Source: an uncultured Alphaproteobacteria bacterium
GTDB lineage: Bacteria > Pseudomonadota > Alphaproteobacteria > Rs-D84
Direction: 5' to 3'
DNA length: 64,000 nt
Assembly: GCA_944389465.1 (NCBI GenBank)
Contig: CALXML010000003.1
Location: 20,369-84,368, forward strand
The translations under genes and the position numbers were made by a program. Under the pieces are notes generated by a model. The model did not search any database. It saw nothing but the letters and a program-made list of their open reading frames with translations, and was not told the DNA's origin. Positions 1-64,000 of this stretch are shown here, piece after piece; position 1 is the first letter of the stretch; every line of letters starts with the position of its first letter.

Positions 1-3000
1 AATGGAACAATTGGTAAAATTACTGGTACATTTGAAAATAATTCTATTACTAATACATCTGCCACTGCCAGCAAGGCAACTGCAAACGGTGGTGCGTTCG
101 CGTTGTATGCCGGCACGAATATAGACAGTATACAGGCCAATTTTACTGGAAATTCTGTCACGGCGCAATATTCGGGTGGTGGCGCAACCAGTTATGCTGA
201 TGGGAATCAAATTTCCGCCGGTGGTGGCGCAATGCATATTCAGGGCGCGTTTGGCGACAGCGGTGTAACAATTGGTACAATTGCCGGCGATTTTACAAAT
301 AACAGTGCCAACGGTGATGGATATGCCAACGGTGGTGCAATCTATATCAAGGGCGGCGCAAGTGACCGTGATATTTCCGATAAATATGCCGTTCATATTG
401 GCAAGATAGAGGGTGATTTTACCGGCAACACAGCGACCGCCACAACCGGTACAACCAAAAACAAGAAAGATTCAACCGGTGGTGCGATTTCTGTCAAGAT
501 AGATGCAGATGCCGGTCAAAATGGCGACGTTGTTATTGACGAAATTGTTGGTAATTTTACAGACAACAGTGTTCAAACAAATACAACAAATGCATTTGGT
601 GGCGCAATCTATAACGAAGGTACGATAAAAGTTACTGGTGATTTCAGCAAAAATGCGGCAACGGCCACCAAGGGTAAGGGGTATGGTGGTGCGATTTATA
701 ATGTTGGAACAATGGAAATTAATGGTGAATACGCCGAAAATAGCGCAACTAATGTGGGCGGTGCTGTTTACAATGTTGGTGTTTTGACGGTTAAATCTGG
801 TTCCACGTTTACTGGCAATAAATCCAAAACAGGCGGTGCAATTTATAACACAGGCACAGTTACTGTTGAAGATAATGTTTCGCTCAGTGCAAACCAGTCT
901 ACATTGTATAACAAAGGCACAATGAACATTGGTAACAATGTTTCTATAATTGACAATGACGGTGGTGCGGCGTTGGCCAATTATAAAGGAACGTTAACCA
1001 TTGGTGATAATTTCATCGTGTCAGGCGGAAACGGTTCTGGGGCTGCGTTGAATTTGACCAGTGCAAAAAGTACAATTATTGGTAAAAACGCCTTATTTGA
1101 AAATTATACGTCTAGTGGGAGCTATGGTGCAATTTATACTGGTATGGGCAACAATACAGAATTTAAACTGGGCGATGGTGCCAAATTTATTAATAACAAA
1201 ACGACCAATACAAATGGCAAAGGGGGCGCGTTGGCGTTAATGGCCAATAATTTTGAATTGAGTAGTGGTTTTGTTTTTGAACAAAATTCCGCAACAAACG
1301 GTGGGGCGATATATTACCAAGTATCGTCTGACAATCCGGAATTAAGTTTAAACGATTATACGTTTACTAAAAATAATGCAACAAATGGCGGTGCATTGTT
1401 TGTAAAGAACTCTGTCAAAGGCGACATAAATGTTAATGAGTCTGTATTTACAGGAAATACAGCCAATACGTATGGTGGTGCCATTGTGCTGGAGGGGGCT
1501 GCCAATGATGCCCAAGGCGCAGGCAGTGCGGCAAACTTGGCCGTTGTTGGGTCTGTGTTTACCGGTAACACCGCCAACGTCAGTGGTGGCGCAATCCTGC
1601 AAGGTAGCGGTTCTACGGGGACAATCACGATTGATGGTTCAGAGTTCACTGAAAACGAGGCCGTTGCCGAGGGTGGTGCGGTTGTTTCTGATTCCACAAT
1701 GTTGGTTAAAAATTCAACCTTTACAGGAAACAAGACCACTGGCGATATGACTTTTGATGATGCGGTGGCTGATGGTGACCCTGCATATTATGGTAACAAT
1801 GGTGGTGGGGCAATATTCCTGTATGACCAGTCAAACACAACGGTGGAAAATTCCGTGTTCAGTCAAAATGAATCTGGCACATACGGTGGGGCGATTGCAA
1901 CACGTAACGGCGCATCAGCAGATAAATCTGCGTTGGTGTTGAATAATTCTACATTCAGTGAAAACAAAGCCGGCCAGTGGGGCGGGGCGTTGTATAATTC
2001 TGTCAAGACCACAATTGGTGATGGTATGTTGTTTGAAAACAACAATGCTGGATTTGGTGGTGCAATTTGGAACGATGTTGGTGGAATATTGTCATTTACC
2101 AATACGAAACAAATTAACTTTGGTGGAAATAAGGCAACCGCTGATAATGGTGCTGGTGGTGCAATTTATAACAAGGGTACTATTACTGATTTGGCACACG
2201 TGTTGTTCCAAGGAAACAGTGCTTTTACAGGTGGTGCGATAAATAACAGTCAGGGTGCTGTGATTGAAAATATTTCTGCCACTACGTTTGCCAATAACGT
2301 TGTTGAATGGTCTGCGGGTGGTGCGATTCGTAACCAAGGTAAAATCAACAGTATGTCCGGATTGACATTTATGGAAAATAAATCTGGAAATGGTGGTGCG
2401 CTTTGGAATGGCACGGCCGGTGGCGTGGTTGAATCTTTGACGAACGTCACATTTTCTGGCAATATCGCAATTGCAAGTAATGAAAAGGCCGCGCAACAGG
2501 GTGGTGCAATTACCAATGCTGGAAAAATTAACCTGATTTCACAGGCCACATTTACAGGAAATCAGGCCGGTATTCGTGGTGGCGCAATTGCCAATGTTGA
2601 ACCAGATGGTGAATCTGAACGTTATATCAAATTGCAGGATGCTGAATTTACTGGAAATGTCGCCGGTCAGCAGGGTGGTGCAATTTGGAATGATAACGGC
2701 AGTATCATTGAATTGGCAGGGGTAAATACTTTTACTGGTAATGTCGCAAATAATGTTGCCAATGATATTCATAATTTGGGAACATTGAATATTACAGGTG
2801 GTACAACTGTGATTGATGGTGGTATTACTGGGGATGGTGTTTTAACCGTTGCTGATGGTGCGTTGTTGGACATCGGTACAACAACAGTACAACAGGGAAC
2901 ATTCAATTTGGATGGAACGTTGGCTGTCAGTTTTATAAACGAATCAACGTTTGGAAAATTGGATGTTGACAGTTTCAATGTTGGCGATAACGGTAAAATG

Positions 3001-4191
3001 AATTTAACATTTGGGTCTGTGGGAACTTATGATTTCGGTGCGGAAATCGCAGTTGATAAAATAGAGTATTCCGGCAGTATTTATGACGTTGATGTTAATG
3101 GTTCAAATATCGTTATTTCAACCAAGGATGTTAGTGAAATTGCTGAAAACACCAATATATCACAGGATGCAGCGATTACGCTGGTTGGGTTGGTAAACAG
3201 TGATAATGTTGCGGTAAATACGGCATCGTTGAACGCACAAAAAGCACTGGAGGCCGGTGATACAGAATATGTTGAACGTGAATCTGCAAAATTGCGTGCC
3301 GAAGACAAGCCTGTTGCACAATCTGTGGCGACATCTGTTCAAAATCAAGTGTTGTCTTTGGCGGCAAACCGTATGTCTGGTGGTTTGGCGTTGGGACGCA
3401 ATGGTGGTGATTTGGCAGATATTGATTATGGTGTTTGGGCACAGGGGCTGGTTAATCGTGCAAAGTATGCCGACAAGTTTACCGGTGATACCAGTGGTAT
3501 TGCTGTTGGTGTGGATGCACTGATTGATGATAAATATACTGTTGGTATCGGGTATGCGTATAATAAAACGGATGTTGATTCCAATACGCGTGATACTGAT
3601 ATAACCAGCAACAGTTTGTTCCTGTATGGTCAGTATAAACCAAACAATTGGTATGTTAATGCCGCGTTGAATTATACAATGGCCGCATATAAGGAATCTG
3701 CAACAGCGTTTGGCGTGTTGTTTGAACCAAAATATGATGTTGATTCATTCGGCGGTCAGGTTATGACCGGATATGATTTCGCATCAGGTTTAACACCAGA
3801 AATTGGCGCACGCTATCTGCATGTATCACAGGATACATATAATAATGGATACGGTGATATTTCCGCAGAAGATACAGACTTCCTGACGGGGGTTGCTGGG
3901 TTAAAGTATGCGTTTACAATTGAATCTGATGCACGGTTGAAATTCCGTCCGGAAATTCGTGCCGCTGCAACATATGATTTTATGTCAGACGCTGCAACAT
4001 CAACAGTTGATATACCGTCGGCGGGTGCGTATGTGGTAACGGGTGAACGCCTGTCACGCTTTGGCGGTGAATTTGGTATCGGACTGTCAGCGGTGTATAA
4101 TGATTTGGAAATCTCTTTGAATTATGATTTGGATTTGCATGAACATTATACGTCACAAACAGGTATGCTGAAATTTAGATTTAATTTTTAA
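1..4191 (+). CDS. Autotransporter-type surface protein (5' end outside window). Passenger made of Pmp-like GGA[IL]/FxxN repeats, followed by a C-terminal beta-barrel translocator.
   Basis: Frame 1 is open from base 1; the listed ORF 103..4191 simply starts at the first Met. There are dozens of 'GGAIYN ... F(T/S)GN' repeats. The C-terminal ~280 aa has an alternating-hydrophobic barrel pattern and ends LKFRFNF. A hairpin terminator follows. Confidence 0.85.
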   Translation, partial: NGTIGKITGTFENNSITNTSATASKATANGGAFALYAGTNIDSIQANFTGNSVTAQYSGGGATSYADGNQISAGGGAMHIQGAFGDSGVTIGTIAGDFTNNSANGDGYANGGAIYIKGGASDRDISDKYAVHIGKIEGDFTGNTATATTGTTKNKKDSTGGAISVKIDADAGQNGDVVIDEIVGNFTDNSVQTNTTNAFGGAIYNEGTIKVTGDFSKNAATATKGKGYGGAIYNVGTMEINGEYAENSATNVGGAVYNVGVLTVKSGSTFTGNKSKTGGAIYNTGTVTVEDNVSLSANQSTLYNKGTMNIGNNVSIIDNDGGAALANYKGTLTIGDNFIVSGGNGSGAALNLTSAKSTIIGKNALFENYTSSGSYGAIYTGMGNNTEFKLGDGAKFINNKTTNTNGKGGALALMANNFELSSGFVFEQNSATNGGAIYYQVSSDNPELSLNDYTFTKNNATNGGALFVKNSVKGDINVNESVFTGNTANTYGGAIVLEGAANDAQGAGSAANLAVVGSVFTGNTANVSGGAILQGSGSTGTITIDGSEFTENEAVAEGGAVVSDSTMLVKNSTFTGNKTTGDMTFDDAVADGDPAYYGNNGGGAIFLYDQSNTTVENSVFSQNESGTYGGAIATRNGASADKSALVLNNSTFSENKAGQWGGALYNSVKTTIGDGMLFENNNAGFGGAIWNDVGGILSFTNTKQINFGGNKATADNGAGGAIYNKGTITDLAHVLFQGNSAFTGGAINNSQGAVIENISATTFANNVVEWSAGGAIRNQGKINSMSGLTFMENKSGNGGALWNGTAGGVVESLTNVTFSGNIAIASNEKAAQQGGAITNAGKINLISQATFTGNQAGIRGGAIANVEPDGESERYIKLQDAEFTGNVAGQQGGAIWNDNGSIIELAGVNTFTGNVANNVANDIHNLGTLNITGGTTVIDGGITGDGVLTVADGALLDIGTTTVQQGTFNLDGTLAVSFINESTFGKLDVDSFNVGDNGKMNLTFGSVGTYDFGAEIAVDKIEYSGSIYDVDVNGSNIVISTKDVSEIAENTNISQDAAITLVGLVNSDNVAVNTASLNAQKALEAGDTEYVERESAKLRAEDKPVAQSVATSVQNQVLSLAANRMSGGLALGRNGGDLADIDYGVWAQGLVNRAKYADKFTGDTSGIAVGVDALIDDKYTVGIGYAYNKTDVDSNTRDTDITSNSLFLYGQYKPNNWYVNAALNYTMAAYKESATAFGVLFEPKYDVDSFGGQVMTGYDFASGLTPEIGARYLHVSQDTYNNGYGDISAEDTDFLTGVAGLKYAFTIESDARLKFRPEIRAAATYDFMSDAATSTVDIPSAGAYVVTGERLSRFGGEFGIGLSAVYNDLEISLNYDLDLHEHYTSQTGMLKFRFNF

Positions 4192-4206
4192 ATTCGGCGT
4201 ATCCAG

Positions 4207-4236
4207 AAAAATCCCCGACATTGTCGGGGATTTTTT
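4207..4236 (+). terminator. Intrinsic terminator after the autotransporter gene
   Basis: TCCCCGA-cattg-TCGGGGA stem followed by T6. Confidence 0.8.
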
Positions 4237-4251
4237 CATGGTAAAATAATA

Positions 4252-4281
4252 TTGACGTATATGTTTGTTTCGGTGTATAAT
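4252..4281 (+). promoter_or_regulatory. Sigma70-like promoter of the type-2 leader / Cys-rich operon
   Basis: TTGACG (4252-4257), 18-nt spacer, TATAAT (4276-4281). Confidence 0.6.
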
Positions 4282-4287
4282 ATTTTT

Positions 4288-4436
4288 AAATAAATGCTGA
4301 AAATAAACCACCGATTATTATCGGTGTTTTTATTTGTTCGCAAATCCCAGATTTCTGGGATTTTTTTTATTTCACTGCGTGCCGAAATAAATCGGTGGGT
4401 TTGTTCAGGCAGAACATTATCAGAGAGAAACAAAAA
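4288..4436 (+). promoter_or_regulatory. Type-2 conserved 5' leader, copy 1 (two tandem terminator-like hairpins)
   Basis: Hairpins CCACCGAT/ATCGGTG+T5 (4318-4341) and AATCCCA/TGGGATT+T8 (4352-4378). A distal ATCGGTGGGTT (4401-4411) repeats the 3' arm. About 80% identical to the reverse complement of 34442..34568. Confidence 0.55.
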
Positions 4437-5174
4437 ATGAAAAAAATAAATAGGTTTTATCTGGTTATAGCAGGATTAATAGCGTCCAGAACGTATCCAG
4501 TGATGGCGTTTAGTGGGATGGAATGTTCCAAGATAATAAGTTGTTGTAATCTGTTCCCTGATAGCGATGATAGCGATATTAAGGAGGCAACTTGTTGCAG
4601 GCCGGAATATCCATCTGGTACACAATTTTCACAATGTTGGGATGTTTGTTTGAATAAGTCTGGTTCCGCGTATTGTGATGGTGATATAAATTATTGTAAC
4701 AGTGCCGTCGCCCAAGAACAGGTTAACAATTGTTATAACCAATTGGCCAGTGGTACTTTTTGGTTCAAAGATGTGTGGGATGACAGTTTGTGCAACAGGT
4801 GGTCCGCATATGATTCTGATGGTGGGGTTTCTGATGATGCATATTGTATGGGTGACCCAAATAGACTGAATATATGGAATTTTTGTTGTGGCAATGACAC
4901 GGATTGTATTGCGGTAAATACTGGGGCGGCTGATTTTGATGCCTTGTGTGGTTCGGGATGTGAATATGGATATTATTTAAGTGGTCAACATTGTTTAAAA
5001 TGTCCGCAATATGCAGCGCAATGGACCGGTGATAGTTATACATATAATAATGCGGGCAGTGATGCCAGTGGCAGTGGCGTTGGTATACATACGTGCTATG
5101 TCCCAAACAATATACAATTGTCAGACAATGGTGGTCGTTATGTTTATGATGCCCGTTGTTATTATGGCAGTTAA
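4437..5174 (+). CDS. Secreted cysteine-rich protein with a C-terminal GYY...CxxC...CYVP...CYY module
   Basis: Start moved to MKKINRFYLVIAGLIASRTYPVMAF (signal peptide), because the ORF-track start lies inside the conserved leader. Many Cys residues. The C-terminus aligns with the 24275..24802 and 33572..34441 products. Confidence 0.7.
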   Translation: MKKINRFYLVIAGLIASRTYPVMAFSGMECSKIISCCNLFPDSDDSDIKEATCCRPEYPSGTQFSQCWDVCLNKSGSAYCDGDINYCNSAVAQEQVNNCYNQLASGTFWFKDVWDDSLCNRWSAYDSDGGVSDDAYCMGDPNRLNIWNFCCGNDTDCIAVNTGAADFDALCGSGCEYGYYLSGQHCLKCPQYAAQWTGDSYTYNNAGSDASGSGVGIHTCYVPNNIQLSDNGGRYVYDARCYYGS

Positions 5175-5192
5175 GTGTGGTGGGGTATTTGT

Positions 5193-6113
5193 ATGAATAC
5201 TGAATTACAGGATTTAAAAAATGAAATATTTGCACGTCTGCAAGATATTGCCACACGACAAAATTATATTATTCAAAAGGTTGGCGAATTACACAACCAT
5301 GTTACCCGTTTGTATGGATTGACGTGTGATGTTGAAACAATACCCGTGGCCAAGGGACATTTGTTTTTGCAACAACAGGCCATTGTGCGTTTGACATCAA
5401 TGATAGATGCTGATTTACGTAATGCAGGCATTCCATACTTTATGGTTGGTGGTAATTTATTGGGCGCAATGAGAAATGGTTCTTTTATCCCGTGGGACGA
5501 TGATATGGATTTGGGAATAATGCGACCTTATTTTCATTTGGCTGTGAATTTGTTAACTGGCAAATATAACCGTGGGCCTTTTTCTGTTGGGTGGGCAAAG
5601 TGTGGCGGCATTTTCAAAGTGTTTTTTTTGAACAAAGTATGTGTGGATTTATTTCCATGGGATACATATCACACGCGTATGACAACACCAGAAGAAATAC
5701 AGGCTTTTAAAGAAGATTATGTTGCTGCAATGGATGAAGCACGCAGATTTGAAATGGGGGAATCAAAATATAAGTCTTATGAAGAAATCAGCCAAGATAT
5801 GATAATGCATAATATCGGTCCTAATTATATTGATGGCGATATGTTTGATGGTATTGATTGGCAATTATTTCAGGAACGTATTGCTGGATATTATCACAGC
5901 AGAACATGGCGCAAGGAATACATATTGCCATATGGTGAAATAGAATTTTGTGGACATCGTTTTATGGCACCGAATAATCCTGATGCGTGGCTGACAACCA
6001 GATATGGGGATTGGCGGGCGTTTCGTCCGGATTTTGCCAGCCATAAACAGATAAATTGGACTTATGAAGAATTACCAATAGTAAAGAATTTTATTGACGG
6101 TAAAATATTATGA
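5193..6113 (+). CDS. LicD-family phosphotransferase (phosphocholine / ribitol-phosphate transferase family)
   Basis: Motif GGNLLGAMRNGSFIPWDDDMDLGI is typical of LicD. The ATG at 5193 is preferred over the listed GTG at 5175. Confidence 0.7.
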   Translation: MNTELQDLKNEIFARLQDIATRQNYIIQKVGELHNHVTRLYGLTCDVETIPVAKGHLFLQQQAIVRLTSMIDADLRNAGIPYFMVGGNLLGAMRNGSFIPWDDDMDLGIMRPYFHLAVNLLTGKYNRGPFSVGWAKCGGIFKVFFLNKVCVDLFPWDTYHTRMTTPEEIQAFKEDYVAAMDEARRFEMGESKYKSYEEISQDMIMHNIGPNYIDGDMFDGIDWQLFQERIAGYYHSRTWRKEYILPYGEIEFCGHRFMAPNNPDAWLTTRYGDWRAFRPDFASHKQINWTYEELPIVKNFIDGKIL

Positions 6114-6808
6114 ATTTGGTGTTGATTATTGCTGGGGGCAGTGGGGTGCGTATGAACGGACGCGTGCCAAAGCAATTTATGAATATATCTGGGCGGCCGG
6201 TAATAATTCATACTTTAAGTGTTTTTCAAAAAAATAAAAATATTGACGCGATATGTGTTGCTTGTTTGGGTGGGTGGGAAAAATGGTTGCAAAAGTCGGC
6301 TGAAAAATATGGAATAACAAAATTACGGCATATTGCGGCGGGTGGGAAAACCGGTCAGGAATCAATTTTTAATGGCCTGACATTGTTGGGTAATTTATAT
6401 CCGATGGATTCAGTGGTTTTAATTCACGATGCTGTGCGGCCGATGGTATCCGATGAAATTATTAATAATTGTATTCGTGGGGTAAAAAAGTATGGTAATG
6501 CCGTGACCGCAATTGATTGCTATGACGCGATGATGATAACATCTGATGGCAAGACCAGTCATCAATTTATTCCACGTGAATTATTACGTCGGGTCCAAGC
6601 CCCACAGGGTTTTAAATTATCTGATATTTTAATGGCACATAAAATTGCCAATAACAGAAATATTAAAAATACTGTTACTTCGTGTACTTTGATGGCGGAA
6701 TTGGGATGGCCTGTTTATTTTTCACGTGGGTCTGAAAAAAATCTGAAATTAACATACGCCACGGATATAGAAATTTTTCAAGCATTGTTAAACGAGAATG
6801 ATAAATGA
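6110..6808 (+). CDS. IspD/TarI-family cytidylyltransferase (CDP-alditol synthase-like)
   Basis: N-terminal IIAGGSGVRM...VPKQF, and whole-length resemblance to TarI/IspD including the C-terminal NLKLTYATDIEI. The ATGA start overlaps the upstream stop. Confidence 0.75.
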   Translation: MNLVLIIAGGSGVRMNGRVPKQFMNISGRPVIIHTLSVFQKNKNIDAICVACLGGWEKWLQKSAEKYGITKLRHIAAGGKTGQESIFNGLTLLGNLYPMDSVVLIHDAVRPMVSDEIINNCIRGVKKYGNAVTAIDCYDAMMITSDGKTSHQFIPRELLRRVQAPQGFKLSDILMAHKIANNRNIKNTVTSCTLMAELGWPVYFSRGSEKNLKLTYATDIEIFQALLNENDK

Positions 6809-7818
6809 ATGCAATTTTGTTGACAGAATTTGATGATATTTATAAACGCCTTGAATCTGTATTGCCAAAATTGAATAATAAAGCGATTTTGATTACTGGG
6901 GCAACGGGCTTAATAGGGTGTTATTTAGTAAAGTTTTTATTGTATTTAAATGAACGGCATAATATGGGAATTAATATATATGCCACATCAACATCATTGC
7001 AAAAGTTATATGACAGGTTTGGTTCAGAAAATGTGAATTTGCATTATTTGCAAATGGATTTATCTGTGTCGGTAAAATTTCACAGAAAATTTAATTTTGT
7101 TATTCATGCGGCAGGGGTTACCAGCCCTGATGTTTTTGCAAATAATCCTGTTGGGGTGATGCGTACCAATTTAATTGGCACAATGTCTGTGTTGGACAGT
7201 GCCATTATGGCACATGGTGGGCGATTTTTATTTATATCATCAGGTGAAATATATGGTAACAATATTACAGATGTGCCATTTGTTGAAACAGATAATGGAA
7301 ATATAAATTGTACGGTGGTGCGTTCTGGATATCCAGAATCCAAGCGTGCGTGTGAAACATTATGTATGTCGTATGAACAACAATATGGAATACACGTAAA
7401 TGTGGCACGGTTGTGTTATATTTATGGCCCAACAATAACACAGAACAGTATGCGTGTGGATGCACAATGTTTACGTGCCGCGTTAAATGGTGAAAATATT
7501 GTTCTGAATACAGCGGGCAATCAACGCAGAACGTGGTGTTATGTGGCCGATGCAACGGCTGGGATTTTACAGATTTTATTATGTGCAAAATCTGGGGCAG
7601 TGTATAATGTGGCGCATACCAAATCAATCGCAACTATTTTAGAATATGCAACAACGCTGGCAAATATAGCAGGGGTTCGGGTTTGCATATCCACCAATAT
7701 ATATGGGGGTGGAAACAGTATATTGGACGGGACAAAGTTAATTGAATTGGGCTGGCAACCACAATATGATTTACAAACAGGCCTGTTGCATACATTTAAT
7801 ATCAAAAAATCCCAGTGA
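6805..7818 (+). CDS. NAD-dependent epimerase/dehydratase-family (extended SDR) enzyme
   Basis: GATGLIGCYL Rossmann motif and YPESK catalytic motif. ATGA overlap with the upstream gene. Confidence 0.75.
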   Translation: MNAILLTEFDDIYKRLESVLPKLNNKAILITGATGLIGCYLVKFLLYLNERHNMGINIYATSTSLQKLYDRFGSENVNLHYLQMDLSVSVKFHRKFNFVIHAAGVTSPDVFANNPVGVMRTNLIGTMSVLDSAIMAHGGRFLFISSGEIYGNNITDVPFVETDNGNINCTVVRSGYPESKRACETLCMSYEQQYGIHVNVARLCYIYGPTITQNSMRVDAQCLRAALNGENIVLNTAGNQRRTWCYVADATAGILQILLCAKSGAVYNVAHTKSIATILEYATTLANIAGVRVCISTNIYGGGNSILDGTKLIELGWQPQYDLQTGLLHTFNIKKSQ

Positions 7819-7868
7819 TTTAACCGGTACGTATATTTATACATCAAATTGTTATTATTCTTTATGAT

Positions 7869-7896
7869 AAAAAAACGCCCAAATGGGCGTTTTTTT
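7869..7896. terminator. Bidirectional terminator between convergent genes
   Basis: A6-CGCCC-aaat-GGGCG-T7. Confidence 0.75.
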
Positions 7897-8599
7897 ATTT
7901 GTTTTTGAAATATATTTTTCGTTGCGATTCGGATACTGATTCCATTTTATCAAATATATCGTCGGCCGCGGATTCATCAGTTGGGCCATTGCCATTGGAT
8001 GTATAATCCGCACCATTTAATACAATAATGCGACTGGGCATTATGTCGCCACTGTTGCATTCAATGTAATATTTGGACATATCATAATATTTGCCATAAC
8101 ATTTATTATTGACCGTTGCAACATATCCGTAATCGGCCAATTCCTGACACGTGGGTTGTGCGCCATATGTTATTTCGCCGTTTTCCAAATATTCGTCTGC
8201 ATTATCCAAAATTCCATTGCACCAAACACGTACGTATTCGCCGTTAACAGATGCCATTGCACCGTTTTCCTTTGTTTTACGTACACCAAAACAATCGCCG
8301 TTCAGAATGTTGGTGTCAAAATCCTTGTTTATATTTGTGCCGCGTTCTATGTCGTCGCGACCCATTGCAACGGGTGTGTAATCGTCGCCAGAAACCAATG
8401 CGTCGGGACAAATTAATTTCATTCCCCAACAACCCGTTTCAGAATCCCATAATTCACTGTCATATCCTGCGCCCATGGTTGCATAACAATCCGTCGGGTC
8501 CAGTTTGCATACCGTTGGCTGTTCCCACCATGGGGTGGCCGCAAATGCCATTGGCATAATAACCATACACAGCGCAGAAATCGCGAATATTTTTTTCAT
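7895..8599 (-). CDS. Secreted cysteine-rich protein, unknown function
   Basis: Signal peptide MKKIFAISALCMVIMPMAFA; RBS AAGGAAG; sits 83 bp downstream of the 848-aa gene on the same strand. Confidence 0.7.
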   Translation of the reverse strand: MKKIFAISALCMVIMPMAFAATPWWEQPTVCKLDPTDCYATMGAGYDSELWDSETGCWGMKLICPDALVSGDDYTPVAMGRDDIERGTNINKDFDTNILNGDCFGVRKTKENGAMASVNGEYVRVWCNGILDNADEYLENGEITYGAQPTCQELADYGYVATVNNKCYGKYYDMSKYYIECNSGDIMPSRIIVLNGADYTSNGNGPTDESAADDIFDKMESVSESQRKIYFKNK

Positions 8600-8682
8600 C
8601 TTTCTTCCTTGGTTATAAAAATTTTAACAAATTTTTTAATTTAAGGCAAGGGTCTAGTACCTGATATAACGGTTTATTTTTG

Positions 8683-11229
8683 CTATGGCGAAGATACGGA
8701 TAATTTCCCGATTTGTATGAATGATTTTTCACTGGGTTCGGCACAAAATCCCCACTTGGTATTAGAACCTGTTTCGTCATAGAAATACTTAAATAACTTT
8801 TGACCGGTTTTATCGTGCAGGTCGTCGGGTGTTTGGTTTTCTGGGTCGGTGTTATTATATTTATCAACCCATTGTGTTGATACCCATGTCCCACCCAAAC
8901 GTTCGCATTCCGCAGATAATTGATTTGCCATATCCACACGCACAGTATCCATAACGATGTTAACGTCCTGTAATACACTTTCAGGTATTTTTGCACTGCT
9001 GCTGCCGGAAACGATGGCATCGTATTCCGATGGGCGCACACAGACCTGTGTTGCGTACTTTACCATTTTTTGATATAAACTGCCGATGTAATCGTCGCCA
9101 CAGTCTTGGTCAACTTCTATTCCCTCTTCACCGCCCTGTGGTGGTTGTGTGCCACCGGGGCATTGTGAATCGGCCGGACATGCCAAACACATATTTCCGG
9201 GGGTTGGATTGCCATTCGGTTTCCATACTCCTGTACCAACCTCTTTGGTTGCCATATAATAACCAACGTTACAGGACGTATACTTTTTATATGATGGGCA
9301 TGAATAACCCTTGGACGGTTGAGTGCCACTGCCGCCACCCGGATTTGTTGGGTTGGTTGTTTCAGACCATGTCTTTTGATTGCACCAGTAATTAGATGCG
9401 TATATTGCATCCCCCGGTGCATAAACGCGGCAACCATATGGATATGCATGTAATGTATCGTTGCTGGGGACGGTACACATATCTTGGGCAAAGGCTTCCA
9501 ACAGGGATTGACATTGGGCTTCCAGTTTTTGGTCGGTTATGTCATGCATTGCGGTCAGCAATAATTCCAAACCATTACCATTTGGGTCACCGTATAAATT
9601 ACTGCATGCGTATAATTTTTCTTCACATAATTCTTCGGATAATTCCAGACGGTTACCCAATAATAATTCTTCTTTTATATTACTGAAGTCTTTTAATGAT
9701 TCACTTTGTTCGTCATAACAAGAATTTACAACGTCCAAGCATTCGTTTTTCACAGTGCGGATTTTTTCCTGTTGACCCTGATATATTTCTACTATGGCCT
9801 GACGGACAAATTCATCCCAGACCTCGTCCGCGATGTCGCGACATGTTTCCAGACCGCGTTCTGCATATATACGTTTGTTATTTAATTCGGCAACAATCAT
9901 ACGGTTTGTTGCGTTGGTAAGTACATCGCCATCCAATGATATCTGGTTCCCCAATTCATAAAAGTCGCGGGAATATATCGGTTCGCCAGTGTCACGATTT
10001 AAATAAAGCCCCGTTATGTCCAAACAGTGAACGTAATCTTCGCCACAGGCGGTGTCCGCCGTTATATCGGCACGTACCTGTGCGATACAATCATTAATAG
10101 ATGTTGAATTGTGCGCGTTGTAATTTTCCAGTCTGGCAACGTTCATTTCACGTTCTGTTTCGCGAATACTGCTGTTTGCCTGAACCAATTGGGAATCCAG
10201 ATTATTTAATAACAATGAACAATCGTTTTCAATGTACATCCCATATGCAGAAACAACCATATCCAATGTTGATTGTGATGGACACTGTTCTGATATTAAA
10301 TCAACACACTGTGAATGAACGGCGTTGTACAGTGCTTCGCCAGTCAGGTTGGCTATGTTTTGCCCAGATGCCAAATCAGTTGTTGCCCAGATTTGATTTA
10401 TGTCGCCGGCAATGTCCAATGTGCCCAATGTAGATAAAGATTGACTTTTAGACGAAGATAAAACTTCGCGTATACCGGCCAATTGTTGGGATGATTCGGA
10501 TTTATCTTCGGTTATGGCCAATTCGCCTTCGCTGGCGGTTAACATGGCATTAACTTCTTCGGCCGTTTTGGGTATGACTTCTATGTTCAAATCGTGAAAG
10601 TCCTGTAATTGGCCAGATGCCTGTGACAGGGCGCGTTCGCGTTCCTGAATATCTGTTAATCTGGATGAACATATACAGCGACGATATGTATCATTTGCGG
10701 TTGCGCAAAATTGGTCCATACAGGTAAAGTATGCATTACGGCATTCGTTATATCCAGTTCCAAATGTGTTGGTCACAGTTGATGGTGCAACCGTTGTTGC
10801 ACGTGCCTGTGCGCGTGCACTGCGTGCGACATTGTTGGTGGTTGCACTTCTGGCGGGGGTGTTTGTACCACTGCGCACAACAGTGTTGTTTGATGCCGTG
10901 CGTGGGGATGTGGTTTGACCCTTGGCCGATGTGACCGCAGTGCGGGCCATTGTTGCGGCGCGTGATGTGCCACCCGATATGGCGTTTGTTCTGGATGTTG
11001 AATTTGTTGCAGAATTTCTGGTAACCGTGTTTGTGGATTCGCGTGTTGTGGTGGTTGGGCGATTACTGACCGTTGGGGATGTTATGCGACCCGTTCGCGC
11101 AATTACTGTTGATGCGTTTTCAGATGCAGATTGGTTATCACGGTTAATTACGTTTGTGCCACGAGATGCAGCGTCGGCATTTGCGATGCCGAAAAAACAC
11201 GCAATAATAAAGAGCAAAATGCTTCTCAT
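8683..11229 (-). CDS. Giant secreted Cys-rich protein, CMDQFC family (paralog 1, 848 aa)
   Basis: Signal peptide, then a ~140 aa S/T/R/N-rich low-complexity region, then the core motif ECRNAYFTCMDQFC (10705-10743) with RCICSS shortly after. Helical Cys-pair segments are shared with the three paralogs. The C-terminal part carries GYY/CxxCP repeats. Confidence 0.8.
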   Translation of the reverse strand: MRSILLFIIACFFGIANADAASRGTNVINRDNQSASENASTVIARTGRITSPTVSNRPTTTTRESTNTVTRNSATNSTSRTNAISGGTSRAATMARTAVTSAKGQTTSPRTASNNTVVRSGTNTPARSATTNNVARSARAQARATTVAPSTVTNTFGTGYNECRNAYFTCMDQFCATANDTYRRCICSSRLTDIQERERALSQASGQLQDFHDLNIEVIPKTAEEVNAMLTASEGELAITEDKSESSQQLAGIREVLSSSKSQSLSTLGTLDIAGDINQIWATTDLASGQNIANLTGEALYNAVHSQCVDLISEQCPSQSTLDMVVSAYGMYIENDCSLLLNNLDSQLVQANSSIRETEREMNVARLENYNAHNSTSINDCIAQVRADITADTACGEDYVHCLDITGLYLNRDTGEPIYSRDFYELGNQISLDGDVLTNATNRMIVAELNNKRIYAERGLETCRDIADEVWDEFVRQAIVEIYQGQQEKIRTVKNECLDVVNSCYDEQSESLKDFSNIKEELLLGNRLELSEELCEEKLYACSNLYGDPNGNGLELLLTAMHDITDQKLEAQCQSLLEAFAQDMCTVPSNDTLHAYPYGCRVYAPGDAIYASNYWCNQKTWSETTNPTNPGGGSGTQPSKGYSCPSYKKYTSCNVGYYMATKEVGTGVWKPNGNPTPGNMCLACPADSQCPGGTQPPQGGEEGIEVDQDCGDDYIGSLYQKMVKYATQVCVRPSEYDAIVSGSSSAKIPESVLQDVNIVMDTVRVDMANQLSAECERLGGTWVSTQWVDKYNNTDPENQTPDDLHDKTGQKLFKYFYDETGSNTKWGFCAEPSEKSFIQIGKLSVSSP

Positions 11230-11320
11230 CTATATTTTATATAATGATAACAAAAATATATTTTTATTAAAAGTAATATTTGTCAGAAATAAAAAAATAA
11301 AACCGTCGGATGACGGTTGT

Positions 11321-11569
11321 TTAATTGTTTGCGGTGTCGTTTGATGGGCGACTGCGTTCAACGAATGTTATGCGACCCTTGTCCAAATCATATGGGGTCA
11401 TTTCAACACGAACGTGTTCGCCAACGTTAACCCAAATGCGTGCCTTGCGCATTTTGCCGCACACAGTTGCCAATATTTCATGGCCGTTTTCCAGTTTTAC
11501 ACGAAACATTGTATTGGGTAATTTATCCTCTACAACACCATTAAAAACGATAACATCATCTTTTGCCAT
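11321..11569 (-). CDS. infA: Translation initiation factor IF-1
   Basis: [42 protein letters not shown] is a near-canonical IF-1 sequence. Confidence 0.97.
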
Positions 11570-11712
11570 AAGGTTTCCTATGTTTTTACTTAAAATTTTT
11601 CTGGCATTTATAATATTCTTTTACAGAAAAAATTGCAAGTTGTTTTTATATGCTTGCACCATCGGCAGTGTTTTGATAAAATTATAATAATTACAGCGTA
11701 GGAAGGAATATA

Positions 11713-13893
11713 ATGAGATTAGGAATAATTTTTTCTTTGTTGTGCCTGATGCCGGAATTGGCGATGGCTGCAACCCGCGGGGATACATCTGTTCGTGTCG
11801 GTGTGAACAGAATGGCACAGGCTGGCTTGCATTCTGCCAATATGTCGGTTGATGTGTCTGATGGTGGTGGAAATAAAGTATCCAATTCTATGCCTACGTT
11901 GAATGTTAACCCCGGTGTTTCTGGTTCTGGGGAAAATACCACGCCGGATGTCAGTGGAACAACAAATAATACCGGTAATACCAATAATACGGAACAAACG
12001 CCGGTTGCAAACAGTGAAAATTGTCGTGATGCGTATCGTGCATGTATGGACCAATTTTGTTTGCTGGATGAATCCGAGGGCAGTCGCTGTGCCTGTTCAT
12101 CAAATATAAATCAATCAAAATCACTTATCCAAGAAATCCAAGAAATCCAAGAAGAGGCAGATATTCTGTATACCGAGGGTGTAGAACGCGAACAAATGGG
12201 GGCACAGGCTAAATTAGTCTTTGGTGAAAGCGAGGCCGCGCAAAAAAGTTCCCGTATATCTGGTATTAATTTTGCAGAATGGATAAGCAGCGGAACCGAA
12301 GAAGATGTCAGTTTGGGTTCTGACAGTGATATAGGTGACCCATTGTATGCAATGGCGGCGGAATATTGCGCATCTGAATTAGAGGCCTGTGGCGACAAGG
12401 CCGAAATGGAAGAGGTTTTATACGCACGTATGATTGTGCAGGATTGTAAAACATTTGAATCTTATTTGAATGACCAGAAAACCATTGCGGAGCAAAACAA
12501 ACGCACGGCCGAGGCTGCTGTCCGTCAGGCGCGTTTGGAAATGTTGGATACCACAAATAAATATAATCGTGGTGAATGCTTGTTGGCGTATCGTTCATGT
12601 ATCGCGGACAAGGGTGGTTGTGGTGTAAATTTTGAAAATTGTTTGGATGCTGATTTGTTGCAACGTCGTGCAAATGCGTGCGAAAATGTTTTGGACCAAT
12701 GTATGGCGGTGCGTGAATATGTTTTGCAAGATTGGCAGGACGAAGCAGTCAGTATTTTGGCTGATGCTGCAAAATATGCTGACAGAAATGCGCGTGCAAC
12801 CTGTTTGGCGCGAATCCAATTATGTTTGGAAGATGGTTGTTCCACGGAAACCAATTCTGCATGCTTAACAGATGTTAATGTTGCGGCCGGTGTTTGTCCG
12901 GTTATTGACGAATGTGAGGCGATGATTCCGGGGATTAAATCGGTTGTAAATGATAAATTGGGATATTTGCGTACTCAATTCTGTCAAAATGATGTTGATG
13001 CATGTTTACGTGACAGATGTGGTGAAAACTTTACCGCGCCGGAATGCGTTGGTAAAAGTGCGCTGGAAATTGCCGAATTGTGTCCACAGGATATGTTCCC
13101 ATCGTGCAAAAATGAAACACAATTTGATATTATTGTTCAGGCCGCCATGCTGCAAATGGATTATCAAATGTTACAGGGATGCTTGAACTATTTCAGTGAA
13201 CAATTGGGTGCAGTTTGCGGAACGGATATGTCGTGTTTACCAACCGATACACAAATTGCATCATTGACCAGTGTGCCAGAGGAGCAGGAAGATTTGGCCG
13301 CATTGCGTGAAAGTGTTTTGGCAAATACCGAGGCCGCCGTTGATGAATTTTTTGAACAGTTTGAACAGGACAAAACCGTTGCTGCATGTCAGGACAGTCA
13401 AAAGCCGGCCGACCGCAGCAGTTTGGGCGACAGCGTATTTAATACTGCAAAAATGATTGCACAGATTAATGCTGAAAATCGTTCTATGCGTGAATTGGAA
13501 TCCAAAATTGCGGAACTGTCACGTCAACAGGATTTAGAAGAAGCAGAAGCAAACTGTTATAAATTGTATCAGGTTGAAACACCGGATGAATCTGATAAAA
13601 ATTACAGTTACATCCGCAGTGTTGTGTTTGAACCAGCCCTGCGTAATTGCCATGTTTGCCGTATGCAACAGGTTTGCGAGGTTGGTGGCCAGTCCAAGGG
13701 TGCGGCCGGTGTTCAGGGTGCAGCCGGTGGTTTGGCCGCGGGTGCATCTGCCGGTACAATGGTGTCACCGGGGTGGGGTACTGCAATTGGTGCGGTCGTT
13801 GGTGCGGTTGGCGGATTCTTTGCAGGACGCAGTGCCGGTGGCGAACAAGAATTTTGTCAGGAAATAGAAAGTTGCGAGGATATTAATATGTAA
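11713..13893 (+). CDS. Giant secreted Cys-rich protein, CMDQFC family (paralog 2, 726 aa) with a C-terminal Gly/Ala-rich hydrophobic segment
   Basis: Signal peptide; core NCRDAYRACMDQFC at 12022-12060; shared segments (CENVLDQCMAVREYV etc.) with the 835-aa paralog; ends ...FCQEIESCEDINM. Confidence 0.8.
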   Translation: MRLGIIFSLLCLMPELAMAATRGDTSVRVGVNRMAQAGLHSANMSVDVSDGGGNKVSNSMPTLNVNPGVSGSGENTTPDVSGTTNNTGNTNNTEQTPVANSENCRDAYRACMDQFCLLDESEGSRCACSSNINQSKSLIQEIQEIQEEADILYTEGVEREQMGAQAKLVFGESEAAQKSSRISGINFAEWISSGTEEDVSLGSDSDIGDPLYAMAAEYCASELEACGDKAEMEEVLYARMIVQDCKTFESYLNDQKTIAEQNKRTAEAAVRQARLEMLDTTNKYNRGECLLAYRSCIADKGGCGVNFENCLDADLLQRRANACENVLDQCMAVREYVLQDWQDEAVSILADAAKYADRNARATCLARIQLCLEDGCSTETNSACLTDVNVAAGVCPVIDECEAMIPGIKSVVNDKLGYLRTQFCQNDVDACLRDRCGENFTAPECVGKSALEIAELCPQDMFPSCKNETQFDIIVQAAMLQMDYQMLQGCLNYFSEQLGAVCGTDMSCLPTDTQIASLTSVPEEQEDLAALRESVLANTEAAVDEFFEQFEQDKTVAACQDSQKPADRSSLGDSVFNTAKMIAQINAENRSMRELESKIAELSRQQDLEEAEANCYKLYQVETPDESDKNYSYIRSVVFEPALRNCHVCRMQQVCEVGGQSKGAAGVQGAAGGLAAGASAGTMVSPGWGTAIGAVVGAVGGFFAGRSAGGEQEFCQEIESCEDINM

Positions 13894-13895
13894 CC

Positions 13896-13925
13896 ACGGG
13901 GGATTTTCCCCCTGTGGACATTTTT
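13896..13925 (+). terminator. Weak hairpin / partial terminator between paralogs 2 and 3
   Basis: CCACGGGGGA-tttt-CCCCCTGTGG (one bulge) followed by a T-rich tract. Confidence 0.4.
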
Positions 13926-13953
13926 GCATTTTATGTAATCTGGAGAGAGCATA

Positions 13954-16461
13954 ATGAAAATAAAGTACATAATTGGTTCTGTTGTTGGATTGGCGGCGTT
14001 GGTGGTGGCACTGGATTCATATGGGTTAACCACGTCCAGTTCAAAACGTCAATCTGCGATACAGCAGGGGACAACCGTCCGTACCAAGGTAGAGGCAACC
14101 GGATTATATGACCAAGCATGTTATGATGCTTATTTTGGTTGTATGGACCAATTTTGTATAACTGATAATGCCAGTGGTGGTGCGTGTAACTGCAGCGATA
14201 CTGTTTTGGAATATAACGAAGAATTGGCGTCTATTGAAAGTATTTTGGACGAAGCAAATCGTCTGCGCACAGAAGAGATTGAACGTGTCAAGGCTGGTGC
14301 AGATGCTGATATTATTTTTACTGGGGAACGTCGCTATGACGCAGATGGCAATATTCTGGCCGAAGACGAATTAACCGAAGAAGAGGAAAAAGAAAAACGG
14401 CGTGCAGATTTATTGGCGATATTTAATACCAGCATATATTCCGAAGACCCCTTTGAAGAACAAAGTACTGTTGGCAGTATGGCTGATATGATGGGGGCGG
14501 AATTGTATAATGCTGCAAATGAATTATGTATGGCACAGGTGCCGGATTCTTGCGCGGGGGATATTGCTTTTCTGCAACAATTATATTCACGTCAAATAAC
14601 ATCTGATTGTTTGGGGTATAAAAATTCACTGGCCCAGCAACGCGCAAATGCAGAAAATGAATTGGCCGCCGCTGAATCCGAAGTGCGCACCGCATTAAAG
14701 GAGAGTTTTGAAAGTGCCAACAAATATGATTTGGGCCAATGTATGGTTGAATTTAGAAATTGTATGCAGACAGAAGATGCCTGTGGCGAAGATTGGGAAA
14801 ATTGCGTGATGACCGTCGCGTCTGAAAATATGCAGAATAACGAGGCCACCAGTACCGCTGGCACAACGGTTGAAACTGTTGATACATATGATATAACGGC
14901 GTCAACAATGGAAATGTTAAACGCCAAACGTCCAATTTGTGAAAATGTTTTGGACCAATGTGTGGCGGTGCGTGACCAAGTGTGGCCTAATTTCCTGCGC
15001 GAAGCCGCCCCAACAATCAAGGTGGCGGAAAGTATTGTTGAATCAAAATTCCGTCAATCGTGTTTAACTGATATTTCTGAATGTATTCAAACAGCGTGTC
15101 GTGATGATATCGCAGGCAAGGGCGTTGCCACAATGGACGCCTGTTTGTCGCGTCCGGAAATGGCACGCAGTTTTTGCAAGGTTGAAATTGACCCCTGTGA
15201 ACGTATGGAACCACTGATTTGGGGGTATGTAGAAGATAAGTTGGCCGCAATGCGTGTTGATGCCTGTACACAAGAGGTCAAAGATTGCTTTACGGCCGAT
15301 ACCCGCTGTGGGCCAAACTTTGAAAACTGTATCGGTATGGATTATGAATATATCCATGATATTTGCCCGATTGACAGTTTGGTTGTGTGCAAGGCGAATA
15401 ATCCTGCATTTTCCATGGATGATTTGGATGATATGCTGATGGGATTATATTTGAATATTGATAATGCCATGATGGAACAGTGCCAGAATATTGTGGATAA
15501 GAAAATGGCCGAGGTTTGTGGCAGTACATCGGATTGTAACCGTTTCGCAGCCGATGATACAATTGGTACTGGGTCTTTGCGCAGTCAAAAGGATGGCACA
15601 ACATACCGTGTTACGGGTATGATATCTTTTGGCAGCCTTAAGATGGGTGACAGTGATGGCGAAACTGTTTCTGATGGTGATGGTGGTACAATGCGAATTG
15701 GCCCCGGTGAAATCGCAATTGGTGATTATTTGGAAAAAATCCGCGAACGTAATGCCGGTGTTGATAATGCCGAAGGGATAATTTCTTCTATTGAAGAAGA
15801 ATTGAACAATATTGCGGGGACTATTAATCGCACTATTGAAATGATTGAACAAGACCCTGAAATTCAATACTGTGTTAATGGGCGTGATTTGTCGCAAATT
15901 ACCGGTGATGCAGGCGATAAAACCAGTGGGCGTTTCCCGAACCTGTTAAATCAGGTTAAAATGCAAATTGCTGTTTCTGCATTGCGACAGGCACAGGATA
16001 ATTATAACAATAAATTAAATCACGAAATTGCCGAAGCCACCAAAAATGCATCTGCTGATTTGGCGCAATATATGTGCCAGAAAATTGCTGAAAATGGTGG
16101 GGCAGGTGGCGGTGATATAAATGCGTCAACACCGTTGGCCGCGCCATATGCAATCAGTTACGATGTGGGGTCGGGGCTGACAACCGAAGATTTGGCATCC
16201 GGTGGTGCGGGCGTTCTGCAGGCGGATGGTGTGACATTTACGAACAGTGGCTATCTGGGCGGGTCCAGTTTTAATGGGGGCGGTATGACCAAAACTGTGC
16301 GTGCAATATTCAGCCGTGAAACCAGAACATGTCATATCTGTACACAAACTGTTACCCAGAATTGTAAAACCACGGGCAGCAGCAGTTGGTTCCACAACAG
16401 CAGAAATACCAGCTGTACGACCGAGGCATCAGACGAGGTTTGTGAAGACATCGTGATGTAA
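13954..16461 (+). CDS. Giant secreted Cys-rich protein, CMDQFC family (paralog 3, 835 aa)
   Basis: RBS GGAGAG; N-terminal hydrophobic signal; core ACYDAYFGCMDQFC at 14119-14157; ends ...EVCEDIVM. Confidence 0.8.
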   Translation: MKIKYIIGSVVGLAALVVALDSYGLTTSSSKRQSAIQQGTTVRTKVEATGLYDQACYDAYFGCMDQFCITDNASGGACNCSDTVLEYNEELASIESILDEANRLRTEEIERVKAGADADIIFTGERRYDADGNILAEDELTEEEEKEKRRADLLAIFNTSIYSEDPFEEQSTVGSMADMMGAELYNAANELCMAQVPDSCAGDIAFLQQLYSRQITSDCLGYKNSLAQQRANAENELAAAESEVRTALKESFESANKYDLGQCMVEFRNCMQTEDACGEDWENCVMTVASENMQNNEATSTAGTTVETVDTYDITASTMEMLNAKRPICENVLDQCVAVRDQVWPNFLREAAPTIKVAESIVESKFRQSCLTDISECIQTACRDDIAGKGVATMDACLSRPEMARSFCKVEIDPCERMEPLIWGYVEDKLAAMRVDACTQEVKDCFTADTRCGPNFENCIGMDYEYIHDICPIDSLVVCKANNPAFSMDDLDDMLMGLYLNIDNAMMEQCQNIVDKKMAEVCGSTSDCNRFAADDTIGTGSLRSQKDGTTYRVTGMISFGSLKMGDSDGETVSDGDGGTMRIGPGEIAIGDYLEKIRERNAGVDNAEGIISSIEEELNNIAGTINRTIEMIEQDPEIQYCVNGRDLSQITGDAGDKTSGRFPNLLNQVKMQIAVSALRQAQDNYNNKLNHEIAEATKNASADLAQYMCQKIAENGGAGGGDINASTPLAAPYAISYDVGSGLTTEDLASGGAGVLQADGVTFTNSGYLGGSSFNGGGMTKTVRAIFSRETRTCHICTQTVTQNCKTTGSSSWFHNSRNTSCTTEASDEVCEDIVM

Positions 16462-16468
16462 AAAAACA

Positions 16469-16496
16469 AAAGCCCGCGATTTTCGCGGGTTTTTTG
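16469..16496 (+). terminator. Intrinsic terminator
   Basis: CCCGCGA-tttt-CGCGGG followed by T6. Confidence 0.8.
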
Positions 16497-16573
16497 TTAA
16501 AAATAAATTCCTAGACATTTTATGAAATAAATGTGATATTATATGTACGTAAACGAACAAAAGGGGTAAACAT

Positions 16574-16948
16574 ATGAAAAAAATTTCCATTATGGCGGCT
16601 GTTTGCGCATTGGTTGGCGGCGCGGCAATGGCGGATTTTAAACCTAATACACCACAGGCACCAATGGGCGGTGGCTTTGTTGGTGGTAACGAAACAATTG
16701 CCAGTGTAAAACAGGTAAAGGAAATGCGTGATGATGTTCCTGTTATTGTTCAGGGCAAAATTTTGCAACGTATGGGTGGTGACAAATATCTGTTTGAAGA
16801 TGCAACAGATTCCATTACTGTTGAAATAGATGACGAAGATTGGCGTGGTCAAACAGTAACACCGAATGATACCGTCAAATTGTATGGCGAGGTTGATTCC
16901 GGTCTGTTCAAAACAGAAATTGATGTTGATTACGTTGAAAAGTTGTAA
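16574..16948 (+). CDS. YgiW/YdeI-family periplasmic OB-fold (BOF) protein
   Basis: Signal peptide. The pattern ...VKQVKEMRDDVPVIVQGKILQRMGGDKYLFEDATDSITVEIDDEDW...VKLYGEVD...EIDVDYVEKL matches the YgiW family layout. Confidence 0.75.
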   Translation: MKKISIMAAVCALVGGAAMADFKPNTPQAPMGGGFVGGNETIASVKQVKEMRDDVPVIVQGKILQRMGGDKYLFEDATDSITVEIDDEDWRGQTVTPNDTVKLYGEVDSGLFKTEIDVDYVEKL

Positions 16949-16949
16949 T

Positions 16950-16978
16950 AAAAATCCCGCAAATGCGGGATTTTTTTT
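16950..16978. terminator. Bidirectional terminator
   Basis: A5-TCCCGC-aaat-GCGGGA-T8. Confidence 0.8.
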
Positions 16979-16998
16979 ATGGCACGGGCTTTGCCAGC

Positions 16999-17379
16999 TT
17001 ATTCAATCGGACGTACAATTTGTCCGTCGCCTGTAACGGGAAAACCACCGGAAATACTGTCAGTCATTGGACATGCATTGGTAAAAACGTATGAACCAGT
17101 CCGGTCGCTGTATCTGGTATTTGCCGGTGCATACATTATGCATGAACCCGACGGGTTTGATACCAGACAACTGTCCGCAGTACCGGCGGATACATATCCA
17201 GTGGGACATGCACTGTCCGCAATTGTCATATATTCTTCCTCTATTGCTATATAGCCATCCGGACAAGATGTAGATGGTGTAATTATCGCCTGTACTGGCG
17301 GTCCGATAATAACACCTCCATCCAGTGCAAATGCCGACACAGGAAAACACAATATTAATAAAATCAATATTCGTTTCAT
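16999..17379 (-). CDS. P2-family small secreted Cys protein (copy a, with a C-terminal extension)
   Basis: Start at MKRILILLIL (RBS GGAG). Conserved core TSCPDGYIAIEEEYMTIADSACPTGYVSAGTADSCLVSNPSGSCIMYAP shared with 20415..20693 and 37541..37822. Confidence 0.75.
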   Translation of the reverse strand: MKRILILLILCFPVSAFALDGGVIIGPPVQAIITPSTSCPDGYIAIEEEYMTIADSACPTGYVSAGTADSCLVSNPSGSCIMYAPANTRYSDRTGSYVFTNACPMTDSISGGFPVTGDGQIVRPIE

Positions 17380-17390
17380 CGCAATCTCCA

Positions 17391-17837
17391 TTAGTCAGAT
17401 AAATTGGAAAATAATGCATTCCTAATGGTATTATCAACACCACCGCATACTCTGGCACACTGGTTTATACACGCAGCATAAGTTGTTGATGAACTATAAG
17501 GCGGCCTAACCCATTGCGAAACTGCCGGACTTATCATTTTACACCAACAGTATTTATTAGAACTTGTGATTGATGAATTAACACTTATGTTTTCTAATAC
17601 ATCGCCTGCTTGGCCTTCATTCGCGGCACATACACCGACACCGACCAAATCAACAGTTGTTGTTCCTGTATTACACGTTGCATACCAGTCAATTGCGCCA
17701 CCAGTTCCTAGACTGATAGCGGTATTATTTTCGCATGAAACAATATTGTCCCCAAATGCCACACATTTGGTGACGGCAATGGCCGGTGGGATTGTGGCCA
17801 CACAAATCAGGCCGGCAATTAATAAATGTTTTTTCAT
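17391..17837 (-). CDS. P1-family small secreted Cys protein (copy a)
   Basis: Start at MKKHLLIAGLICVATIPPAIA (RBS GGAGA). Conserved NKYCWCKMISPAVSQWV and C-terminal FSNLSD. Paralogs at 19984..20400 and 37837..38289. Confidence 0.75.
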   Translation of the reverse strand: MKKHLLIAGLICVATIPPAIAVTKCVAFGDNIVSCENNTAISLGTGGAIDWYATCNTGTTTVDLVGVGVCAANEGQAGDVLENISVNSSITSSNKYCWCKMISPAVSQWVRPPYSSSTTYAACINQCARVCGGVDNTIRNALFSNLSD

Positions 17838-18046
17838 ATTCTTATCTCCATTTTCTTTTGTTTTTGAATAAAGAAAAACCACCAGAAATATTCAGGTGGT
17901 TGGAGTTTAAGAACAATCCAATAAATTGCGTGTTTTATTCTGTATATTCAACACACTCCAACCATTATGGTTGGATTAGTTTTTCGTCCGTATCACAGAC
18001 GTATTGGATGGGTTCTTAAGCCCAATATGTGAACACCACATATCGC
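17838..18046 (-). promoter_or_regulatory. Type-1 structured 5' leader, copy A (subtype II), upstream of P1a/P2a
   Basis: Promoter TTGATT (18079-18074), 16-nt spacer, TAATAA (18057-18052). Helices: TTAAGAAC/GTTCTTAA, TCCAACC/GGTTGGA, GTGTGTT/AACACGC, CAAT/ATTG. Terminator CCACC/GGTGG plus a U-run (17874-17899). Confidence 0.65.
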
Positions 18047-18133
18047 TTTTATTATTATCACAGACTGTAAATAAATCAACGATAAAATCATTTATTGGCG
18101 TTGGGCAATATTATTTGTATAATACCCCATAAT

Positions 18134-18787
18134 ATGAAATTGGAATCAAATGGAATTTTAATCGCACTGCAACCATTGGGTGAACGTGATTCTGTCGCCC
18201 GTATTTTTACTGCTGATTTTGGCGTTGTGTGTGGTATGATGCGCGCAGCACAAATTATGCGCAAAAACAGGCCCTTGGTTGGGCAAATCGGTACAGCCGT
18301 TTGGAATGCACGTTTGGATTCACAGTTGGGAACTTTCCATTGGGAATCTGAAAAAAATATCGCCGTTCCACTTATGACATCACGCGCAACATTGGCGTAT
18401 ATGAACAGTGCATTTGCATTAATCACAGCGTTATTGCCAGAACGCGAACAATACAAGATTTTATATGATAACACAGTTCGCCTGATGTATGAATTGGCCA
18501 ATGCCAATCCATATGATGCATATTTAAATTGGGAAATTTTATTATTGCGTGAATTGGGATATGCGCTGAATTTAAACGCCTGTTCTGGGTGTGGGGCACA
18601 TGATAATTTGGAATATTTGTCACCGCGCACTGGGCGCGCGGTTTGTGTAAATTGTGCCGCGCCTTATGTTGACAGGCTGTATAAATTGCCGTTAAACCTG
18701 AATATTACCCAACGATTTTTGGAACGTGCCTGTTTTGCCCAAGGAGCAAATTTACCACCCGCACGAAAAATGTTAACAATTGGATAA
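18134..18787 (+). CDS. recO: DNA repair protein RecO
   Basis: Start at MKLESNGILIALQPLGERDSVARIF (OB-fold N-terminus). C-terminal Zn motif CSGCG...CVNC. Confidence 0.8.
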   Translation: MKLESNGILIALQPLGERDSVARIFTADFGVVCGMMRAAQIMRKNRPLVGQIGTAVWNARLDSQLGTFHWESEKNIAVPLMTSRATLAYMNSAFALITALLPEREQYKILYDNTVRLMYELANANPYDAYLNWEILLLRELGYALNLNACSGCGAHDNLEYLSPRTGRAVCVNCAAPYVDRLYKLPLNLNITQRFLERACFAQGANLPPARKMLTIG

Positions 18788-18865
18788 ATTGTGTAATTTA
18801 TTCCTTGCACAATATAAATTTTTTGATTATCTTTTAATCAGTTCAACAGATAAAGGAGAAAAACT

Positions 18866-19699
18866 ATGACTTGGACAATCTTGGTTCTGGTGATTGGTAT
18901 TCTGTTGTTCCTGTTTGGTGGTATGTTGCTGCCAAAGGGCGATGAAAAGAAACCATCCGCTGGAAAAATCGTTGCAAAAAAATGCATCACTGTAATTGCT
19001 ATTATCCTGATTTCAGGCAGTATATGCCGTTTGTATATGCCATATTACCTGACCGCTGTTAATCCAGTAATCGTTCAGGAAATGGTCAACGGTATGCAGG
19101 AACAGCAACAGGCCGAAAAAAACAAACAAATTCGTAAATTTGTCCGTTCCGAAGGCGACAAAATGATGCGTGATGCCCCAGTTTTGGGTAATCGCGATGC
19201 GAAAAAGACAATTTATGTTTGGACAGACTTCTCTTGCCCATTCTGCCGTCGTGTACATGGTGAAATTGAACGCGTATTGGCCGACCGTGACGATACACGC
19301 GTAGTTATCAAGAATTTCTCTATCCACGGGCCATTGTCTGATGCACCGGCCAAGGCTGTGATTGCTGCAAAGTTGCAAGACCCAGCAAAGGCTGCTGAAT
19401 TGACAAATATGTTGATGACACGTGAATTTTACACCCAAGAAGATTTGCAAGACCAATCCACATTGGCGGACAAGGTTGAAGCAAACGTTATGAAAATGGC
19501 CAAAGAAGCCGGCTTGGATACTGAAAAGTTGAAAGAAGACATGAACGGCGATGTTGTTGCACGTGAAATGCGTGACGTTCGTGATTTGGCACAACGCTTT
19601 GAAATCAGCGGTACACCATTCTTAATCATTGGTGAACAGGCTTTTCCGGGCGCAATCCCAGCCGACCAAATAGAGGCTGCATTGGATGAAGCAAAATAA
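18866..19699 (+). CDS. Membrane-anchored DsbA-family thiol:disulfide oxidoreductase
   Basis: N-terminal TM helix; thioredoxin-fold active site FSCPFCRRVH; C-terminal ISGTPFLIIG. Confidence 0.8.
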   Translation: MTWTILVLVIGILLFLFGGMLLPKGDEKKPSAGKIVAKKCITVIAIILISGSICRLYMPYYLTAVNPVIVQEMVNGMQEQQQAEKNKQIRKFVRSEGDKMMRDAPVLGNRDAKKTIYVWTDFSCPFCRRVHGEIERVLADRDDTRVVIKNFSIHGPLSDAPAKAVIAAKLQDPAKAAELTNMLMTREFYTQEDLQDQSTLADKVEANVMKMAKEAGLDTEKLKEDMNGDVVAREMRDVRDLAQRFEISGTPFLIIGEQAFPGAIPADQIEAALDEAK

Positions 19700-19717
19700 A
19701 TTATTCATCTGATTTAT

Positions 19718-19749
19718 AAAAAAGTCCCACCAAATGGTGGGACTTTTTT
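19718..19749 (+). terminator. Intrinsic terminator
   Basis: GTCCCACC-aaat-GGTGGGAC followed by T6. Confidence 0.8.
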
Positions 19750-19785
19750 ATGGAAATATATATTTTTATAAAGTATAATTTTTGT

Positions 19786-19983
19786 CGTATCAGTGATATT
19801 GCTGATATGGGGTGTCGAAACCCGTCTAAACTGTCCGCGACGACATAAAACTATATCTCCAACTGTTTTGGTTGGAGGGTTGTGAATATACTGAATAAAC
19901 AACACTATGTTTAGATAGTTTCGAACCTCCAACCACCTTAAATTCGGTGGTTTTTTCATTCGCAATGAAAAAGGAGGTTTAGA
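19786..19983 (+). promoter_or_regulatory. Type-1 structured 5' leader, copy B (subtype I), upstream of P1b/P2b
   Basis: -10 TATAAT at 19774-19779. Helices: TATCAG/CTGATA, TCGAAAC/GTTTCGA, CTCCAAC/GTTGGAG, GTTGT/ACAAC, ACTAT/ATAGT. Terminator AACCACC/GGTGGTT plus T6 (19931-19956). Confidence 0.65.
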
Positions 19984-20400
19984 ATGAAAAAACATTTATT
20001 AATTGCCGGCCTGATTTGCGTGGCCACAATCCCATCGGCCGTGGCCGTGACCAAATGCGTAAAACTGTCATCTTCATCAACGTGTTCCAATTATGCGGGC
20101 GATGGGTCAAATTGGTCAATAACATGTGACGGAGTGCCTGTAAGCGGTGTTATATTTTGTGGCTCGCAGGATGGTGGTTCACGGGGTGCAACATCCACCG
20201 CTGTCGCAATCAGTTCAACCATTGAGGACAACAAATATTGCTGGTGTAAAATGACATCACCCGCAGTGTCGCAATGGGTCTTCGTCAACGAGTTAACGTC
20301 AGCCAGTCAATGCAAAACACTTTGCACATTCAACTGTGCGTATGGCACTCAATCCCAAGCATCTATGCGGTCTGCGATGTTCAGCAATCTGTCTGACTAA
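19984..20400 (+). CDS. P1-family small secreted Cys protein (copy b)
   Basis: MKKHLLIAGLICVATIPSAVA signal; NKYCWCKMTSPAVSQWV; C-terminal FSNLSD; RBS AAGGAGG. Confidence 0.8.
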   Translation: MKKHLLIAGLICVATIPSAVAVTKCVKLSSSSTCSNYAGDGSNWSITCDGVPVSGVIFCGSQDGGSRGATSTAVAISSTIEDNKYCWCKMTSPAVSQWVFVNELTSASQCKTLCTFNCAYGTQSQASMRSAMFSNLSD

Positions 20401-20414
20401 ACAGGGGGACGAAT

Positions 20415-20693
20415 ATGAAACAAATAATTGTTTTAATTATGGTGATTGCACCGATTGGCGTATTTGCCGCCGCACCGTCCACATCATGCCCATCGGGTTA
20501 TGTCGCAGTGGTGGAAGAATATATGACAATCGCGAACAGTTCGTGTCCCACCGGATATACATCCGTCGGCACGGCGGACAGTTGTTTGGTATCAAACCCA
20601 TCGGGTTCATGCATAATGTATGCGCCGACCGGTGTCAGTTATACGGATGCATCCGGTACATACGAATATACCGCCGCATGCGCAATGGAATAA
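20415..20693 (+). CDS. P2-family small secreted Cys protein (copy b)
   Basis: Signal peptide; TSCPSGYVAVVEEYMTIANSSCPTGYTSVGTADSCLVSNPSGSCIMYAP...YEYTAACAME; RBS GGGGGA. Confidence 0.8.
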   Translation: MKQIIVLIMVIAPIGVFAAAPSTSCPSGYVAVVEEYMTIANSSCPTGYTSVGTADSCLVSNPSGSCIMYAPTGVSYTDASGTYEYTAACAME

Positions 20694-20730
20694 ACGGCAA
20701 AGTTTGTCGGCAACCGACAATTATCAAAAT

Positions 20731-20758
20731 AAAAATCGCCCATGTGGGCGATTTTTTT
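20731..20758. terminator. Bidirectional terminator (P2b / rplI)
   Basis: A5-TCGCCCA-tg-TGGGCGA-T7. Confidence 0.75.
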
Positions 20759-20772
20759 AATGTTGCAAAATA

Positions 20773-21387
20773 TTATTCTGCATCAGCCGGTTTTTCAGCA
20801 ACTGATTCCTGTGCTGGTTCTGTATCGGTGGATACAGTTTCAGCAGCGTTTTCATTTGATTCCGCGGTTGCTTTCTCTTCAGCGGCCTTTTGTGCGCCAA
20901 ATGTTAAAACTTTGCCGGCAACCAAGGCGTCAATTTCATCCTGTGATTGTGCAACATAAATTTTAACTGGAACAATTACATCCGGATGCAATGCGATTTG
21001 TGTATCAAATACGCCAACAGATTTAATTGGTGCACCCAACATAACCTGTGCTGATTCAACATTAACATTGGCAACTTCTTTTAACATACGTGCAATGTCG
21101 CGTGTTGATACAGAACCATATAATTGACCGGTATCGCCAGCCTGACGAATCATATATAATTTTGCATTCTTAACCGCATCAACGTTGGATTCGGCTGCTT
21201 TGCGGGCGGCTTCTTGGCGGGCCTGTAATTCAGCCTTTTTCGCTTCAAACAATGCGATATTTTCGCGTGACCAACGCATGGCCTTGCCCATTGGTAACAG
21301 GTAATTACGTGCAAAACCTGTTTTTACATCAACTGTGTCACCAATGTTGCCCAGTTTTGTAATTTTTTCTGTTAAAATAACTTTCAT
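20773..21387 (-). CDS. rplI: 50S ribosomal protein L9 with an acidic C-terminal extension
   Basis: Start at MKVILTEKITKLGNIGDTVDVKTGFARNYLLP. Confidence 0.93.
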   Translation of the reverse strand: MKVILTEKITKLGNIGDTVDVKTGFARNYLLPMGKAMRWSRENIALFEAKKAELQARQEAARKAAESNVDAVKNAKLYMIRQAGDTGQLYGSVSTRDIARMLKEVANVNVESAQVMLGAPIKSVGVFDTQIALHPDVIVPVKIYVAQSQDEIDALVAGKVLTFGAQKAAEEKATAESNENAAETVSTDTEPAQESVAEKPADAE

Positions 21388-21536
21388 TTTATCTGTCCTT
21401 TGTTTCAAGTTAGGGTAAAACCCAAATATTAATGTGTATTGGATAATTATGTGGATAAATTGCGGGTGTTCATTTCAGTTTCAATGTGTGTTTTTGCATA
21501 CATATGAAACAGTGAACAATGCGCGTTGCCACAAAA

Positions 21537-21764
21537 CTAGCCCAAATTGTTGCGAACGAATGGCATCAATCCCAAATGGCGTGCGCGTTTAATTGCGGTT
21601 GCCAATTCACGCTGGTCTTTTTGTGAAACACCGCTGATGCGTGATGGAACGATTTTACCACGTTCTGTGATATAGTGGGACAATGTTTTGATGTCTTTAT
21701 AATCAATAACCTTGCCCTTTAATGGATTAGATTTTTTACGATAAATTGCTGCGCGAACTGCCAT
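21537..21764 (-). CDS. rpsR: 30S ribosomal protein S18
   Basis: ...[50 protein letters not shown]. Confidence 0.95.
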
Positions 21765-22102
21765 TATTCTGCCTCCTCGGTGTTCTTTTTCATCATAATT
21801 GATGGTGTTGTGGATAATTCTTTGACGCGAACGTTCAAGTAACGGATAACGTCTTCGTCAATGCGGGCACGACGTTCCAGTTCCGCAATTTTATCGCCGG
21901 CCAATTCAATGTTCAACATAACATAGTGTGCCTTGCGATTTTTACGAATGACATAGGCCAGATTTTTCAATCCCCAAAATTCTGTGGATTTTACATCACC
22001 ACCCAGTTCACGGATAATTTCTGTGTATTTTGCCGCCTTTTCTTTTACCTGCGGTTCGGTTAAATCTTGGCGGAAAACCAAGACGCTTTCATAATAAGCC
22101 AT
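21764..22102 (-). CDS. rpsF: 30S ribosomal protein S6
   Basis: [21 protein letters not shown]...; its stop overlaps the rpsR start. Confidence 0.93.
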
Positions 22103-22334
22103 ATTTATTTTTCCTTTGGTTTATACAGCCGACAACCCCATGCTGCCAGCAGGAATCCCACCAATTATGCCAATTTATTTAATAAAATCAAGTGTTTTTA
22201 TGCCTTGCAGTTTTTGTTCATAAATGCCCCATATTTATATCGGAATTTTTTAACAGTTATGTAAATACTAGCCCTTGACTTAAAATAATAAAATTTACTA
22301 ATATCATTATATAAGAAGACAAGAAGAGAGATAT

Positions 22335-23114
22335 ATGACAAACCAATTTCATCACGCATTAAATCGTATGGCGTTGTTTACGGCTTTATTAGTTGCCGGA
22401 TTGATTTTGTTTTATCAGCCTTTTTTGCGTGTGGCTGCGGCAAATGTTTTTCTGAATGGAATTATTATCGGTACAACAATATTTGGAATTGGGTTGTGCT
22501 TTGTGGAAATGTTTAAATTGTTGCCTGAATATAAGTGGGCGCGGGCTTATTTTGCAGGGCGTAAAAATGCGCCACTGCCACCGCGTTTGTTGCGGCCGGT
22601 GGCATTGATATTGCGGGCGCGTCCGATTCGCATATCTGCAACCACACTGAATGGGATGTTGGATATGATTTTAACACGATTTGAAGATTCACGTGAATCC
22701 ATTCGTTATATTACAAATACATTAATCTTTCTGGGGTTGTTGGGGACTTTCTGGGGATTGATTGTAACCGTTGGTGGGTTTGCTGATTTAATTGGTTCGC
22801 TGAATTTTGCGGATGAATCGGTTATGCAAACAATGCAGGCGGGATTGACACGCCCATTGTCCGGTATGTCCACGGCGTTTACCAGTTCGTTAATGGGATT
22901 GGCGGGCAGTTTGGCAATCGGATTTCTGGGGTTACAGGTTCAATTGGCACAAAATGGTATTTTCCGTGAACTGGAAGATTACCTGTCTGCGCATACCAGT
23001 GTTGCCGCAACAGATGCGGTTGCAACAGTATTGCCACAAATAAATAATGCAACATCAGAATTAAATAAAAGTGTGCGCGAATTAAAAGAAACGTTTTCTG
23101 AACTGGTCCAATAA
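22335..23114 (+). CDS. MotA/TolQ/ExbB-family proton-channel protein
   Basis: Multiple TM helices. Family motif TLIFLGLLGTFWGLI and ...MSTAFTSSLMGLAGSL. Confidence 0.7.
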   Translation: MTNQFHHALNRMALFTALLVAGLILFYQPFLRVAAANVFLNGIIIGTTIFGIGLCFVEMFKLLPEYKWARAYFAGRKNAPLPPRLLRPVALILRARPIRISATTLNGMLDMILTRFEDSRESIRYITNTLIFLGLLGTFWGLIVTVGGFADLIGSLNFADESVMQTMQAGLTRPLSGMSTAFTSSLMGLAGSLAIGFLGLQVQLAQNGIFRELEDYLSAHTSVAATDAVATVLPQINNATSELNKSVRELKETFSELVQ

Positions 23115-23138
23115 AATACAAAAGCAAGAGAGAGAAAA

Positions 23139-24251
23139 ATGTTAAACATTCGTTTCCGTGAAAAAACAAATACATGGCCCGCGTTTGTGGATTTGTTTTC
23201 AAATCTGGTAATAATACTTATCTTTTTGCTGATAGTGTTCGTGTTTTTGTGGACAACCACCAGTGTATTTAACAAGGATACAGGTGCAAAAACAGTTGCT
23301 GATTTGCGGCGGACTAATGAAGAGCAGGCACAAAAAATTGTTCAAATGACAGCTGACGAGGAAGAGGCCAAACGTCTGTTGATTTTGGCACGCAGTGAAT
23401 TAGAAAATCTGACCGCCAGTAATAATCAGTTGTCTGATGAATTACAGCAGGTTGATGTCAGTATGGATGAATTAATCGCTGAATACGAGGCCAAGGTTGC
23501 AGAACTACAGGCACAGGGAACTGATTTATCCGCACAGGTTGCTGATTTAACCAATCAATTAAATCAGGCAACATTGGATAAACAGCGTACGGCTGAATTG
23601 GAACAGGAACGCCGCGCATTACAGGAACAGATGGCGTCCCAGCGTGCATCTTTGGCGGAACAATTGAATAAATTACAGGCCGCGTTGGATGCTGCTGAAG
23701 AAGAGTCGCACCAAAAAGATATTCAATATGTTGAAATGTCAACACGTTTGAACAAGGCCTTGGCGGACAAGGTTGCAGAACTGAACAATGTTTCGCAATA
23801 TCAGTCTGAATTTTACAAGGGGATAAAAGATGCGCTGGGGGATGACAATTTTATTGAAACCATGGGTGACCGCTTTGTAATATCCAGTGACATTTTATTT
23901 GGCAGTGGTTCATATACCCTGTCGCCCGAGGGTAAAAATCAATTGCGCTTGATTGCCAATGTTATCAAGGGACTGGAAGATAAAATCCCAACAAACATAG
24001 ATTGGATTATTCGTGTTGATGGGCATACTGACCGGCAACAGGTTATCCGTGGAACGCGTGGATATTCCAACAATATGGAATTATCCCTGTTGCGTGCAAA
24101 TGCGGTTGTAAATGAATTGGTGGCAGATGGCGTGTCAAAGCGTCGCTTGGTCCCCAGTGGTTTTGGTGATTTACATCCCGTTGTATTGGGTACTGATGCG
24201 GCTAGTTTGCAACAAAACAGACGCATAGAATTACAATTAACAAACAGATAA
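23139..24251 (+). CDS. TM + long coiled-coil + OmpA/MotB-like peptidoglycan-binding protein
   Basis: N-terminal TM helix (FVDLFSNLVIILIFLLIVFVFLW). About 170 aa is heptad-rich and Q/E/L-rich. The C-terminal OmpA-like domain reads ...GHTDRQQV...NMELSLLRANAVVNELV...NRRIELQL. Confidence 0.7.
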   Translation: MLNIRFREKTNTWPAFVDLFSNLVIILIFLLIVFVFLWTTTSVFNKDTGAKTVADLRRTNEEQAQKIVQMTADEEEAKRLLILARSELENLTASNNQLSDELQQVDVSMDELIAEYEAKVAELQAQGTDLSAQVADLTNQLNQATLDKQRTAELEQERRALQEQMASQRASLAEQLNKLQAALDAAEEESHQKDIQYVEMSTRLNKALADKVAELNNVSQYQSEFYKGIKDALGDDNFIETMGDRFVISSDILFGSGSYTLSPEGKNQLRLIANVIKGLEDKIPTNIDWIIRVDGHTDRQQVIRGTRGYSNNMELSLLRANAVVNELVADGVSKRRLVPSGFGDLHPVVLGTDAASLQQNRRIELQLTNR

Positions 24252-24276
24252 AAAGCGGGGCGTTGCCCCGTTTTTT
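24252..24276. terminator. Bidirectional terminator (CGGGGC family)
   Basis: AAAAG-CGGGGC-gtt-GCCCCG-T6. Confidence 0.8.
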
Positions 24277-24802
24277 ATGATTGATAGTAACAGTTACTGT
24301 CATATACGCCGGAACCGGTGCTGTCTGAAAAGGATGTGCCCGCCGGTATATAACATGTTGTTATACTAAAACTGCCGGTGGTGGCCGTGGTTGCGGCGGA
24401 ATGGCCTGTTGCCGTGGCACAACTGGTGCATTTGCCTGAAAGGCTATTAAGGCTGTAATATCCCTTGTCGCAGGAATATTGACATGTGGCAAGTGTCCCA
24501 CTTTTTACGCATCGTACTGTGTAATGGCCGGATTCGCTGTGGGTCGGTGTTGTGCTGGGGCAGGCGGACGGGCAACTGGGGCCCCCACCGCCAGTGCTTT
24601 GACAAGTGCATACTGCGGTTGGGGTTTGGCCACTGGGGCATGTCAGTCCACTGCAGTTACATGTTTTACATGACCCGTCCGGATTATATGTCGCGCACGG
24701 ATATGGTGGCGTGCATAGAACAGAAGGATAGGTTATTGCATCGGCCGGCATTGTTTGTATAAGAACCGCTGTCAGTGCGGTAATAATTGTTATTGGTTTC
24801 AT
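24275..24802 (-). CDS. Secreted cysteine-rich protein with a C-terminal GYY...CxxC...CYIP...CYY module
   Basis: Signal peptide MKPITIITALTAVLIQTMPADA; RBS GGGGA; C-terminus CDKGYYSLNSLSGKCTSC...TTCYIPAGTSFSDSTGSGVYDSNCYYQS. Confidence 0.75.
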   Translation of the reverse strand: MKPITIITALTAVLIQTMPADAITYPSVLCTPPYPCATYNPDGSCKTCNCSGLTCPSGQTPTAVCTCQSTGGGGPSCPSACPSTTPTHSESGHYTVRCVKSGTLATCQYSCDKGYYSLNSLSGKCTSCATATGHSAATTATTGSFSITTCYIPAGTSFSDSTGSGVYDSNCYYQS

Positions 24803-25182
24803 GATTTTTATTCCCCATGGTTTAATATGTTAAACCGCCCGTCGTAAATTTTTTACGACAAGCAAAAACCGCCATCATCGGGCGGTCGGGAATTTGAAAA
24901 ATCATAAGCAAAAATGACCCTGCGGCTTTCAATATATAACCGCAGATTCCCGACCTTTTACAAAAGTCGGGTGGATAAAGCATACGGCAATCAATGGCCA
25001 TGTGGCTTTATCATGGATATGTCAGTGCGGTTGCGCACTGTTTGCTTATGGGATTTTCAAGTCCCTGAATCCAACGTCCCCGTTGATTCATATTTAAGTA
25101 TAGTTTATGTTGGTTATAAAAACAATAAAAACATTGTGTGACCGCATTTGTTAGCCGTGCGGCACGGCTGGTTACCCCCCCT

Positions 25183-25288
25183 GTCATTGCGAGGGAGGGC
25201 GTACGCCCGACCGTGGCAATCCATAAAATGCATTTGCTGACGCAAATAAGTTTATAATAACTGGATTGCTTCGCTTTGCTCGCAATGA
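25183..25288. repeat. Long imperfect palindrome (nested inverted repeats), REP/MITE-like
   Basis: GTCATTGCGAG (25183-25193) pairs with CTCGCAATGA (25279-25288). The inner GGCAATCC (25215-25222) pairs with GGATTGC (25263-25269). It encloses a GGGCGTACGCCC hairpin. Confidence 0.6.
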
Positions 25289-25417
25289 ATCCGAGTATGT
25301 GAAAACAAGCGACAGCGCAGTTTGAACAAGTACCGAGGATACGCACAGGGTACGCAGTACCCGAGCGACACATGCATAAAAAGAATCACGAATTACGAGT
25401 AACGAGTTATCAGTAAC

Positions 25418-25441
25418 AAAAACGGGGCGATGCCCCGTTTT
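25418..25441 (-). terminator. pgk terminator (CGGGGC family)
   Basis: CGGGGC-gat-GCCCCG flanked by an A-run and a T-run, immediately 3' of the pgk stop. Confidence 0.8.
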
Positions 25442-26611
25442 TTATTTGTCCGCCAATATTTCAATGCCGGGCAGGGTGCGGCCCTCTATATATTCCAGAA
25501 ATGCGCCGCCGCCGGTTGATACGTATGTAATGTCATCTTTGACCCCACAGGCCTGCAGTGCGGCAACGGTGTCGCCGCCACCAACAATACTGTCCAATTT
25601 GCCCGCACGGGTTTGTTCGGCAATTGTTTTTGCAATGGCAAATGAACCGTATGACCATGTCGGTTGCCATTCCGCCATGCCGACCGTGCCGTTCCAGATT
25701 ACTGTCGCCGCGTGACGAATTGCGTCGGTGTCGCGTTCGGTTGTGGCAATGCCGGCATCAATGATAATATCATCATTCTCAATTTCGGTGAAATCTTTGT
25801 TGGTGCGGGTGGCGGTTGGGGTAAATTCCTTGGCAACGCCCTTGTCCAATGGTAACAGAACTTCGCAATTATTTTGTTTTGCGTATTCCAAAATTTCCAG
25901 TGCGGTGTCTTTCTGGTCTGCTTCGTATAATGAATTGCCGACACGGCCGCCCATTGCATAGTTAAATGTTGTGCCCAATGCGCCACCGATAATTAATTTG
26001 TCGGACAGTTTGGCCAAGGCCTTTAACACACCGATTTTGGTGGAAACTTTACTGCCCGCGACAATTGATAATAACGGGCGTTTCGGGTTTTCCATAACCG
26101 CGGACAGGTGTTCTATTTCAGATGCCAGCAATTTTCCCGCATATGATGGCAGTATTTCTGCAACGCCAACGGTACTGGCGTGGGCGCGGTGTGATACGGC
26201 GAATGCGTCATTTACAAAAATGTCAAATCCGTCGGCCAATTTTTTTGCAAAATCTGGGTCGTTTTGTTCTTCACCTGCATAAAAGCGCACATTTTCCAGC
26301 AAAACAACATCACCGTCATTCATATTTTGCATAAAATCCCTGTCCAGACAGTCGGCAATTAATGGAATTTTCATATATTCTGCAACTGGGGCCAATGTGT
26401 AATCCATATTGCGCGTGCCACGTGGGCGGCCCAAATGTGCACAAATCGCAATGCGTGCACCACCCGCGCGCAGTGCGTTAATTGTTGGCATACTTTGTTC
26501 AATGCGAAATGCGTCGGTAATGCGTCCGTCAACGATTTGTACGTTAAAATCGTCGCGCAGTAAAACATATTTGCCGCGCACATCCAGATTATCAATCGTG
26601 CGAAGTTTCAT
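25442..26611 (-). CDS. pgk: Phosphoglycerate kinase
   Basis: 389 aa. Has ...LLRDDFNVQ..., ...FVNDAFAVSHRAHAS..., ...STGGGAFLEY... Confidence 0.95.
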   Translation of the reverse strand: MKLRTIDNLDVRGKYVLLRDDFNVQIVDGRITDAFRIEQSMPTINALRAGGARIAICAHLGRPRGTRNMDYTLAPVAEYMKIPLIADCLDRDFMQNMNDGDVVLLENVRFYAGEEQNDPDFAKKLADGFDIFVNDAFAVSHRAHASTVGVAEILPSYAGKLLASEIEHLSAVMENPKRPLLSIVAGSKVSTKIGVLKALAKLSDKLIIGGALGTTFNYAMGGRVGNSLYEADQKDTALEILEYAKQNNCEVLLPLDKGVAKEFTPTATRTNKDFTEIENDDIIIDAGIATTERDTDAIRHAATVIWNGTVGMAEWQPTWSYGSFAIAKTIAEQTRAGKLDSIVGGGDTVAALQACGVKDDITYVSTGGGAFLEYIEGRTLPGIEILADK

Positions 26612-27233
26612 TTTTATTCATCCTTTCTTTTACTGGTTTATAACTTTTACGATAATGTTCGTTTATACCATATTTTTCAATTGCGTGCAAATGTTCGGGG
26701 GTGGGATAGCCCGCATTTTTATCCCACCCGTACATTGGGTATTGTGTGGCCAAATCGTGCATAATTTTATCACGTGTTTGCTTTGCAATAATGGATGCGG
26801 CGGCAATGGACAATGATTTTGCATCGCCACGCACAATGGGCATGCCGGTTAAATGTGGCGGCAACTTGTTCCCGTCAATCAGGCAAAATTGCGGTGTGCA
26901 AGTTAATTTTTGTACCGCACGTTCCATTGCGGTCAGGGACGCGTGCAGAATGTTTAATTCATCTATTTCAGCCGGACTGCATTGTGCCACCGCCCAAATT
27001 GTGTTTTGGGTTATCCAATCGTACGCCAGCATTCGCATATGTGCGGTCATTTGTTTTGAATCACGAATTATAACCGGTATTTCAATGTCACGACGTGGGA
27101 ATATAACCGCCGCCGCAACCACCGGCCCACACAGTGGGCCACGGCCGGCCTCGTCCACGCCGGCGATGGTGGTAAAGCCTGTTTCGTTTTCAATATCAAA
27201 TGTTGGTGTTGTTTTCATAGTGATTAAAACCAT
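26592..27233 (-). CDS. rnhB: Ribonuclease HII (start uncertain: 27233 or 27218)
   Basis: IAGVDEAGRGPLCGPVVAAAVIF catalytic motif. The end overlaps the pgk start by 20 nt. Confidence 0.9.
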   Translation of the reverse strand: MVLITMKTTPTFDIENETGFTTIAGVDEAGRGPLCGPVVAAAVIFPRRDIEIPVIIRDSKQMTAHMRMLAYDWITQNTIWAVAQCSPAEIDELNILHASLTAMERAVQKLTCTPQFCLIDGNKLPPHLTGMPIVRGDAKSLSIAAASIIAKQTRDKIMHDLATQYPMYGWDKNAGYPTPEHLHAIEKYGINEHYRKSYKPVKERMNKNETSHD

Positions 27234-27280
27234 ATCACAAATTTATGGTAAATGGAAAACTTTTCATATATAATGTATGG

Positions 27281-27475
27281 CGTATCGGTGTGTTGCCGGT
27301 ATGTGGTGTCACAACCCGTCAAAACGCGTTTCGCATATGCGAAATGAAAAAAATCTCCAACATTGGTTGGAGGGTGCTGAATAACCAATAAAGCACACTA
27401 TTCGTTTTGATAGTTGTGAACCTCCAACCCACCTGAAAAAATTTTTCTGGTGGTTTTTTATTATGGGGGAAAATT
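27281..27475 (+). promoter_or_regulatory. Type-1 structured 5' leader, copy C (subtype I), upstream of XRE regulator 1
   Basis: -10 TATAAT at 27269-27274. Helices: ATCGG/CCGGT, TCACAAC/GTTGTGA, TTTCGCAT/ATGCGAAA, CTCCAAC/GTTGGAG, GTGCT/AGCAC, ACTAT/ATAGT. Terminator CCACC/GGTGG plus T6 (27428-27459). Confidence 0.65.
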
Positions 27476-27826
27476 ATGGTTGGAATAAAGCACCAGATGT
27501 GTGAATTTGATATTAATGCCGGACGAATTATTGCAATGCTGCGTATGCGTATGGGATTAAGCCAGCAGGATTTGGGTAAAAAATTGGGTGTTACTTTTCA
27601 GCAAATTCAAAAATATGAATGTGGCGAAAACAGATTAACCGCCGCACGATTAAATGATATTTGCCGTGTGTTTGAAATATCGCCGGCCGCATTTTATGAC
27701 AATGTTAACCTGCCATATGTTCATGATAAATGTATGATGGATTTAATAAATACTGTTTATAAATTACCAACTGGCCAGCGCAAGATTATTTTGCAAATCG
27801 CCACGGCATTCCATTTGGCGGGCTAA
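27476..27826 (+). CDS. XRE-family helix-turn-helix transcriptional regulator (116 aa)
   Basis: GLSQQDLGKKLGVTFQQIQKYECGENRLTAARLNDICRVFEISPAAF is a canonical HTH_XRE pattern; RBS GGGGGA. Confidence 0.8.
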   Translation: MVGIKHQMCEFDINAGRIIAMLRMRMGLSQQDLGKKLGVTFQQIQKYECGENRLTAARLNDICRVFEISPAAFYDNVNLPYVHDKCMMDLINTVYKLPTGQRKIILQIATAFHLAG

Positions 27827-29553
27827 ATTGCCATGCGGTCGGCGATTTGTTTTTGGACGTATTCGTCTTCGCTGTTATACAGGGGCCATTCGGCGTTTGC
27901 CAAATCTTTCATTGTTGTTAATGGTTGGTCCAGACGTGCGCGATACAACCACATATTTGACATAACACGCTTTATATAACTGCGGGTTTCGTATGTTGGA
28001 AAACTTTCTATATACAGCAGTGGGTCATATGTTTCAAACATTTTTTCAAAATCCACCAATGTGCCCATGCCGGCGTTATATGCGGCCAACATTTTTATTA
28101 TATTATTGTTTATATTTGGGTGTGCCAATAAATCCACAATGTATTGTTGGCCTAAAAACATATTATGTTCTGGGTTTTGCATATCTATGTCAGACATATT
28201 GACCTTGTTTTCGCGGGCGACACGTTTGGCAGTGCTGGGCATAATTTGCATCAGGCCATTTGCACCCGCACCTGATTTTGCGTTCGTGCGGAAACCACTT
28301 TCCTGTTTAGTAATTGCCAATAACAATGCGCGGTCAATGGACCAACCGCCCATTGGTTCCCAATCGGGCAGGGGATATTGCGCCGAATATATAATATTGT
28401 CATCAATTTCCAAAATTCCGCGGTCTTTTACCAAACTGGATGCCTGAATTGATACACGCGGCAGGCCATATGCCGTTGCAATGGAATTTATTGCGTGCAG
28501 GGTTTTATCTGATACTTTGGCCGTTATCATATATTTCAGATACAATTCGGCGCGGTCCTTTTGACCCACCTGTAACAAAGCCAATGCAATTTTGCCGTAT
28601 TTTGTTTCGCGCAAAGTATCAACATCGTCGTCGGTACAGTCCTGTTCAAAAAATTCGTATCGTGGTGTGTGCCCCAGCATCACGGATGATAATGCGCCAT
28701 AAAATGCCATTGGATGTGCGGCGGCGATTTTCCAGTATTTTTTTGCCGCACTGCGGTTACCGTTGGCATCGGCCGCACGGCCCGCCCAGAAGGCGGCCTC
28801 GGTCTTGCGGGCATTATTTATTTGTTCCAAATCCAAAATAGCACTGAAATATTTTTCACTTTCGTCGTATTTTTCTTCTTTGAAATACAGCAATCCCATT
28901 GCCCACAGGCCATATTCTGATTTCGCATCTGATGCAACAAAGCCCCATTTTTTTGCCAATTCAAATTCACCGTTTGTGTAATATATAAATGATAAACGGC
29001 CAGCCAGACGGCCATAATCTGATTCGGTTAATTTCTTTTTAAATGATGAATCTTCCAGAATGTTGCGGGCGGTTTTTGTTGCGCCACTGCGAATTGCACG
29101 CTTGAATTTATTTATTTTGGTGTTTGTTTCGCCAGAATATTTTTTGGCTGTCCATGTTTCGGATTGTGCCGTTTCAATAGATGCACCGCCACTGATTGTG
29201 CGCGGAATGTACGGCTTGCGAACGGTGGCCTGTTTTATTTTTGCCAATTTTGCCATACGTTCAGCCCCCGGCATATCGTAATATTTTTCCATCCATGCGG
29301 TGATTTCCCTGCCGCGGGTACGATATGTATCAGAAATATACCGTTGGTATAAGACTTCGTTCATTAACAGGGGGTCGGATAATTGTTCTTGTAATTTTTG
29401 CGCCGCGGATATTTCTTCGGCATCCTGAAGTAAGAATATTTGAGTGTATAAACTGGCGTCTGCATCGGATAAAACATTTATATCCGGCAGGTCTGCTGCA
29501 ATCGCAGTCAGTGGCAAAAATATTGCTATTAAAAATGTGAATATTTTTTTCAT
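27823..29553 (-). CDS. Soluble lytic murein transglycosylase (Slt70-like)
   Basis: Start at MKKIFTFLIAIFLPLTAIA (signal peptide). Superhelical N-terminal region. SLT domain ...TKQESGFRTNAKSGAGANGLMQIMPSTA...AAYNAG. Confidence 0.85.
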   Translation of the reverse strand: MKKIFTFLIAIFLPLTAIAADLPDINVLSDADASLYTQIFLLQDAEEISAAQKLQEQLSDPLLMNEVLYQRYISDTYRTRGREITAWMEKYYDMPGAERMAKLAKIKQATVRKPYIPRTISGGASIETAQSETWTAKKYSGETNTKINKFKRAIRSGATKTARNILEDSSFKKKLTESDYGRLAGRLSFIYYTNGEFELAKKWGFVASDAKSEYGLWAMGLLYFKEEKYDESEKYFSAILDLEQINNARKTEAAFWAGRAADANGNRSAAKKYWKIAAAHPMAFYGALSSVMLGHTPRYEFFEQDCTDDDVDTLRETKYGKIALALLQVGQKDRAELYLKYMITAKVSDKTLHAINSIATAYGLPRVSIQASSLVKDRGILEIDDNIIYSAQYPLPDWEPMGGWSIDRALLLAITKQESGFRTNAKSGAGANGLMQIMPSTAKRVARENKVNMSDIDMQNPEHNMFLGQQYIVDLLAHPNINNNIIKMLAAYNAGMGTLVDFEKMFETYDPLLYIESFPTYETRSYIKRVMSNMWLYRARLDQPLTTMKDLANAEWPLYNSEDEYVQKQIADRMAI

Positions 29554-29561
29554 AGTTTTAA

Positions 29562-30062
29562 TCAGAACAGTGATGTTTTTGGCAATTTGCAAACATTGGC
29601 GTTATCGTCATCTTCGGGTATTTGTGCCAATATTTTCTTGAAATCCGAAATGTGTGAAAATTTACGATATACTGATACAAAACGCACAAATGCAATCGGG
29701 TCCAAGTTCAGCAGTGAATCAGAAACCATTTGACCAACCATTGCGCTGGTTACCGTATCGTCGGCTGTTTCGGTTTCCAATCTGCGGTGTATGGATGTCA
29801 CCAGTTTTTCAATCTGTTCGTCGCCAACATCACGGTTACGACAGGCCAATTTTATACTGCGACGCAGTTTTTCACGGTCAAAGGCCTCCAGCTTGCCGCT
29901 GTTTTTACGAACCATCAGGTCGCGCATTTGAACGCGTTCAACGGTTGTAAACTTTGCCCCGCATTGATTGCATACGCGACGCCGCCGAATAATTGCATCT
30001 TCGGTATCGGGGCGCGAATCTGTTACGCGACTGTCTGTTGAATTACAATATGGACATCTCAT
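29562..30062 (-). CDS. nrdR: Transcriptional repressor NrdR
   Basis: Start at MRCPYCNSTDSRVTDSRP...CNQCGAKFTTVE (zinc ribbon), followed by an ATP-cone. Confidence 0.92.
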   Translation of the reverse strand: MRCPYCNSTDSRVTDSRPDTEDAIIRRRRVCNQCGAKFTTVERVQMRDLMVRKNSGKLEAFDREKLRRSIKLACRNRDVGDEQIEKLVTSIHRRLETETADDTVTSAMVGQMVSDSLLNLDPIAFVRFVSVYRKFSHISDFKKILAQIPEDDDNANVCKLPKTSLF

Positions 30063-30232
30063 AGATATATACGGTAGCAATCAAAATCCCACCTGTAAAG
30101 CAGAAAGTGATTTTTGGCATATTGGCCAAAAAATGCGTTTTTTATAAAAATCAAGCACTTTATTTATATTCGTGTTCTGGGGGGCGGCTTTTTAATAGGG
30201 CCATTTTATGATAAAATAGGATTTGAGATTAG

Positions 30233-31339
<1,107 letters not shown>

Positions 31340-31363
31340 AAAACGGGGCATTGCCCCGTTTTT
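31340..31363. terminator. ccrM terminator (CGGGGC family), shared with the P2 remnant
   Basis: AAAAA-CGGGGC-att-GCCCCG-T5. Confidence 0.8.
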
Positions 31364-31393
31364 ATTAGAGAACAGAGTACAGAGATTGGTTTT

Positions 31394-31573
31394 CTATTCC
31401 AGTGGACATACGGATGTGAATATGTATGCGCCGCTGTCGTCTGTAAAACGAACGCTTGGTGGTGCATACATTATGCACGAACCGGCGGGATTGCCAGCCA
31501 AACAAGTGTCTGCCCTGCCGGCGGGCGCGACTGTCGGGCGGGTTGTATTTTTTATATGGTGTACTATATATAT
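31394..31573 (-). pseudogene. Decayed P2-family gene fragment (no start codon, no signal peptide)
   Basis: My manual translation of the minus frame ending at TAG (31396-31394) gives ...KNTTRPTVAPAGRADTCLAGNPAGSCIMYAPPSVRFTDDSGAYIFTSVCPLE*. An in-frame stop lies at 31574-31576, and a conserved Cys is replaced by Arg. Confidence 0.6.
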
Positions 31574-31643
31574 TTATCATAAATTCGCGAATCGGGTTTT
31601 TGTGTGATATAGTTTTATTTGTAAAAAGTAAGGGATTTATATT

Positions 31644-32225
31644 ATGGCTTTGATACCAATGGTAATAGAGGAATCGCCCCGTGGTGAACGTTCCTTTGAC
31701 ATTTTTTCACGTTTGCTGCGTGACCGTATCGTTATGATAAATGGGCAAATTGAACCAAATATGGCCAATACTGTTGTGGCACAGTTGCTGTTTTTGGAAT
31801 CTGAAAATCCAAATGCTGAAATTTCGGTGTATATTAATTCGCCGGGGGGGGATGTATCCGCCGGTTGGGCAATTATGGATACCATGCAATATATTAAATC
31901 GCCGGTGTCAACAATTGGTATGGGGTTGGTGGCGTCAATGGGTTCGGTTTTATTGGCTGCGGGTGAACGGGGCAAACGTTTTGCGTTGCCGAATACCAGC
32001 ATTATGATTCATCAACCATTGGGTGGATTTGAAGGTCAGGTTACCGATGTTGAAATTCGTATGAAAGAATTACAACGTACGAAAAAAACATTGATTAAGC
32101 AAATGGCTGAATTTACAGGACGCAAAGAAAAAGAATTATTTGAAGCAATGGAACGTGATAATTGGATGACACCCGATGATGCCAAGGATTTTGGATTAAT
32201 TGATGGTGTATTAAAACGTAAATAA
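31644..32225 (+). CDS. clpP: ATP-dependent Clp protease proteolytic subunit
   Basis: ...[24 protein letters not shown]...[13 protein letters not shown]...GLVASMGS... Confidence 0.96.
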
Positions 32226-32254
32226 TTTTGTCCACAGCATAGGGGATATTGAAT

Positions 32255-33529
32255 ATGAGTGACGATAAAATTAAATCCACTGATGAAACACAAAATAATT
32301 CTGCACCACAATTTTGCAGTTTTTGTGGCAAGGCCGTATATGAAGTAAAAAAATTGGTCAGTGGTCGCAATGTATGCATTTGTGATGAATGTATAAATCT
32401 GTGCAACGATATTATGGCAGATGATATGCGGAACGAGGTTGGACGCGACGCCGCCAAATTACCAACCCCGCATCAAATTTATGACTTTTTAAATGAGTAT
32501 ATTGTCGGTCAGGATTCTGCAAAACGTACTTTATCTGTTGCCGTATATAATCATTACAAGCGTCACAGTGTTGCACTGAATACAAATGTTGAAATTCAAA
32601 AATCCAATGTTTTATTAATTGGACCAACGGGGACTGGAAAAACTTTATTTGCCCAGACATTGGCACGTATATTGGATGTACCGTTTGCCATTGCCGATGC
32701 CACCACTTTGACCGAGGCCGGATATGTTGGTGATGACGTTGAAAGTGTTTTAACACGTTTGTTGCAAAATGCTAATTTTGATGTGGAACAGGCCAGTCGT
32801 GGAATTATATATATTGATGAAATAGATAAAATTGCACGTAAATCTGAAAACCCATCGTTGACACGTGATGTTTCCGGCGAAGGTGTGCAACAGGCGTTAT
32901 TAAAATTAGTAGAGGGCACAGTTGCCAATGTTCCTGCCGGTGGGGCGGGGCGTAAACATCCGGGCGAGGCCACCGTTCAACTGGATACCAGCAAGATTTT
33001 ATTTATCTGTGGCGGTGCGTTTGATGGATTAAATAAAATTATTGGTGCACGTACAAATGAACGTGCGGGCATTGGTTTTGGTGCAAATGTTCAGTCCAAG
33101 AAAGAACGCGAATCTAAAAACTATTTGGATGATGTTCAACCAGAAGATTTGGTGAAATTCGGAATTATTCCTGAATTGGTTGGACGTTTGCCAATTGTTA
33201 CAACACTGCAGGATTTGGATGAAAATGCATTGGTAAAAATTTTGACTGAACCAAAAAATGCGATTGTAAAGCAATATGCCGCCATGCTGGAAATGGATGG
33301 TGTTAAATTAACAATAACTGATGATGGGTTGCGTGAAATTGCTAAAAAGGCAGTTGAACGTAAAACTGGGGCGCGTGGGTTGCGCAGTATTTTGGAAAAA
33401 ATATTATTACAACCGATGTTTGATGCCCCTGAAAAAGAGGACTTGGTTGAAATTGTCATAGACAAGGATGTTGTTGCCGGTAAAAAGCCACCGGTGGAAA
33501 TCCTGCGTGATGCCAAGAAAGTTGCATAA
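32255..33529 (+). CDS. clpX: ATP-dependent Clp protease ATP-binding subunit ClpX
   Basis: ATG at 32255 (RBS AGGGGA). Zn-binding CSFCGK...CICDEC. Walker A GPTGTGKT. Confidence 0.96.
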
Positions 33530-33533
33530 AATA

Positions 33534-33559
33534 AAAACGGGGTGAATGCCCCGTTTTTA
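33534..33559. terminator. clpX terminator (CGGGG family)
   Basis: AAAAA-CGGGG-tgaat-GCCCCG-T5. Confidence 0.8.
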
Positions 33560-33571
33560 AAGAATTATTTT

Positions 33572-34441
33572 TTAATAAAAGCATTGGTCTGTAAAATAGA
33601 AAGTGCCCTCGGGTACGGTTATATCTTTACCGTATTGAATGTAACATCCTGATAATGTTGGGTTATTGGATTTACATTTTATATCAATGCCGTATTCACC
33701 ATAATTTCCTTGGAATTGTGGGCATTTACTGCAACTGGTGGGTTGGGTATCTGCGTCATTATTACTGTTATAATATCCGTCGTCCGTGTCACATCTGTAT
33801 TTGTAACCACATTTGCCATTTGTGCATGTTACCTGTTGCAGTAATCCGTCTTTGCCAGCAACAGGTTTGCCCAGTATATAATTTCTGTCATAATCCGGAC
33901 AATCTGCTGCCCTGTTGCATGTAAATTCACATTGTTCCACCTGAAAACTGGAATTGCATCCTGTGACATTAACAGTAACCCATTTTTTTTCATGGTTTGC
34001 TTGGCAGGAACCAGTACAGTCTTCTATTGGTCCCAGCAGACCATGTGTATCTGTAAGCAAATATCTGCGTTCACCGCTGGCGCAACCGTTTTGATTTGTA
34101 AATGTTTCAACTGGACCCTCGTCATAGCATTTGGTGGTTGACATACCAGTGACCGGCAGGCATTCGTTATACTCTAACAAACCGCAATTGGCCGTATATG
34201 AACCGGCAATTTGTTTTTCAAATCCCCACGTACAGGATTCGCATTCGCGGTATGCATCGGTTGGTTTGCCCGTAATGTCGTCGGTGGGACCATAACATTT
34301 TTCTATGGTTCGGATTTCAATGCCGCCATTGGCTGATTGGGTTATTGCACAGTTGGACGGTGTGGTTGGCCCAGCAACGCCGCCGGTATAGAAAGTACAT
34401 GAACGTACGCCACATTCTGCAATTGAATTGTTAATTGGCAT
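33572..34441 (-). CDS. Cysteine-rich protein with a C-terminal GYY...CxxCP...CYI...CFY module and no recognisable signal peptide
   Basis: Start placed at MPINNSIAECG (34441), because 34442-34568 is the conserved non-coding type-2 leader; the listed ORF extends to 34531. The C-terminus aligns with the 4437..5174 and 24275..24802 products. Confidence 0.6.
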   Translation of the reverse strand: MPINNSIAECGVRSCTFYTGGVAGPTTPSNCAITQSANGGIEIRTIEKCYGPTDDITGKPTDAYRECESCTWGFEKQIAGSYTANCGLLEYNECLPVTGMSTTKCYDEGPVETFTNQNGCASGERRYLLTDTHGLLGPIEDCTGSCQANHEKKWVTVNVTGCNSSFQVEQCEFTCNRAADCPDYDRNYILGKPVAGKDGLLQQVTCTNGKCGYKYRCDTDDGYYNSNNDADTQPTSCSKCPQFQGNYGEYGIDIKCKSNNPTLSGCYIQYGKDITVPEGTFYFTDQCFY

Positions 34442-34568
34442 AAAGGTTAATATTAATCCACCGTTTGTTTTCGGCGAAATGGGGGAACAAAAAAATGCAG
34501 AAATCTGGGATTTTTTCAAAAATAAAAACACCGATTTTTATCGGTGGTTTATTTTCGGCATTTGTTTA
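34442..34568 (-). promoter_or_regulatory. Type-2 conserved 5' leader, copy 2
   Basis: The reverse complement reads ...TGCCGAAAATAAACCACCGATaaaaATCGGTGTTTTTATTTTTGAAAAAATCCCAGATTTCTG..., about 80% identical to 4300-4420. The second hairpin is degraded. Confidence 0.55.
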
Positions 34569-34573
34569 TATGT

Positions 34574-34603
34574 ATTTTACCCCAAATTCCGCCCACGCGT
34601 CAA
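34574..34603 (-). promoter_or_regulatory. Sigma70-like promoter of type-2 leader copy 2
   Basis: TTGACG (34603-34598), 18-nt spacer, TAAAAT (34579-34574). Same -35 and spacing as copy 1. Confidence 0.55.
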
Positions 34604-34694
34604 CATCATTTTTGATGTTTTTTACCGCCATACAAAAAATATTTTTTTGTGGGCGATGTTGGTCGGATTGTTTCTGGCCGATACAGGAACAAAA

Positions 34695-34725
34695 ATAAAA
34701 AACACACATATTTGTGTGTTTTTTA
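34695..34725. terminator. Bidirectional terminator downstream of tRNA-Leu(CAA)
   Basis: A-run, AACACACA-tattt-TGTGTGTT, T-run. Confidence 0.75.
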
Positions 34726-34732
34726 TTTTATC

Positions 34733-34817
34733 TGGTGGCCCTGGTCGGACTCGAACCGACACTCCTTGCAGAACTTGATTTTGAGTCAAGCGCGTCTACC
34801 AATTCCGCCACGGGGCC
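34733..34817 (-). tRNA. tRNA-Leu (anticodon CAA), class II with a long variable arm
   Basis: The reverse complement folds as GGCCCCG/CAGGGCC acceptor (one C-A mismatch), anticodon stem CTTGA/TCAAG with loop CTCAAAA, T-arm GTCGG-TTCGAGT-CCGAC, and an encoded CCA. Confidence 0.85.
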
Positions 34818-34835
34818 AAAACGCAATACAACAAA

Positions 34836-35210
34836 TTATTTTGTTGCCGCCTGACGTGCTGCTACCTTTTTAACCAAACGGGCACTGCGATTCGCCTTGT
34901 GCACTGGTTTTTTAGCAGGTTTTTCAGCCGCACCAATTTTTTTGTTAATCGCTTTTTTAATTGCGGCCATTTCTGGGGTCAAACGGGATGGGGATTTGGA
35001 CATTACATATGCGTCCAGACCGCCATGCTTGGTCAATGTGCGCAGACCAGCCGTAGAAATACGCAATGAAAAATCACGATTTAAAATATCACTGTGAAAC
35101 TTTAATTTTTGCAAATTTGGCAAGAATGTACGCTTGGTATGGCGCATAGAGTGGGAAACGTTCATCCCAACCTGTGTTTTCTTACCTGTAACTTTACATA
35201 CGCGTGGCAT
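34836..35210 (-). CDS. rpmB: 50S ribosomal protein L28 with a basic C-terminal extension
   Basis: Start at MPRVCKVTGKKTQVGMNVSHSMRHTKRTFLPNLQ. Confidence 0.9.
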   Translation of the reverse strand: MPRVCKVTGKKTQVGMNVSHSMRHTKRTFLPNLQKLKFHSDILNRDFSLRISTAGLRTLTKHGGLDAYVMSKSPSRLTPEMAAIKKAINKKIGAAEKPAKKPVHKANRSARLVKKVAARQAATK

Positions 35211-35428
35211 ATTATAATCCTTTAATAACTGCGGCATAATTTATACCAAAATTAGTAAAAAGTCAAGAATTGTTTTATATTTTTGCCAATTTTGGTGTAA
35301 CTGTAATATTATATCACAAAAATTTGCAATATCCAGCCATATAAAAAAATCAATGTTTTGATTCCTGTACCTTGAAAAAGCCTTAAATGCTACTATATAT
35401 AGTGAAAAATAAAAGGAGATTGTAATAC

Positions 35429-37486
35429 ATGAATCCAGAAGAAATGCAAGAAACGCCCGAACAGGCCATTGCAAAATATACCACTGATTTTACTAAATTG
35501 GCGGCAGATGGCAAATTGGACCCTGTTATTGGGCGCGATGAAGAAATTCGCCGCACGATACAGGTTTTATCGCGGCGTACAAAAAATAATCCCGTGCTGA
35601 TTGGTAATCCGGGGGTTGGTAAAACTGCCATAGTAGAGGGCTTGGCCGAACGAATCGTATCGCGCGATGTGCCCGAAAATTTATTAAATAAAAAATTGTT
35701 GTCGCTGGATATGGGGGCGTTGATGGCCGGCGCGATGTTCCGTGGCCAGTTTGAGGGCCGGTTCAAGGCTATATTAAAAGCGGTCAAGGATTCTGATGGA
35801 CAAATTATTTTGTTCATTGATGAATTACATACGCTGGTTGGTGCCGGCAAGGGCGAGGGCAGTATGGATGCCGGTAATCTGTTAAAGCCGATGTTGGCAC
35901 GTGGTGAATTGCACTGTTTGGGCGCAACAACGTTGGACGAATATCGCCAATATATTGAAAAAGACCCTGCGTTGGCGCGACGTTTTCAGCCCGTGTATGT
36001 TGATGAACCCAGTGTTGATGACACGATTTCAATCCTGCGTGGATTAAAAGAAAAGTACGAGGGCCACCACGGTGTTCGTATTTCTGATGCGGCATTGGTT
36101 TCGGCGGTGCGTTTGTCCAACCGTTATATTACCGACAGATTTTTACCGGACAAGGCAATTGACCTGATTGACGAAGCCGCCGCACGCGTTCGTATTGAAA
36201 TTGCGTCAAAGCCTGAAAAATTGGACGAGGTTGACCGCCATTTAATGCAATTGAAAATTGAACAACAGGCATTAAAGAAAGAAAAAGATGAAGATTCCAA
36301 AAAACGGTTAAAGGAACTGGAATCTGTTATCAAAGAAACCGAGGCTGAATCTGAAACACTGACGGCACAATGGCGTGCCGAACAGGAAAAAATGCGCGCG
36401 TTATCCGATGCGATGGCTGCGTTGGATTCTGCCAAGGCAGAGGTTGCCGCCGCCATGCGTAATGGCGATTATGAAAAAGCGTCCGCCCTGCAATACGGTA
36501 AAATCCCAGAACTGGAAGAACAGATTCAAAAAATGAATGCGGAATCGCGTGAATATAAAACAGTTTTGCCTGAACATATTGCGGCTGTGGTCAGTAAATG
36601 GACCGGTGTGCCGGCTGATAAATTAAGTATGGAAGAGCAATCCAAACTGTTAAACATAGAAGACGAACTGCGCAAGCGCGTTGTTGGTCAGGACCATGCT
36701 TTGACAGTTATCGCACGTGCGATTCGCCGCAGTCGGGCGGGATTGTCTGACCCACATCGGCCAATGGGCAGTTTTATGTTTCTGGGGCCGACTGGTGTTG
36801 GTAAAACCGAAGTGGCCAAGGCTTTGGCAGAATACCTGTTCAATGATGATACGGCCATGACCCGTATTGATATGAGTGAATATATGGAACCGCATTCTGT
36901 ATCACGCCTGATTGGCAGTCCGCCGGGGTATGTTGGATATGAACAGGGGGGCGTGCTGACCGAAAGTGTGCGTCGTCGTCCGTATCAAGTTTTGCTGTTT
37001 GATGAAATTGAAAAGGCAAATCCTGATGTGTTTAATGTCTTTCTGCAGATATTGGATGATGGGCGTTTAACAGATGGTCAGGGACACGTGGTGAACTTTA
37101 CAAATACCATTATAATTATGACCAGTAATTTGCCAGATATGGATGCGGTAAAGAAAAATTTCCGTCCGGAATTTATAAACCGTATTGATGAAATTGTATT
37201 CTTTAACCCATTGGGCAAGGATGTAATGGCCGGTATCGTAAAGATTCAATTGCGTAATTTGGAACAACGTTTGTCCGAACGCCGCATAACATTGGATGTA
37301 TCAGACAAGGCCATTAAATGGTTGGGTGATAATGGGTATGACCCTGTGTTTGGGGCACGTCCATTAAAGCGACTGATTACATCCGCCGTAGAGGATAAAA
37401 TAGCAGACTTGATTTTATCCGGCCGTGTGGCCGAGGGCAGCACCGTATACGTTGATGTCCATGGCAAGGATTTAACCGTTCAATAA
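35429..37486 (+). CDS. clpB: ClpB disaggregase lacking the N-terminal domain (685 aa)
   Basis: Begins ~13 aa before ...[50 protein letters not shown]. Has the M-domain coiled coil, a second Walker A GPTGVGKT, and ...GARPLKR. Confidence 0.9.
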
Positions 37487-37510
37487 CAAACGGGGCATTG
37501 CCCCGTTTTT
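37487..37510. terminator. clpB / P2c bidirectional terminator (CGGGGC family)
   Basis: CAAA-CGGGGC-att-GCCCCG-T5. Confidence 0.8.
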
Positions 37511-37540
37511 GTTAGAGAACAGAGTACAGATATTGTTTAT

Positions 37541-37822
37541 CTATTCCAGTGGGCAGGCGGCGGTATATTCATATGTGCCGGATGCATCCGTGTATTCTGT
37601 ATTTGCCGGCGCATACATAATGCATGAATCGGCGGGATTGCCAACCAAACAACTGGTTGTCGTGCCGATTTCTGTGCGCACAGATGAACATGCTGTATCT
37701 GTTATTGTTATATATTCTTCTTCTATGGTGATATAACCGGTTGGACATGATGTTGTTGGCGTGATGGCAAAGGCCACAGTATGCGCCATTGTCACCAAAA
37801 CAAAAATTAAAAATTTTTTCAT
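37541..37822 (-). CDS. P2-family small secreted Cys protein (copy c)
   Basis: Signal peptide; TSCPTGYITIEEEYITITDTAC...TTSCLVGNPADSCIMYAPANTEYTDASGTYEYTAACPLE; RBS GGGGGA. Confidence 0.8.
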   Translation of the reverse strand: MKKFLIFVLVTMAHTVAFAITPTTSCPTGYITIEEEYITITDTACSSVRTEIGTTTSCLVGNPADSCIMYAPANTEYTDASGTYEYTAACPLE

Positions 37823-37836
37823 ATGCTGTCCCCCTT

Positions 37837-38289
37837 TTAGTCCGACAGTTGACTAATCATATTTGGTAAAAATTGTGGAAAATTTGATTTGAAGTTCAAT
37901 CCATCACGGCACGCAGTGGCACAATTGTTTATGCACATGCCATTGGATGGGAAAGAGGATGCATACACCCATTGTGATACGGCGGGGGATGTCATTTTAC
38001 ACCAGCAATATTTATTGTCATCCGCCGTACCACTGCTGGTCAGGGTGACAGACAGGGTGGCGGACAATTTGCCGGCAGTGTCACCGTTTTGTGATGAACA
38101 GGCGGCAATGCCACTGACTGTTGTTGGGCCACCACGCATTGAACAACTGCCGGACCAGTCCAGATTTCCACTTTGTGCATCAATATTGCATGTCATACTG
38201 GTGTTTAATGCCACACATTTGGTGACGGCCGCGGCGGGCGGAATTATGGCCACGCACAGCAGGCCGGCGATTAATAAATGTTTTTTCAT
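37837..38289 (-). CDS. P1-family small secreted Cys protein (copy c)
   Basis: Start at MKKHLLIAGLLCVAIIPPAAA; NKYCWCKMTSPAVSQWV; C-terminal ISQLSD; RBS GGGAGA. Confidence 0.8.
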   Translation of the reverse strand: MKKHLLIAGLLCVAIIPPAAAVTKCVALNTSMTCNIDAQSGNLDWSGSCSMRGGPTTVSGIAACSSQNGDTAGKLSATLSVTLTSSGTADDNKYCWCKMTSPAVSQWVYASSFPSNGMCINNCATACRDGLNFKSNFPQFLPNMISQLSD

Positions 38290-38495
38290 ATTCTTATCTC
38301 CCTTTTTCATTTTATTGATATGAAAAAACCACCAGAATTTTCGGGTGGTTGGAGTTTAAGAACAATTGAGTGAATTGCGTGGCTTATTCAATATATTCAC
38401 CACACTCCAACCGCTATGGTTGGATTTATTTTTTACGTCCGTTCCCAGACGCACCCAATGGGTTCTTAAGCCCAATGTGGAAACACCCCACATCA
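38290..38495 (-). promoter_or_regulatory. Type-1 structured 5' leader, copy D (subtype II), upstream of P1c/P2c
   Basis: Promoter TTGATT (38528-38523), 16-nt spacer, TATTAT (38506-38501). Helices: ATGTGG/CCACAT, TTAAGAAC/GTTCTTAA, CGTCTG/CGGACG, TCCAACC/GGTTGGA, GTGTGG/CCACGC, CAATT/AATTG. Terminator CCACC/GGTGG plus a U-run. Confidence 0.65.
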
Positions 38496-38603
38496 AATTA
38501 ATAATATCATACGCGTGGGGTAAATCAACATAAATAGTTTGGCGGGCGGTTGGGGGTACCAGTTAACCATTTGCAATTTTATGTGCGTATGTTATAATTA
38601 ATG

Positions 38604-38785
38604 GTCATTGGATGATTACCAATGTGGGGTGTAAGAACCTCTTCTTCGTGCGAACTCCAACACGGGTTGGAGGGTCGTGATATATTTGAATAAGCGACAC
38701 TATTTACGAAGAATAGTTCTTAACCTCCAACCGCCTTTCATCACGGCGGTATTTTTGTTTAATAAAGCAAATTTGGGGGGATAAA
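38604..38785 (+). promoter_or_regulatory. Type-1 structured 5' leader, copy E (subtype I), upstream of XRE regulator 2
   Basis: Promoter TTGCAA (38571-38576), 16-nt spacer, TATAAT (38593-38598). Helices: CATTGG/CCAATG, TAAGAAC/GTTCTTA, CTCCAAC/GTTGGAG, GTCGT/GCGAC, ACTAT/ATAGT. Terminator ACCGCC/GGCGGT plus a T-run (38730-38756). Confidence 0.65.
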
Positions 38786-39013
38786 ATGACAGTAATATTA
38801 TTTGATTCACGCGTGTTGGGCACTGCAATGGCGCATGGACGTAAAAATGCACGCCTGCGCCGTGGTGATGCGGCACGAATGTTAAAAATACAATATAAAA
38901 CATTACGAAAATATGAACAGGGCCAACAAATGATACCAGATGCAATACTGGAAAAATTACTGACATATGGATTTACATTGCTGTACGCCAAACGTACTGA
39001 TTTAAAGCAATAG
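38786..39013 (+). CDS. XRE-family helix-turn-helix regulator (75 aa)
   Basis: ...RRGDAARMLKIQYKTLRKYEQGQQMIPDAILEKLL... HTH pattern; RBS GGGGGGA. Confidence 0.7.
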   Translation: MTVILFDSRVLGTAMAHGRKNARLRRGDAARMLKIQYKTLRKYEQGQQMIPDAILEKLLTYGFTLLYAKRTDLKQ

Positions 39014-39137
39014 ATTTGCAATTACAATTGTGTCATTTCTGGGGTGTTGGCCCACAGAAATGGCACGATATTATTAACCGGATTTAAAAAGATAGGGATG
39101 ACAAGCAAACTGTCCGTAAAAGTCAGATGGTGGACAA

Positions 39138-39887
39138 TTAGTATTGCATTTGAATCTGGTCCATCATTTGGCGTTGCAAATGTAATTGCATAAATTTACG
39201 ACGGGCGGCAATCGCACGTGGTGACGGTATATTATATTTAATTTTTTTCTGTGGTTTTAATGAATATGGTACGGTTATTTTTGCCGACAGTGCGGATTTT
39301 GTTGCATTGCGTTTTGGCGTGTGCGTAATTGTTTCAGCAGAACGTGTACGCTTTTGCAATTTATGTTTTCTGTTGCGTTTGCGCGGACCACGAATAACCG
39401 TATTAATTTGTGTGCCGTTTGTTGTGGCCGAAACAATTTGTGGCGCGGGGGTATTGGTTTTCAAATCCGTCACAGCGGTTGGAACGTTTGGTGTTTGTGC
39501 CAATGGCAATGACGATAATATTTTAAAGTCCGGTGCAGTGTTAATTTTTTGCTGATTCGTTTTATCAATAAAAAATTGTTTCAGTGTCGGGTTAAATAAA
39601 ATAGTTTTTACGCCATTTTGTGTTGATTCATCAATTTGACCGGTTATTGTGTTTAACAGGTATAATTGTGGTACAATACCGTATGGCGTTGCCGAATATT
39701 TTTTGATTGCTATGAATGGTGTGCCATCAAATTGCGCAACAATTTCAAATGGACGCGTTCCAAAGCCAATATTTTTTACACGGCGTAATTTTCCGGTCGC
39801 GCTGCGCATGGTCAACGTATAACGGCCACTGCGTGTACGTACGCATTGCAATGATGCAGCAAATAATTGACTGGTGATATTGTTCAA
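39138..39887 (-). CDS. Hypothetical protein with a very basic C-terminal half, abutting the upstream ABC exporter gene with no gap
   Basis: The ATG (39887) directly abuts the ABC exporter stop (39888-39890). No motif recognised. The C-terminus is rich in K/R (RGPRKRNRKHKLQKRTRS...). Confidence 0.55.
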   Translation of the reverse strand: MNNITSQLFAASLQCVRTRSGRYTLTMRSATGKLRRVKNIGFGTRPFEIVAQFDGTPFIAIKKYSATPYGIVPQLYLLNTITGQIDESTQNGVKTILFNPTLKQFFIDKTNQQKINTAPDFKILSSLPLAQTPNVPTAVTDLKTNTPAPQIVSATTNGTQINTVIRGPRKRNRKHKLQKRTRSAETITHTPKRNATKSALSAKITVPYSLKPQKKIKYNIPSPRAIAARRKFMQLHLQRQMMDQIQMQY

Positions 39888-41735
39888 TTATGCGTCCTTT
39901 TTTGATGTGCGTTTACGTTTCTTTGCAGGGCTGTTTTTTTGTTCTGGTTTAAATTGGATATCGCGCAATTTTTTATATTCGCCGTCCAATGCGACCAATT
40001 CGGCATCAGTTCCCTGTTCAATAATGTGCCCATCCTTTACAACGCATATTATATCAGCATCCAATATGGTTGACAAGCGGTGCGCAATAACAAATGTTGT
40101 GCGGCCACGCATTAAATCACGCAGTGCCGATTGAATTAATTTTTCACTTTGTGTATCCAATGCAGATGTTGCTTCGTCCAGTAACAGAATTGGGGCGTCC
40201 TTTAATATTGCACGTGCGATGGCGATTCGCTGTTTTTGGCCACCGGACAGTAATGCGCCACCTTCGCCGACCTTGGATTTATATTTATGTGGGAATGACA
40301 TAATAAATTCATGCGCGTTGGCGGCGGTTGCAGCGGCGATAACCTGTTCGGTTGTGGCATTTGGCGCGCCGTATTTTATGTTGTCTTCTATTGTGCCATT
40401 GAATAAAAATACGTCTTGGGATACCTCGGCAATATTATTGCGTAATGAATGCAGGGTATATTTTTTTATATCTGTTCCGTTGATTTCAATTTTGCCACGT
40501 TGCGGTTCATAAAAACGTTCAATTAAATTAAACATTGTCGTTTTGCCGCCACCCGATGGGCCAACCAATGCACATACTTTACCGGCCGGCACGTTCAGGT
40601 TAATGTCTGTTAACACCGGTTCATCAGGCACATATGCAAAAGATACGTGGCTGAATTTAACAGACATATTTGTTGGCTGTAATTCAATTGCGTTTTTGGC
40701 ATCAACAATATCCGGACGGCTGTCAAGGAAGTCAAATAAAACCTCGGCCGCCAGCAAGCCATGTTGAATTGTGTTGCTGGTGCTGGTGATACTGCGTGCG
40801 GGTTTATATGCGGCGGTTAATGCCAACAAAAACGCAGTGAAATCACCGGTTGTAATTGCACCACTGACAATAAAATGGCCGCCCGCGATTAATGCCAAAC
40901 ACAGACCAATTGAAATCATTAATTCCAGCAATGGGGATTGCAGGGCGAATGCCTGTGTTCCCTTGTACGAATTAACCATGGATGCATTTAATACTTCTGC
41001 AAATTTATGTGTTTCGGATTCTTCGTTGGCGAATGCCTGAATGGTTTTAATTCCGTGCAAAGTTTGATTCAGATGTTGTGAAACGTCATTCGCAATGCCA
41101 AACGATTCGCGCGATAATTTGCGACGCCGACGCATAATCAGCACCATTGGAATCATAATCGCCGGAACCAAGAATAATAAAACTGCACATAATTGTGGGG
41201 CATAATAAATCATTAATCCCAATGTCATGGCCAATGTGGCGATTTGCTGAACGGTATTAATTAATGTGCCGGTAACCAGATTTAAAACTGCGCCCGCCTG
41301 AACACTGAAGTAATTCAAGTGTTTCCCAATGCCATCGCCATAGAATTTAGAAATGTTCATTTTAACCATATGGTTATAAATGCGCTGTTGTAAATTTGCA
41401 CTGGCGTTCAGGCCGGCCTTGGCCATTAATAATGATTTGGCGTAACTGAACACGCCCTTGAATCCGAATGCGGCAATAACCTGCAGGCCAAAAAAGTATA
41501 TGTTTGCCATACTTTTTTGAATAAAGGCCTTGTCCACGACCTGTTGAACAAGTGTGATGGTGTAAGCCTCGGCCCCAGCGGCGCAAATGGTTGCGATTAC
41601 GCCCGCCACCAGCCATTTCCATTGCGGTTTTCCGATTTCACGCCATACGCGTCCATACAGTGACCATTTAATGCGACCGTTGGATTCGTCGCCCTTGATA
41701 AGTTTTTTTATACTTTTCTTTATATTTTTTAACAT
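39888..41735 (-). CDS. MsbA-like ABC transporter (fused permease + ATPase)
   Basis: Six-TM N-terminal half. Walker A GPSGGGKTT, signature LSGGQKQR, Walker B ILLLDEATSALD. Confidence 0.88.
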   Translation of the reverse strand: MLKNIKKSIKKLIKGDESNGRIKWSLYGRVWREIGKPQWKWLVAGVIATICAAGAEAYTITLVQQVVDKAFIQKSMANIYFFGLQVIAAFGFKGVFSYAKSLLMAKAGLNASANLQQRIYNHMVKMNISKFYGDGIGKHLNYFSVQAGAVLNLVTGTLINTVQQIATLAMTLGLMIYYAPQLCAVLLFLVPAIMIPMVLIMRRRRKLSRESFGIANDVSQHLNQTLHGIKTIQAFANEESETHKFAEVLNASMVNSYKGTQAFALQSPLLELMISIGLCLALIAGGHFIVSGAITTGDFTAFLLALTAAYKPARSITSTSNTIQHGLLAAEVLFDFLDSRPDIVDAKNAIELQPTNMSVKFSHVSFAYVPDEPVLTDINLNVPAGKVCALVGPSGGGKTTMFNLIERFYEPQRGKIEINGTDIKKYTLHSLRNNIAEVSQDVFLFNGTIEDNIKYGAPNATTEQVIAAATAANAHEFIMSFPHKYKSKVGEGGALLSGGQKQRIAIARAILKDAPILLLDEATSALDTQSEKLIQSALRDLMRGRTTFVIAHRLSTILDADIICVVKDGHIIEQGTDAELVALDGEYKKLRDIQFKPEQKNSPAKKRKRTSKKDA

Positions 41736-41858
41736 AGCAATATATTATAAAATGTGCGCCTTTTCCTGTCCAGTGAAAGATTTTATTCACTTTTTTATAT
41801 TTTTAATTTGACAATATTGCCAAAAGTGTATAAAATTCATTCGCTTTCAAAGAGTTTT

Positions 41859-41934
41859 GGGGTCATAGCTCAGTTGGTAGAGCACCTGCTTTGCAAGCAG
41901 GGGGTCGTCAGTTCGAGTCTGATTGGCTCCACCA
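41859..41934 (+). tRNA. tRNA-Ala (anticodon UGC)
   Basis: GGGGTCA/TGGCTCC acceptor with the G3:U70 identity pair, anticodon loop TTTGCAA, T-arm GTCAG-TTCGAGT-CTGAT, and an encoded CCA. Confidence 0.9.
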
Positions 41935-41967
41935 AAAATAAATGCGTTAAAGGGGGTGAATTGTACG

Positions 41968-42174
41968 ATGGTAAAAGTTCTGGTTCGCGATAATAACGTT
42001 GAACAGGCACTGCGCGTTGCAAAACGTAAATCACAGAAAGAAGGCCTGTACCGCGAAATGAAAGAACGTCAGCGTTATGAAAAACCAACCACTAAACGCA
42101 AACGTTTAAAGGAAGAAGCCGTTCGCAATGAAAAAAAACGTCAATCAAAACAGCGTATGGTTTTCGGATTCTAA
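41968..42174 (+). CDS. rpsU: 30S ribosomal protein S21
   Basis: Start at [40 protein letters not shown]. Confidence 0.92.
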
Positions 42175-42179
42175 ATAAA

Positions 42180-42203
42180 AAATCGCCCAATTGGGCGGTT
42201 TTT
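42180..42203. terminator. Bidirectional terminator (rpsU / polA)
   Basis: AAAAAT-CGCCC-aatt-GGGCG-GTTTTT. Confidence 0.75.
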
Positions 42204-42232
42204 ATTTTTGATATTTTTTTTGTTGTAACAAA

Positions 42233-45010
42233 CTATTTCCCCCAGAATTTTCCAATTACATAATCTGCCGCCAATGGAACAGACAGTTTTGCAACGTTTT
42301 TCATCGCGCTTTCTATGCGTTTGGCAAATTCGTCGGCAACGTTTTCATCGCATTCAAATATAATTTCATCGTGCACCTGCATAATCATACGGATTTTATC
42401 CGCATTTGGTTGCATTATTTCACTGTTAATTTTTACCATGGCGCGACGCATCAGGTCGGCTTCAAATCCCTGAATTGGGGCGTTTATTGCCGCGCGCATT
42501 GCATATGCGCGGGTGCGGGGATTTTTAACCTCGGGCAATTCTATGCGGCGACCCCATGGGGTGTATACGCATGCGTGTGCAGTTGCGAAATTTTTTATAT
42601 ATTCAATGTATTCCCGTATTTCAGGCAGTCCCGCCATATATGAATTTATTATATTTTGCGCATCGGCCCGTGAAATACCCAATTGCCCCGACAGGCCAAA
42701 TGATGATATGCCATAAATAATAGAAAAGTTTACCGTTTTTGCGGCGCGTCTGTATTCTTTGGGTACGGGTGCGTCGTTTGGAATGCCGAATATTTGGCGG
42801 GCTGTTTGTTCGTGAATGTCGTGGCCAGCGTTAAAAGTTTCCTTGAACGTTTTTACATTTGCGACATCCGCCAACAAACGCAATTGAATTTGTGAATAAT
42901 CAGCAGATATTAATACGCGACCCGCCGGTGCAACAAAGCATTTCCTGATTTCTTCGCCCAGTTCGGTTTTAATTGGTATGTTTTGCAAATTGGGGTCACG
43001 GCTGGACAGGCGGCCTGTATTTGTGCTGGTTTGTAAATATGTTGTATGAATGCGACCGTCGGATGCAATTTGACGCGGCAATGCGTCCGCGTATGTGCCG
43101 GCCAATTTTGCAATTGAACGCCAATTTAATATTTTTTCAATTATTGGGTGGGTATCAACTATATCATTTAATGTTTCTGCATCTGTGGAACGCTTTTTAT
43201 TTGCAGGCAACTGCATTTCGTCAAACAGGACCGTGCCCAATTGTTTCGGACTGGCGATATTAAATTCATGGCCAGCCAATTCCCAAATTTCAGATTCCAG
43301 TTTTGTTAATTGTTGGTGAAAAACACTGGATAATTGTTGCAGCCCGTTTTTATTTACCAATACACCAGTGCGTTCCATTTGCATCAGAATTGGCATTAAC
43401 GGCAAATCACACGTATCATATAATTCACGTAATTTTTCATTATCATTTAATTGTGGGCGCATTAAATTGTACAGTGCCATGGTGATGGTTGCATCTTCGG
43501 CCGCATAGGGTGTGGCAACAGATATATCCAGTTTATCAAAGTGCATATCTGCATCACGTGTTTTGGGTGGAAACAGCGAAGCAAAGGATATATTCGTATG
43601 TGCCAAATACTTTTGCGCCAATTCATCCAAACCGTGTCCATGCAATGTGCCATGCAATGCATATGACAATAACATTGTATCATCAATTGGTGAAATTTTT
43701 GATGTGTCCCAGCCATCGTTTTCCAATATGTGCAAATCGTATTTCAGATTGTGACCTATTTTTACAATGTTTTTATTGATAAATATTGGCCACAACTTTT
43801 CACGGACAATATCCATACTTAATTGATTTGGGGCGATTTTGTTTTCAGCAAATAAATCGTCACTGTTTGTAAAATGGCGAATCGGAATATATGCGCCATG
43901 CGAATCGTTTGTTGCCAATGATATACCAACAATTTTTGCAGTCAGGTAATTCAAGCCCGTTGTTTCAGTATCAATGGCGATTTTGTCAGTTACAGTTTTT
44001 AAAAATTTATCCAGCGCGTCCGTGGTTGTGATGGTTTCATATGTTAATTTGCGCGCTGATATATTTTTGGATTGTGTTACCGATTCGGTATTAATTTCAC
44101 AGTGTGAACCGGCAAAATCAAACGCCGCAGGGCGGGGCGCGCCCTTGAACTGTTCCAGTGGAAACAGTTTTTCTATTTTTACCGCCAATGAATTGCTTTC
44201 CAATTTATTGCGAACAAAATCCAATGCGGCCGGTGTGTTAAATACAAAAGGTTCTATTTTTAATCCGGTTAAATCAACATCTGTTTTTAAAGTGACCAGT
44301 TTTTTTGAAATATACGCGCTGTCGCGATTATCGCGTAATAAATTTCTGGTGCGTTCATTTTTTACATCATCCAAATGTTCGTACAGTGCGTCCAATGAAC
44401 CGAATTGATTTATCAGTTCAGATGCTTTTTTAGGGCCAATTCCCATAACACCGGGGACATTATCAGACGAATCGCCCATTAAACTTTGTACATCAACAAC
44501 CTGATTTGGATGAACACCGAATTTTTCCAGTACCTGTGGTTCGCGGATTTCACGGTCCTTCATTCCGTCGTATAAAAATACGCAATCAGATACCAATTGC
44601 ATTAAATCTTTGTCACTGGTGATAATGCGTGTTGCGTCGTGGCCGGTACAGTTTTCGCGTGCCAATGTGGCGATTACGTCGTCGGCCTCTACATTTGGGA
44701 TACACAAAACAGGCACCCCCATTGCAGCAACGCCGTCGCGCACCAAATAAGATTGTGAAATTAAATCGGGTGGTGTTTCACTGCGATTAGCCTTGTACGC
44801 GGGATAAATATCCTGACGGAAAGATATACGTGATGCATCAAACACGCATACAAACGAATCGTTTGGTTTTGCCGCGGCCAAGATTGGTAAAATCATATTG
44901 AAAAATCCGTATACTGCACCTGTGGGCGTACCGTCGCTGCGTGTCAGGCGACTGTGTACGCCGTAATATGCACGGAATAATATGGAATTACCATCTATCA
45001 GTGTCAGCAT
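42233..45010 (-). CDS. polA: DNA polymerase I
   Basis: 925 aa. 5'-3' exonuclease N-terminus (MLTLIDGNSILFRAYYG), a 3'-5' exonuclease-like middle, and the polymerase motifs ADYSQIQLRLLA and QVHDEIIFE. Confidence 0.96.
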   Translation of the reverse strand: MLTLIDGNSILFRAYYGVHSRLTRSDGTPTGAVYGFFNMILPILAAAKPNDSFVCVFDASRISFRQDIYPAYKANRSETPPDLISQSYLVRDGVAAMGVPVLCIPNVEADDVIATLARENCTGHDATRIITSDKDLMQLVSDCVFLYDGMKDREIREPQVLEKFGVHPNQVVDVQSLMGDSSDNVPGVMGIGPKKASELINQFGSLDALYEHLDDVKNERTRNLLRDNRDSAYISKKLVTLKTDVDLTGLKIEPFVFNTPAALDFVRNKLESNSLAVKIEKLFPLEQFKGAPRPAAFDFAGSHCEINTESVTQSKNISARKLTYETITTTDALDKFLKTVTDKIAIDTETTGLNYLTAKIVGISLATNDSHGAYIPIRHFTNSDDLFAENKIAPNQLSMDIVREKLWPIFINKNIVKIGHNLKYDLHILENDGWDTSKISPIDDTMLLSYALHGTLHGHGLDELAQKYLAHTNISFASLFPPKTRDADMHFDKLDISVATPYAAEDATITMALYNLMRPQLNDNEKLRELYDTCDLPLMPILMQMERTGVLVNKNGLQQLSSVFHQQLTKLESEIWELAGHEFNIASPKQLGTVLFDEMQLPANKKRSTDAETLNDIVDTHPIIEKILNWRSIAKLAGTYADALPRQIASDGRIHTTYLQTSTNTGRLSSRDPNLQNIPIKTELGEEIRKCFVAPAGRVLISADYSQIQLRLLADVANVKTFKETFNAGHDIHEQTARQIFGIPNDAPVPKEYRRAAKTVNFSIIYGISSFGLSGQLGISRADAQNIINSYMAGLPEIREYIEYIKNFATAHACVYTPWGRRIELPEVKNPRTRAYAMRAAINAPIQGFEADLMRRAMVKINSEIMQPNADKIRMIMQVHDEIIFECDENVADEFAKRIESAMKNVAKLSVPLAADYVIGKFWGK

Positions 45011-45030
45011 TTATCCCGCATCCTTTGGGC

Positions 45031-45567
45031 TTAAAATACATAGCGTAATTTCAGGCGGGCTTCATATTGTAAAAAGTCCGGTTTCAGACCCGCATATTCA
45101 TAAATATCAGCGGCGTACAGGGCGCGGCCCTCTATATCAACGTCAATTGGTAATACTGGTATATCAAAAGTTACACCCAACATTGCCTGATACGCGGCGA
45201 CGGAATCAATATCAATAAAATCGTCATCTGTGCCACTGAATATATTACCAATACCGACACCAATATATGGTTTAGCCACTGGGAAAGGCATTTTTGCATA
45301 TGCGTTTATCATACCGATGTGCATATTAATGCTGTCTGCGGTCAGATAGTCGTATTCTAATTCAAAACGAAATACAGGAATATCAATTCCCAAAACAGCA
45401 CCATATGATTGGGCGGATTTGGATACATCTGTGTCGTTTGCAAAAACCGTTGCGCCACCAACACCAACCATTGCACCCGCGTATACATCAAACAGTGCAC
45501 CTGCATTGGCCGCGCCAGAAAAACTGATAACTGCGGCAGTTAAAATACCTGCATATTTTAATTTCAT
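45031..45567 (-). CDS. Small outer-membrane beta-barrel protein (OmpW/opacity-porin-like)
   Basis: Signal peptide ...SGAANA; alternating hydrophobic strands; terminal ...LKLRYVF. Confidence 0.7.
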   Translation of the reverse strand: MKLKYAGILTAAVISFSGAANAGALFDVYAGAMVGVGGATVFANDTDVSKSAQSYGAVLGIDIPVFRFELEYDYLTADSINMHIGMINAYAKMPFPVAKPYIGVGIGNIFSGTDDDFIDIDSVAAYQAMLGVTFDIPVLPIDVDIEGRALYAADIYEYAGLKPDFLQYEARLKLRYVF

Positions 45568-45612
45568 ATTTTTCTCCTTTATATGATATTATAATAAAAA
45601 AAAGAGATACAT

Positions 45613-46134
45613 ATGCAAGAAAATAAACCAATTTTAGTTGTTGGACTGGGGAATATTGGTACACAGTATGAAAAAACGCGTCATAATGTTGGCTTTATGG
45701 CTGTGCGGCATTTTGTTCCGGACAATGCCACGTGGAAAAGCGAACATAATGCATTAACGTATTCTGAAAATATTGATGGGCGACGGATTATTTTTGCGTT
45801 ACCACAAACGTTTATGAATAACAGTGGGGCGGCTGTTGGTGCGCTGGCGCGATTTTATAAAATTCCGAATGAAAATATAATTGTTATTCATGATGATATG
45901 GATTTAAAAACAGGTGATTTACGTGAAAAAGTTGGCGGCGGCAGTGCAGGGCACAATGGAATAAAATCAATTGATGCCGCCATTGGTGCGGATTATCGCC
46001 GTATCAGAATTGGAATTGCACATCCGCGGGATTTTGATTTGCCTGTGATGCCGGCTGATTGGGTTTTGGGTAAATTTACTGATGCAGAAATGAACCGCAT
46101 AAATGCGGCCATTTCAAAAATAGTATTATTTTAA
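45613..46134 (+). CDS. pth: Peptidyl-tRNA hydrolase
   Basis: ILVVGLGNIGTQYEKTRHNVGF ... HNGIKSI motifs. Confidence 0.93.
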   Translation: MQENKPILVVGLGNIGTQYEKTRHNVGFMAVRHFVPDNATWKSEHNALTYSENIDGRRIIFALPQTFMNNSGAAVGALARFYKIPNENIIVIHDDMDLKTGDLREKVGGGSAGHNGIKSIDAAIGADYRRIRIGIAHPRDFDLPVMPADWVLGKFTDAEMNRINAAISKIVLF

Positions 46135-47363
46135 TAATATATTTTTTCAGGCAAAGTTTCTTGTGCTGGCAAATGAAAGCATCTTTTTTCGTTGCCATTA
46201 CTGGTGTCGCAAAATTGCGTGCCATTCGTTCCAGTCAGCATATAACATTTTTCTATTGACGACGCGCCAGCGTCACTGGTTGTGCCGGCTGGACAATCTT
46301 GCTGTATGCCACCGGTGCAATAATGACCCGCGTTACAAGATGAAAATACTGGTTTTAAGTTTATTGTTGTAGAGCCCAGTGGTACATCACCGTTTGCGTT
46401 TATTGTTGGGGCGGCGCACGGCGAACCGTCGCCATATGTACATTCATAATGTTGAAATATTTTACCGGCGTCTATGTTGCCTGCATATGGTAAAGCCTTG
46501 TGTCCATTGTATTCTTGGTTGTCGTCTATTGTAAAATTCTCAACATGCCAAGTGGTTGTTCCATTGGAATTATAATAATTTATTGTTATTTCTAGATTTC
46601 CCCAACATGCATACAGTCTTTTATCAGACAATAATTCATTCCAATTTTTTACGAATTTGCCACTTACATCAAAATATAATGAACTTCCGCAATCCTTTGC
46701 TTTGTCGCTGGTTGAATATCCCTTGAAAGTTTTAATCGGTGTGTTTGGTTGTAAAACACCAGATGGCAGGGAGGTTGACCATTCAGATGACGCCGCATCG
46801 GTTGCAAAACCGATACCATACTTTGCATAGGCTGTATAATTCTTATATTCTGCGTCTTCAAATGGCCAACCCAAACTTATCAATGCAGTATTTTTTAGTA
46901 ATTCCAGTTTAAAAACCTTTGGTTGGCATCTGTTTGCTTGGGTATTTCCTGTTGCACCAGATGATGCGTAATTGCCACTGCCTGTAACATCAAATGTTTG
47001 ATTACCTTCTTTTGCCTCGTATCCACTGGGACAGTCTGTGCATCCAAAATTGTTGCCTGTTGACCAATATTGATTTGCTTGGCAGGTCACGGTCCACGGA
47101 CAGGTGTTTGATGTTTGACCGGCGTATTCATCACCTGTTAAAAAGTGGGAATTTGTACCACGTGGTTTTACTGTACAGGATTTGCATTTTTCGCCGGCAG
47201 TACTGTTATAAGTGCCCGCAGTGCATAAATCGCAACCCAATAAGCCCGTTTGTTCACAGCCAGCGGGACATTTGCCATCAGTTTTTGTGCATTCGGTGAC
47301 CGCCGCCATTGCGGTCGCGTTAAAAATACACAGGCATAATATTGTGAAAAATATCCGTTTCAT
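46131..47363 (-). CDS. Secreted cysteine-rich protein with ephrin-receptor-like / GCC2_GCC3-type repeats (410 aa)
   Basis: Signal peptide MKRIFFTILCLCIFNATAMA. Repeats such as CDLCTAGTYNSTAGEKCKSC, CTDCPSGYEA and CPAGTTSDAGASSIEKC. Convergent 4-nt overlap with pth. Confidence 0.75.
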   Translation of the reverse strand: MKRIFFTILCLCIFNATAMAAVTECTKTDGKCPAGCEQTGLLGCDLCTAGTYNSTAGEKCKSCTVKPRGTNSHFLTGDEYAGQTSNTCPWTVTCQANQYWSTGNNFGCTDCPSGYEAKEGNQTFDVTGSGNYASSGATGNTQANRCQPKVFKLELLKNTALISLGWPFEDAEYKNYTAYAKYGIGFATDAASSEWSTSLPSGVLQPNTPIKTFKGYSTSDKAKDCGSSLYFDVSGKFVKNWNELLSDKRLYACWGNLEITINYYNSNGTTTWHVENFTIDDNQEYNGHKALPYAGNIDAGKIFQHYECTYGDGSPCAAPTINANGDVPLGSTTINLKPVFSSCNAGHYCTGGIQQDCPAGTTSDAGASSIEKCYMLTGTNGTQFCDTSNGNEKRCFHLPAQETLPEKIYY

Positions 47364-47430
47364 TTATTCCCTGCCAACACTGTTTTAATATTTTTATATT
47401 TGCACGTTTATGATTTTGTGTCAAATGTAA

Positions 47431-47457
47431 AAAATCCGGCATAATGCCGGATTTTTT
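47431..47457. terminator. Bidirectional terminator
   Basis: AAAA-TCCGGCA-taa-TGCCGGA-T6. Confidence 0.8.
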
Positions 47458-47917
47458 AATATTGATAGTCACTTAATGGACGATATTTATTAATAGTAAA
47501 TCCCTTGCTGACAAACCATAAACTGTCTTGGGGCACTTTGGATGCCGCGCCGGGGTAAAACTCAAAATCACCCTTGCCCCTAAATTTTGGGGAGTATTTA
47601 AATAGTGGTTCTAGTCCGTTTTGACGTAAAGCAACGATAGTATTTGCAACATATGTGTACCATTCCCCTTCCGGAATCAGATATATTGTTCTGACAGTTG
47701 GGTCGTCTGCATAACTTTTTGCTATATCGGATATGAAAAATTGTTCATCTGGGGTGATGTTTATAATGGCAGAATAATCATCGCAATTAAAATGCAGTTC
47801 CACATCACGCAACGGTTCATCTTTCTCGCACCCGCCCATAAATAATGATGCACCGGCAATGCCCAACATCGGCAGGATTCTTTTTATTTTATATGGCACT
47901 ATTTTTTTAAAGCGCAT
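47456..47917 (-). CDS. Probable lipoprotein, unknown function
   Basis: Start at MRFKKIVPYKIKRILPMLGIAGASLFMGGC (lipobox-like); RBS AAGGGGG. The listed ORF start lies upstream across a terminator. Confidence 0.6.
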   Translation of the reverse strand: MRFKKIVPYKIKRILPMLGIAGASLFMGGCEKDEPLRDVELHFNCDDYSAIINITPDEQFFISDIAKSYADDPTVRTIYLIPEGEWYTYVANTIVALRQNGLEPLFKYSPKFRGKGDFEFYPGAASKVPQDSLWFVSKGFTINKYRPLSDYQY

Positions 47918-47975
47918 TTTTTGCCCCCTTTGGTTTGGCGTTATGTGTTTATTCGTTTCTTCACCAATAAAACAC

Positions 47976-48004
47976 AAAAAGTCCGGAAAAATTTCCGGAC
48001 TTTT
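47976..48004 (-). terminator. Intrinsic terminator after the small ORF
   Basis: GTCCGGAAA-aattt-CCGGAC with flanking A and T runs. Confidence 0.75.
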
Positions 48005-48155
48005 ATCCCTTATATGACACAAAATCATCATCTGCGGCATTTGATTCTGGTGAAAATTCATTCCCCATTATCCCCCCCACGTGACATCCGTCACATGGTG
48101 GCCAATCGGGAATATCCCCAAAATCAATATAACAAAGATTTTTATTCAAAATCAT
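48003..48155 (-). CDS. Possible small protein (50 aa) with a CDGCH motif
   Basis: ATG at 48155 (MILNKNLCYIDFGDIPDWPPCDGCHVGG...). Own promoter TTGACA (48231-48226), 17-nt spacer, TATATT. A terminator directly follows the stop. No homolog recognised. Confidence 0.35.
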   Translation of the reverse strand: MILNKNLCYIDFGDIPDWPPCDGCHVGGIMGNEFSPESNAADDDFVSYKG

Positions 48156-48249
48156 TTTATTATACCGCCTGATACATTCTGTATCGGTTATTTGTTCTTT
48201 TATAAATATATGACAAAATATACGTATTGTCAAATTTTTGCGTTACCAC

Positions 48250-51200
48250 TTATCCGCCACCACTGTATTCAATAATCCAGTTTGTTGGGGTGTCACAGGC
48301 AGTACCGTTGTTTGTTGCCCAGCCCCAATTACCCTTACCGTCATTGTATCCATTGGTACATGTGGACTGGTCGCCGCGGTAAAAACTGGTCGGTATTTGG
48401 GTGATGGCGTCCACGTTATCATATTGTGGTGATATGTATGTACCACCGTTCGTTTTCTTGATAACGACGATATAATTCCCGTTACAGTTCAGGGTTTTGC
48501 CCGATGGGAATGTAGAGGTTTCGTCACTCGCATTGCCCATTGTACCGTTACAGAACAGGTATGCAATGTCAGCAGGCCCGTAATATGTATTATTGGATGG
48601 CGGTTTAAATGCCACAACGAATTTTGCGGTATCCGGCAGGCACAGACCGCCGTTTTGGTCAATTTTTCCATCTACTTCGGTGCTGTCGGCCGGTATATTA
48701 CTGGTCGTGTTTTCGTTACCCCAGTATCCGGATGTAGCATTCCAATTAACCCCTTGGATGCTGGACTGTATTTTACCCAAACAACAATTTCCAAAAGAGT
48801 CGCGTGCGCCAGCGACTGGGTCATTGTCGGTCGGTGTACGACAACAGTTATTGGAATCTGTTGTCGTTGGCACACGCCAGTAAGTATTGGTTGGGCAGGT
48901 CAGACCATCGTCGGATACGTCAGTACGTGAAACGCAGTATGAAGTTTGCTTGTTTGAGTCCCATTGTGATATATACCCCGGACCGCATGATGTGTCACGA
49001 CAACTGTCAACTTCGTCATCTGTGCCGGTGTTTTTGGCAAACCATGACAATAATGTTTCTGTATCTTCGTCAACTGGCATTTTGATTTGGTTGTGCGAAT
49101 CTGCCGCGGACAAATTGGTTACTGGGTGTGCCTCGCAATTGCCCCATACTTTTTCAGCCAAACGGCATATTTGGCATTCTGGGGTGTTAACCTTGGTATA
49201 TGTAATGTCGTTTGCAAGGGTGCCGTCGTCGTTGGTGGCAAACTGCATACCGCAATCATCTGCACATATATCGTATATGCAGTTGGCATCGTCTGTTGTT
49301 GTGCAAGATGTGCCGGACCAGTTTGTTTGCAATTCGTCGTTTGTAATGTCGGTGTTTGTGTCACCGTATAGCAGTTCATAGAATGAACCATTATCGTCAA
49401 TTGCGCCGTCCGCAATTTGCAATTCTGTGATTTTATTAATTGCATCTGTGCCGGCGTCAGCAACGCATTCCAAAACTTCGTCCCAACAGGCTGTGCGGTT
49501 AATAATGGCCTTTCTGTTAACGGATGTTTGAATATCTTCGCACAGGCCAAAGTTACCAGAAATTGATTTACATGATTGGATGATACAGTTACGGCCAACC
49601 TCGCGACAGGTTTGCATAATTGTGTCATATGTTTTGTCGGTGGCGATTTCTGTCATACCCTCGTTCCAGATGTCGCCACTGTCAACAGTGTTCAACAATG
49701 CGGTACAGGCAGACTGAACCTCGGAACACATTTGTTTTACGGTTTTGTCGGCCTGTACACCAAAAATTGATAATGCGCGGGCATCAAAATCTTCCAGCGA
49801 TTCAGCGGCATCAGATAAACACTGTGTCGTCAGGGTTGTACAACTTTGGCGAACTTCTTCCAGTTTGCTTTCTTGGGCCAATTTGATTTGTGCCAACGCG
49901 TCTTCTAGGAACGCGTCCCATACGCTGTCGGCGATGTCTTGGCAATTTTCAGTGGCGGATTCCAAATATTTCTTTTTGGAATTTAAGTATGATACGAATT
50001 TCGCATTTCCGGGGGCACCCGTCCATGTTTGATTGGAATCAGGACGGGTGATTAAATTACCCAAATTGGCCAAGTTTGATGTTAATATCGCTTCGCCGGT
50101 GGATGGGTCAATGTATTGGCCACTGATATCCAAGCATTGTTGTAAATCATCCCCACAAACGGATGTGTCGGTTAACATATCCAGCATTTTTTTCTTGCAC
50201 GTTAAAATGTCGTCGGAATTATTTTTCTGGTATGTGTCCAAACGGGATATGTCCAACAGAGCACTGCCTTCGCGGATTTTTTCGCGGGCCAAATCCTGTT
50301 GGGTTTGGTATGCCTTGGCAACGGTGTTACAATCCTGTTCAATTGCCATTTGGTATCCACTTTCTATGATGTCCAATTCGTCAGGGGTGCATACCTCCAA
50401 CGCCATTTCGCGGCATACCGGCAGGGCGGCCGAATATAATTCTGTGCCGGATTTTGTTGTGGTGGATGCGCCGGCCAATGAGTCAACCGTGTCAAAGGCA
50501 GCCGCTGCATTTAATGATAATGATATTGGCGACAAATCAGTATCAAAAGAACTGGTGTCAAATGTCGCGTTTAATTTTTCTGAAATGTCATCCAATAATT
50601 CCTTGGACGATGATGTATCCTCTTGCTGAAAGGCCAGTTCGCCCTCGGTCGCTTGGAATATAGACTCGGCATCTTCTTTGTCCATATTTACCGTCAGCAG
50701 GCGTTGGTTAAAGTCCAATAATTTATCCTCTACGGTGGCCAATTGTTCCTTGATATCATCAAATTCGTTTACCCGTGACGAGCATGCACAACGCTTTAAT
50801 TGGCTGTCCTTGTTGGCGCAAAATTCATCCATACAACTGTAATATACTTCGCGGCATTTGGTATAGTCGCGGTTTATTATTTCCTCGGCCGACAGGGTGC
50901 CTGCGCGTGATACACGGGCGGATTGTGCCACGCCAGTGCGACGGGCGGTTGTTGTTGTATGCGTTTGTGGTGTTGTGGCGGCACGTGAAACAGATGCCGC
51001 GCGTGAAATTGTGGCAGTGGCACTGCGCGCGCCATTCGCTGATGTATTTGTATCTGTGCGGTTTATGTTCGCAGTGCGTGAAACAGTTGATACGGCGTTA
51101 CGTGATACGGCCGTGCGTGACGGCGTTGATACGACGGATGATTTAGATACAGTGGCACGTGGTAAAACGTTTGTTGCACTTCTGGTTGTGGTGGATTGAT

Positions 51201-51513
51201 TTGATGTTTCCGTTGATGTGCGTGTGCCACCATCGCGCACAACAACGTTTGCGCGTGACGATGTATTTGATTGTGTACGATTACGCACAGATTGGCCCGA
51301 TTGATTCAGGTTTGTGGAACGTGATATGCCGGATGATTCAATTTTCTGTGTGTCAGATGTTTGGACCGATTGTTCGCGTGATACAGTTGTTGTTGCACCA
51401 CGGCGTGTTGCGGCACGCGCAATGGTATCCGCATCATCAGCAGATGCAATGTTTGGCGCGCTGAATACCAGTAATGCCAGACATCCCGCAAAGATTTGTT
51501 TGATTCCTTTCAT
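48250..51513 (-). CDS. Giant secreted Cys-rich protein, CMDQFC family (paralog 4, 1087 aa)
   Basis: Signal peptide, then a ~190 aa S/T/R/N-rich region, then the core KCREVYYSCMDEFC (50818-50856) with RCACSS shortly after. Shared helical Cys-pair segments. The C-terminal ~350 aa is Cys-dense. Confidence 0.8.
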   Translation of the reverse strand: MKGIKQIFAGCLALLVFSAPNIASADDADTIARAATRRGATTTVSREQSVQTSDTQKIESSGISRSTNLNQSGQSVRNRTQSNTSSRANVVVRDGGTRTSTETSNQSTTTRSATNVLPRATVSKSSVVSTPSRTAVSRNAVSTVSRTANINRTDTNTSANGARSATATISRAASVSRAATTPQTHTTTTARRTGVAQSARVSRAGTLSAEEIINRDYTKCREVYYSCMDEFCANKDSQLKRCACSSRVNEFDDIKEQLATVEDKLLDFNQRLLTVNMDKEDAESIFQATEGELAFQQEDTSSSKELLDDISEKLNATFDTSSFDTDLSPISLSLNAAAAFDTVDSLAGASTTTKSGTELYSAALPVCREMALEVCTPDELDIIESGYQMAIEQDCNTVAKAYQTQQDLAREKIREGSALLDISRLDTYQKNNSDDILTCKKKMLDMLTDTSVCGDDLQQCLDISGQYIDPSTGEAILTSNLANLGNLITRPDSNQTWTGAPGNAKFVSYLNSKKKYLESATENCQDIADSVWDAFLEDALAQIKLAQESKLEEVRQSCTTLTTQCLSDAAESLEDFDARALSIFGVQADKTVKQMCSEVQSACTALLNTVDSGDIWNEGMTEIATDKTYDTIMQTCREVGRNCIIQSCKSISGNFGLCEDIQTSVNRKAIINRTACWDEVLECVADAGTDAINKITELQIADGAIDDNGSFYELLYGDTNTDITNDELQTNWSGTSCTTTDDANCIYDICADDCGMQFATNDDGTLANDITYTKVNTPECQICRLAEKVWGNCEAHPVTNLSAADSHNQIKMPVDEDTETLLSWFAKNTGTDDEVDSCRDTSCGPGYISQWDSNKQTSYCVSRTDVSDDGLTCPTNTYWRVPTTTDSNNCCRTPTDNDPVAGARDSFGNCCLGKIQSSIQGVNWNATSGYWGNENTTSNIPADSTEVDGKIDQNGGLCLPDTAKFVVAFKPPSNNTYYGPADIAYLFCNGTMGNASDETSTFPSGKTLNCNGNYIVVIKKTNGGTYISPQYDNVDAITQIPTSFYRGDQSTCTNGYNDGKGNWGWATNNGTACDTPTNWIIEYSGGG

Positions 51514-51598
51514 CCTGTTGAATTAATGTTAGCAAAATTTTAAAAAGTCGGGCAAGTATTTTATTAGAAAACAAATAATAAAAACAAAGTTTACAGTT

Positions 51599-51682
51599 TG
51601 GTGCGGATAGGGGGACTTGAACCCCCAAGGTGTTAACCACAGCATCCTTAGTGCTGCGCGTTTACCGTTTCGCCATATCCGC
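51599..51682 (-). tRNA. tRNA-Leu, class II, with anticodon loop CTAAGGA (anticodon AAG, A34 encoded)
   Basis: The reverse complement folds as GCGGATA/TATCCGC acceptor, anticodon stem CAGCA/TGCTG, loop C-T-A-A-G-G-A (U33, G37), variable arm GGT-TAAC-ACC, T-arm GGGGG-TTCAAGT-CCCCC, and an encoded CCA. Confidence 0.75.
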
Positions 51683-51880
51683 ACGATGTACAACACAACG
51701 TTCCGCAACAGGGCGGCACTTCGTAGTCGCCATATCCGCACGATGTACAACACAACGTTCCGCAACAGGGCGACACTTCGTAGTCGCCATATCCGCATTA
51801 TGTACCATATTGTGGTTTGCGACAAGGCGGCACTTCGCTGCGCTGCGTAGTCGCCATATCCGCATATCGCATATGCGTAA
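51671..51880. repeat. Tandem repeat (57, 57, 67 bp and a partial unit), each unit containing the 5' end of tRNA-Leu(AAG)
   Basis: Units start at 51671, 51728, 51785 and 51852. All four begin CGCCATATCCGCA; the first two extend it to CGCCATATCCGCAC, which is the complement of tRNA positions 1-12 plus flank. Units 1 and 2 differ at one base. Confidence 0.85.
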
Positions 51881-51967
51881 TTTTTAATAATTCTTGCAAG
51901 AAGCATTTTTATTTTCAACCGTTTTGTGATACAATGGTGGTGATAATAAAATGTAGGGGACTGAAAT

Positions 51968-53440
51968 ATGAGAAAAGTTTCTTTGTTGGCTTTAATGCTG
52001 ATTCCGTTTGCTGCAAATGCGGCCGGTACTTATTATTCTGGGTATACTAATTCTTATCAATCGCCGTATTCCACACGGACGTATGCGCAACGGCAAAGTG
52101 GTTATAATTACAGCAGACAGGGTAATTATACAACACCGTCTTATTCCAGTACGCGTTATAACACTGCAAATGCCGGTGCAACAAATACCAGTGCACAAAG
52201 TGGTACACAACAGGCGGTGGCCAGTTCAAAAAAAACTGGTTTCTGGTTGGATGCGGGCATAACGCATCAGATGGCACAATGGCAATTTGAAATGGCCCAA
52301 TCTGGCAGTATTTTAAGTTATGACAATGTTGGGTGGAATGTGTTGGATGTCAGTGCCGGTTATGCTTTTAATGCCGGAAATACAACGATGCAAATTGACG
52401 CGGGTCTGCAATATGGTATGCAGTGGGGTGAATCCGCCATGTATGACGATGATATTTCCAATGGTGGATTTTTGGTCACAACATGGGTAGAGGCCGGCGA
52501 TGAAGACAATGTTATTGGTGACCAGATTGGTCACGCCATGTCAATTGGTACCAGTAAAGGCGGAAATATGTTGGGCTTTAACGTTGGTTTTGGTCTGACT
52601 GATATTTTCAAAATTGGGAATGTTACAATAACGCCGTCTGTTGGGTATCGGTATTTGAAATATAATTTAACGACTGAAAATAATTTTGGTTTGTCTGTTG
52701 ATACAACGGCCTGTTTCCAGATAGAGGGCAGTGATGAAATTCAATGTGACCCTGCAATCGTGGTTAATTTGTCCGATGGCAAGCAGCAAATTATTTGGCG
52801 TGATGATATAAATAACAGTATGGACGTGCCAAGCAATGCAACCAGTATAAATACCGGCAGTACATATTATTATCATCAACCGGGGGAAAGTCATTCGTAT
52901 GAAACAACATGGGCGGGCCCTTATATTGCGCTGGATATGGATTATTTAATTAATCAAAATAATGCGGTAAATGGCCGGATTGAATTGGGATTTCCTGCGT
53001 ATACGTCTGTTGGTGACCAGCCATATCGTTTTGATTGGGCGCATCCAAAATCTGTAGAGGATGAAGCCGGTATGTTTGGCGCGTTCCATTTTGGTTTGGG
53101 TGCAAATTGGACAACGGCGATAACAGATTCTGTTGCATTGTCGGTTGGTTTAACATATGATTATTACAGTGTCAGCGGTGCGGACGCAAAAACGTATCTG
53201 AATATGGATTACTATAATACATGGTATGATATGATTTTGGATGCGTGGAAGACCGAGTATCCAGATAATACCGAAGATTATATGTTGGGCCAGATAGAGG
53301 GTGTAGCCGGCGACCCAACGGCGATTAACATTAAAAATCTGGAATCACAGTGTCCGGGGGGCGTTTGCACAACCGACAGTGAAATAGAATCTTTCTATAA
53401 ATCACTGGGGATACGTGTTGGTATTAATGCAAAGTTTTAG
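51968..53440 (+). CDS. Outer-membrane beta-barrel protein with a Y/S/Q/N-rich N-terminal region (490 aa)
   Basis: Signal peptide ...FAANA; low-complexity tract YYSGYTNSYQSPYSTRTYAQRQSGYNYS...; barrel-like strands; terminal ...GINAKF. Confidence 0.65.
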   Translation: MRKVSLLALMLIPFAANAAGTYYSGYTNSYQSPYSTRTYAQRQSGYNYSRQGNYTTPSYSSTRYNTANAGATNTSAQSGTQQAVASSKKTGFWLDAGITHQMAQWQFEMAQSGSILSYDNVGWNVLDVSAGYAFNAGNTTMQIDAGLQYGMQWGESAMYDDDISNGGFLVTTWVEAGDEDNVIGDQIGHAMSIGTSKGGNMLGFNVGFGLTDIFKIGNVTITPSVGYRYLKYNLTTENNFGLSVDTTACFQIEGSDEIQCDPAIVVNLSDGKQQIIWRDDINNSMDVPSNATSINTGSTYYYHQPGESHSYETTWAGPYIALDMDYLINQNNAVNGRIELGFPAYTSVGDQPYRFDWAHPKSVEDEAGMFGAFHFGLGANWTTAITDSVALSVGLTYDYYSVSGADAKTYLNMDYYNTWYDMILDAWKTEYPDNTEDYMLGQIEGVAGDPTAINIKNLESQCPGGVCTTDSEIESFYKSLGIRVGINAKF

Positions 53441-53446
53441 TGTAAA

Positions 53447-54058
53447 ATGAAATTAAATAAATTGTTGTTGGCAATGTTGTTTGCAATCGCACCATTTGGT
53501 GCGATTGCGGCTGATTTGGTGGGGGTGGCGTCTGTTAATGTAACCAGTGATACCGCCGCCGCGGCCAAAGATATGGCCTTTGACGAGGCGCGTCGTCAAA
53601 TTATTAACGATGTGTTGGGGCAATATTCCATACCTGATTTATTGGCGGATGCGGTGCAGAATGCGTCGTCGGCCGATTTAACAAATTTAATTGCAGCATC
53701 TTCTATCAGTGGGGAACAGCAATCTGAAACGACTTACTCCGCGGATATAACAATGACGATTGACCGTGATGCGGCGCGTGCATGGATGACGGAAAATAAT
53801 GTTCAAAATTGGTTAACTGATGGAAAATCTGGGGACAGGTTTGTGGTTCAAATTGTTATGTCTGATAAATTGGCCGGATGGATTGAATTAAACAATATTG
53901 TCCGTGCCGAAGGCATAGAAATGGATACAAAATACATAAATGGCAATCAGGTGACTGTTGAAATTCCGGTGGCCAGTCGTGGTGCTTTTACCATTGCCAT
54001 TGGCGAGGCCGGTTGGCGGTATGCTGACCAGAATGGGGTGTTACATATTTTAAAATAA
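53447..54058 (+). CDS. Secreted protein, unknown function (203 aa)
   Basis: Signal peptide MKLNKLLLAMLFAIAPFGAIA. Starts 6 nt after the upstream stop. Confidence 0.6.
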   Translation: MKLNKLLLAMLFAIAPFGAIAADLVGVASVNVTSDTAAAAKDMAFDEARRQIINDVLGQYSIPDLLADAVQNASSADLTNLIAASSISGEQQSETTYSADITMTIDRDAARAWMTENNVQNWLTDGKSGDRFVVQIVMSDKLAGWIELNNIVRAEGIEMDTKYINGNQVTVEIPVASRGAFTIAIGEAGWRYADQNGVLHILK

Positions 54059-54068
54059 TTTTATACAG

Positions 54069-54947
54069 ATGTTTAAAAAAGTTTCTTTTGTTTTATTGGC
54101 GTTAATGTTGCCGTTTGCGGGGTATGCTGATGATAATCACGCTTGGTTTGGGGTAACCAATGACGATACTAAATTACAATTATCTGTGCGACGTATTGGG
54201 TTGGATTTATCAAAAACACAGGTACGTAATGCCGCTGAATATCAGGATTCACCTGTTTCTGCATTAAATGCAACCAGTCAGGATTATATCAAGGGTGTTT
54301 TTGATACTATTTTGGAATATACGCATAATAAATTTAAGTGGGACAACAGTTTGTTTATGGAATATGGTAAAACAACCCTGAAACCATATAATGCGCCCGC
54401 AACAACAGATGAAAATGCCGATAAAATTTTGTATTCCAGTGATTTGTCTTATGAATGCTGGGAATTTGGCGGGTTGAAATTTGGTCCGACGGTACGTGCG
54501 GCGTACGAAACGCAATTCGCGGACAGTGAATCTTTGCCACGCCAAAATATTTTGCGTGCCAGTGGCGGTATTTCTTTGTTTGACCATAATATTATTAAAA
54601 GTTTATATTTAACCGGAATACACGAATATGATTTTACATATGCCGGTGCGCAAAACAGCAAATTGGGTGCTGAATTTGGGTGGCGTTTGGAATATGAAAT
54701 CAGGGAAGGGGTAAAATTATCTGCTGATGGATATTATCGTGAATATTTTTCTTATTCTGAATATGTGCCAACGGATTTGGAACGCGATTTAAGTGCGGTT
54801 TTGCGTTTTGATACTAATTTATGGGGTGATTTTACAATGGGGCCATATGCGCAATATCGTTTGGCGCGTGCGCGTGGGGCGGAACATTATGGCAGTAATT
54901 TAATTTTTGGTATTTCTTTTAATTATATAACTAAATTTTTGCTGTAA
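54069..54947 (+). CDS. Outer-membrane beta-barrel-like protein, unknown function (292 aa)
   Basis: Signal peptide ...LPFAGYA; alternating aromatic/hydrophobic strand pattern; third gene of a tight cluster. Confidence 0.6.
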   Translation: MFKKVSFVLLALMLPFAGYADDNHAWFGVTNDDTKLQLSVRRIGLDLSKTQVRNAAEYQDSPVSALNATSQDYIKGVFDTILEYTHNKFKWDNSLFMEYGKTTLKPYNAPATTDENADKILYSSDLSYECWEFGGLKFGPTVRAAYETQFADSESLPRQNILRASGGISLFDHNIIKSLYLTGIHEYDFTYAGAQNSKLGAEFGWRLEYEIREGVKLSADGYYREYFSYSEYVPTDLERDLSAVLRFDTNLWGDFTMGPYAQYRLARARGAEHYGSNLIFGISFNYITKFLL

Positions 54948-54954
54948 TTAATTC

Positions 54955-57366
54955 TTACTTTACAACACTGAAATTTATACTGGTTGCCATGCCCATTTCG
55001 TCCATTATACGAACGGTGTGGTCGCCCAGTTTTACCGGATGCATTAATGTTTGGCCAGATAAGGTTGTGCCAATCATATCATTATCCAGAAACCAAAATA
55101 TTTTGGCATCCGTCATATCAGATACTGCACGAAATGCAATTTGCTGAACGGATTTATCTGAAATTATAACAGTACGTGTGTCCGCCATGGGGGATGTAAT
55201 GATTGGTGGGGTTCTGGTGGGGGCGATTTCATCCAAATCGCATCCTGCCATAAATGGGGGTGGGGTGTTACGTTTAATGCCAGCACGACGAAACATATCC
55301 AGATATTCTGCGTCCCAAAATTCATATACTGCCATATGTGTTGTTGCGGGGTCGTTTGTGCATGCGCGCAGGCCTGTTTTGTTATCAATTGGTATTGCGC
55401 GATAAACAGACGATGTTTCAATTGGCGATTTTGCAGGAATAAAATATGCGTATGTTGTTTTAGGACAATATTTACCGGCCAATCCGCCGACTTCGTCACA
55501 CATTTCTATTTCCGATATATTCATATCGTCGCGCAGGAAATTATTATTTTTTATTGGCGTGGCGCGTGTTGCATAATATTTTTCAACAGTGCGGGCCAAC
55601 GAAAAATATATTGGTGCAGCGGTGCGTGCACCACTGAATGCGTTATTTGGTGTGCCATCAAAATTGCCAACCCATACGATTAATACGAAATCACCAAATA
55701 TACCCGCCGTCCATGCATCACGGAAAGATGAAGACGTTCCTGTTTTCCAATAGTGGCGCAGGGTTGAATTTTGTTCTTTGGCAAAAGGTATGTTTTTTGT
55801 TGGTGTGGATTGATGGGCCAACATATCCAGTGTTATAAAGAATGCCTCGGGCGTCAGAATTTGTTGACCGGCTGATTGTTCGGACTGAATTTCTGTTTTT
55901 ATATCGTATTTCATACCCAGATTTGCCATTGTTGTATAAATGCCGGCCAATTCAAGCATTGATACCTCGGCCCCGCCCAGTGCGATAGAAATACCGTAAT
56001 AATCGGGGGATTTCAGATTTGATACGCCGATGTCAGATAAAATTTTATAAAAATTTTTAGTGCCTATTTTGCGCAATAAATTTATTGCAGGGATATTGCG
56101 TGATAATGTTAATGCATTGCGCGCCAATATCGGGCCAAAAAATTCACTGTCGGAATTTTCAGGGGCGTATACACCGAAATTGATTTTAGAATCTTTTAAC
56201 AATGTCATACTGTGGATATATCCCATATCAACGGCCGTGGCATATATTAATGGTTTCAGTGTTGATGCGGGACTGCGACGTGCGCGCACACCGTCGTTTT
56301 CACCAAAAATTGTTTTATCAAAATAGTCCGCTGAACCGATATAAGCCAATGTTTCCATTGTTTTGTAATTAACCAATATGGCGGCTGCATTATTTATGCC
56401 ATATGCGCGGCGGTTGTTTATTTCCTGTGTCAGGGTGTGCATCATTGCGTTTTGCAAATTTATATCCAGTGTGGTTGTAACCAGCGACGAGTGCGCCCCC
56501 ATATCATTCCAATAATTATCTTGATTTGATATTTCATAATTTACAAAGTGGGGCGCATTAAATGGCAAATCGCGTGTTGTTTGTACATGTAATGGCATTT
56601 CTGATAATTGCAGCAATTCTGTATCAGATGGATTTTCTGTAACCCAGCGGCGGACTAAATCACTGCGCATATTCATTATATTTTGCAGACCTGTTTCGGT
56701 ATTCAGACCGCGTTTTATGGGATTTTGCGGTACAGTTGCCAATGTTATTGATTCTATTTTATTTAATTCAGATGCCGGTTTATTAAAGTATATTAATGCC
56801 GCCGCACCAATACTTTCAATGTTGCCACCGTATGGTGCCAGATTCAGGTATGCTTCCAGAATATCGTTTTTAGAATAAAACATATCCAGATAAATTGCCG
56901 CGGCAATTTGTAACAGTTTGCCCCCAATTTGTTGGGTGTTTAAATTGTATTTCAGGCGTGCAACCTGCATTGTGATTGTTGATGCGCCAGCGGGGTGGGG
57001 TGTGCCAATAAAATAGTTAATTGTTGCGCGGGCCAGTGATATCGGATTCACGCCAAAGTGATATTTGAAATATTTATCTTCGTATAAAATGGTTGCACGT
57101 TGAATATATTCACTGATTTCAGACAGGGGGGTATATAACCTATATTTATCATCGGCGGATAATGTTATACGCAGCAATTGCCCATTGCGGTCAAAATAGG
57201 CACGGCCAAAATGAACATCGTTTAATAATGGTGGACAACAGAATAACTTGATTGTCGTATATAATAAAATCAATATCAGTAAAATTCCGTATAAAATCCT
57301 GTGGCGGCGCAAATGCGTCGCCACTGGTTTGAATGTTTGATAAATTTTACTGTTTTGTTGACTCAT
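54955..57366 (-). CDS. pbpC: Penicillin-binding protein 1C (bifunctional transglycosylase / transpeptidase-like)
   Basis: N-terminal TM helix; GT51 motifs (EDKYFKYHFGVNP, ...GASTITMQVAR); SxxK (ASTLKP) and KTGT; a C-terminal PBP1C-type extra domain; pairing with the A2M gene. Confidence 0.88.
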   Translation of the reverse strand: MSQQNSKIYQTFKPVATHLRRHRILYGILLILILLYTTIKLFCCPPLLNDVHFGRAYFDRNGQLLRITLSADDKYRLYTPLSEISEYIQRATILYEDKYFKYHFGVNPISLARATINYFIGTPHPAGASTITMQVARLKYNLNTQQIGGKLLQIAAAIYLDMFYSKNDILEAYLNLAPYGGNIESIGAAALIYFNKPASELNKIESITLATVPQNPIKRGLNTETGLQNIMNMRSDLVRRWVTENPSDTELLQLSEMPLHVQTTRDLPFNAPHFVNYEISNQDNYWNDMGAHSSLVTTTLDINLQNAMMHTLTQEINNRRAYGINNAAAILVNYKTMETLAYIGSADYFDKTIFGENDGVRARRSPASTLKPLIYATAVDMGYIHSMTLLKDSKINFGVYAPENSDSEFFGPILARNALTLSRNIPAINLLRKIGTKNFYKILSDIGVSNLKSPDYYGISIALGGAEVSMLELAGIYTTMANLGMKYDIKTEIQSEQSAGQQILTPEAFFITLDMLAHQSTPTKNIPFAKEQNSTLRHYWKTGTSSSFRDAWTAGIFGDFVLIVWVGNFDGTPNNAFSGARTAAPIYFSLARTVEKYYATRATPIKNNNFLRDDMNISEIEMCDEVGGLAGKYCPKTTYAYFIPAKSPIETSSVYRAIPIDNKTGLRACTNDPATTHMAVYEFWDAEYLDMFRRAGIKRNTPPPFMAGCDLDEIAPTRTPPIITSPMADTRTVIISDKSVQQIAFRAVSDMTDAKIFWFLDNDMIGTTLSGQTLMHPVKLGDHTVRIMDEMGMATSINFSVVK

Positions 57367-60300
57367 TTATTACTGTAAATGTATCGGTGTCGCCGGTCGC
57401 AGAAATTTGTGGATTGTACATAGATTCTGCATGAATGGCCGGAACTATAAATTGCCCAGCGGTGCCGACCTGTGCAGTATATGTAAACACACTGTCGTCA
57501 CGTGTCAGGTTGGCGTATATTATTATTCTGTCGTCCAGAACTGTTGCGAAATTCATATCACCGGTAATGGAATCCGTATTTGGAATAAATCCACAAGGTA
57601 ATAAATCTGTGATTGCAACATTTTCTGCAAAATCCGTGTCGGATTTTGTGCGGGCAAATATTTTGACCGTAACTGTGTCGCCCAGATTTGCGGTTGTTAT
57701 TCTGTTGCCGGTGGCATCATAATATTCGCGTACAATATCCAGCCCGTTTGATTGTTCGTGTGTTTCGGTTGGGTATCCCTGTTGCAGGAATGTATAATAT
57801 AACATATTATCGTTGCTGCAGTTTTTGCACTGTATATCTATACGGGTTGCGTCCGCGGGTATTGTTGTGCTGATGCCAGATTTATTTTCTGTGGCGGTTA
57901 TGGGTGTTTTTGAATCAGTTGTTATTTGAATGTCTGATAAATCTGAATCTGATTTTATATCAGACAGGGCCATAATTATCGTGGCCGATGGATAAGAACT
58001 GTATTGTCCAGACTGAATATATTTTGTGATAGTGGATGATTCAGTTGGGCTTAATGCAGAAAAGTATTTGTTATGCAAATAATAATACATTGCATCATTT
58101 GATACATTGTTATTAAACATTCCCGCATATTCAAATTTATCAGATTTAGATGTTTGGTATTTTGAAATTAAATCGCGTGCCAAATCGTCCTGTTTCATAA
58201 TTTTGTATGCCGATGCAATGTATGCGCCCATTAATGAATGTTGCCAATTTTTTATATTTTCGTTGGCGTATTGGGTGAAAGAATCTATATAACTGGTGGT
58301 TACATAATCATTGCTGGAAATAACATATATTGCATATGCCATTGCAGATGCGTACGCGTCATCGGTAATTGTACCGCCAACAAATGTGCGCAGGTAATCA
58401 ATCGCGCGCGATAACATTTCGTTTGGAACGTTAAAGCCTGATTCGCGGGCGATTGTCAAAAATTGCGCAACGTATGCTGTTAAATAAGCGGTGTTTATAT
58501 CGTTTTGATTGTTGTATGATGTTGAACCGCCCGTCCACATTGCGAATGAACCATCATAATTTTGGCGATTGCGCAGTGTGTTAATGGTGTCTGATATTTG
58601 TTTATTGGCACTGTTGAAATTTACACCAATAATTTCACTGTCTGATATTACCGCATATGGCATTGCGCGTGATATCAATTGTTCTGTGCATGGATATTCA
58701 TAATGTGCCAAATATTCAAACAGGGGTAATATTAATGCGCCGGCATTACGTGTGATATATAATGTACGTGTTGCATATTCCGGATACATATCAATTTTAA
58801 AATCTGATATTTTGGTGTTTTTTGAATCTAATACATCTGAAATTATATTCGTTTCAAATACAGATGCCGGCCGAACAGACAATGTTGTATGATTCGTACG
58901 TGATACGTTTGGGGTATTATCAGATGTTAATTGTGCATTCAAAATAAATTCTGCATTCCCCAATGTTGATGTGGCGTGCGCATCAAATGTGAACAGTTTT
59001 TCTGTATCCTGTGGAATTACTGATTGGGCAGATGTGTCCCCAGTAATTTTAATTCCGTCATTTGTTGTGGTGGATATATTAACTGTTGCATTTGCACCAC
59101 TGTTTTCAGTCAAATTTGTTAATACTGAATTTATTGTAAATTTATCGTTTGGTGCGGCAAACAATGGTGCAGATGTTGAAATAACAATTGGCGATTGTAC
59201 CAATGTTTTTGTATCTGCACTGCCAATGGCATTGGTGTTTGCAGCAACAGCAAACACACTGATTTCACCATTAAAATATTCAGGAATATCAAATGTTATG
59301 GTGTTTGTTTTTCCCGCGGTGGCGGTCAGTATTTGTGAATAGAATGCAACAGGGGTCTGTGTTTTGCGGCCAAATGGGTTACGTAAAATTGTGTTTAATC
59401 CGCCGTCACCAGCGAAATCGCCGCCGCCTGTTTTGGCGTATTGCTGCAGGATATTATATTCTGGTAACAACAGGGATAAAATTTGATATGTGTTTACCTG
59501 CAGTGCGGCTTTCTGGAAAAAGTGTGCCAACGGATTAGGAATTTGGTATTTCGCAACCTGTAATATCCCCGAATCCACGGCAAAAATCATTATTCTGGCA
59601 TTTTTGTCAGTTGTGTATTTGATTGACAGTTTATTATCGCGCACAATATCTGGAACATCCAGTTTTACTGATATATTACGTGCAGATAAATCCGCAGAAA
59701 ATGGTGCAACAGCATATGCGTATGGTGTGGTAAATATATCGGGACTGTTAATGTTTCTGACAAAAGATACGTTGACGTATCCCGTACCTTCAAATCCATC
59801 AGGTACAGTTATGTGTTGTACAGTTGTTGTGGATTTTGCATTAAACCATTTGTATGCATATACTTTATCGCGTTCAATTGTTATTAATCCTGCGCCAGTA
59901 TACGGGGTGGTTATGCTGATTTCTATGTCGTCACCGGCGGCATATTCATCTGAATCCAGTTTGATTTGTAAATCTGCATTTGTATCAGTTTGCAATGTGG
60001 TGTTTGCGGTGCCGGAAATAAAGTATTGCGCGCTGGATAAAATTTTATCTGATGCGTCCAGTATTTGCACGATATATGTTCCACCGTTGGTTGTATCCAG
60101 TGTTATACTTGTGCCGTTTTCTGAAATATTTATTTGACGCTGGGATATAATTTTATCGTGTGTGGTTGTTTGATATTTATAGAAATTATTATAATCTTTG
60201 ACCAATGTGGTTTGGTTTTCACGCCGCATTACACGCAGTGTTAAATTGTCAATGGCAATTGCGTTTGCAGTGTGGTCAACGGCAATAAAGTTTATTTTAC

Positions 60301-63139
60301 GGTTGGTGTCGCGCTTTATATAAGATAAATCGCCATCTGCACGCCAACCTATTAAATATTTTGCATCTGATGCGCGTGCAGTAATGTTTGTTTGTACACT
60401 TTTGCCGCCATTTGATTCAAATCCATGCACATTAAGAACCAATTTATATGTGCCCGATGGAATTGGGGTATCAAATTTTATGTCCAGTGTGGCGTTGCCG
60501 GTGGCGTCTGTGTATTCCGTTGGTAATTCAACAGAATAAGTTTGGGTGCTGGTTGCCATATTATCAGACAGTCCCGTGCCGGATATAAAGTTTGGTGTAA
60601 ATTCATATTCACTGAATTTATTAAAAGAATACTGGGTTGGTATTAATGTTGCAGTGGCCGATATTTTATTGTTCGTTGCCGGTGTGCCAAATAAATTACG
60701 TAATGAAACGTGGGCCGTTAAATTATCTGGTGCAATCCATCCGTTGTCAGATGCGCCGGAAATATTGGCAGATATTTTTAATGTGTCTGGGACAAATTCT
60801 TGGACATCAAAGGTTGTCGTGCCCAGCATATCAGATAATTTATCATTTGATGTTAATGAATATAAATATGCGTTCCAACTGCCCAATGCGGCATCTGTTG
60901 GTATATTATATGTTACATCAAACATCCCATCTGCTGTCAGTGAAAATGTTTTTTCCAATGCCGTGTGGCCACGTGAATCGTATACTTGTAATCTGACTGG
61001 GATACCGGCCAATGATTTAAATGATTTATTTTTGACTATGCCGGCCAGTGTTATTGTTTCATTTGGGCGGTATATGCCACGGTCTGAAAATATAAATGCG
61101 TTTAATGGTGTTGATGCATATGAATATACCCCATCAATGTCAAATTTAGAATATTCAACCTGTTGGTTATATGAATTATATGGAATAAATGATACGTCAT
61201 TGCCACGACGTGCAACAATGGCAACCGGTTCACGTGCGTTGTTATATTCAGACCATGGCAAAGACGGAATTTCTGCATGTCCGTCTGTATCAGTGCGACC
61301 GGCCCAGACAGCGTTTCCATTACGTCCCAATACAGATATTTCAACATCTGATGCGGGGGTGCCGGTGCTTAAATTTGATATAAATACATCAGATGAATTG
61401 TCTGTGTTTACTTTGCGTATAATGCCCATATCTGTTAATAAAATCAGGCGTTTGTCATTAAATTCTGTTGCGCTTTCAGATGTGCCCGTTTGGATTATAA
61501 ATATTCCAGTGTTGTCGCCATATGTTCTGTCCAGATAGTCACCTAAATCAACGGATGCATAATTGGCGCGTTTGATGGATGGGTTTACAAAAGAAATTTT
61601 CTTTTGAAATACAACCGACATATCATATACGCCAAATGCCCATGACTTAAATTCCATATTTGATGCAAACACATTATATGTTTGTGATATTAAGTGATTT
61701 ATTTCAGATGATTTTACTTTGTATAAATTTACATATGCCGTATCAACACCACCATGGGCAACAATGCCCAGTTCACGATTCCCCGCCAAAGATAATAATG
61801 CGCCAGTGCCTGCAATTTCAACAGATTTTGTTGGATATGGCACGCGCATAACGGATGCAAAGCCATTTTTCATTGTGAAATCGTTTGCTGATTGTGCGCC
61901 GGATTTTAAATCTGCATATATATAACGTACATCACCATCAGATACGTCATAAGAGATTGCATATTGATACATGCCGTTTGGGGCGGATATGTCCTGTTGC
62001 TGGATGGTTAATGTTTCTGATTTTGATAAAACTGTGTCTGTTATTTCGTCGTTGGCCCATTTGTGAATGGTGTTGTTTTCCTGTTCTGTATCTGTGCGAT
62101 ATTTGGGTAATAAATACAGTGTTAAATATTTTGTCCAATCTGTATTATTTGCAGCGGCAGATGTGGTATTTATTAATATCAACTGTTGTGCATTGCCGCC
62201 GGTATCGGTGGCAATTGTTGTTTCAACAGATGATATCTTGAATATATTATCTGCTGATTCAATTGTTAAATTTCCTGTTATTTTTTCTGTTTTTGAATCG
62301 CCATACAGGGCAGGGATATGATTTAATTTCAGTCTGATTACCTGTGCCGTATTTGTTATCTTTATCGGTTCTGAAATTATAAACGCCGTGCGATGAAATT
62401 TATCAAATCTTACATCAAAATTCAGTTTATCGTCGTCCAGTTTTACAGATACTTTATCTGCAAAATTTTCCGTATTAATTTCGTAATCAAAAGATATTAC
62501 CGCAATACCAATAACTGATTGTTTATCATTTTGCGCGGGGTATAAATTAAAGTTTTCCAATTTGCCGGTTATGTCGGGTGTTTTAAAAGTTATGCGTTTT
62601 GTATCTGGGCTAACATCTGGGTTAAAAATTTCAGGGTTTATTTTTACCGTAAATTTGGTTCCCGCCGGCCATGCGTCATCGGGGGTAAATGTAAGTGTAT
62701 CATTACCATATAAATACCAATTTCCACGTACAAATGGTGTGATTTTTATATTTTTTGCCACATCATTATTGGTTAAATTCATTTTAAAAGCCGGCGCATA
62801 ATCACCAGATTCCACATTATATGAAATTGTCAGGTTGGATGGTGATTGCAAATTTCGTGCATTATTTGGTTCTGGCAAACTGGTTGGGGTTACAAAAAAC
62901 ATATTGTTGTTATCTGTAAATTGCGCAGATGTTGGGGCAGATACAGTTGTTGTTAATTGTGTTTTACCGTTGTGATGTGTGCCAATAATAAAAAATGCCA
63001 GTATAATCAATGCAATTGTTACAATTGCCGCACCAATCCAAAACAGTTTTTTATGTGATGATTTTTGCAGCCATTTACAACAAGATTTACGTGTTTTATG
63101 TGACTGTTTCTGTTTTTTTGATTGTTGTTTGTGCTGCAT
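57347..63139 (-). CDS. Bacterial alpha-2-macroglobulin (YfhM-like), 1930 aa, TM-anchored
   Basis: Thioester motif CTEQ (YEYPCTEQLISR). Giant multi-domain size. The stop overlaps the pbpC start by 20 nt. The N-terminus is a basic stretch plus one TM helix rather than a lipobox. Confidence 0.88.
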   Translation of the reverse strand: MQHKQQSKKQKQSHKTRKSCCKWLQKSSHKKLFWIGAAIVTIALIILAFFIIGTHHNGKTQLTTTVSAPTSAQFTDNNNMFFVTPTSLPEPNNARNLQSPSNLTISYNVESGDYAPAFKMNLTNNDVAKNIKITPFVRGNWYLYGNDTLTFTPDDAWPAGTKFTVKINPEIFNPDVSPDTKRITFKTPDITGKLENFNLYPAQNDKQSVIGIAVISFDYEINTENFADKVSVKLDDDKLNFDVRFDKFHRTAFIISEPIKITNTAQVIRLKLNHIPALYGDSKTEKITGNLTIESADNIFKISSVETTIATDTGGNAQQLILINTTSAAANNTDWTKYLTLYLLPKYRTDTEQENNTIHKWANDEITDTVLSKSETLTIQQQDISAPNGMYQYAISYDVSDGDVRYIYADLKSGAQSANDFTMKNGFASVMRVPYPTKSVEIAGTGALLSLAGNRELGIVAHGGVDTAYVNLYKVKSSEINHLISQTYNVFASNMEFKSWAFGVYDMSVVFQKKISFVNPSIKRANYASVDLGDYLDRTYGDNTGIFIIQTGTSESATEFNDKRLILLTDMGIIRKVNTDNSSDVFISNLSTGTPASDVEISVLGRNGNAVWAGRTDTDGHAEIPSLPWSEYNNAREPVAIVARRGNDVSFIPYNSYNQQVEYSKFDIDGVYSYASTPLNAFIFSDRGIYRPNETITLAGIVKNKSFKSLAGIPVRLQVYDSRGHTALEKTFSLTADGMFDVTYNIPTDAALGSWNAYLYSLTSNDKLSDMLGTTTFDVQEFVPDTLKISANISGASDNGWIAPDNLTAHVSLRNLFGTPATNNKISATATLIPTQYSFNKFSEYEFTPNFISGTGLSDNMATSTQTYSVELPTEYTDATGNATLDIKFDTPIPSGTYKLVLNVHGFESNGGKSVQTNITARASDAKYLIGWRADGDLSYIKRDTNRKINFIAVDHTANAIAIDNLTLRVMRRENQTTLVKDYNNFYKYQTTTHDKIISQRQINISENGTSITLDTTNGGTYIVQILDASDKILSSAQYFISGTANTTLQTDTNADLQIKLDSDEYAAGDDIEISITTPYTGAGLITIERDKVYAYKWFNAKSTTTVQHITVPDGFEGTGYVNVSFVRNINSPDIFTTPYAYAVAPFSADLSARNISVKLDVPDIVRDNKLSIKYTTDKNARIMIFAVDSGILQVAKYQIPNPLAHFFQKAALQVNTYQILSLLLPEYNILQQYAKTGGGDFAGDGGLNTILRNPFGRKTQTPVAFYSQILTATAGKTNTITFDIPEYFNGEISVFAVAANTNAIGSADTKTLVQSPIVISTSAPLFAAPNDKFTINSVLTNLTENSGANATVNISTTTNDGIKITGDTSAQSVIPQDTEKLFTFDAHATSTLGNAEFILNAQLTSDNTPNVSRTNHTTLSVRPASVFETNIISDVLDSKNTKISDFKIDMYPEYATRTLYITRNAGALILPLFEYLAHYEYPCTEQLISRAMPYAVISDSEIIGVNFNSANKQISDTINTLRNRQNYDGSFAMWTGGSTSYNNQNDINTAYLTAYVAQFLTIARESGFNVPNEMLSRAIDYLRTFVGGTITDDAYASAMAYAIYVISSNDYVTTSYIDSFTQYANENIKNWQHSLMGAYIASAYKIMKQDDLARDLISKYQTSKSDKFEYAGMFNNNVSNDAMYYYLHNKYFSALSPTESSTITKYIQSGQYSSYPSATIIMALSDIKSDSDLSDIQITTDSKTPITATENKSGISTTIPADATRIDIQCKNCSNDNMLYYTFLQQGYPTETHEQSNGLDIVREYYDATGNRITTANLGDTVTVKIFARTKSDTDFAENVAITDLLPCGFIPNTDSITGDMNFATVLDDRIIIYANLTRDDSVFTYTAQVGTAGQFIVPAIHAESMYNPQISATGDTDTFTVINESTKQ

Positions 63140-63313
63140 AAAATACCCCTTCCTTGGACATACTGTATATTAGATGTGAAATTCAGAAAAGACAAGATAA
63201 TAATTATTTTTTTTACTGTGAATATTTTTCCTTTTAGGATTTTTGTCATACGTGCGGCGGGGCGCATTTGTCGCAGAGAGACGCGTATTTGCCAAAACTT
63301 AAAGGAGTATGTT

Positions 63314-63946
63314 GTGATATATGGCTATATACGTGTGTCAACAGACCACCAGACAACAGAAAATCAAAGATTTGAAATTCAAAAATTTTGCGAAAAGCAA
63401 GAACTGGTAATAGACTGTTGGATAGAAGAAACCATTTCCGCCACCAAAGATTTAAATAAAAGAAAATTGGGACGGTTAATAAAAAGAATACAAAAAGATG
63501 ATTTAATAATCGCGTCCGAGTTATCACGACTTGGGCGTAATTTATTACAAATTATGAGTATTTTGCATCACTGTATGAACATAGGTGCACGAATTTGGAC
63601 GATAAAAGATAATTATCGTTTGGGTTCTGATATTACCAGCAAAGTGTTGGCGTTTGCGTTTGGGTTGTCTGCAGAAATTGAACGAAACTTGATTTCACAG
63701 CGTACCAAGGAAGCATTGGCCCGTGTCAAGGCCGAAGGTAAACGTGTCGGTCGCCCACAGGGCAGTAAAAATGTTTCTAAATTGGCTGGTAAAGAAAAAT
63801 ATATCAGTCAAAGATTGGCCGACGGCAGAAAGAAAAAAGAAATCGCACGCAGATTACATGTTCATCGCGATACGTTAAGCAGATTTATAGACAGCAGGGG
63901 TTTAAATGTTCCCAAGGATTGTTTTGATGATAATGGTGATTGCTAA
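63314..63946 (+). CDS. Serine recombinase (resolvase/invertase family)
   Basis: GTG start with RBS AAGGAG. VIYGYIRVSTDHQ (catalytic Ser); ...ASELSRLGRN...; C-terminal HTH (KKEIARRLHVHRDTLSRF). Confidence 0.85.
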   Translation: MIYGYIRVSTDHQTTENQRFEIQKFCEKQELVIDCWIEETISATKDLNKRKLGRLIKRIQKDDLIIASELSRLGRNLLQIMSILHHCMNIGARIWTIKDNYRLGSDITSKVLAFAFGLSAEIERNLISQRTKEALARVKAEGKRVGRPQGSKNVSKLAGKEKYISQRLADGRKKKEIARRLHVHRDTLSRFIDSRGLNVPKDCFDDNGDC

Positions 63947-64000
63947 AAAACTGTGCGACCGCGGGCCAGAATGTAAAATTCGTCTGTTCCGTATGGGTTA

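Follow-up and report, generated by a model that had tools for sequence, protein, structure and literature searches.

What kind of protein is P0001, the 1087-residue product of an ORF on the minus strand (48250-51513) of the window, that is, the whole stretch of 64,000 nucleotides analysed here, and in which sense does it carry an exchangeable head on a common stalk? The ORF is real, and its host is a Ca. Enterousia of the order Rs-D84, whose genome of 0.95 Mb is 99% complete in 22 contigs. As shown in Table 1, the protein is divided into six parts, in such a way that the last ~350 residues, taken as one unit by a previous reading of the sequence alone (hereafter, the sequence-only reading), actually comprise a linker, an island and a head.

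Table 1. Features of the P0001 gene and of the optional cassette next to it (positions in the window)
Feature	Position	Strand	Basis
Sec signal peptide, residues 1-25	51439..51513	-	sequence reading, conserved N-terminus in orthologues, predicted helix 2-17
Disordered Thr/Ser/Ala/Arg-rich tract, residues 26-214	50872..51438	-	composition, pLDDT
All-helical Cys-rich core, residues 215-690	49444..50871	-	motif, conservation, predicted helices
Variable gappy linker (V1), residues 691-780	49174..49443	-	orthologue identity, gaps
Conserved island, residues 781-846	48976..49173	-	identity, strain comparison, pLDDT
Beta-rich Cys-scaffolded head, residues 847-1087 (~240 aa)	48253..48975	-	pLDDT, identity, dN/dS
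Cassette promoter and ~290-nt leader	47918..48233	-	promoter/terminator scan
Cassette lipoprotein, ~153 aa, lipobox LGIAGASLFMGGC	47456..47917	-	alignment showing common start and lipobox
Secreted 410-aa protein, 24 Cys, second cassette gene	46131..47363	-	no Pfam match

Cleavage of the signal peptide is predicted at an Ala-x-Ala site, between MKGIKQIFAGCLALLVFSAPNIASA and DD, and there is no lipobox. The tract that follows (T 20%, S 17%, A 13%, R 12%) contains 23 Arg, 2 Lys, 11 Asp plus Glu and no Cys, with a net charge around +14, and is predicted to be disordered, as the AlphaFold model shows pLDDT values below 35 across residues 19-212. The Arg/Ser/Thr-rich composition, positive charge and probable disorder that had been proposed for it were thus borne out, but the quasi-repeats described in the same proposal are no stronger than its compositional bias (internal alignment score of 67 versus 55 ± 7 in shuffled sequences). 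Around ten of its Arg positions are conserved in at least 90% of the orthologues while the remainder varies (30-43% identity), and a tract of the same kind is present in eight out of ten paralogues.

The core is the portion common to the family. It carries the signature CxxxYxxCMDxFC...RCxCS and 22 Cys, its Cys are invariant across paralogues and orthologues, and long helices are predicted at residues 377-431, 528-576 and 613-652. Its identity to orthologues (0.6-0.9) tracks that of PolA; the corresponding values are 0.19-0.41 for the linker, with many gaps, and around 0.63 for the island, in which the motifs C-x-x-CRLAEKVWGNCE, SHNxIK, TLLSWFAKNT and DSCRDTSCGPG follow each other. The island shows high pLDDT in the full-length model and low pLDDT when the C-terminus is modelled alone; judging from these models, it probably packs onto the core. 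The head, mostly made of beta strands, with 11 Cys and a pLDDT around 90, shows 21-43% identity to its orthologues, and 38% even where the neighbouring genes are all 80-88% identical. It closes with a conserved P-x-x-W-x-I-x-Y, and the protein ends in ...WIIEYSGGG, with no hydrophobic segment. The W-x-I-x-Y end was also considered as an outer membrane protein beta-signal and set aside, given the lack of a barrel fold match, the Cys-rich nature of the domain and the residues that often extend beyond the Tyr.

The motif C-M-D-x-F-C is common to P0001 and three further ORFs of the window (848, 726 and 835 aa), so the description of P0001 as the fourth and largest paralogue holds within the window, but the genome has at least 10-12 members. 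The family is recognised by a signal peptide, the core signature and a helical core with around 20 invariant Cys, and additionally by a disordered Thr/Ser/Ala/Arg tract between signal peptide and core, and P0001 shows both sets of features; its BLAST E-values against the paralogues range from 1e-11 to 1e-67. The family was found in 124 of the 151 genomes of the order Rs-D84, with around 10 or more members per genome of 0.8-1.0 Mb in Ca. Enterousia and sister genera, which amounts to roughly 3% of the genome; every genome of the host's own bacterial family has at least 8-10 copies, one P0001 orthologue among them. Neither P0001 nor its paralogues gave matches above noise in Pfam, NCBIfam or PADLOC, and a sequence-profile search of the PDB with P0001 gave 0 matches. 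Foldseek searches with the full model and with the head found nothing with E below 0.04 in the PDB and BFVD, and the best match of the C-terminal model in the PDB had an E of 0.045 and a TM score of 0.11. This Cys-rich exported "CMDxFC" family of Enterousia/Rs-D84 is undescribed, and, as judged by sequence, P0001 is a single-copy syntenic orthologue in one branch of this lineage-specific family.

The sequence-only reading had also claimed that the P0001 C-terminus differs from those of the 726-aa and 835-aa paralogues, to be refuted if the C-termini proved homologous in all the paralogues, and this was assayed at three levels of sensitivity. BLASTP similarity between P0001 and each full-length paralogue ends near residue 645. 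When 118 orthologues were used to build an HMM for residues 721-1087 and the genome was searched with it, P0001 alone matched, with 0.2 as the next best E-value, and hhalign between the P0001 C-terminus and every paralogue tail, or the Cys-rich neighbour, gave probabilities of 1% or less. The claim therefore withstood the test. A resemblance between the end of P0002 (CERLGGTW...) and the island was dropped, as neither the HMM nor hhalign supported it. When the C-terminal profile was run against 1.84 billion representative proteins, 113 clusters were obtained; the long matches examined among them all carry the same core as P0001, and the short ones look like gene calls that were cut off, so the P0001 C-terminus appears to be confined to this orthologue group. 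The idea of modular heads on a common stalk was consequently right in its different tails and common core, but a shuffling of domains is not supported, since in the long matches examined the head occurs only with this core. The actual modularity is allelic: the head is exchanged between strains of one species.

This exchange is seen in 23 pairs of proteins whose cores are at least 95% identical and whose heads are 37-85% identical, and in four pairs with cores 99-100% identical and heads 40-48% identical. In P0034 and P0050, whose cores are identical, the linkers are 25-40% identical and the island is 95% identical, with diverged flanks on both sides. At the DNA level, the ~98% identity of strain pairs extends as far as codon 711 or 866, the head sequences beyond cannot be aligned, and a value of 96-98.6% is reached again at Pth, the next housekeeping gene. 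The breakpoints are sharp at the protein level, and those of recombination lie in or beside the island: the 5' ones fall either within the island or in the final stretch of the core, and the 3' end lies at or past the stop codon. These data show that the head, and often also the linker, is replaced between near-identical strains through homologous recombination. The swaps were observed in sister species, and the window's own species is represented by one other strain, 99% identical throughout. All the head alleles are homologous, as they align from end to end with 30-50% identity on one conserved Cys scaffold, with invariant Cys, Gly, Pro, Trp and Tyr positions, and they differ by indels and by every type of substitution.

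The rates of evolution of both parts were compared in two strain pairs. The dN/dS of the head was 1.36 and 1.30, versus 0.16 and 0.05 for the core (overall range of the core, 0.03-0.16), and the ratio of non-synonymous to synonymous changes differed between head and core with Fisher p = 0.002 and 0.0003, although, averaged over the domain, the head does not exceed 1 significantly (binomial p ~0.18 per pair). Purifying selection on the core, whose identity tracks that of PolA, is estimated to be as strong as that on PolA, and the head, at 25-45% identity, is best read as being under diversifying selection. On balance we favour, with modest confidence, that P0001 is an exported, disulfide-stapled stalk with a recombination-swapped head under diversifying selection, likely a module for recognition or adhesion at the surface of a bacterium that depends on a partner.

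The strongest competitor, although we consider it improbable, is an internal periplasmic envelope scaffold in which function resides in the core, and the head is a weakly constrained appendage that drifts and recombines with no role in recognition. Such a scaffold would fit a core conserved like an essential gene, a P0001 sequence in which no anchor motif, beta-barrel, outer membrane translocation signal or known secretion signal other than Sec was seen, and a head omega that, by itself, is compatible with near-neutral evolution. It would not predict, however, that the head stays intact and confidently folded in nearly all orthologues across genera, that its Cys, Gly, Pro and aromatic positions are invariant, or that it evolves faster than the neighbouring porins. 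Moreover, the dS of the head is 5-8 times that of the core, and this, together with the old, deeply diverged alleles that persist within species, indicates a maintained polymorphism and not drift.

The surroundings of the gene bear on a second alternative. The order of genes is PolA, OMP, Pth, the optional cassette, P0001, a Pom-like porin, p203, DUF3078 and PbpC, and it is the same in five of eight genomes, those whose stretch spans it, and partly kept in the other three, with at least four genera represented. The cassette has a promoter (TTGACA-17-TATATT, 48233-48205) and a leader with a terminator hairpin (48004-47977), so it constitutes a transcription unit separate from P0001; over 316 nt, this segment of promoter and leader shows 99.4% identity with the region upstream of a second cassette of the same genome (G000 C1:122230-122545). 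Its lipoprotein, for which the 201-aa ORF call extends wrongly into the leader, is optional and strain-variable, with one to three tandem copies in other strains and varying divergence; members of its family also occur elsewhere in genomes, and two other genera lack the family. The 410-aa Cys-rich protein shows 29-45% identity between strains that are ~98% identical elsewhere, and is unrelated to the P0001 head (hhalign probability of 1% or less). Both genes are missing beside intact orthologues in L001, L002 and L005, where the orthologue abuts Pth.

P0001 could accordingly be thought of as a polymorphic toxin or bacteriocin-like protein, whose conserved N-terminal part would serve to deliver a variable effector located at the C-terminus, with the variable lipoproteins downstream as cognate immunity proteins. 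Its likeness to CdiA-CT/CdiI, MafB/MafI and Rhs systems lies in the conserved body that switches sharply to a variable C-terminus after a block of conserved motifs, in the small variable genes directly downstream, and in the entire stretch as far as Pth, which co-varies between strains. The variable C-terminus on a conserved body is thus present, but unrelated toxin folds and an obligatory downstream immunity gene are not: the heads belong to one fold family, no toxin or immunity domain was matched in P0001 or the cassette (Pfam, NCBIfam, PADLOC), and the cassette is also located away from any family member. As the cassette is optional and independent, the toxin-immunity reading is weakened, and we regard it as unlikely.

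Still less credit is given to a C-terminus built of VSP-like or cystine-knot-like repeats, which would be just one from a set of heads traded between the paralogues. The paralogue tails do differ, some of the other paralogues and the Cys-rich neighbour have CxxC or EGF-like runs, and Giardia VSPs are, like P0001, Cys-rich exported proteins of a gut anaerobe. The Cys density claimed for the C-terminus is, however, no notable excess (5.4% Cys, versus 4.6% in the core), and the VSP-like or knot-like patterns seen in it by the sequence-only reading dissolve into a single CxxC, where VSPs have many, and two CC doublets, with no internal repeat (score of 44 versus 43 ± 6 in shuffled sequences). No cystine-knot, EGF, furin-like or VSP structure was among the Foldseek matches of the C-terminal model, no such family matched in Pfam, P0001 has neither the C-terminal transmembrane segment nor the CRGKA tail of VSPs, and its head sits on no other scaffold among the representative proteins searched. 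Equally remote is a programmed intragenomic variation, by silent-cassette gene conversion (pilE/pilS or vlsE type) or a diversity-generating retroelement, which would suit the hypervariable end of an exported protein, but tblastn, HMM and blastn detected neither another copy nor a fragment of the head in this nearly complete genome (tblastn and the HMM, only the expressed copy, in an assembly of 22 contigs where collapsed repeats are possible), no part of the gene was present in a further DNA copy that could serve as template repeat, and the allele differences are of all kinds.

Under the preferred reading of P0001 as a stalk with a swapped recognition head, the protein would be exported by Sec, and the 42 Cys of its mature form, an even number, would most likely pair into disulfides with the help of the DsbA encoded in the window (18866-19699). 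The Arg-studded disordered tail at the N-terminus may tether it to anionic polymers of the envelope or of a partner cell. A rigid helical core would then lead, through the conserved island as a junction, to the beta-rich head, whose alleles evolve at a dN/dS around 1.3 with the Cys scaffold kept. The head would face the outside and act as a specificity-determining binding module for a ligand of a partner cell or of the host; in an equivalent view, it would be a surface epitope or receptor selected against by phages or host immunity. We infer the surface location of P0001 solely from the selection pattern and from the neighbourhood of envelope genes. Structure searches of the head (Foldseek, PDB and BFVD) matched no binding fold.

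Concerning the redox context, neither DsbB nor VKOR was found in the genome, and the organism has no respiratory chain and inhabits the reducing gut, observations that speak against disulfides. The genome also encodes a secretin, which counts in favour of export.

Several known systems resemble parts of this architecture. TraN of F-type conjugation (PF06986) is a Cys-rich outer membrane protein for mating-pair stabilisation, and its tip sets which surface protein of the partner cell is bound. P0001 is likewise a large exported protein with around 20 or more conserved Cys, and a conserved scaffold bearing an allelic, variable, beta-rich tip. It differs from TraN in its all-helical core and its 190-aa Arg-rich disordered tail, as well as in its chromosomal gene, syntenic beside housekeeping and OMP genes, and no TraN structure appeared in the Foldseek lists. 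An identity as TraN or as part of a T4SS was not supported, as P0001 gave no PF06986 match at E up to 1 and no T4SS genes were found among the window ORFs scanned.

OmcB (PF03504) is a Cys-rich envelope protein of the chlamydial outer-membrane complex with a heparin-binding basic N-terminal region. P0001, of predicted location, is similar to it as an exported Cys-rich protein with a basic N-terminal region, and the neighbouring genes, which include a Pmp-repeat autotransporter in addition to the Pom-like porin, add to the chlamydial likeness. The differences are a helical core, a multi-paralogue family and a strain-swapped head, which OmcB does not have; none of the four window paralogues matched PF03504 (Chlam_OMP6) at E up to 1, and there was no fold match. 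The pilA groups of Pseudomonas aeruginosa are sets of type IV pilin alleles to which accessory genes are linked. With these, and with balanced surface-antigen loci, P0001 shares a conserved N-terminal part and a divergent C-terminal part containing disulfides (putative in P0001), old alleles swapped by recombination between conserved flanks, and allele-linked accessory genes adjoining; it is unrelated, around 10 times larger and has no pilin signal.

Rs-D84 bacteria lack biosynthesis pathways and standard transporters and are thought to be partner-dependent (PMC12306168). In a more specific and clearly more tentative form of the preferred reading, which we hold as possible rather than probable, the bacterium would be a gut alphaproteobacterium obligately dependent on a partner, and its partner specificity would be set by the head, a recombination-exchanged receptor-binding cassette kept polymorphic by frequency-dependent selection and choosing the cell or host ligand for attachment. 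The head would be a cellular counterpart of phage receptor-binding proteins or of the TraN tip, acting in some strains together with the lipoprotein and the Cys-rich protein of the neighbouring cassette, which its leader controls, and the ~10 conserved paralogues would make up a disulfide-stapled attachment apparatus with a fold absent from solved structures.

The Rs-D84/Enterousia bacteria of the gut are widespread and uncultured and have genomes smaller than 1 Mb, and the central question about them is by what means they reach other cells and exploit them. A core as conserved as a DNA polymerase, with no known homologue or fold, in a family that takes up such a share of the genome, makes these proteins prime candidates for a lineage-defining envelope or attachment machinery, and the within-species swap of a defined 240-aa head marks the part that faces outside selection. 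The head is a domain that can be expressed for binding screens, and its alleles are markers to correlate with partner taxa across metagenomes; if it were merely a target of phages or immunity, it would still be a hypervariable surface locus for strain typing.

A six-frame scan of the window for the motif C-M-D-x-F-C gave four ORFs and no more, these being P0001 (the protein under study) and, at 8.7-16.5 kb, three others with lengths of 848, 726 and 835 aa. The sequence-only reading had counted P0001 as the fourth and largest of four paralogues, which is true of the window only, as the 0.95-Mb genome carries at least 10-12 members of the family, and a tract rich in Arg/Ser/Thr/Ala of the same kind was present in eight out of ten paralogues. 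The comparison of 68 orthologues and two AlphaFold runs divided P0001 into six zones (see the table), and the mature protein contains 42 Cys. Identity of the tract to orthologues is low, yet around 10 of its Arg positions are conserved at 90% or more, and the quasi-repeats described in it do not exceed compositional expectation. The island, a conserved junction before the head, was modelled with confidence only in the full-length protein, so that it probably packs on the core. The C-terminus had been described as Cys-dense and VSP- or Cys-knot-like, but its Cys content (5.4%) is near that of the core (4.6%), with a single CxxC and no internal repeat.

Features of the window, related copies elsewhere in the genome (G000) and zones of P0001
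Feature	Position	Strand	Details
Pmp-repeat autotransporter	1-4191	+	Chlam_PMP and autotransporter beta-domain
LicD, IspD-like cytidylyltransferase, NAD-dependent epimerase/dehydratase	5175-7818	+	in a row
Paralogues P0003 and P0004	11713-16461	+	
DsbA-family thioredoxin-fold protein	18866-19699	+	277 aa; 2.4 kb from the three-paralogue cluster
Cys-rich protein	46131-47363	-	~410-436 aa, 24 Cys
Second Cys-rich protein	G000 C1:123541-124851		~410-436 aa, 24 Cys
Lipoprotein ORF	47456-48061	-	called as 201 aa; true start M49 (47917)
Cassette promoter and ~290-nt leader	47918-48233	-	near-consensus TTGACA-17-TATATT; strong terminator hairpin 48004-47977
Leader of second cassette	G000 C1:122230-122545		
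P0001 ORF	48250-51513	-	1087 aa
tRNA-Leu(aag)	51599-51682	-	
57-bp tandem repeat	51670-51805		2.4 copies, 96% match
Porin	51968-53440	+	matches Protochlamydia 'Pom' family
Alpha-2-macroglobulin and PbpC-type class A PBP	54955-63139	-	overlapping; alpha-2-macroglobulin of 1930 aa
Signal peptide	residues 1-25		Sec
Tract	residues 26-214		T20/S17/A13/R12 %; 23 Arg, 2 Lys, zero Cys; pLDDT <35; identity to orthologues 0.3-0.4
Core	residues 215-690		all-helical (AlphaFold), 22 Cys; identity 0.6-0.9
Linker	residues 691-780		gappy; identity 0.2-0.4
Island	residues 781-846		identity ~0.63
Head	residues 847-1087		beta-rich, pLDDT ~90, 11 Cys; identity 0.2-0.4

The family is an orphan one. None of the four window ORFs matched Pfam or NCBIfam above noise, a PDB sequence search gave 0 matches, Foldseek against PDB and BFVD returned nothing meaningful, PADLOC gave no match, and no paper tying Rs-D84 to cysteine-rich proteins was found in a literature search. 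Members are present in 124 of the 151 genomes of the order Rs-D84, in such a way that, within the family to which the bacterium belongs (10 genera), every genome has at least 8-10 copies, the scoring being capped at this number, with one clear P0001 orthologue among them, and the remaining families gave two weak matches only. The order PolA-OMP-Pth-[optional cassette]-P0001-Pom-like porin-p203-DUF3078-PbpC is identical in five of eight genomes (those whose compared stretch covers the locus), and parts of it are kept in the other three, with at least four genera spanned.

The similarity of P0001 to each paralogue stops near residue 645, and tails are common only within sub-pairs (P0002 with the paralogue C7, and P0003 with P0004). 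Homology among all C-termini was not found: a C-terminal HMM matched only P0001 itself in the genome, and hhalign against all paralogue tails and the Cys-rich neighbour gave probabilities of 1% or less. Against 1.84 billion representatives, the C-terminal profile matched 113 clusters, in which the P0001-type core was present in all the long matches examined; the short matches look like truncations in gene calling. Therefore, of the modular heads on a common stalk proposed earlier, the difference between tails stands, and shuffling of the head as a domain is not supported. Two short database proteins, P0141 and P0217, match the head profile well and have unrelated N-termini (epimerase-like VLITGHSGFKGSW and DivIVA-like), probably through chimeric assembly or gene calling. 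P0003 and P0004 close with a hydrophobic stretch, Gly-rich or of the Gly-zipper type, and a common C-terminal C-E-D-I-(N/V)-M; this could serve for membrane anchoring or sorting, and is absent from P0001.

Across the eight genomes the core tracks PolA (core/PolA identities of 86/87, 84/79, 76/76, 74/80, 62/71, 60/64 and 53/61%), and head identity is 25-45%; in the closest genome the head is 38% identical and all neighbouring genes, porins included, 80-88%. Of the 2346 pairs of orthologues, 23 combine a core identity of 95% or more with a head identity of just 37-85%, four of them with cores of 99-100%, tracts of 95-99% and heads of 40-48%. The orthologues P0029 and P0030 are identical to around residue 835 and then drop, at a sharp breakpoint, to 10-30% with indels, and P0034 and P0050 are identical to around 710, variable at 711-777, ~95% identical in the island and 10-35% after it. 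In their DNA, contigs of different samples show 98% identity as far as codon 711 or 866; no alignment is possible across the head that follows, and 96-98.6% identity is regained precisely at Pth. The head is replaced by recombination between strains. This swapping of alleles is documented for congeneric sister species, since from the window's own species only one further strain, 99% identical throughout, has been sampled.

For the two pairs with unsaturated heads, dN/dS was 1.36 in the head and 0.16 in the core (P0029/P0040; dS 0.10 and 0.02; Fisher p of N:S, head vs core, 0.002), and 1.30 and 0.05 (P0077/P0078; dS 0.15 and 0.02; p 0.0003), with the core under purifying selection. As a domain average, head omega above 1 was not significant (p ~0.18 per pair). 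A main rival reading, in which P0001 is a periplasmic scaffold whose appendage drifts, seems to us unlikely. No silent head copies or DGR-type template were found in the genome. We read these data as old, divergent head alleles imported by homologous recombination, together with diversifying selection acting on a Cys scaffold that stays fixed.

Between P0001 and Pth some strains carry one to three lipoproteins in tandem, each of ~150 aa and with a clean lipobox, and after them a secreted protein (340-410 aa, 22-25 Cys) whose identity is just 29-45% even between strains that match at 98% in other regions. The lipoprotein call in the window is over-extended into the leader, its product being of ~153 aa (lipobox LGIAGASLFMGGC). 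The family of these small lipoproteins is multi-copy, with one to four per genome in the genus, and absent from two genera. The leader begins directly past the P0001 stop and is 99.4% identical to that of the second cassette, next to which no family member lies; BLAST found no further copy, and Rfam at gathering thresholds gave no match. The two secreted Cys-rich proteins of this genome are just 35% identical, with conserved ends (85% DNA identity at the 3' end) and a divergent core, and are hypervariable between strains. As the cassette has its own promoter and leader, a second copy without a family member, and is absent beside intact P0001 orthologues in three of eight genomes, it is an optional and independent neighbour rather than an obligate partner. 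The case for a toxin-immunity pair is weaker for this, and a polymorphic-toxin-like system is in our view quite improbable.

The window is bacterial chromosome, with PolA, Pth, PbpC and alpha-2-macroglobulin, several OMP genes, the autotransporter and LicD/IspD-type surface-polymer genes. Genomes of the Rs-D84 lineage are described as below 1 Mb, lacking respiration and biosynthesis, with presumed partner dependence (PMC12306168). The overlap of alpha-2-macroglobulin and PbpC is a classic pair, kept in a genome below 1 Mb, and the LicD-IspD-epimerase row suggests CDP-ribitol or phosphocholine-type surface-polymer decoration. The 57-bp repeat lies directly upstream of tRNA-Leu, whose 5' end it overlaps and repeats (GCGGATATGGCGA...), and may have been left by integration or excision, or by a duplication, at the tRNA. 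With the autotransporter and the porin beside Cys-rich proteins, this alphaproteobacterium has an envelope gene set that resembles that of chlamydiae.

P0001 would be stapled by disulfides, since its Cys count is even, the Cys positions are invariant and a DsbA is encoded in the window; neither DsbB nor VKOR, for the re-oxidation of DsbA, was found in the genome of this non-respiring anaerobe. The protein would be exported beyond the periplasm, for which the secretin encoded by the genome is a candidate only. The Arg-rich tail could act as an electrostatic tether, and the head as an exposed surface for recognition or adhesion. On balance we lean slightly towards P0001 being an exported, disulfide-stapled core with an Arg-rich tether, which would present a swapped recognition or adhesion head.
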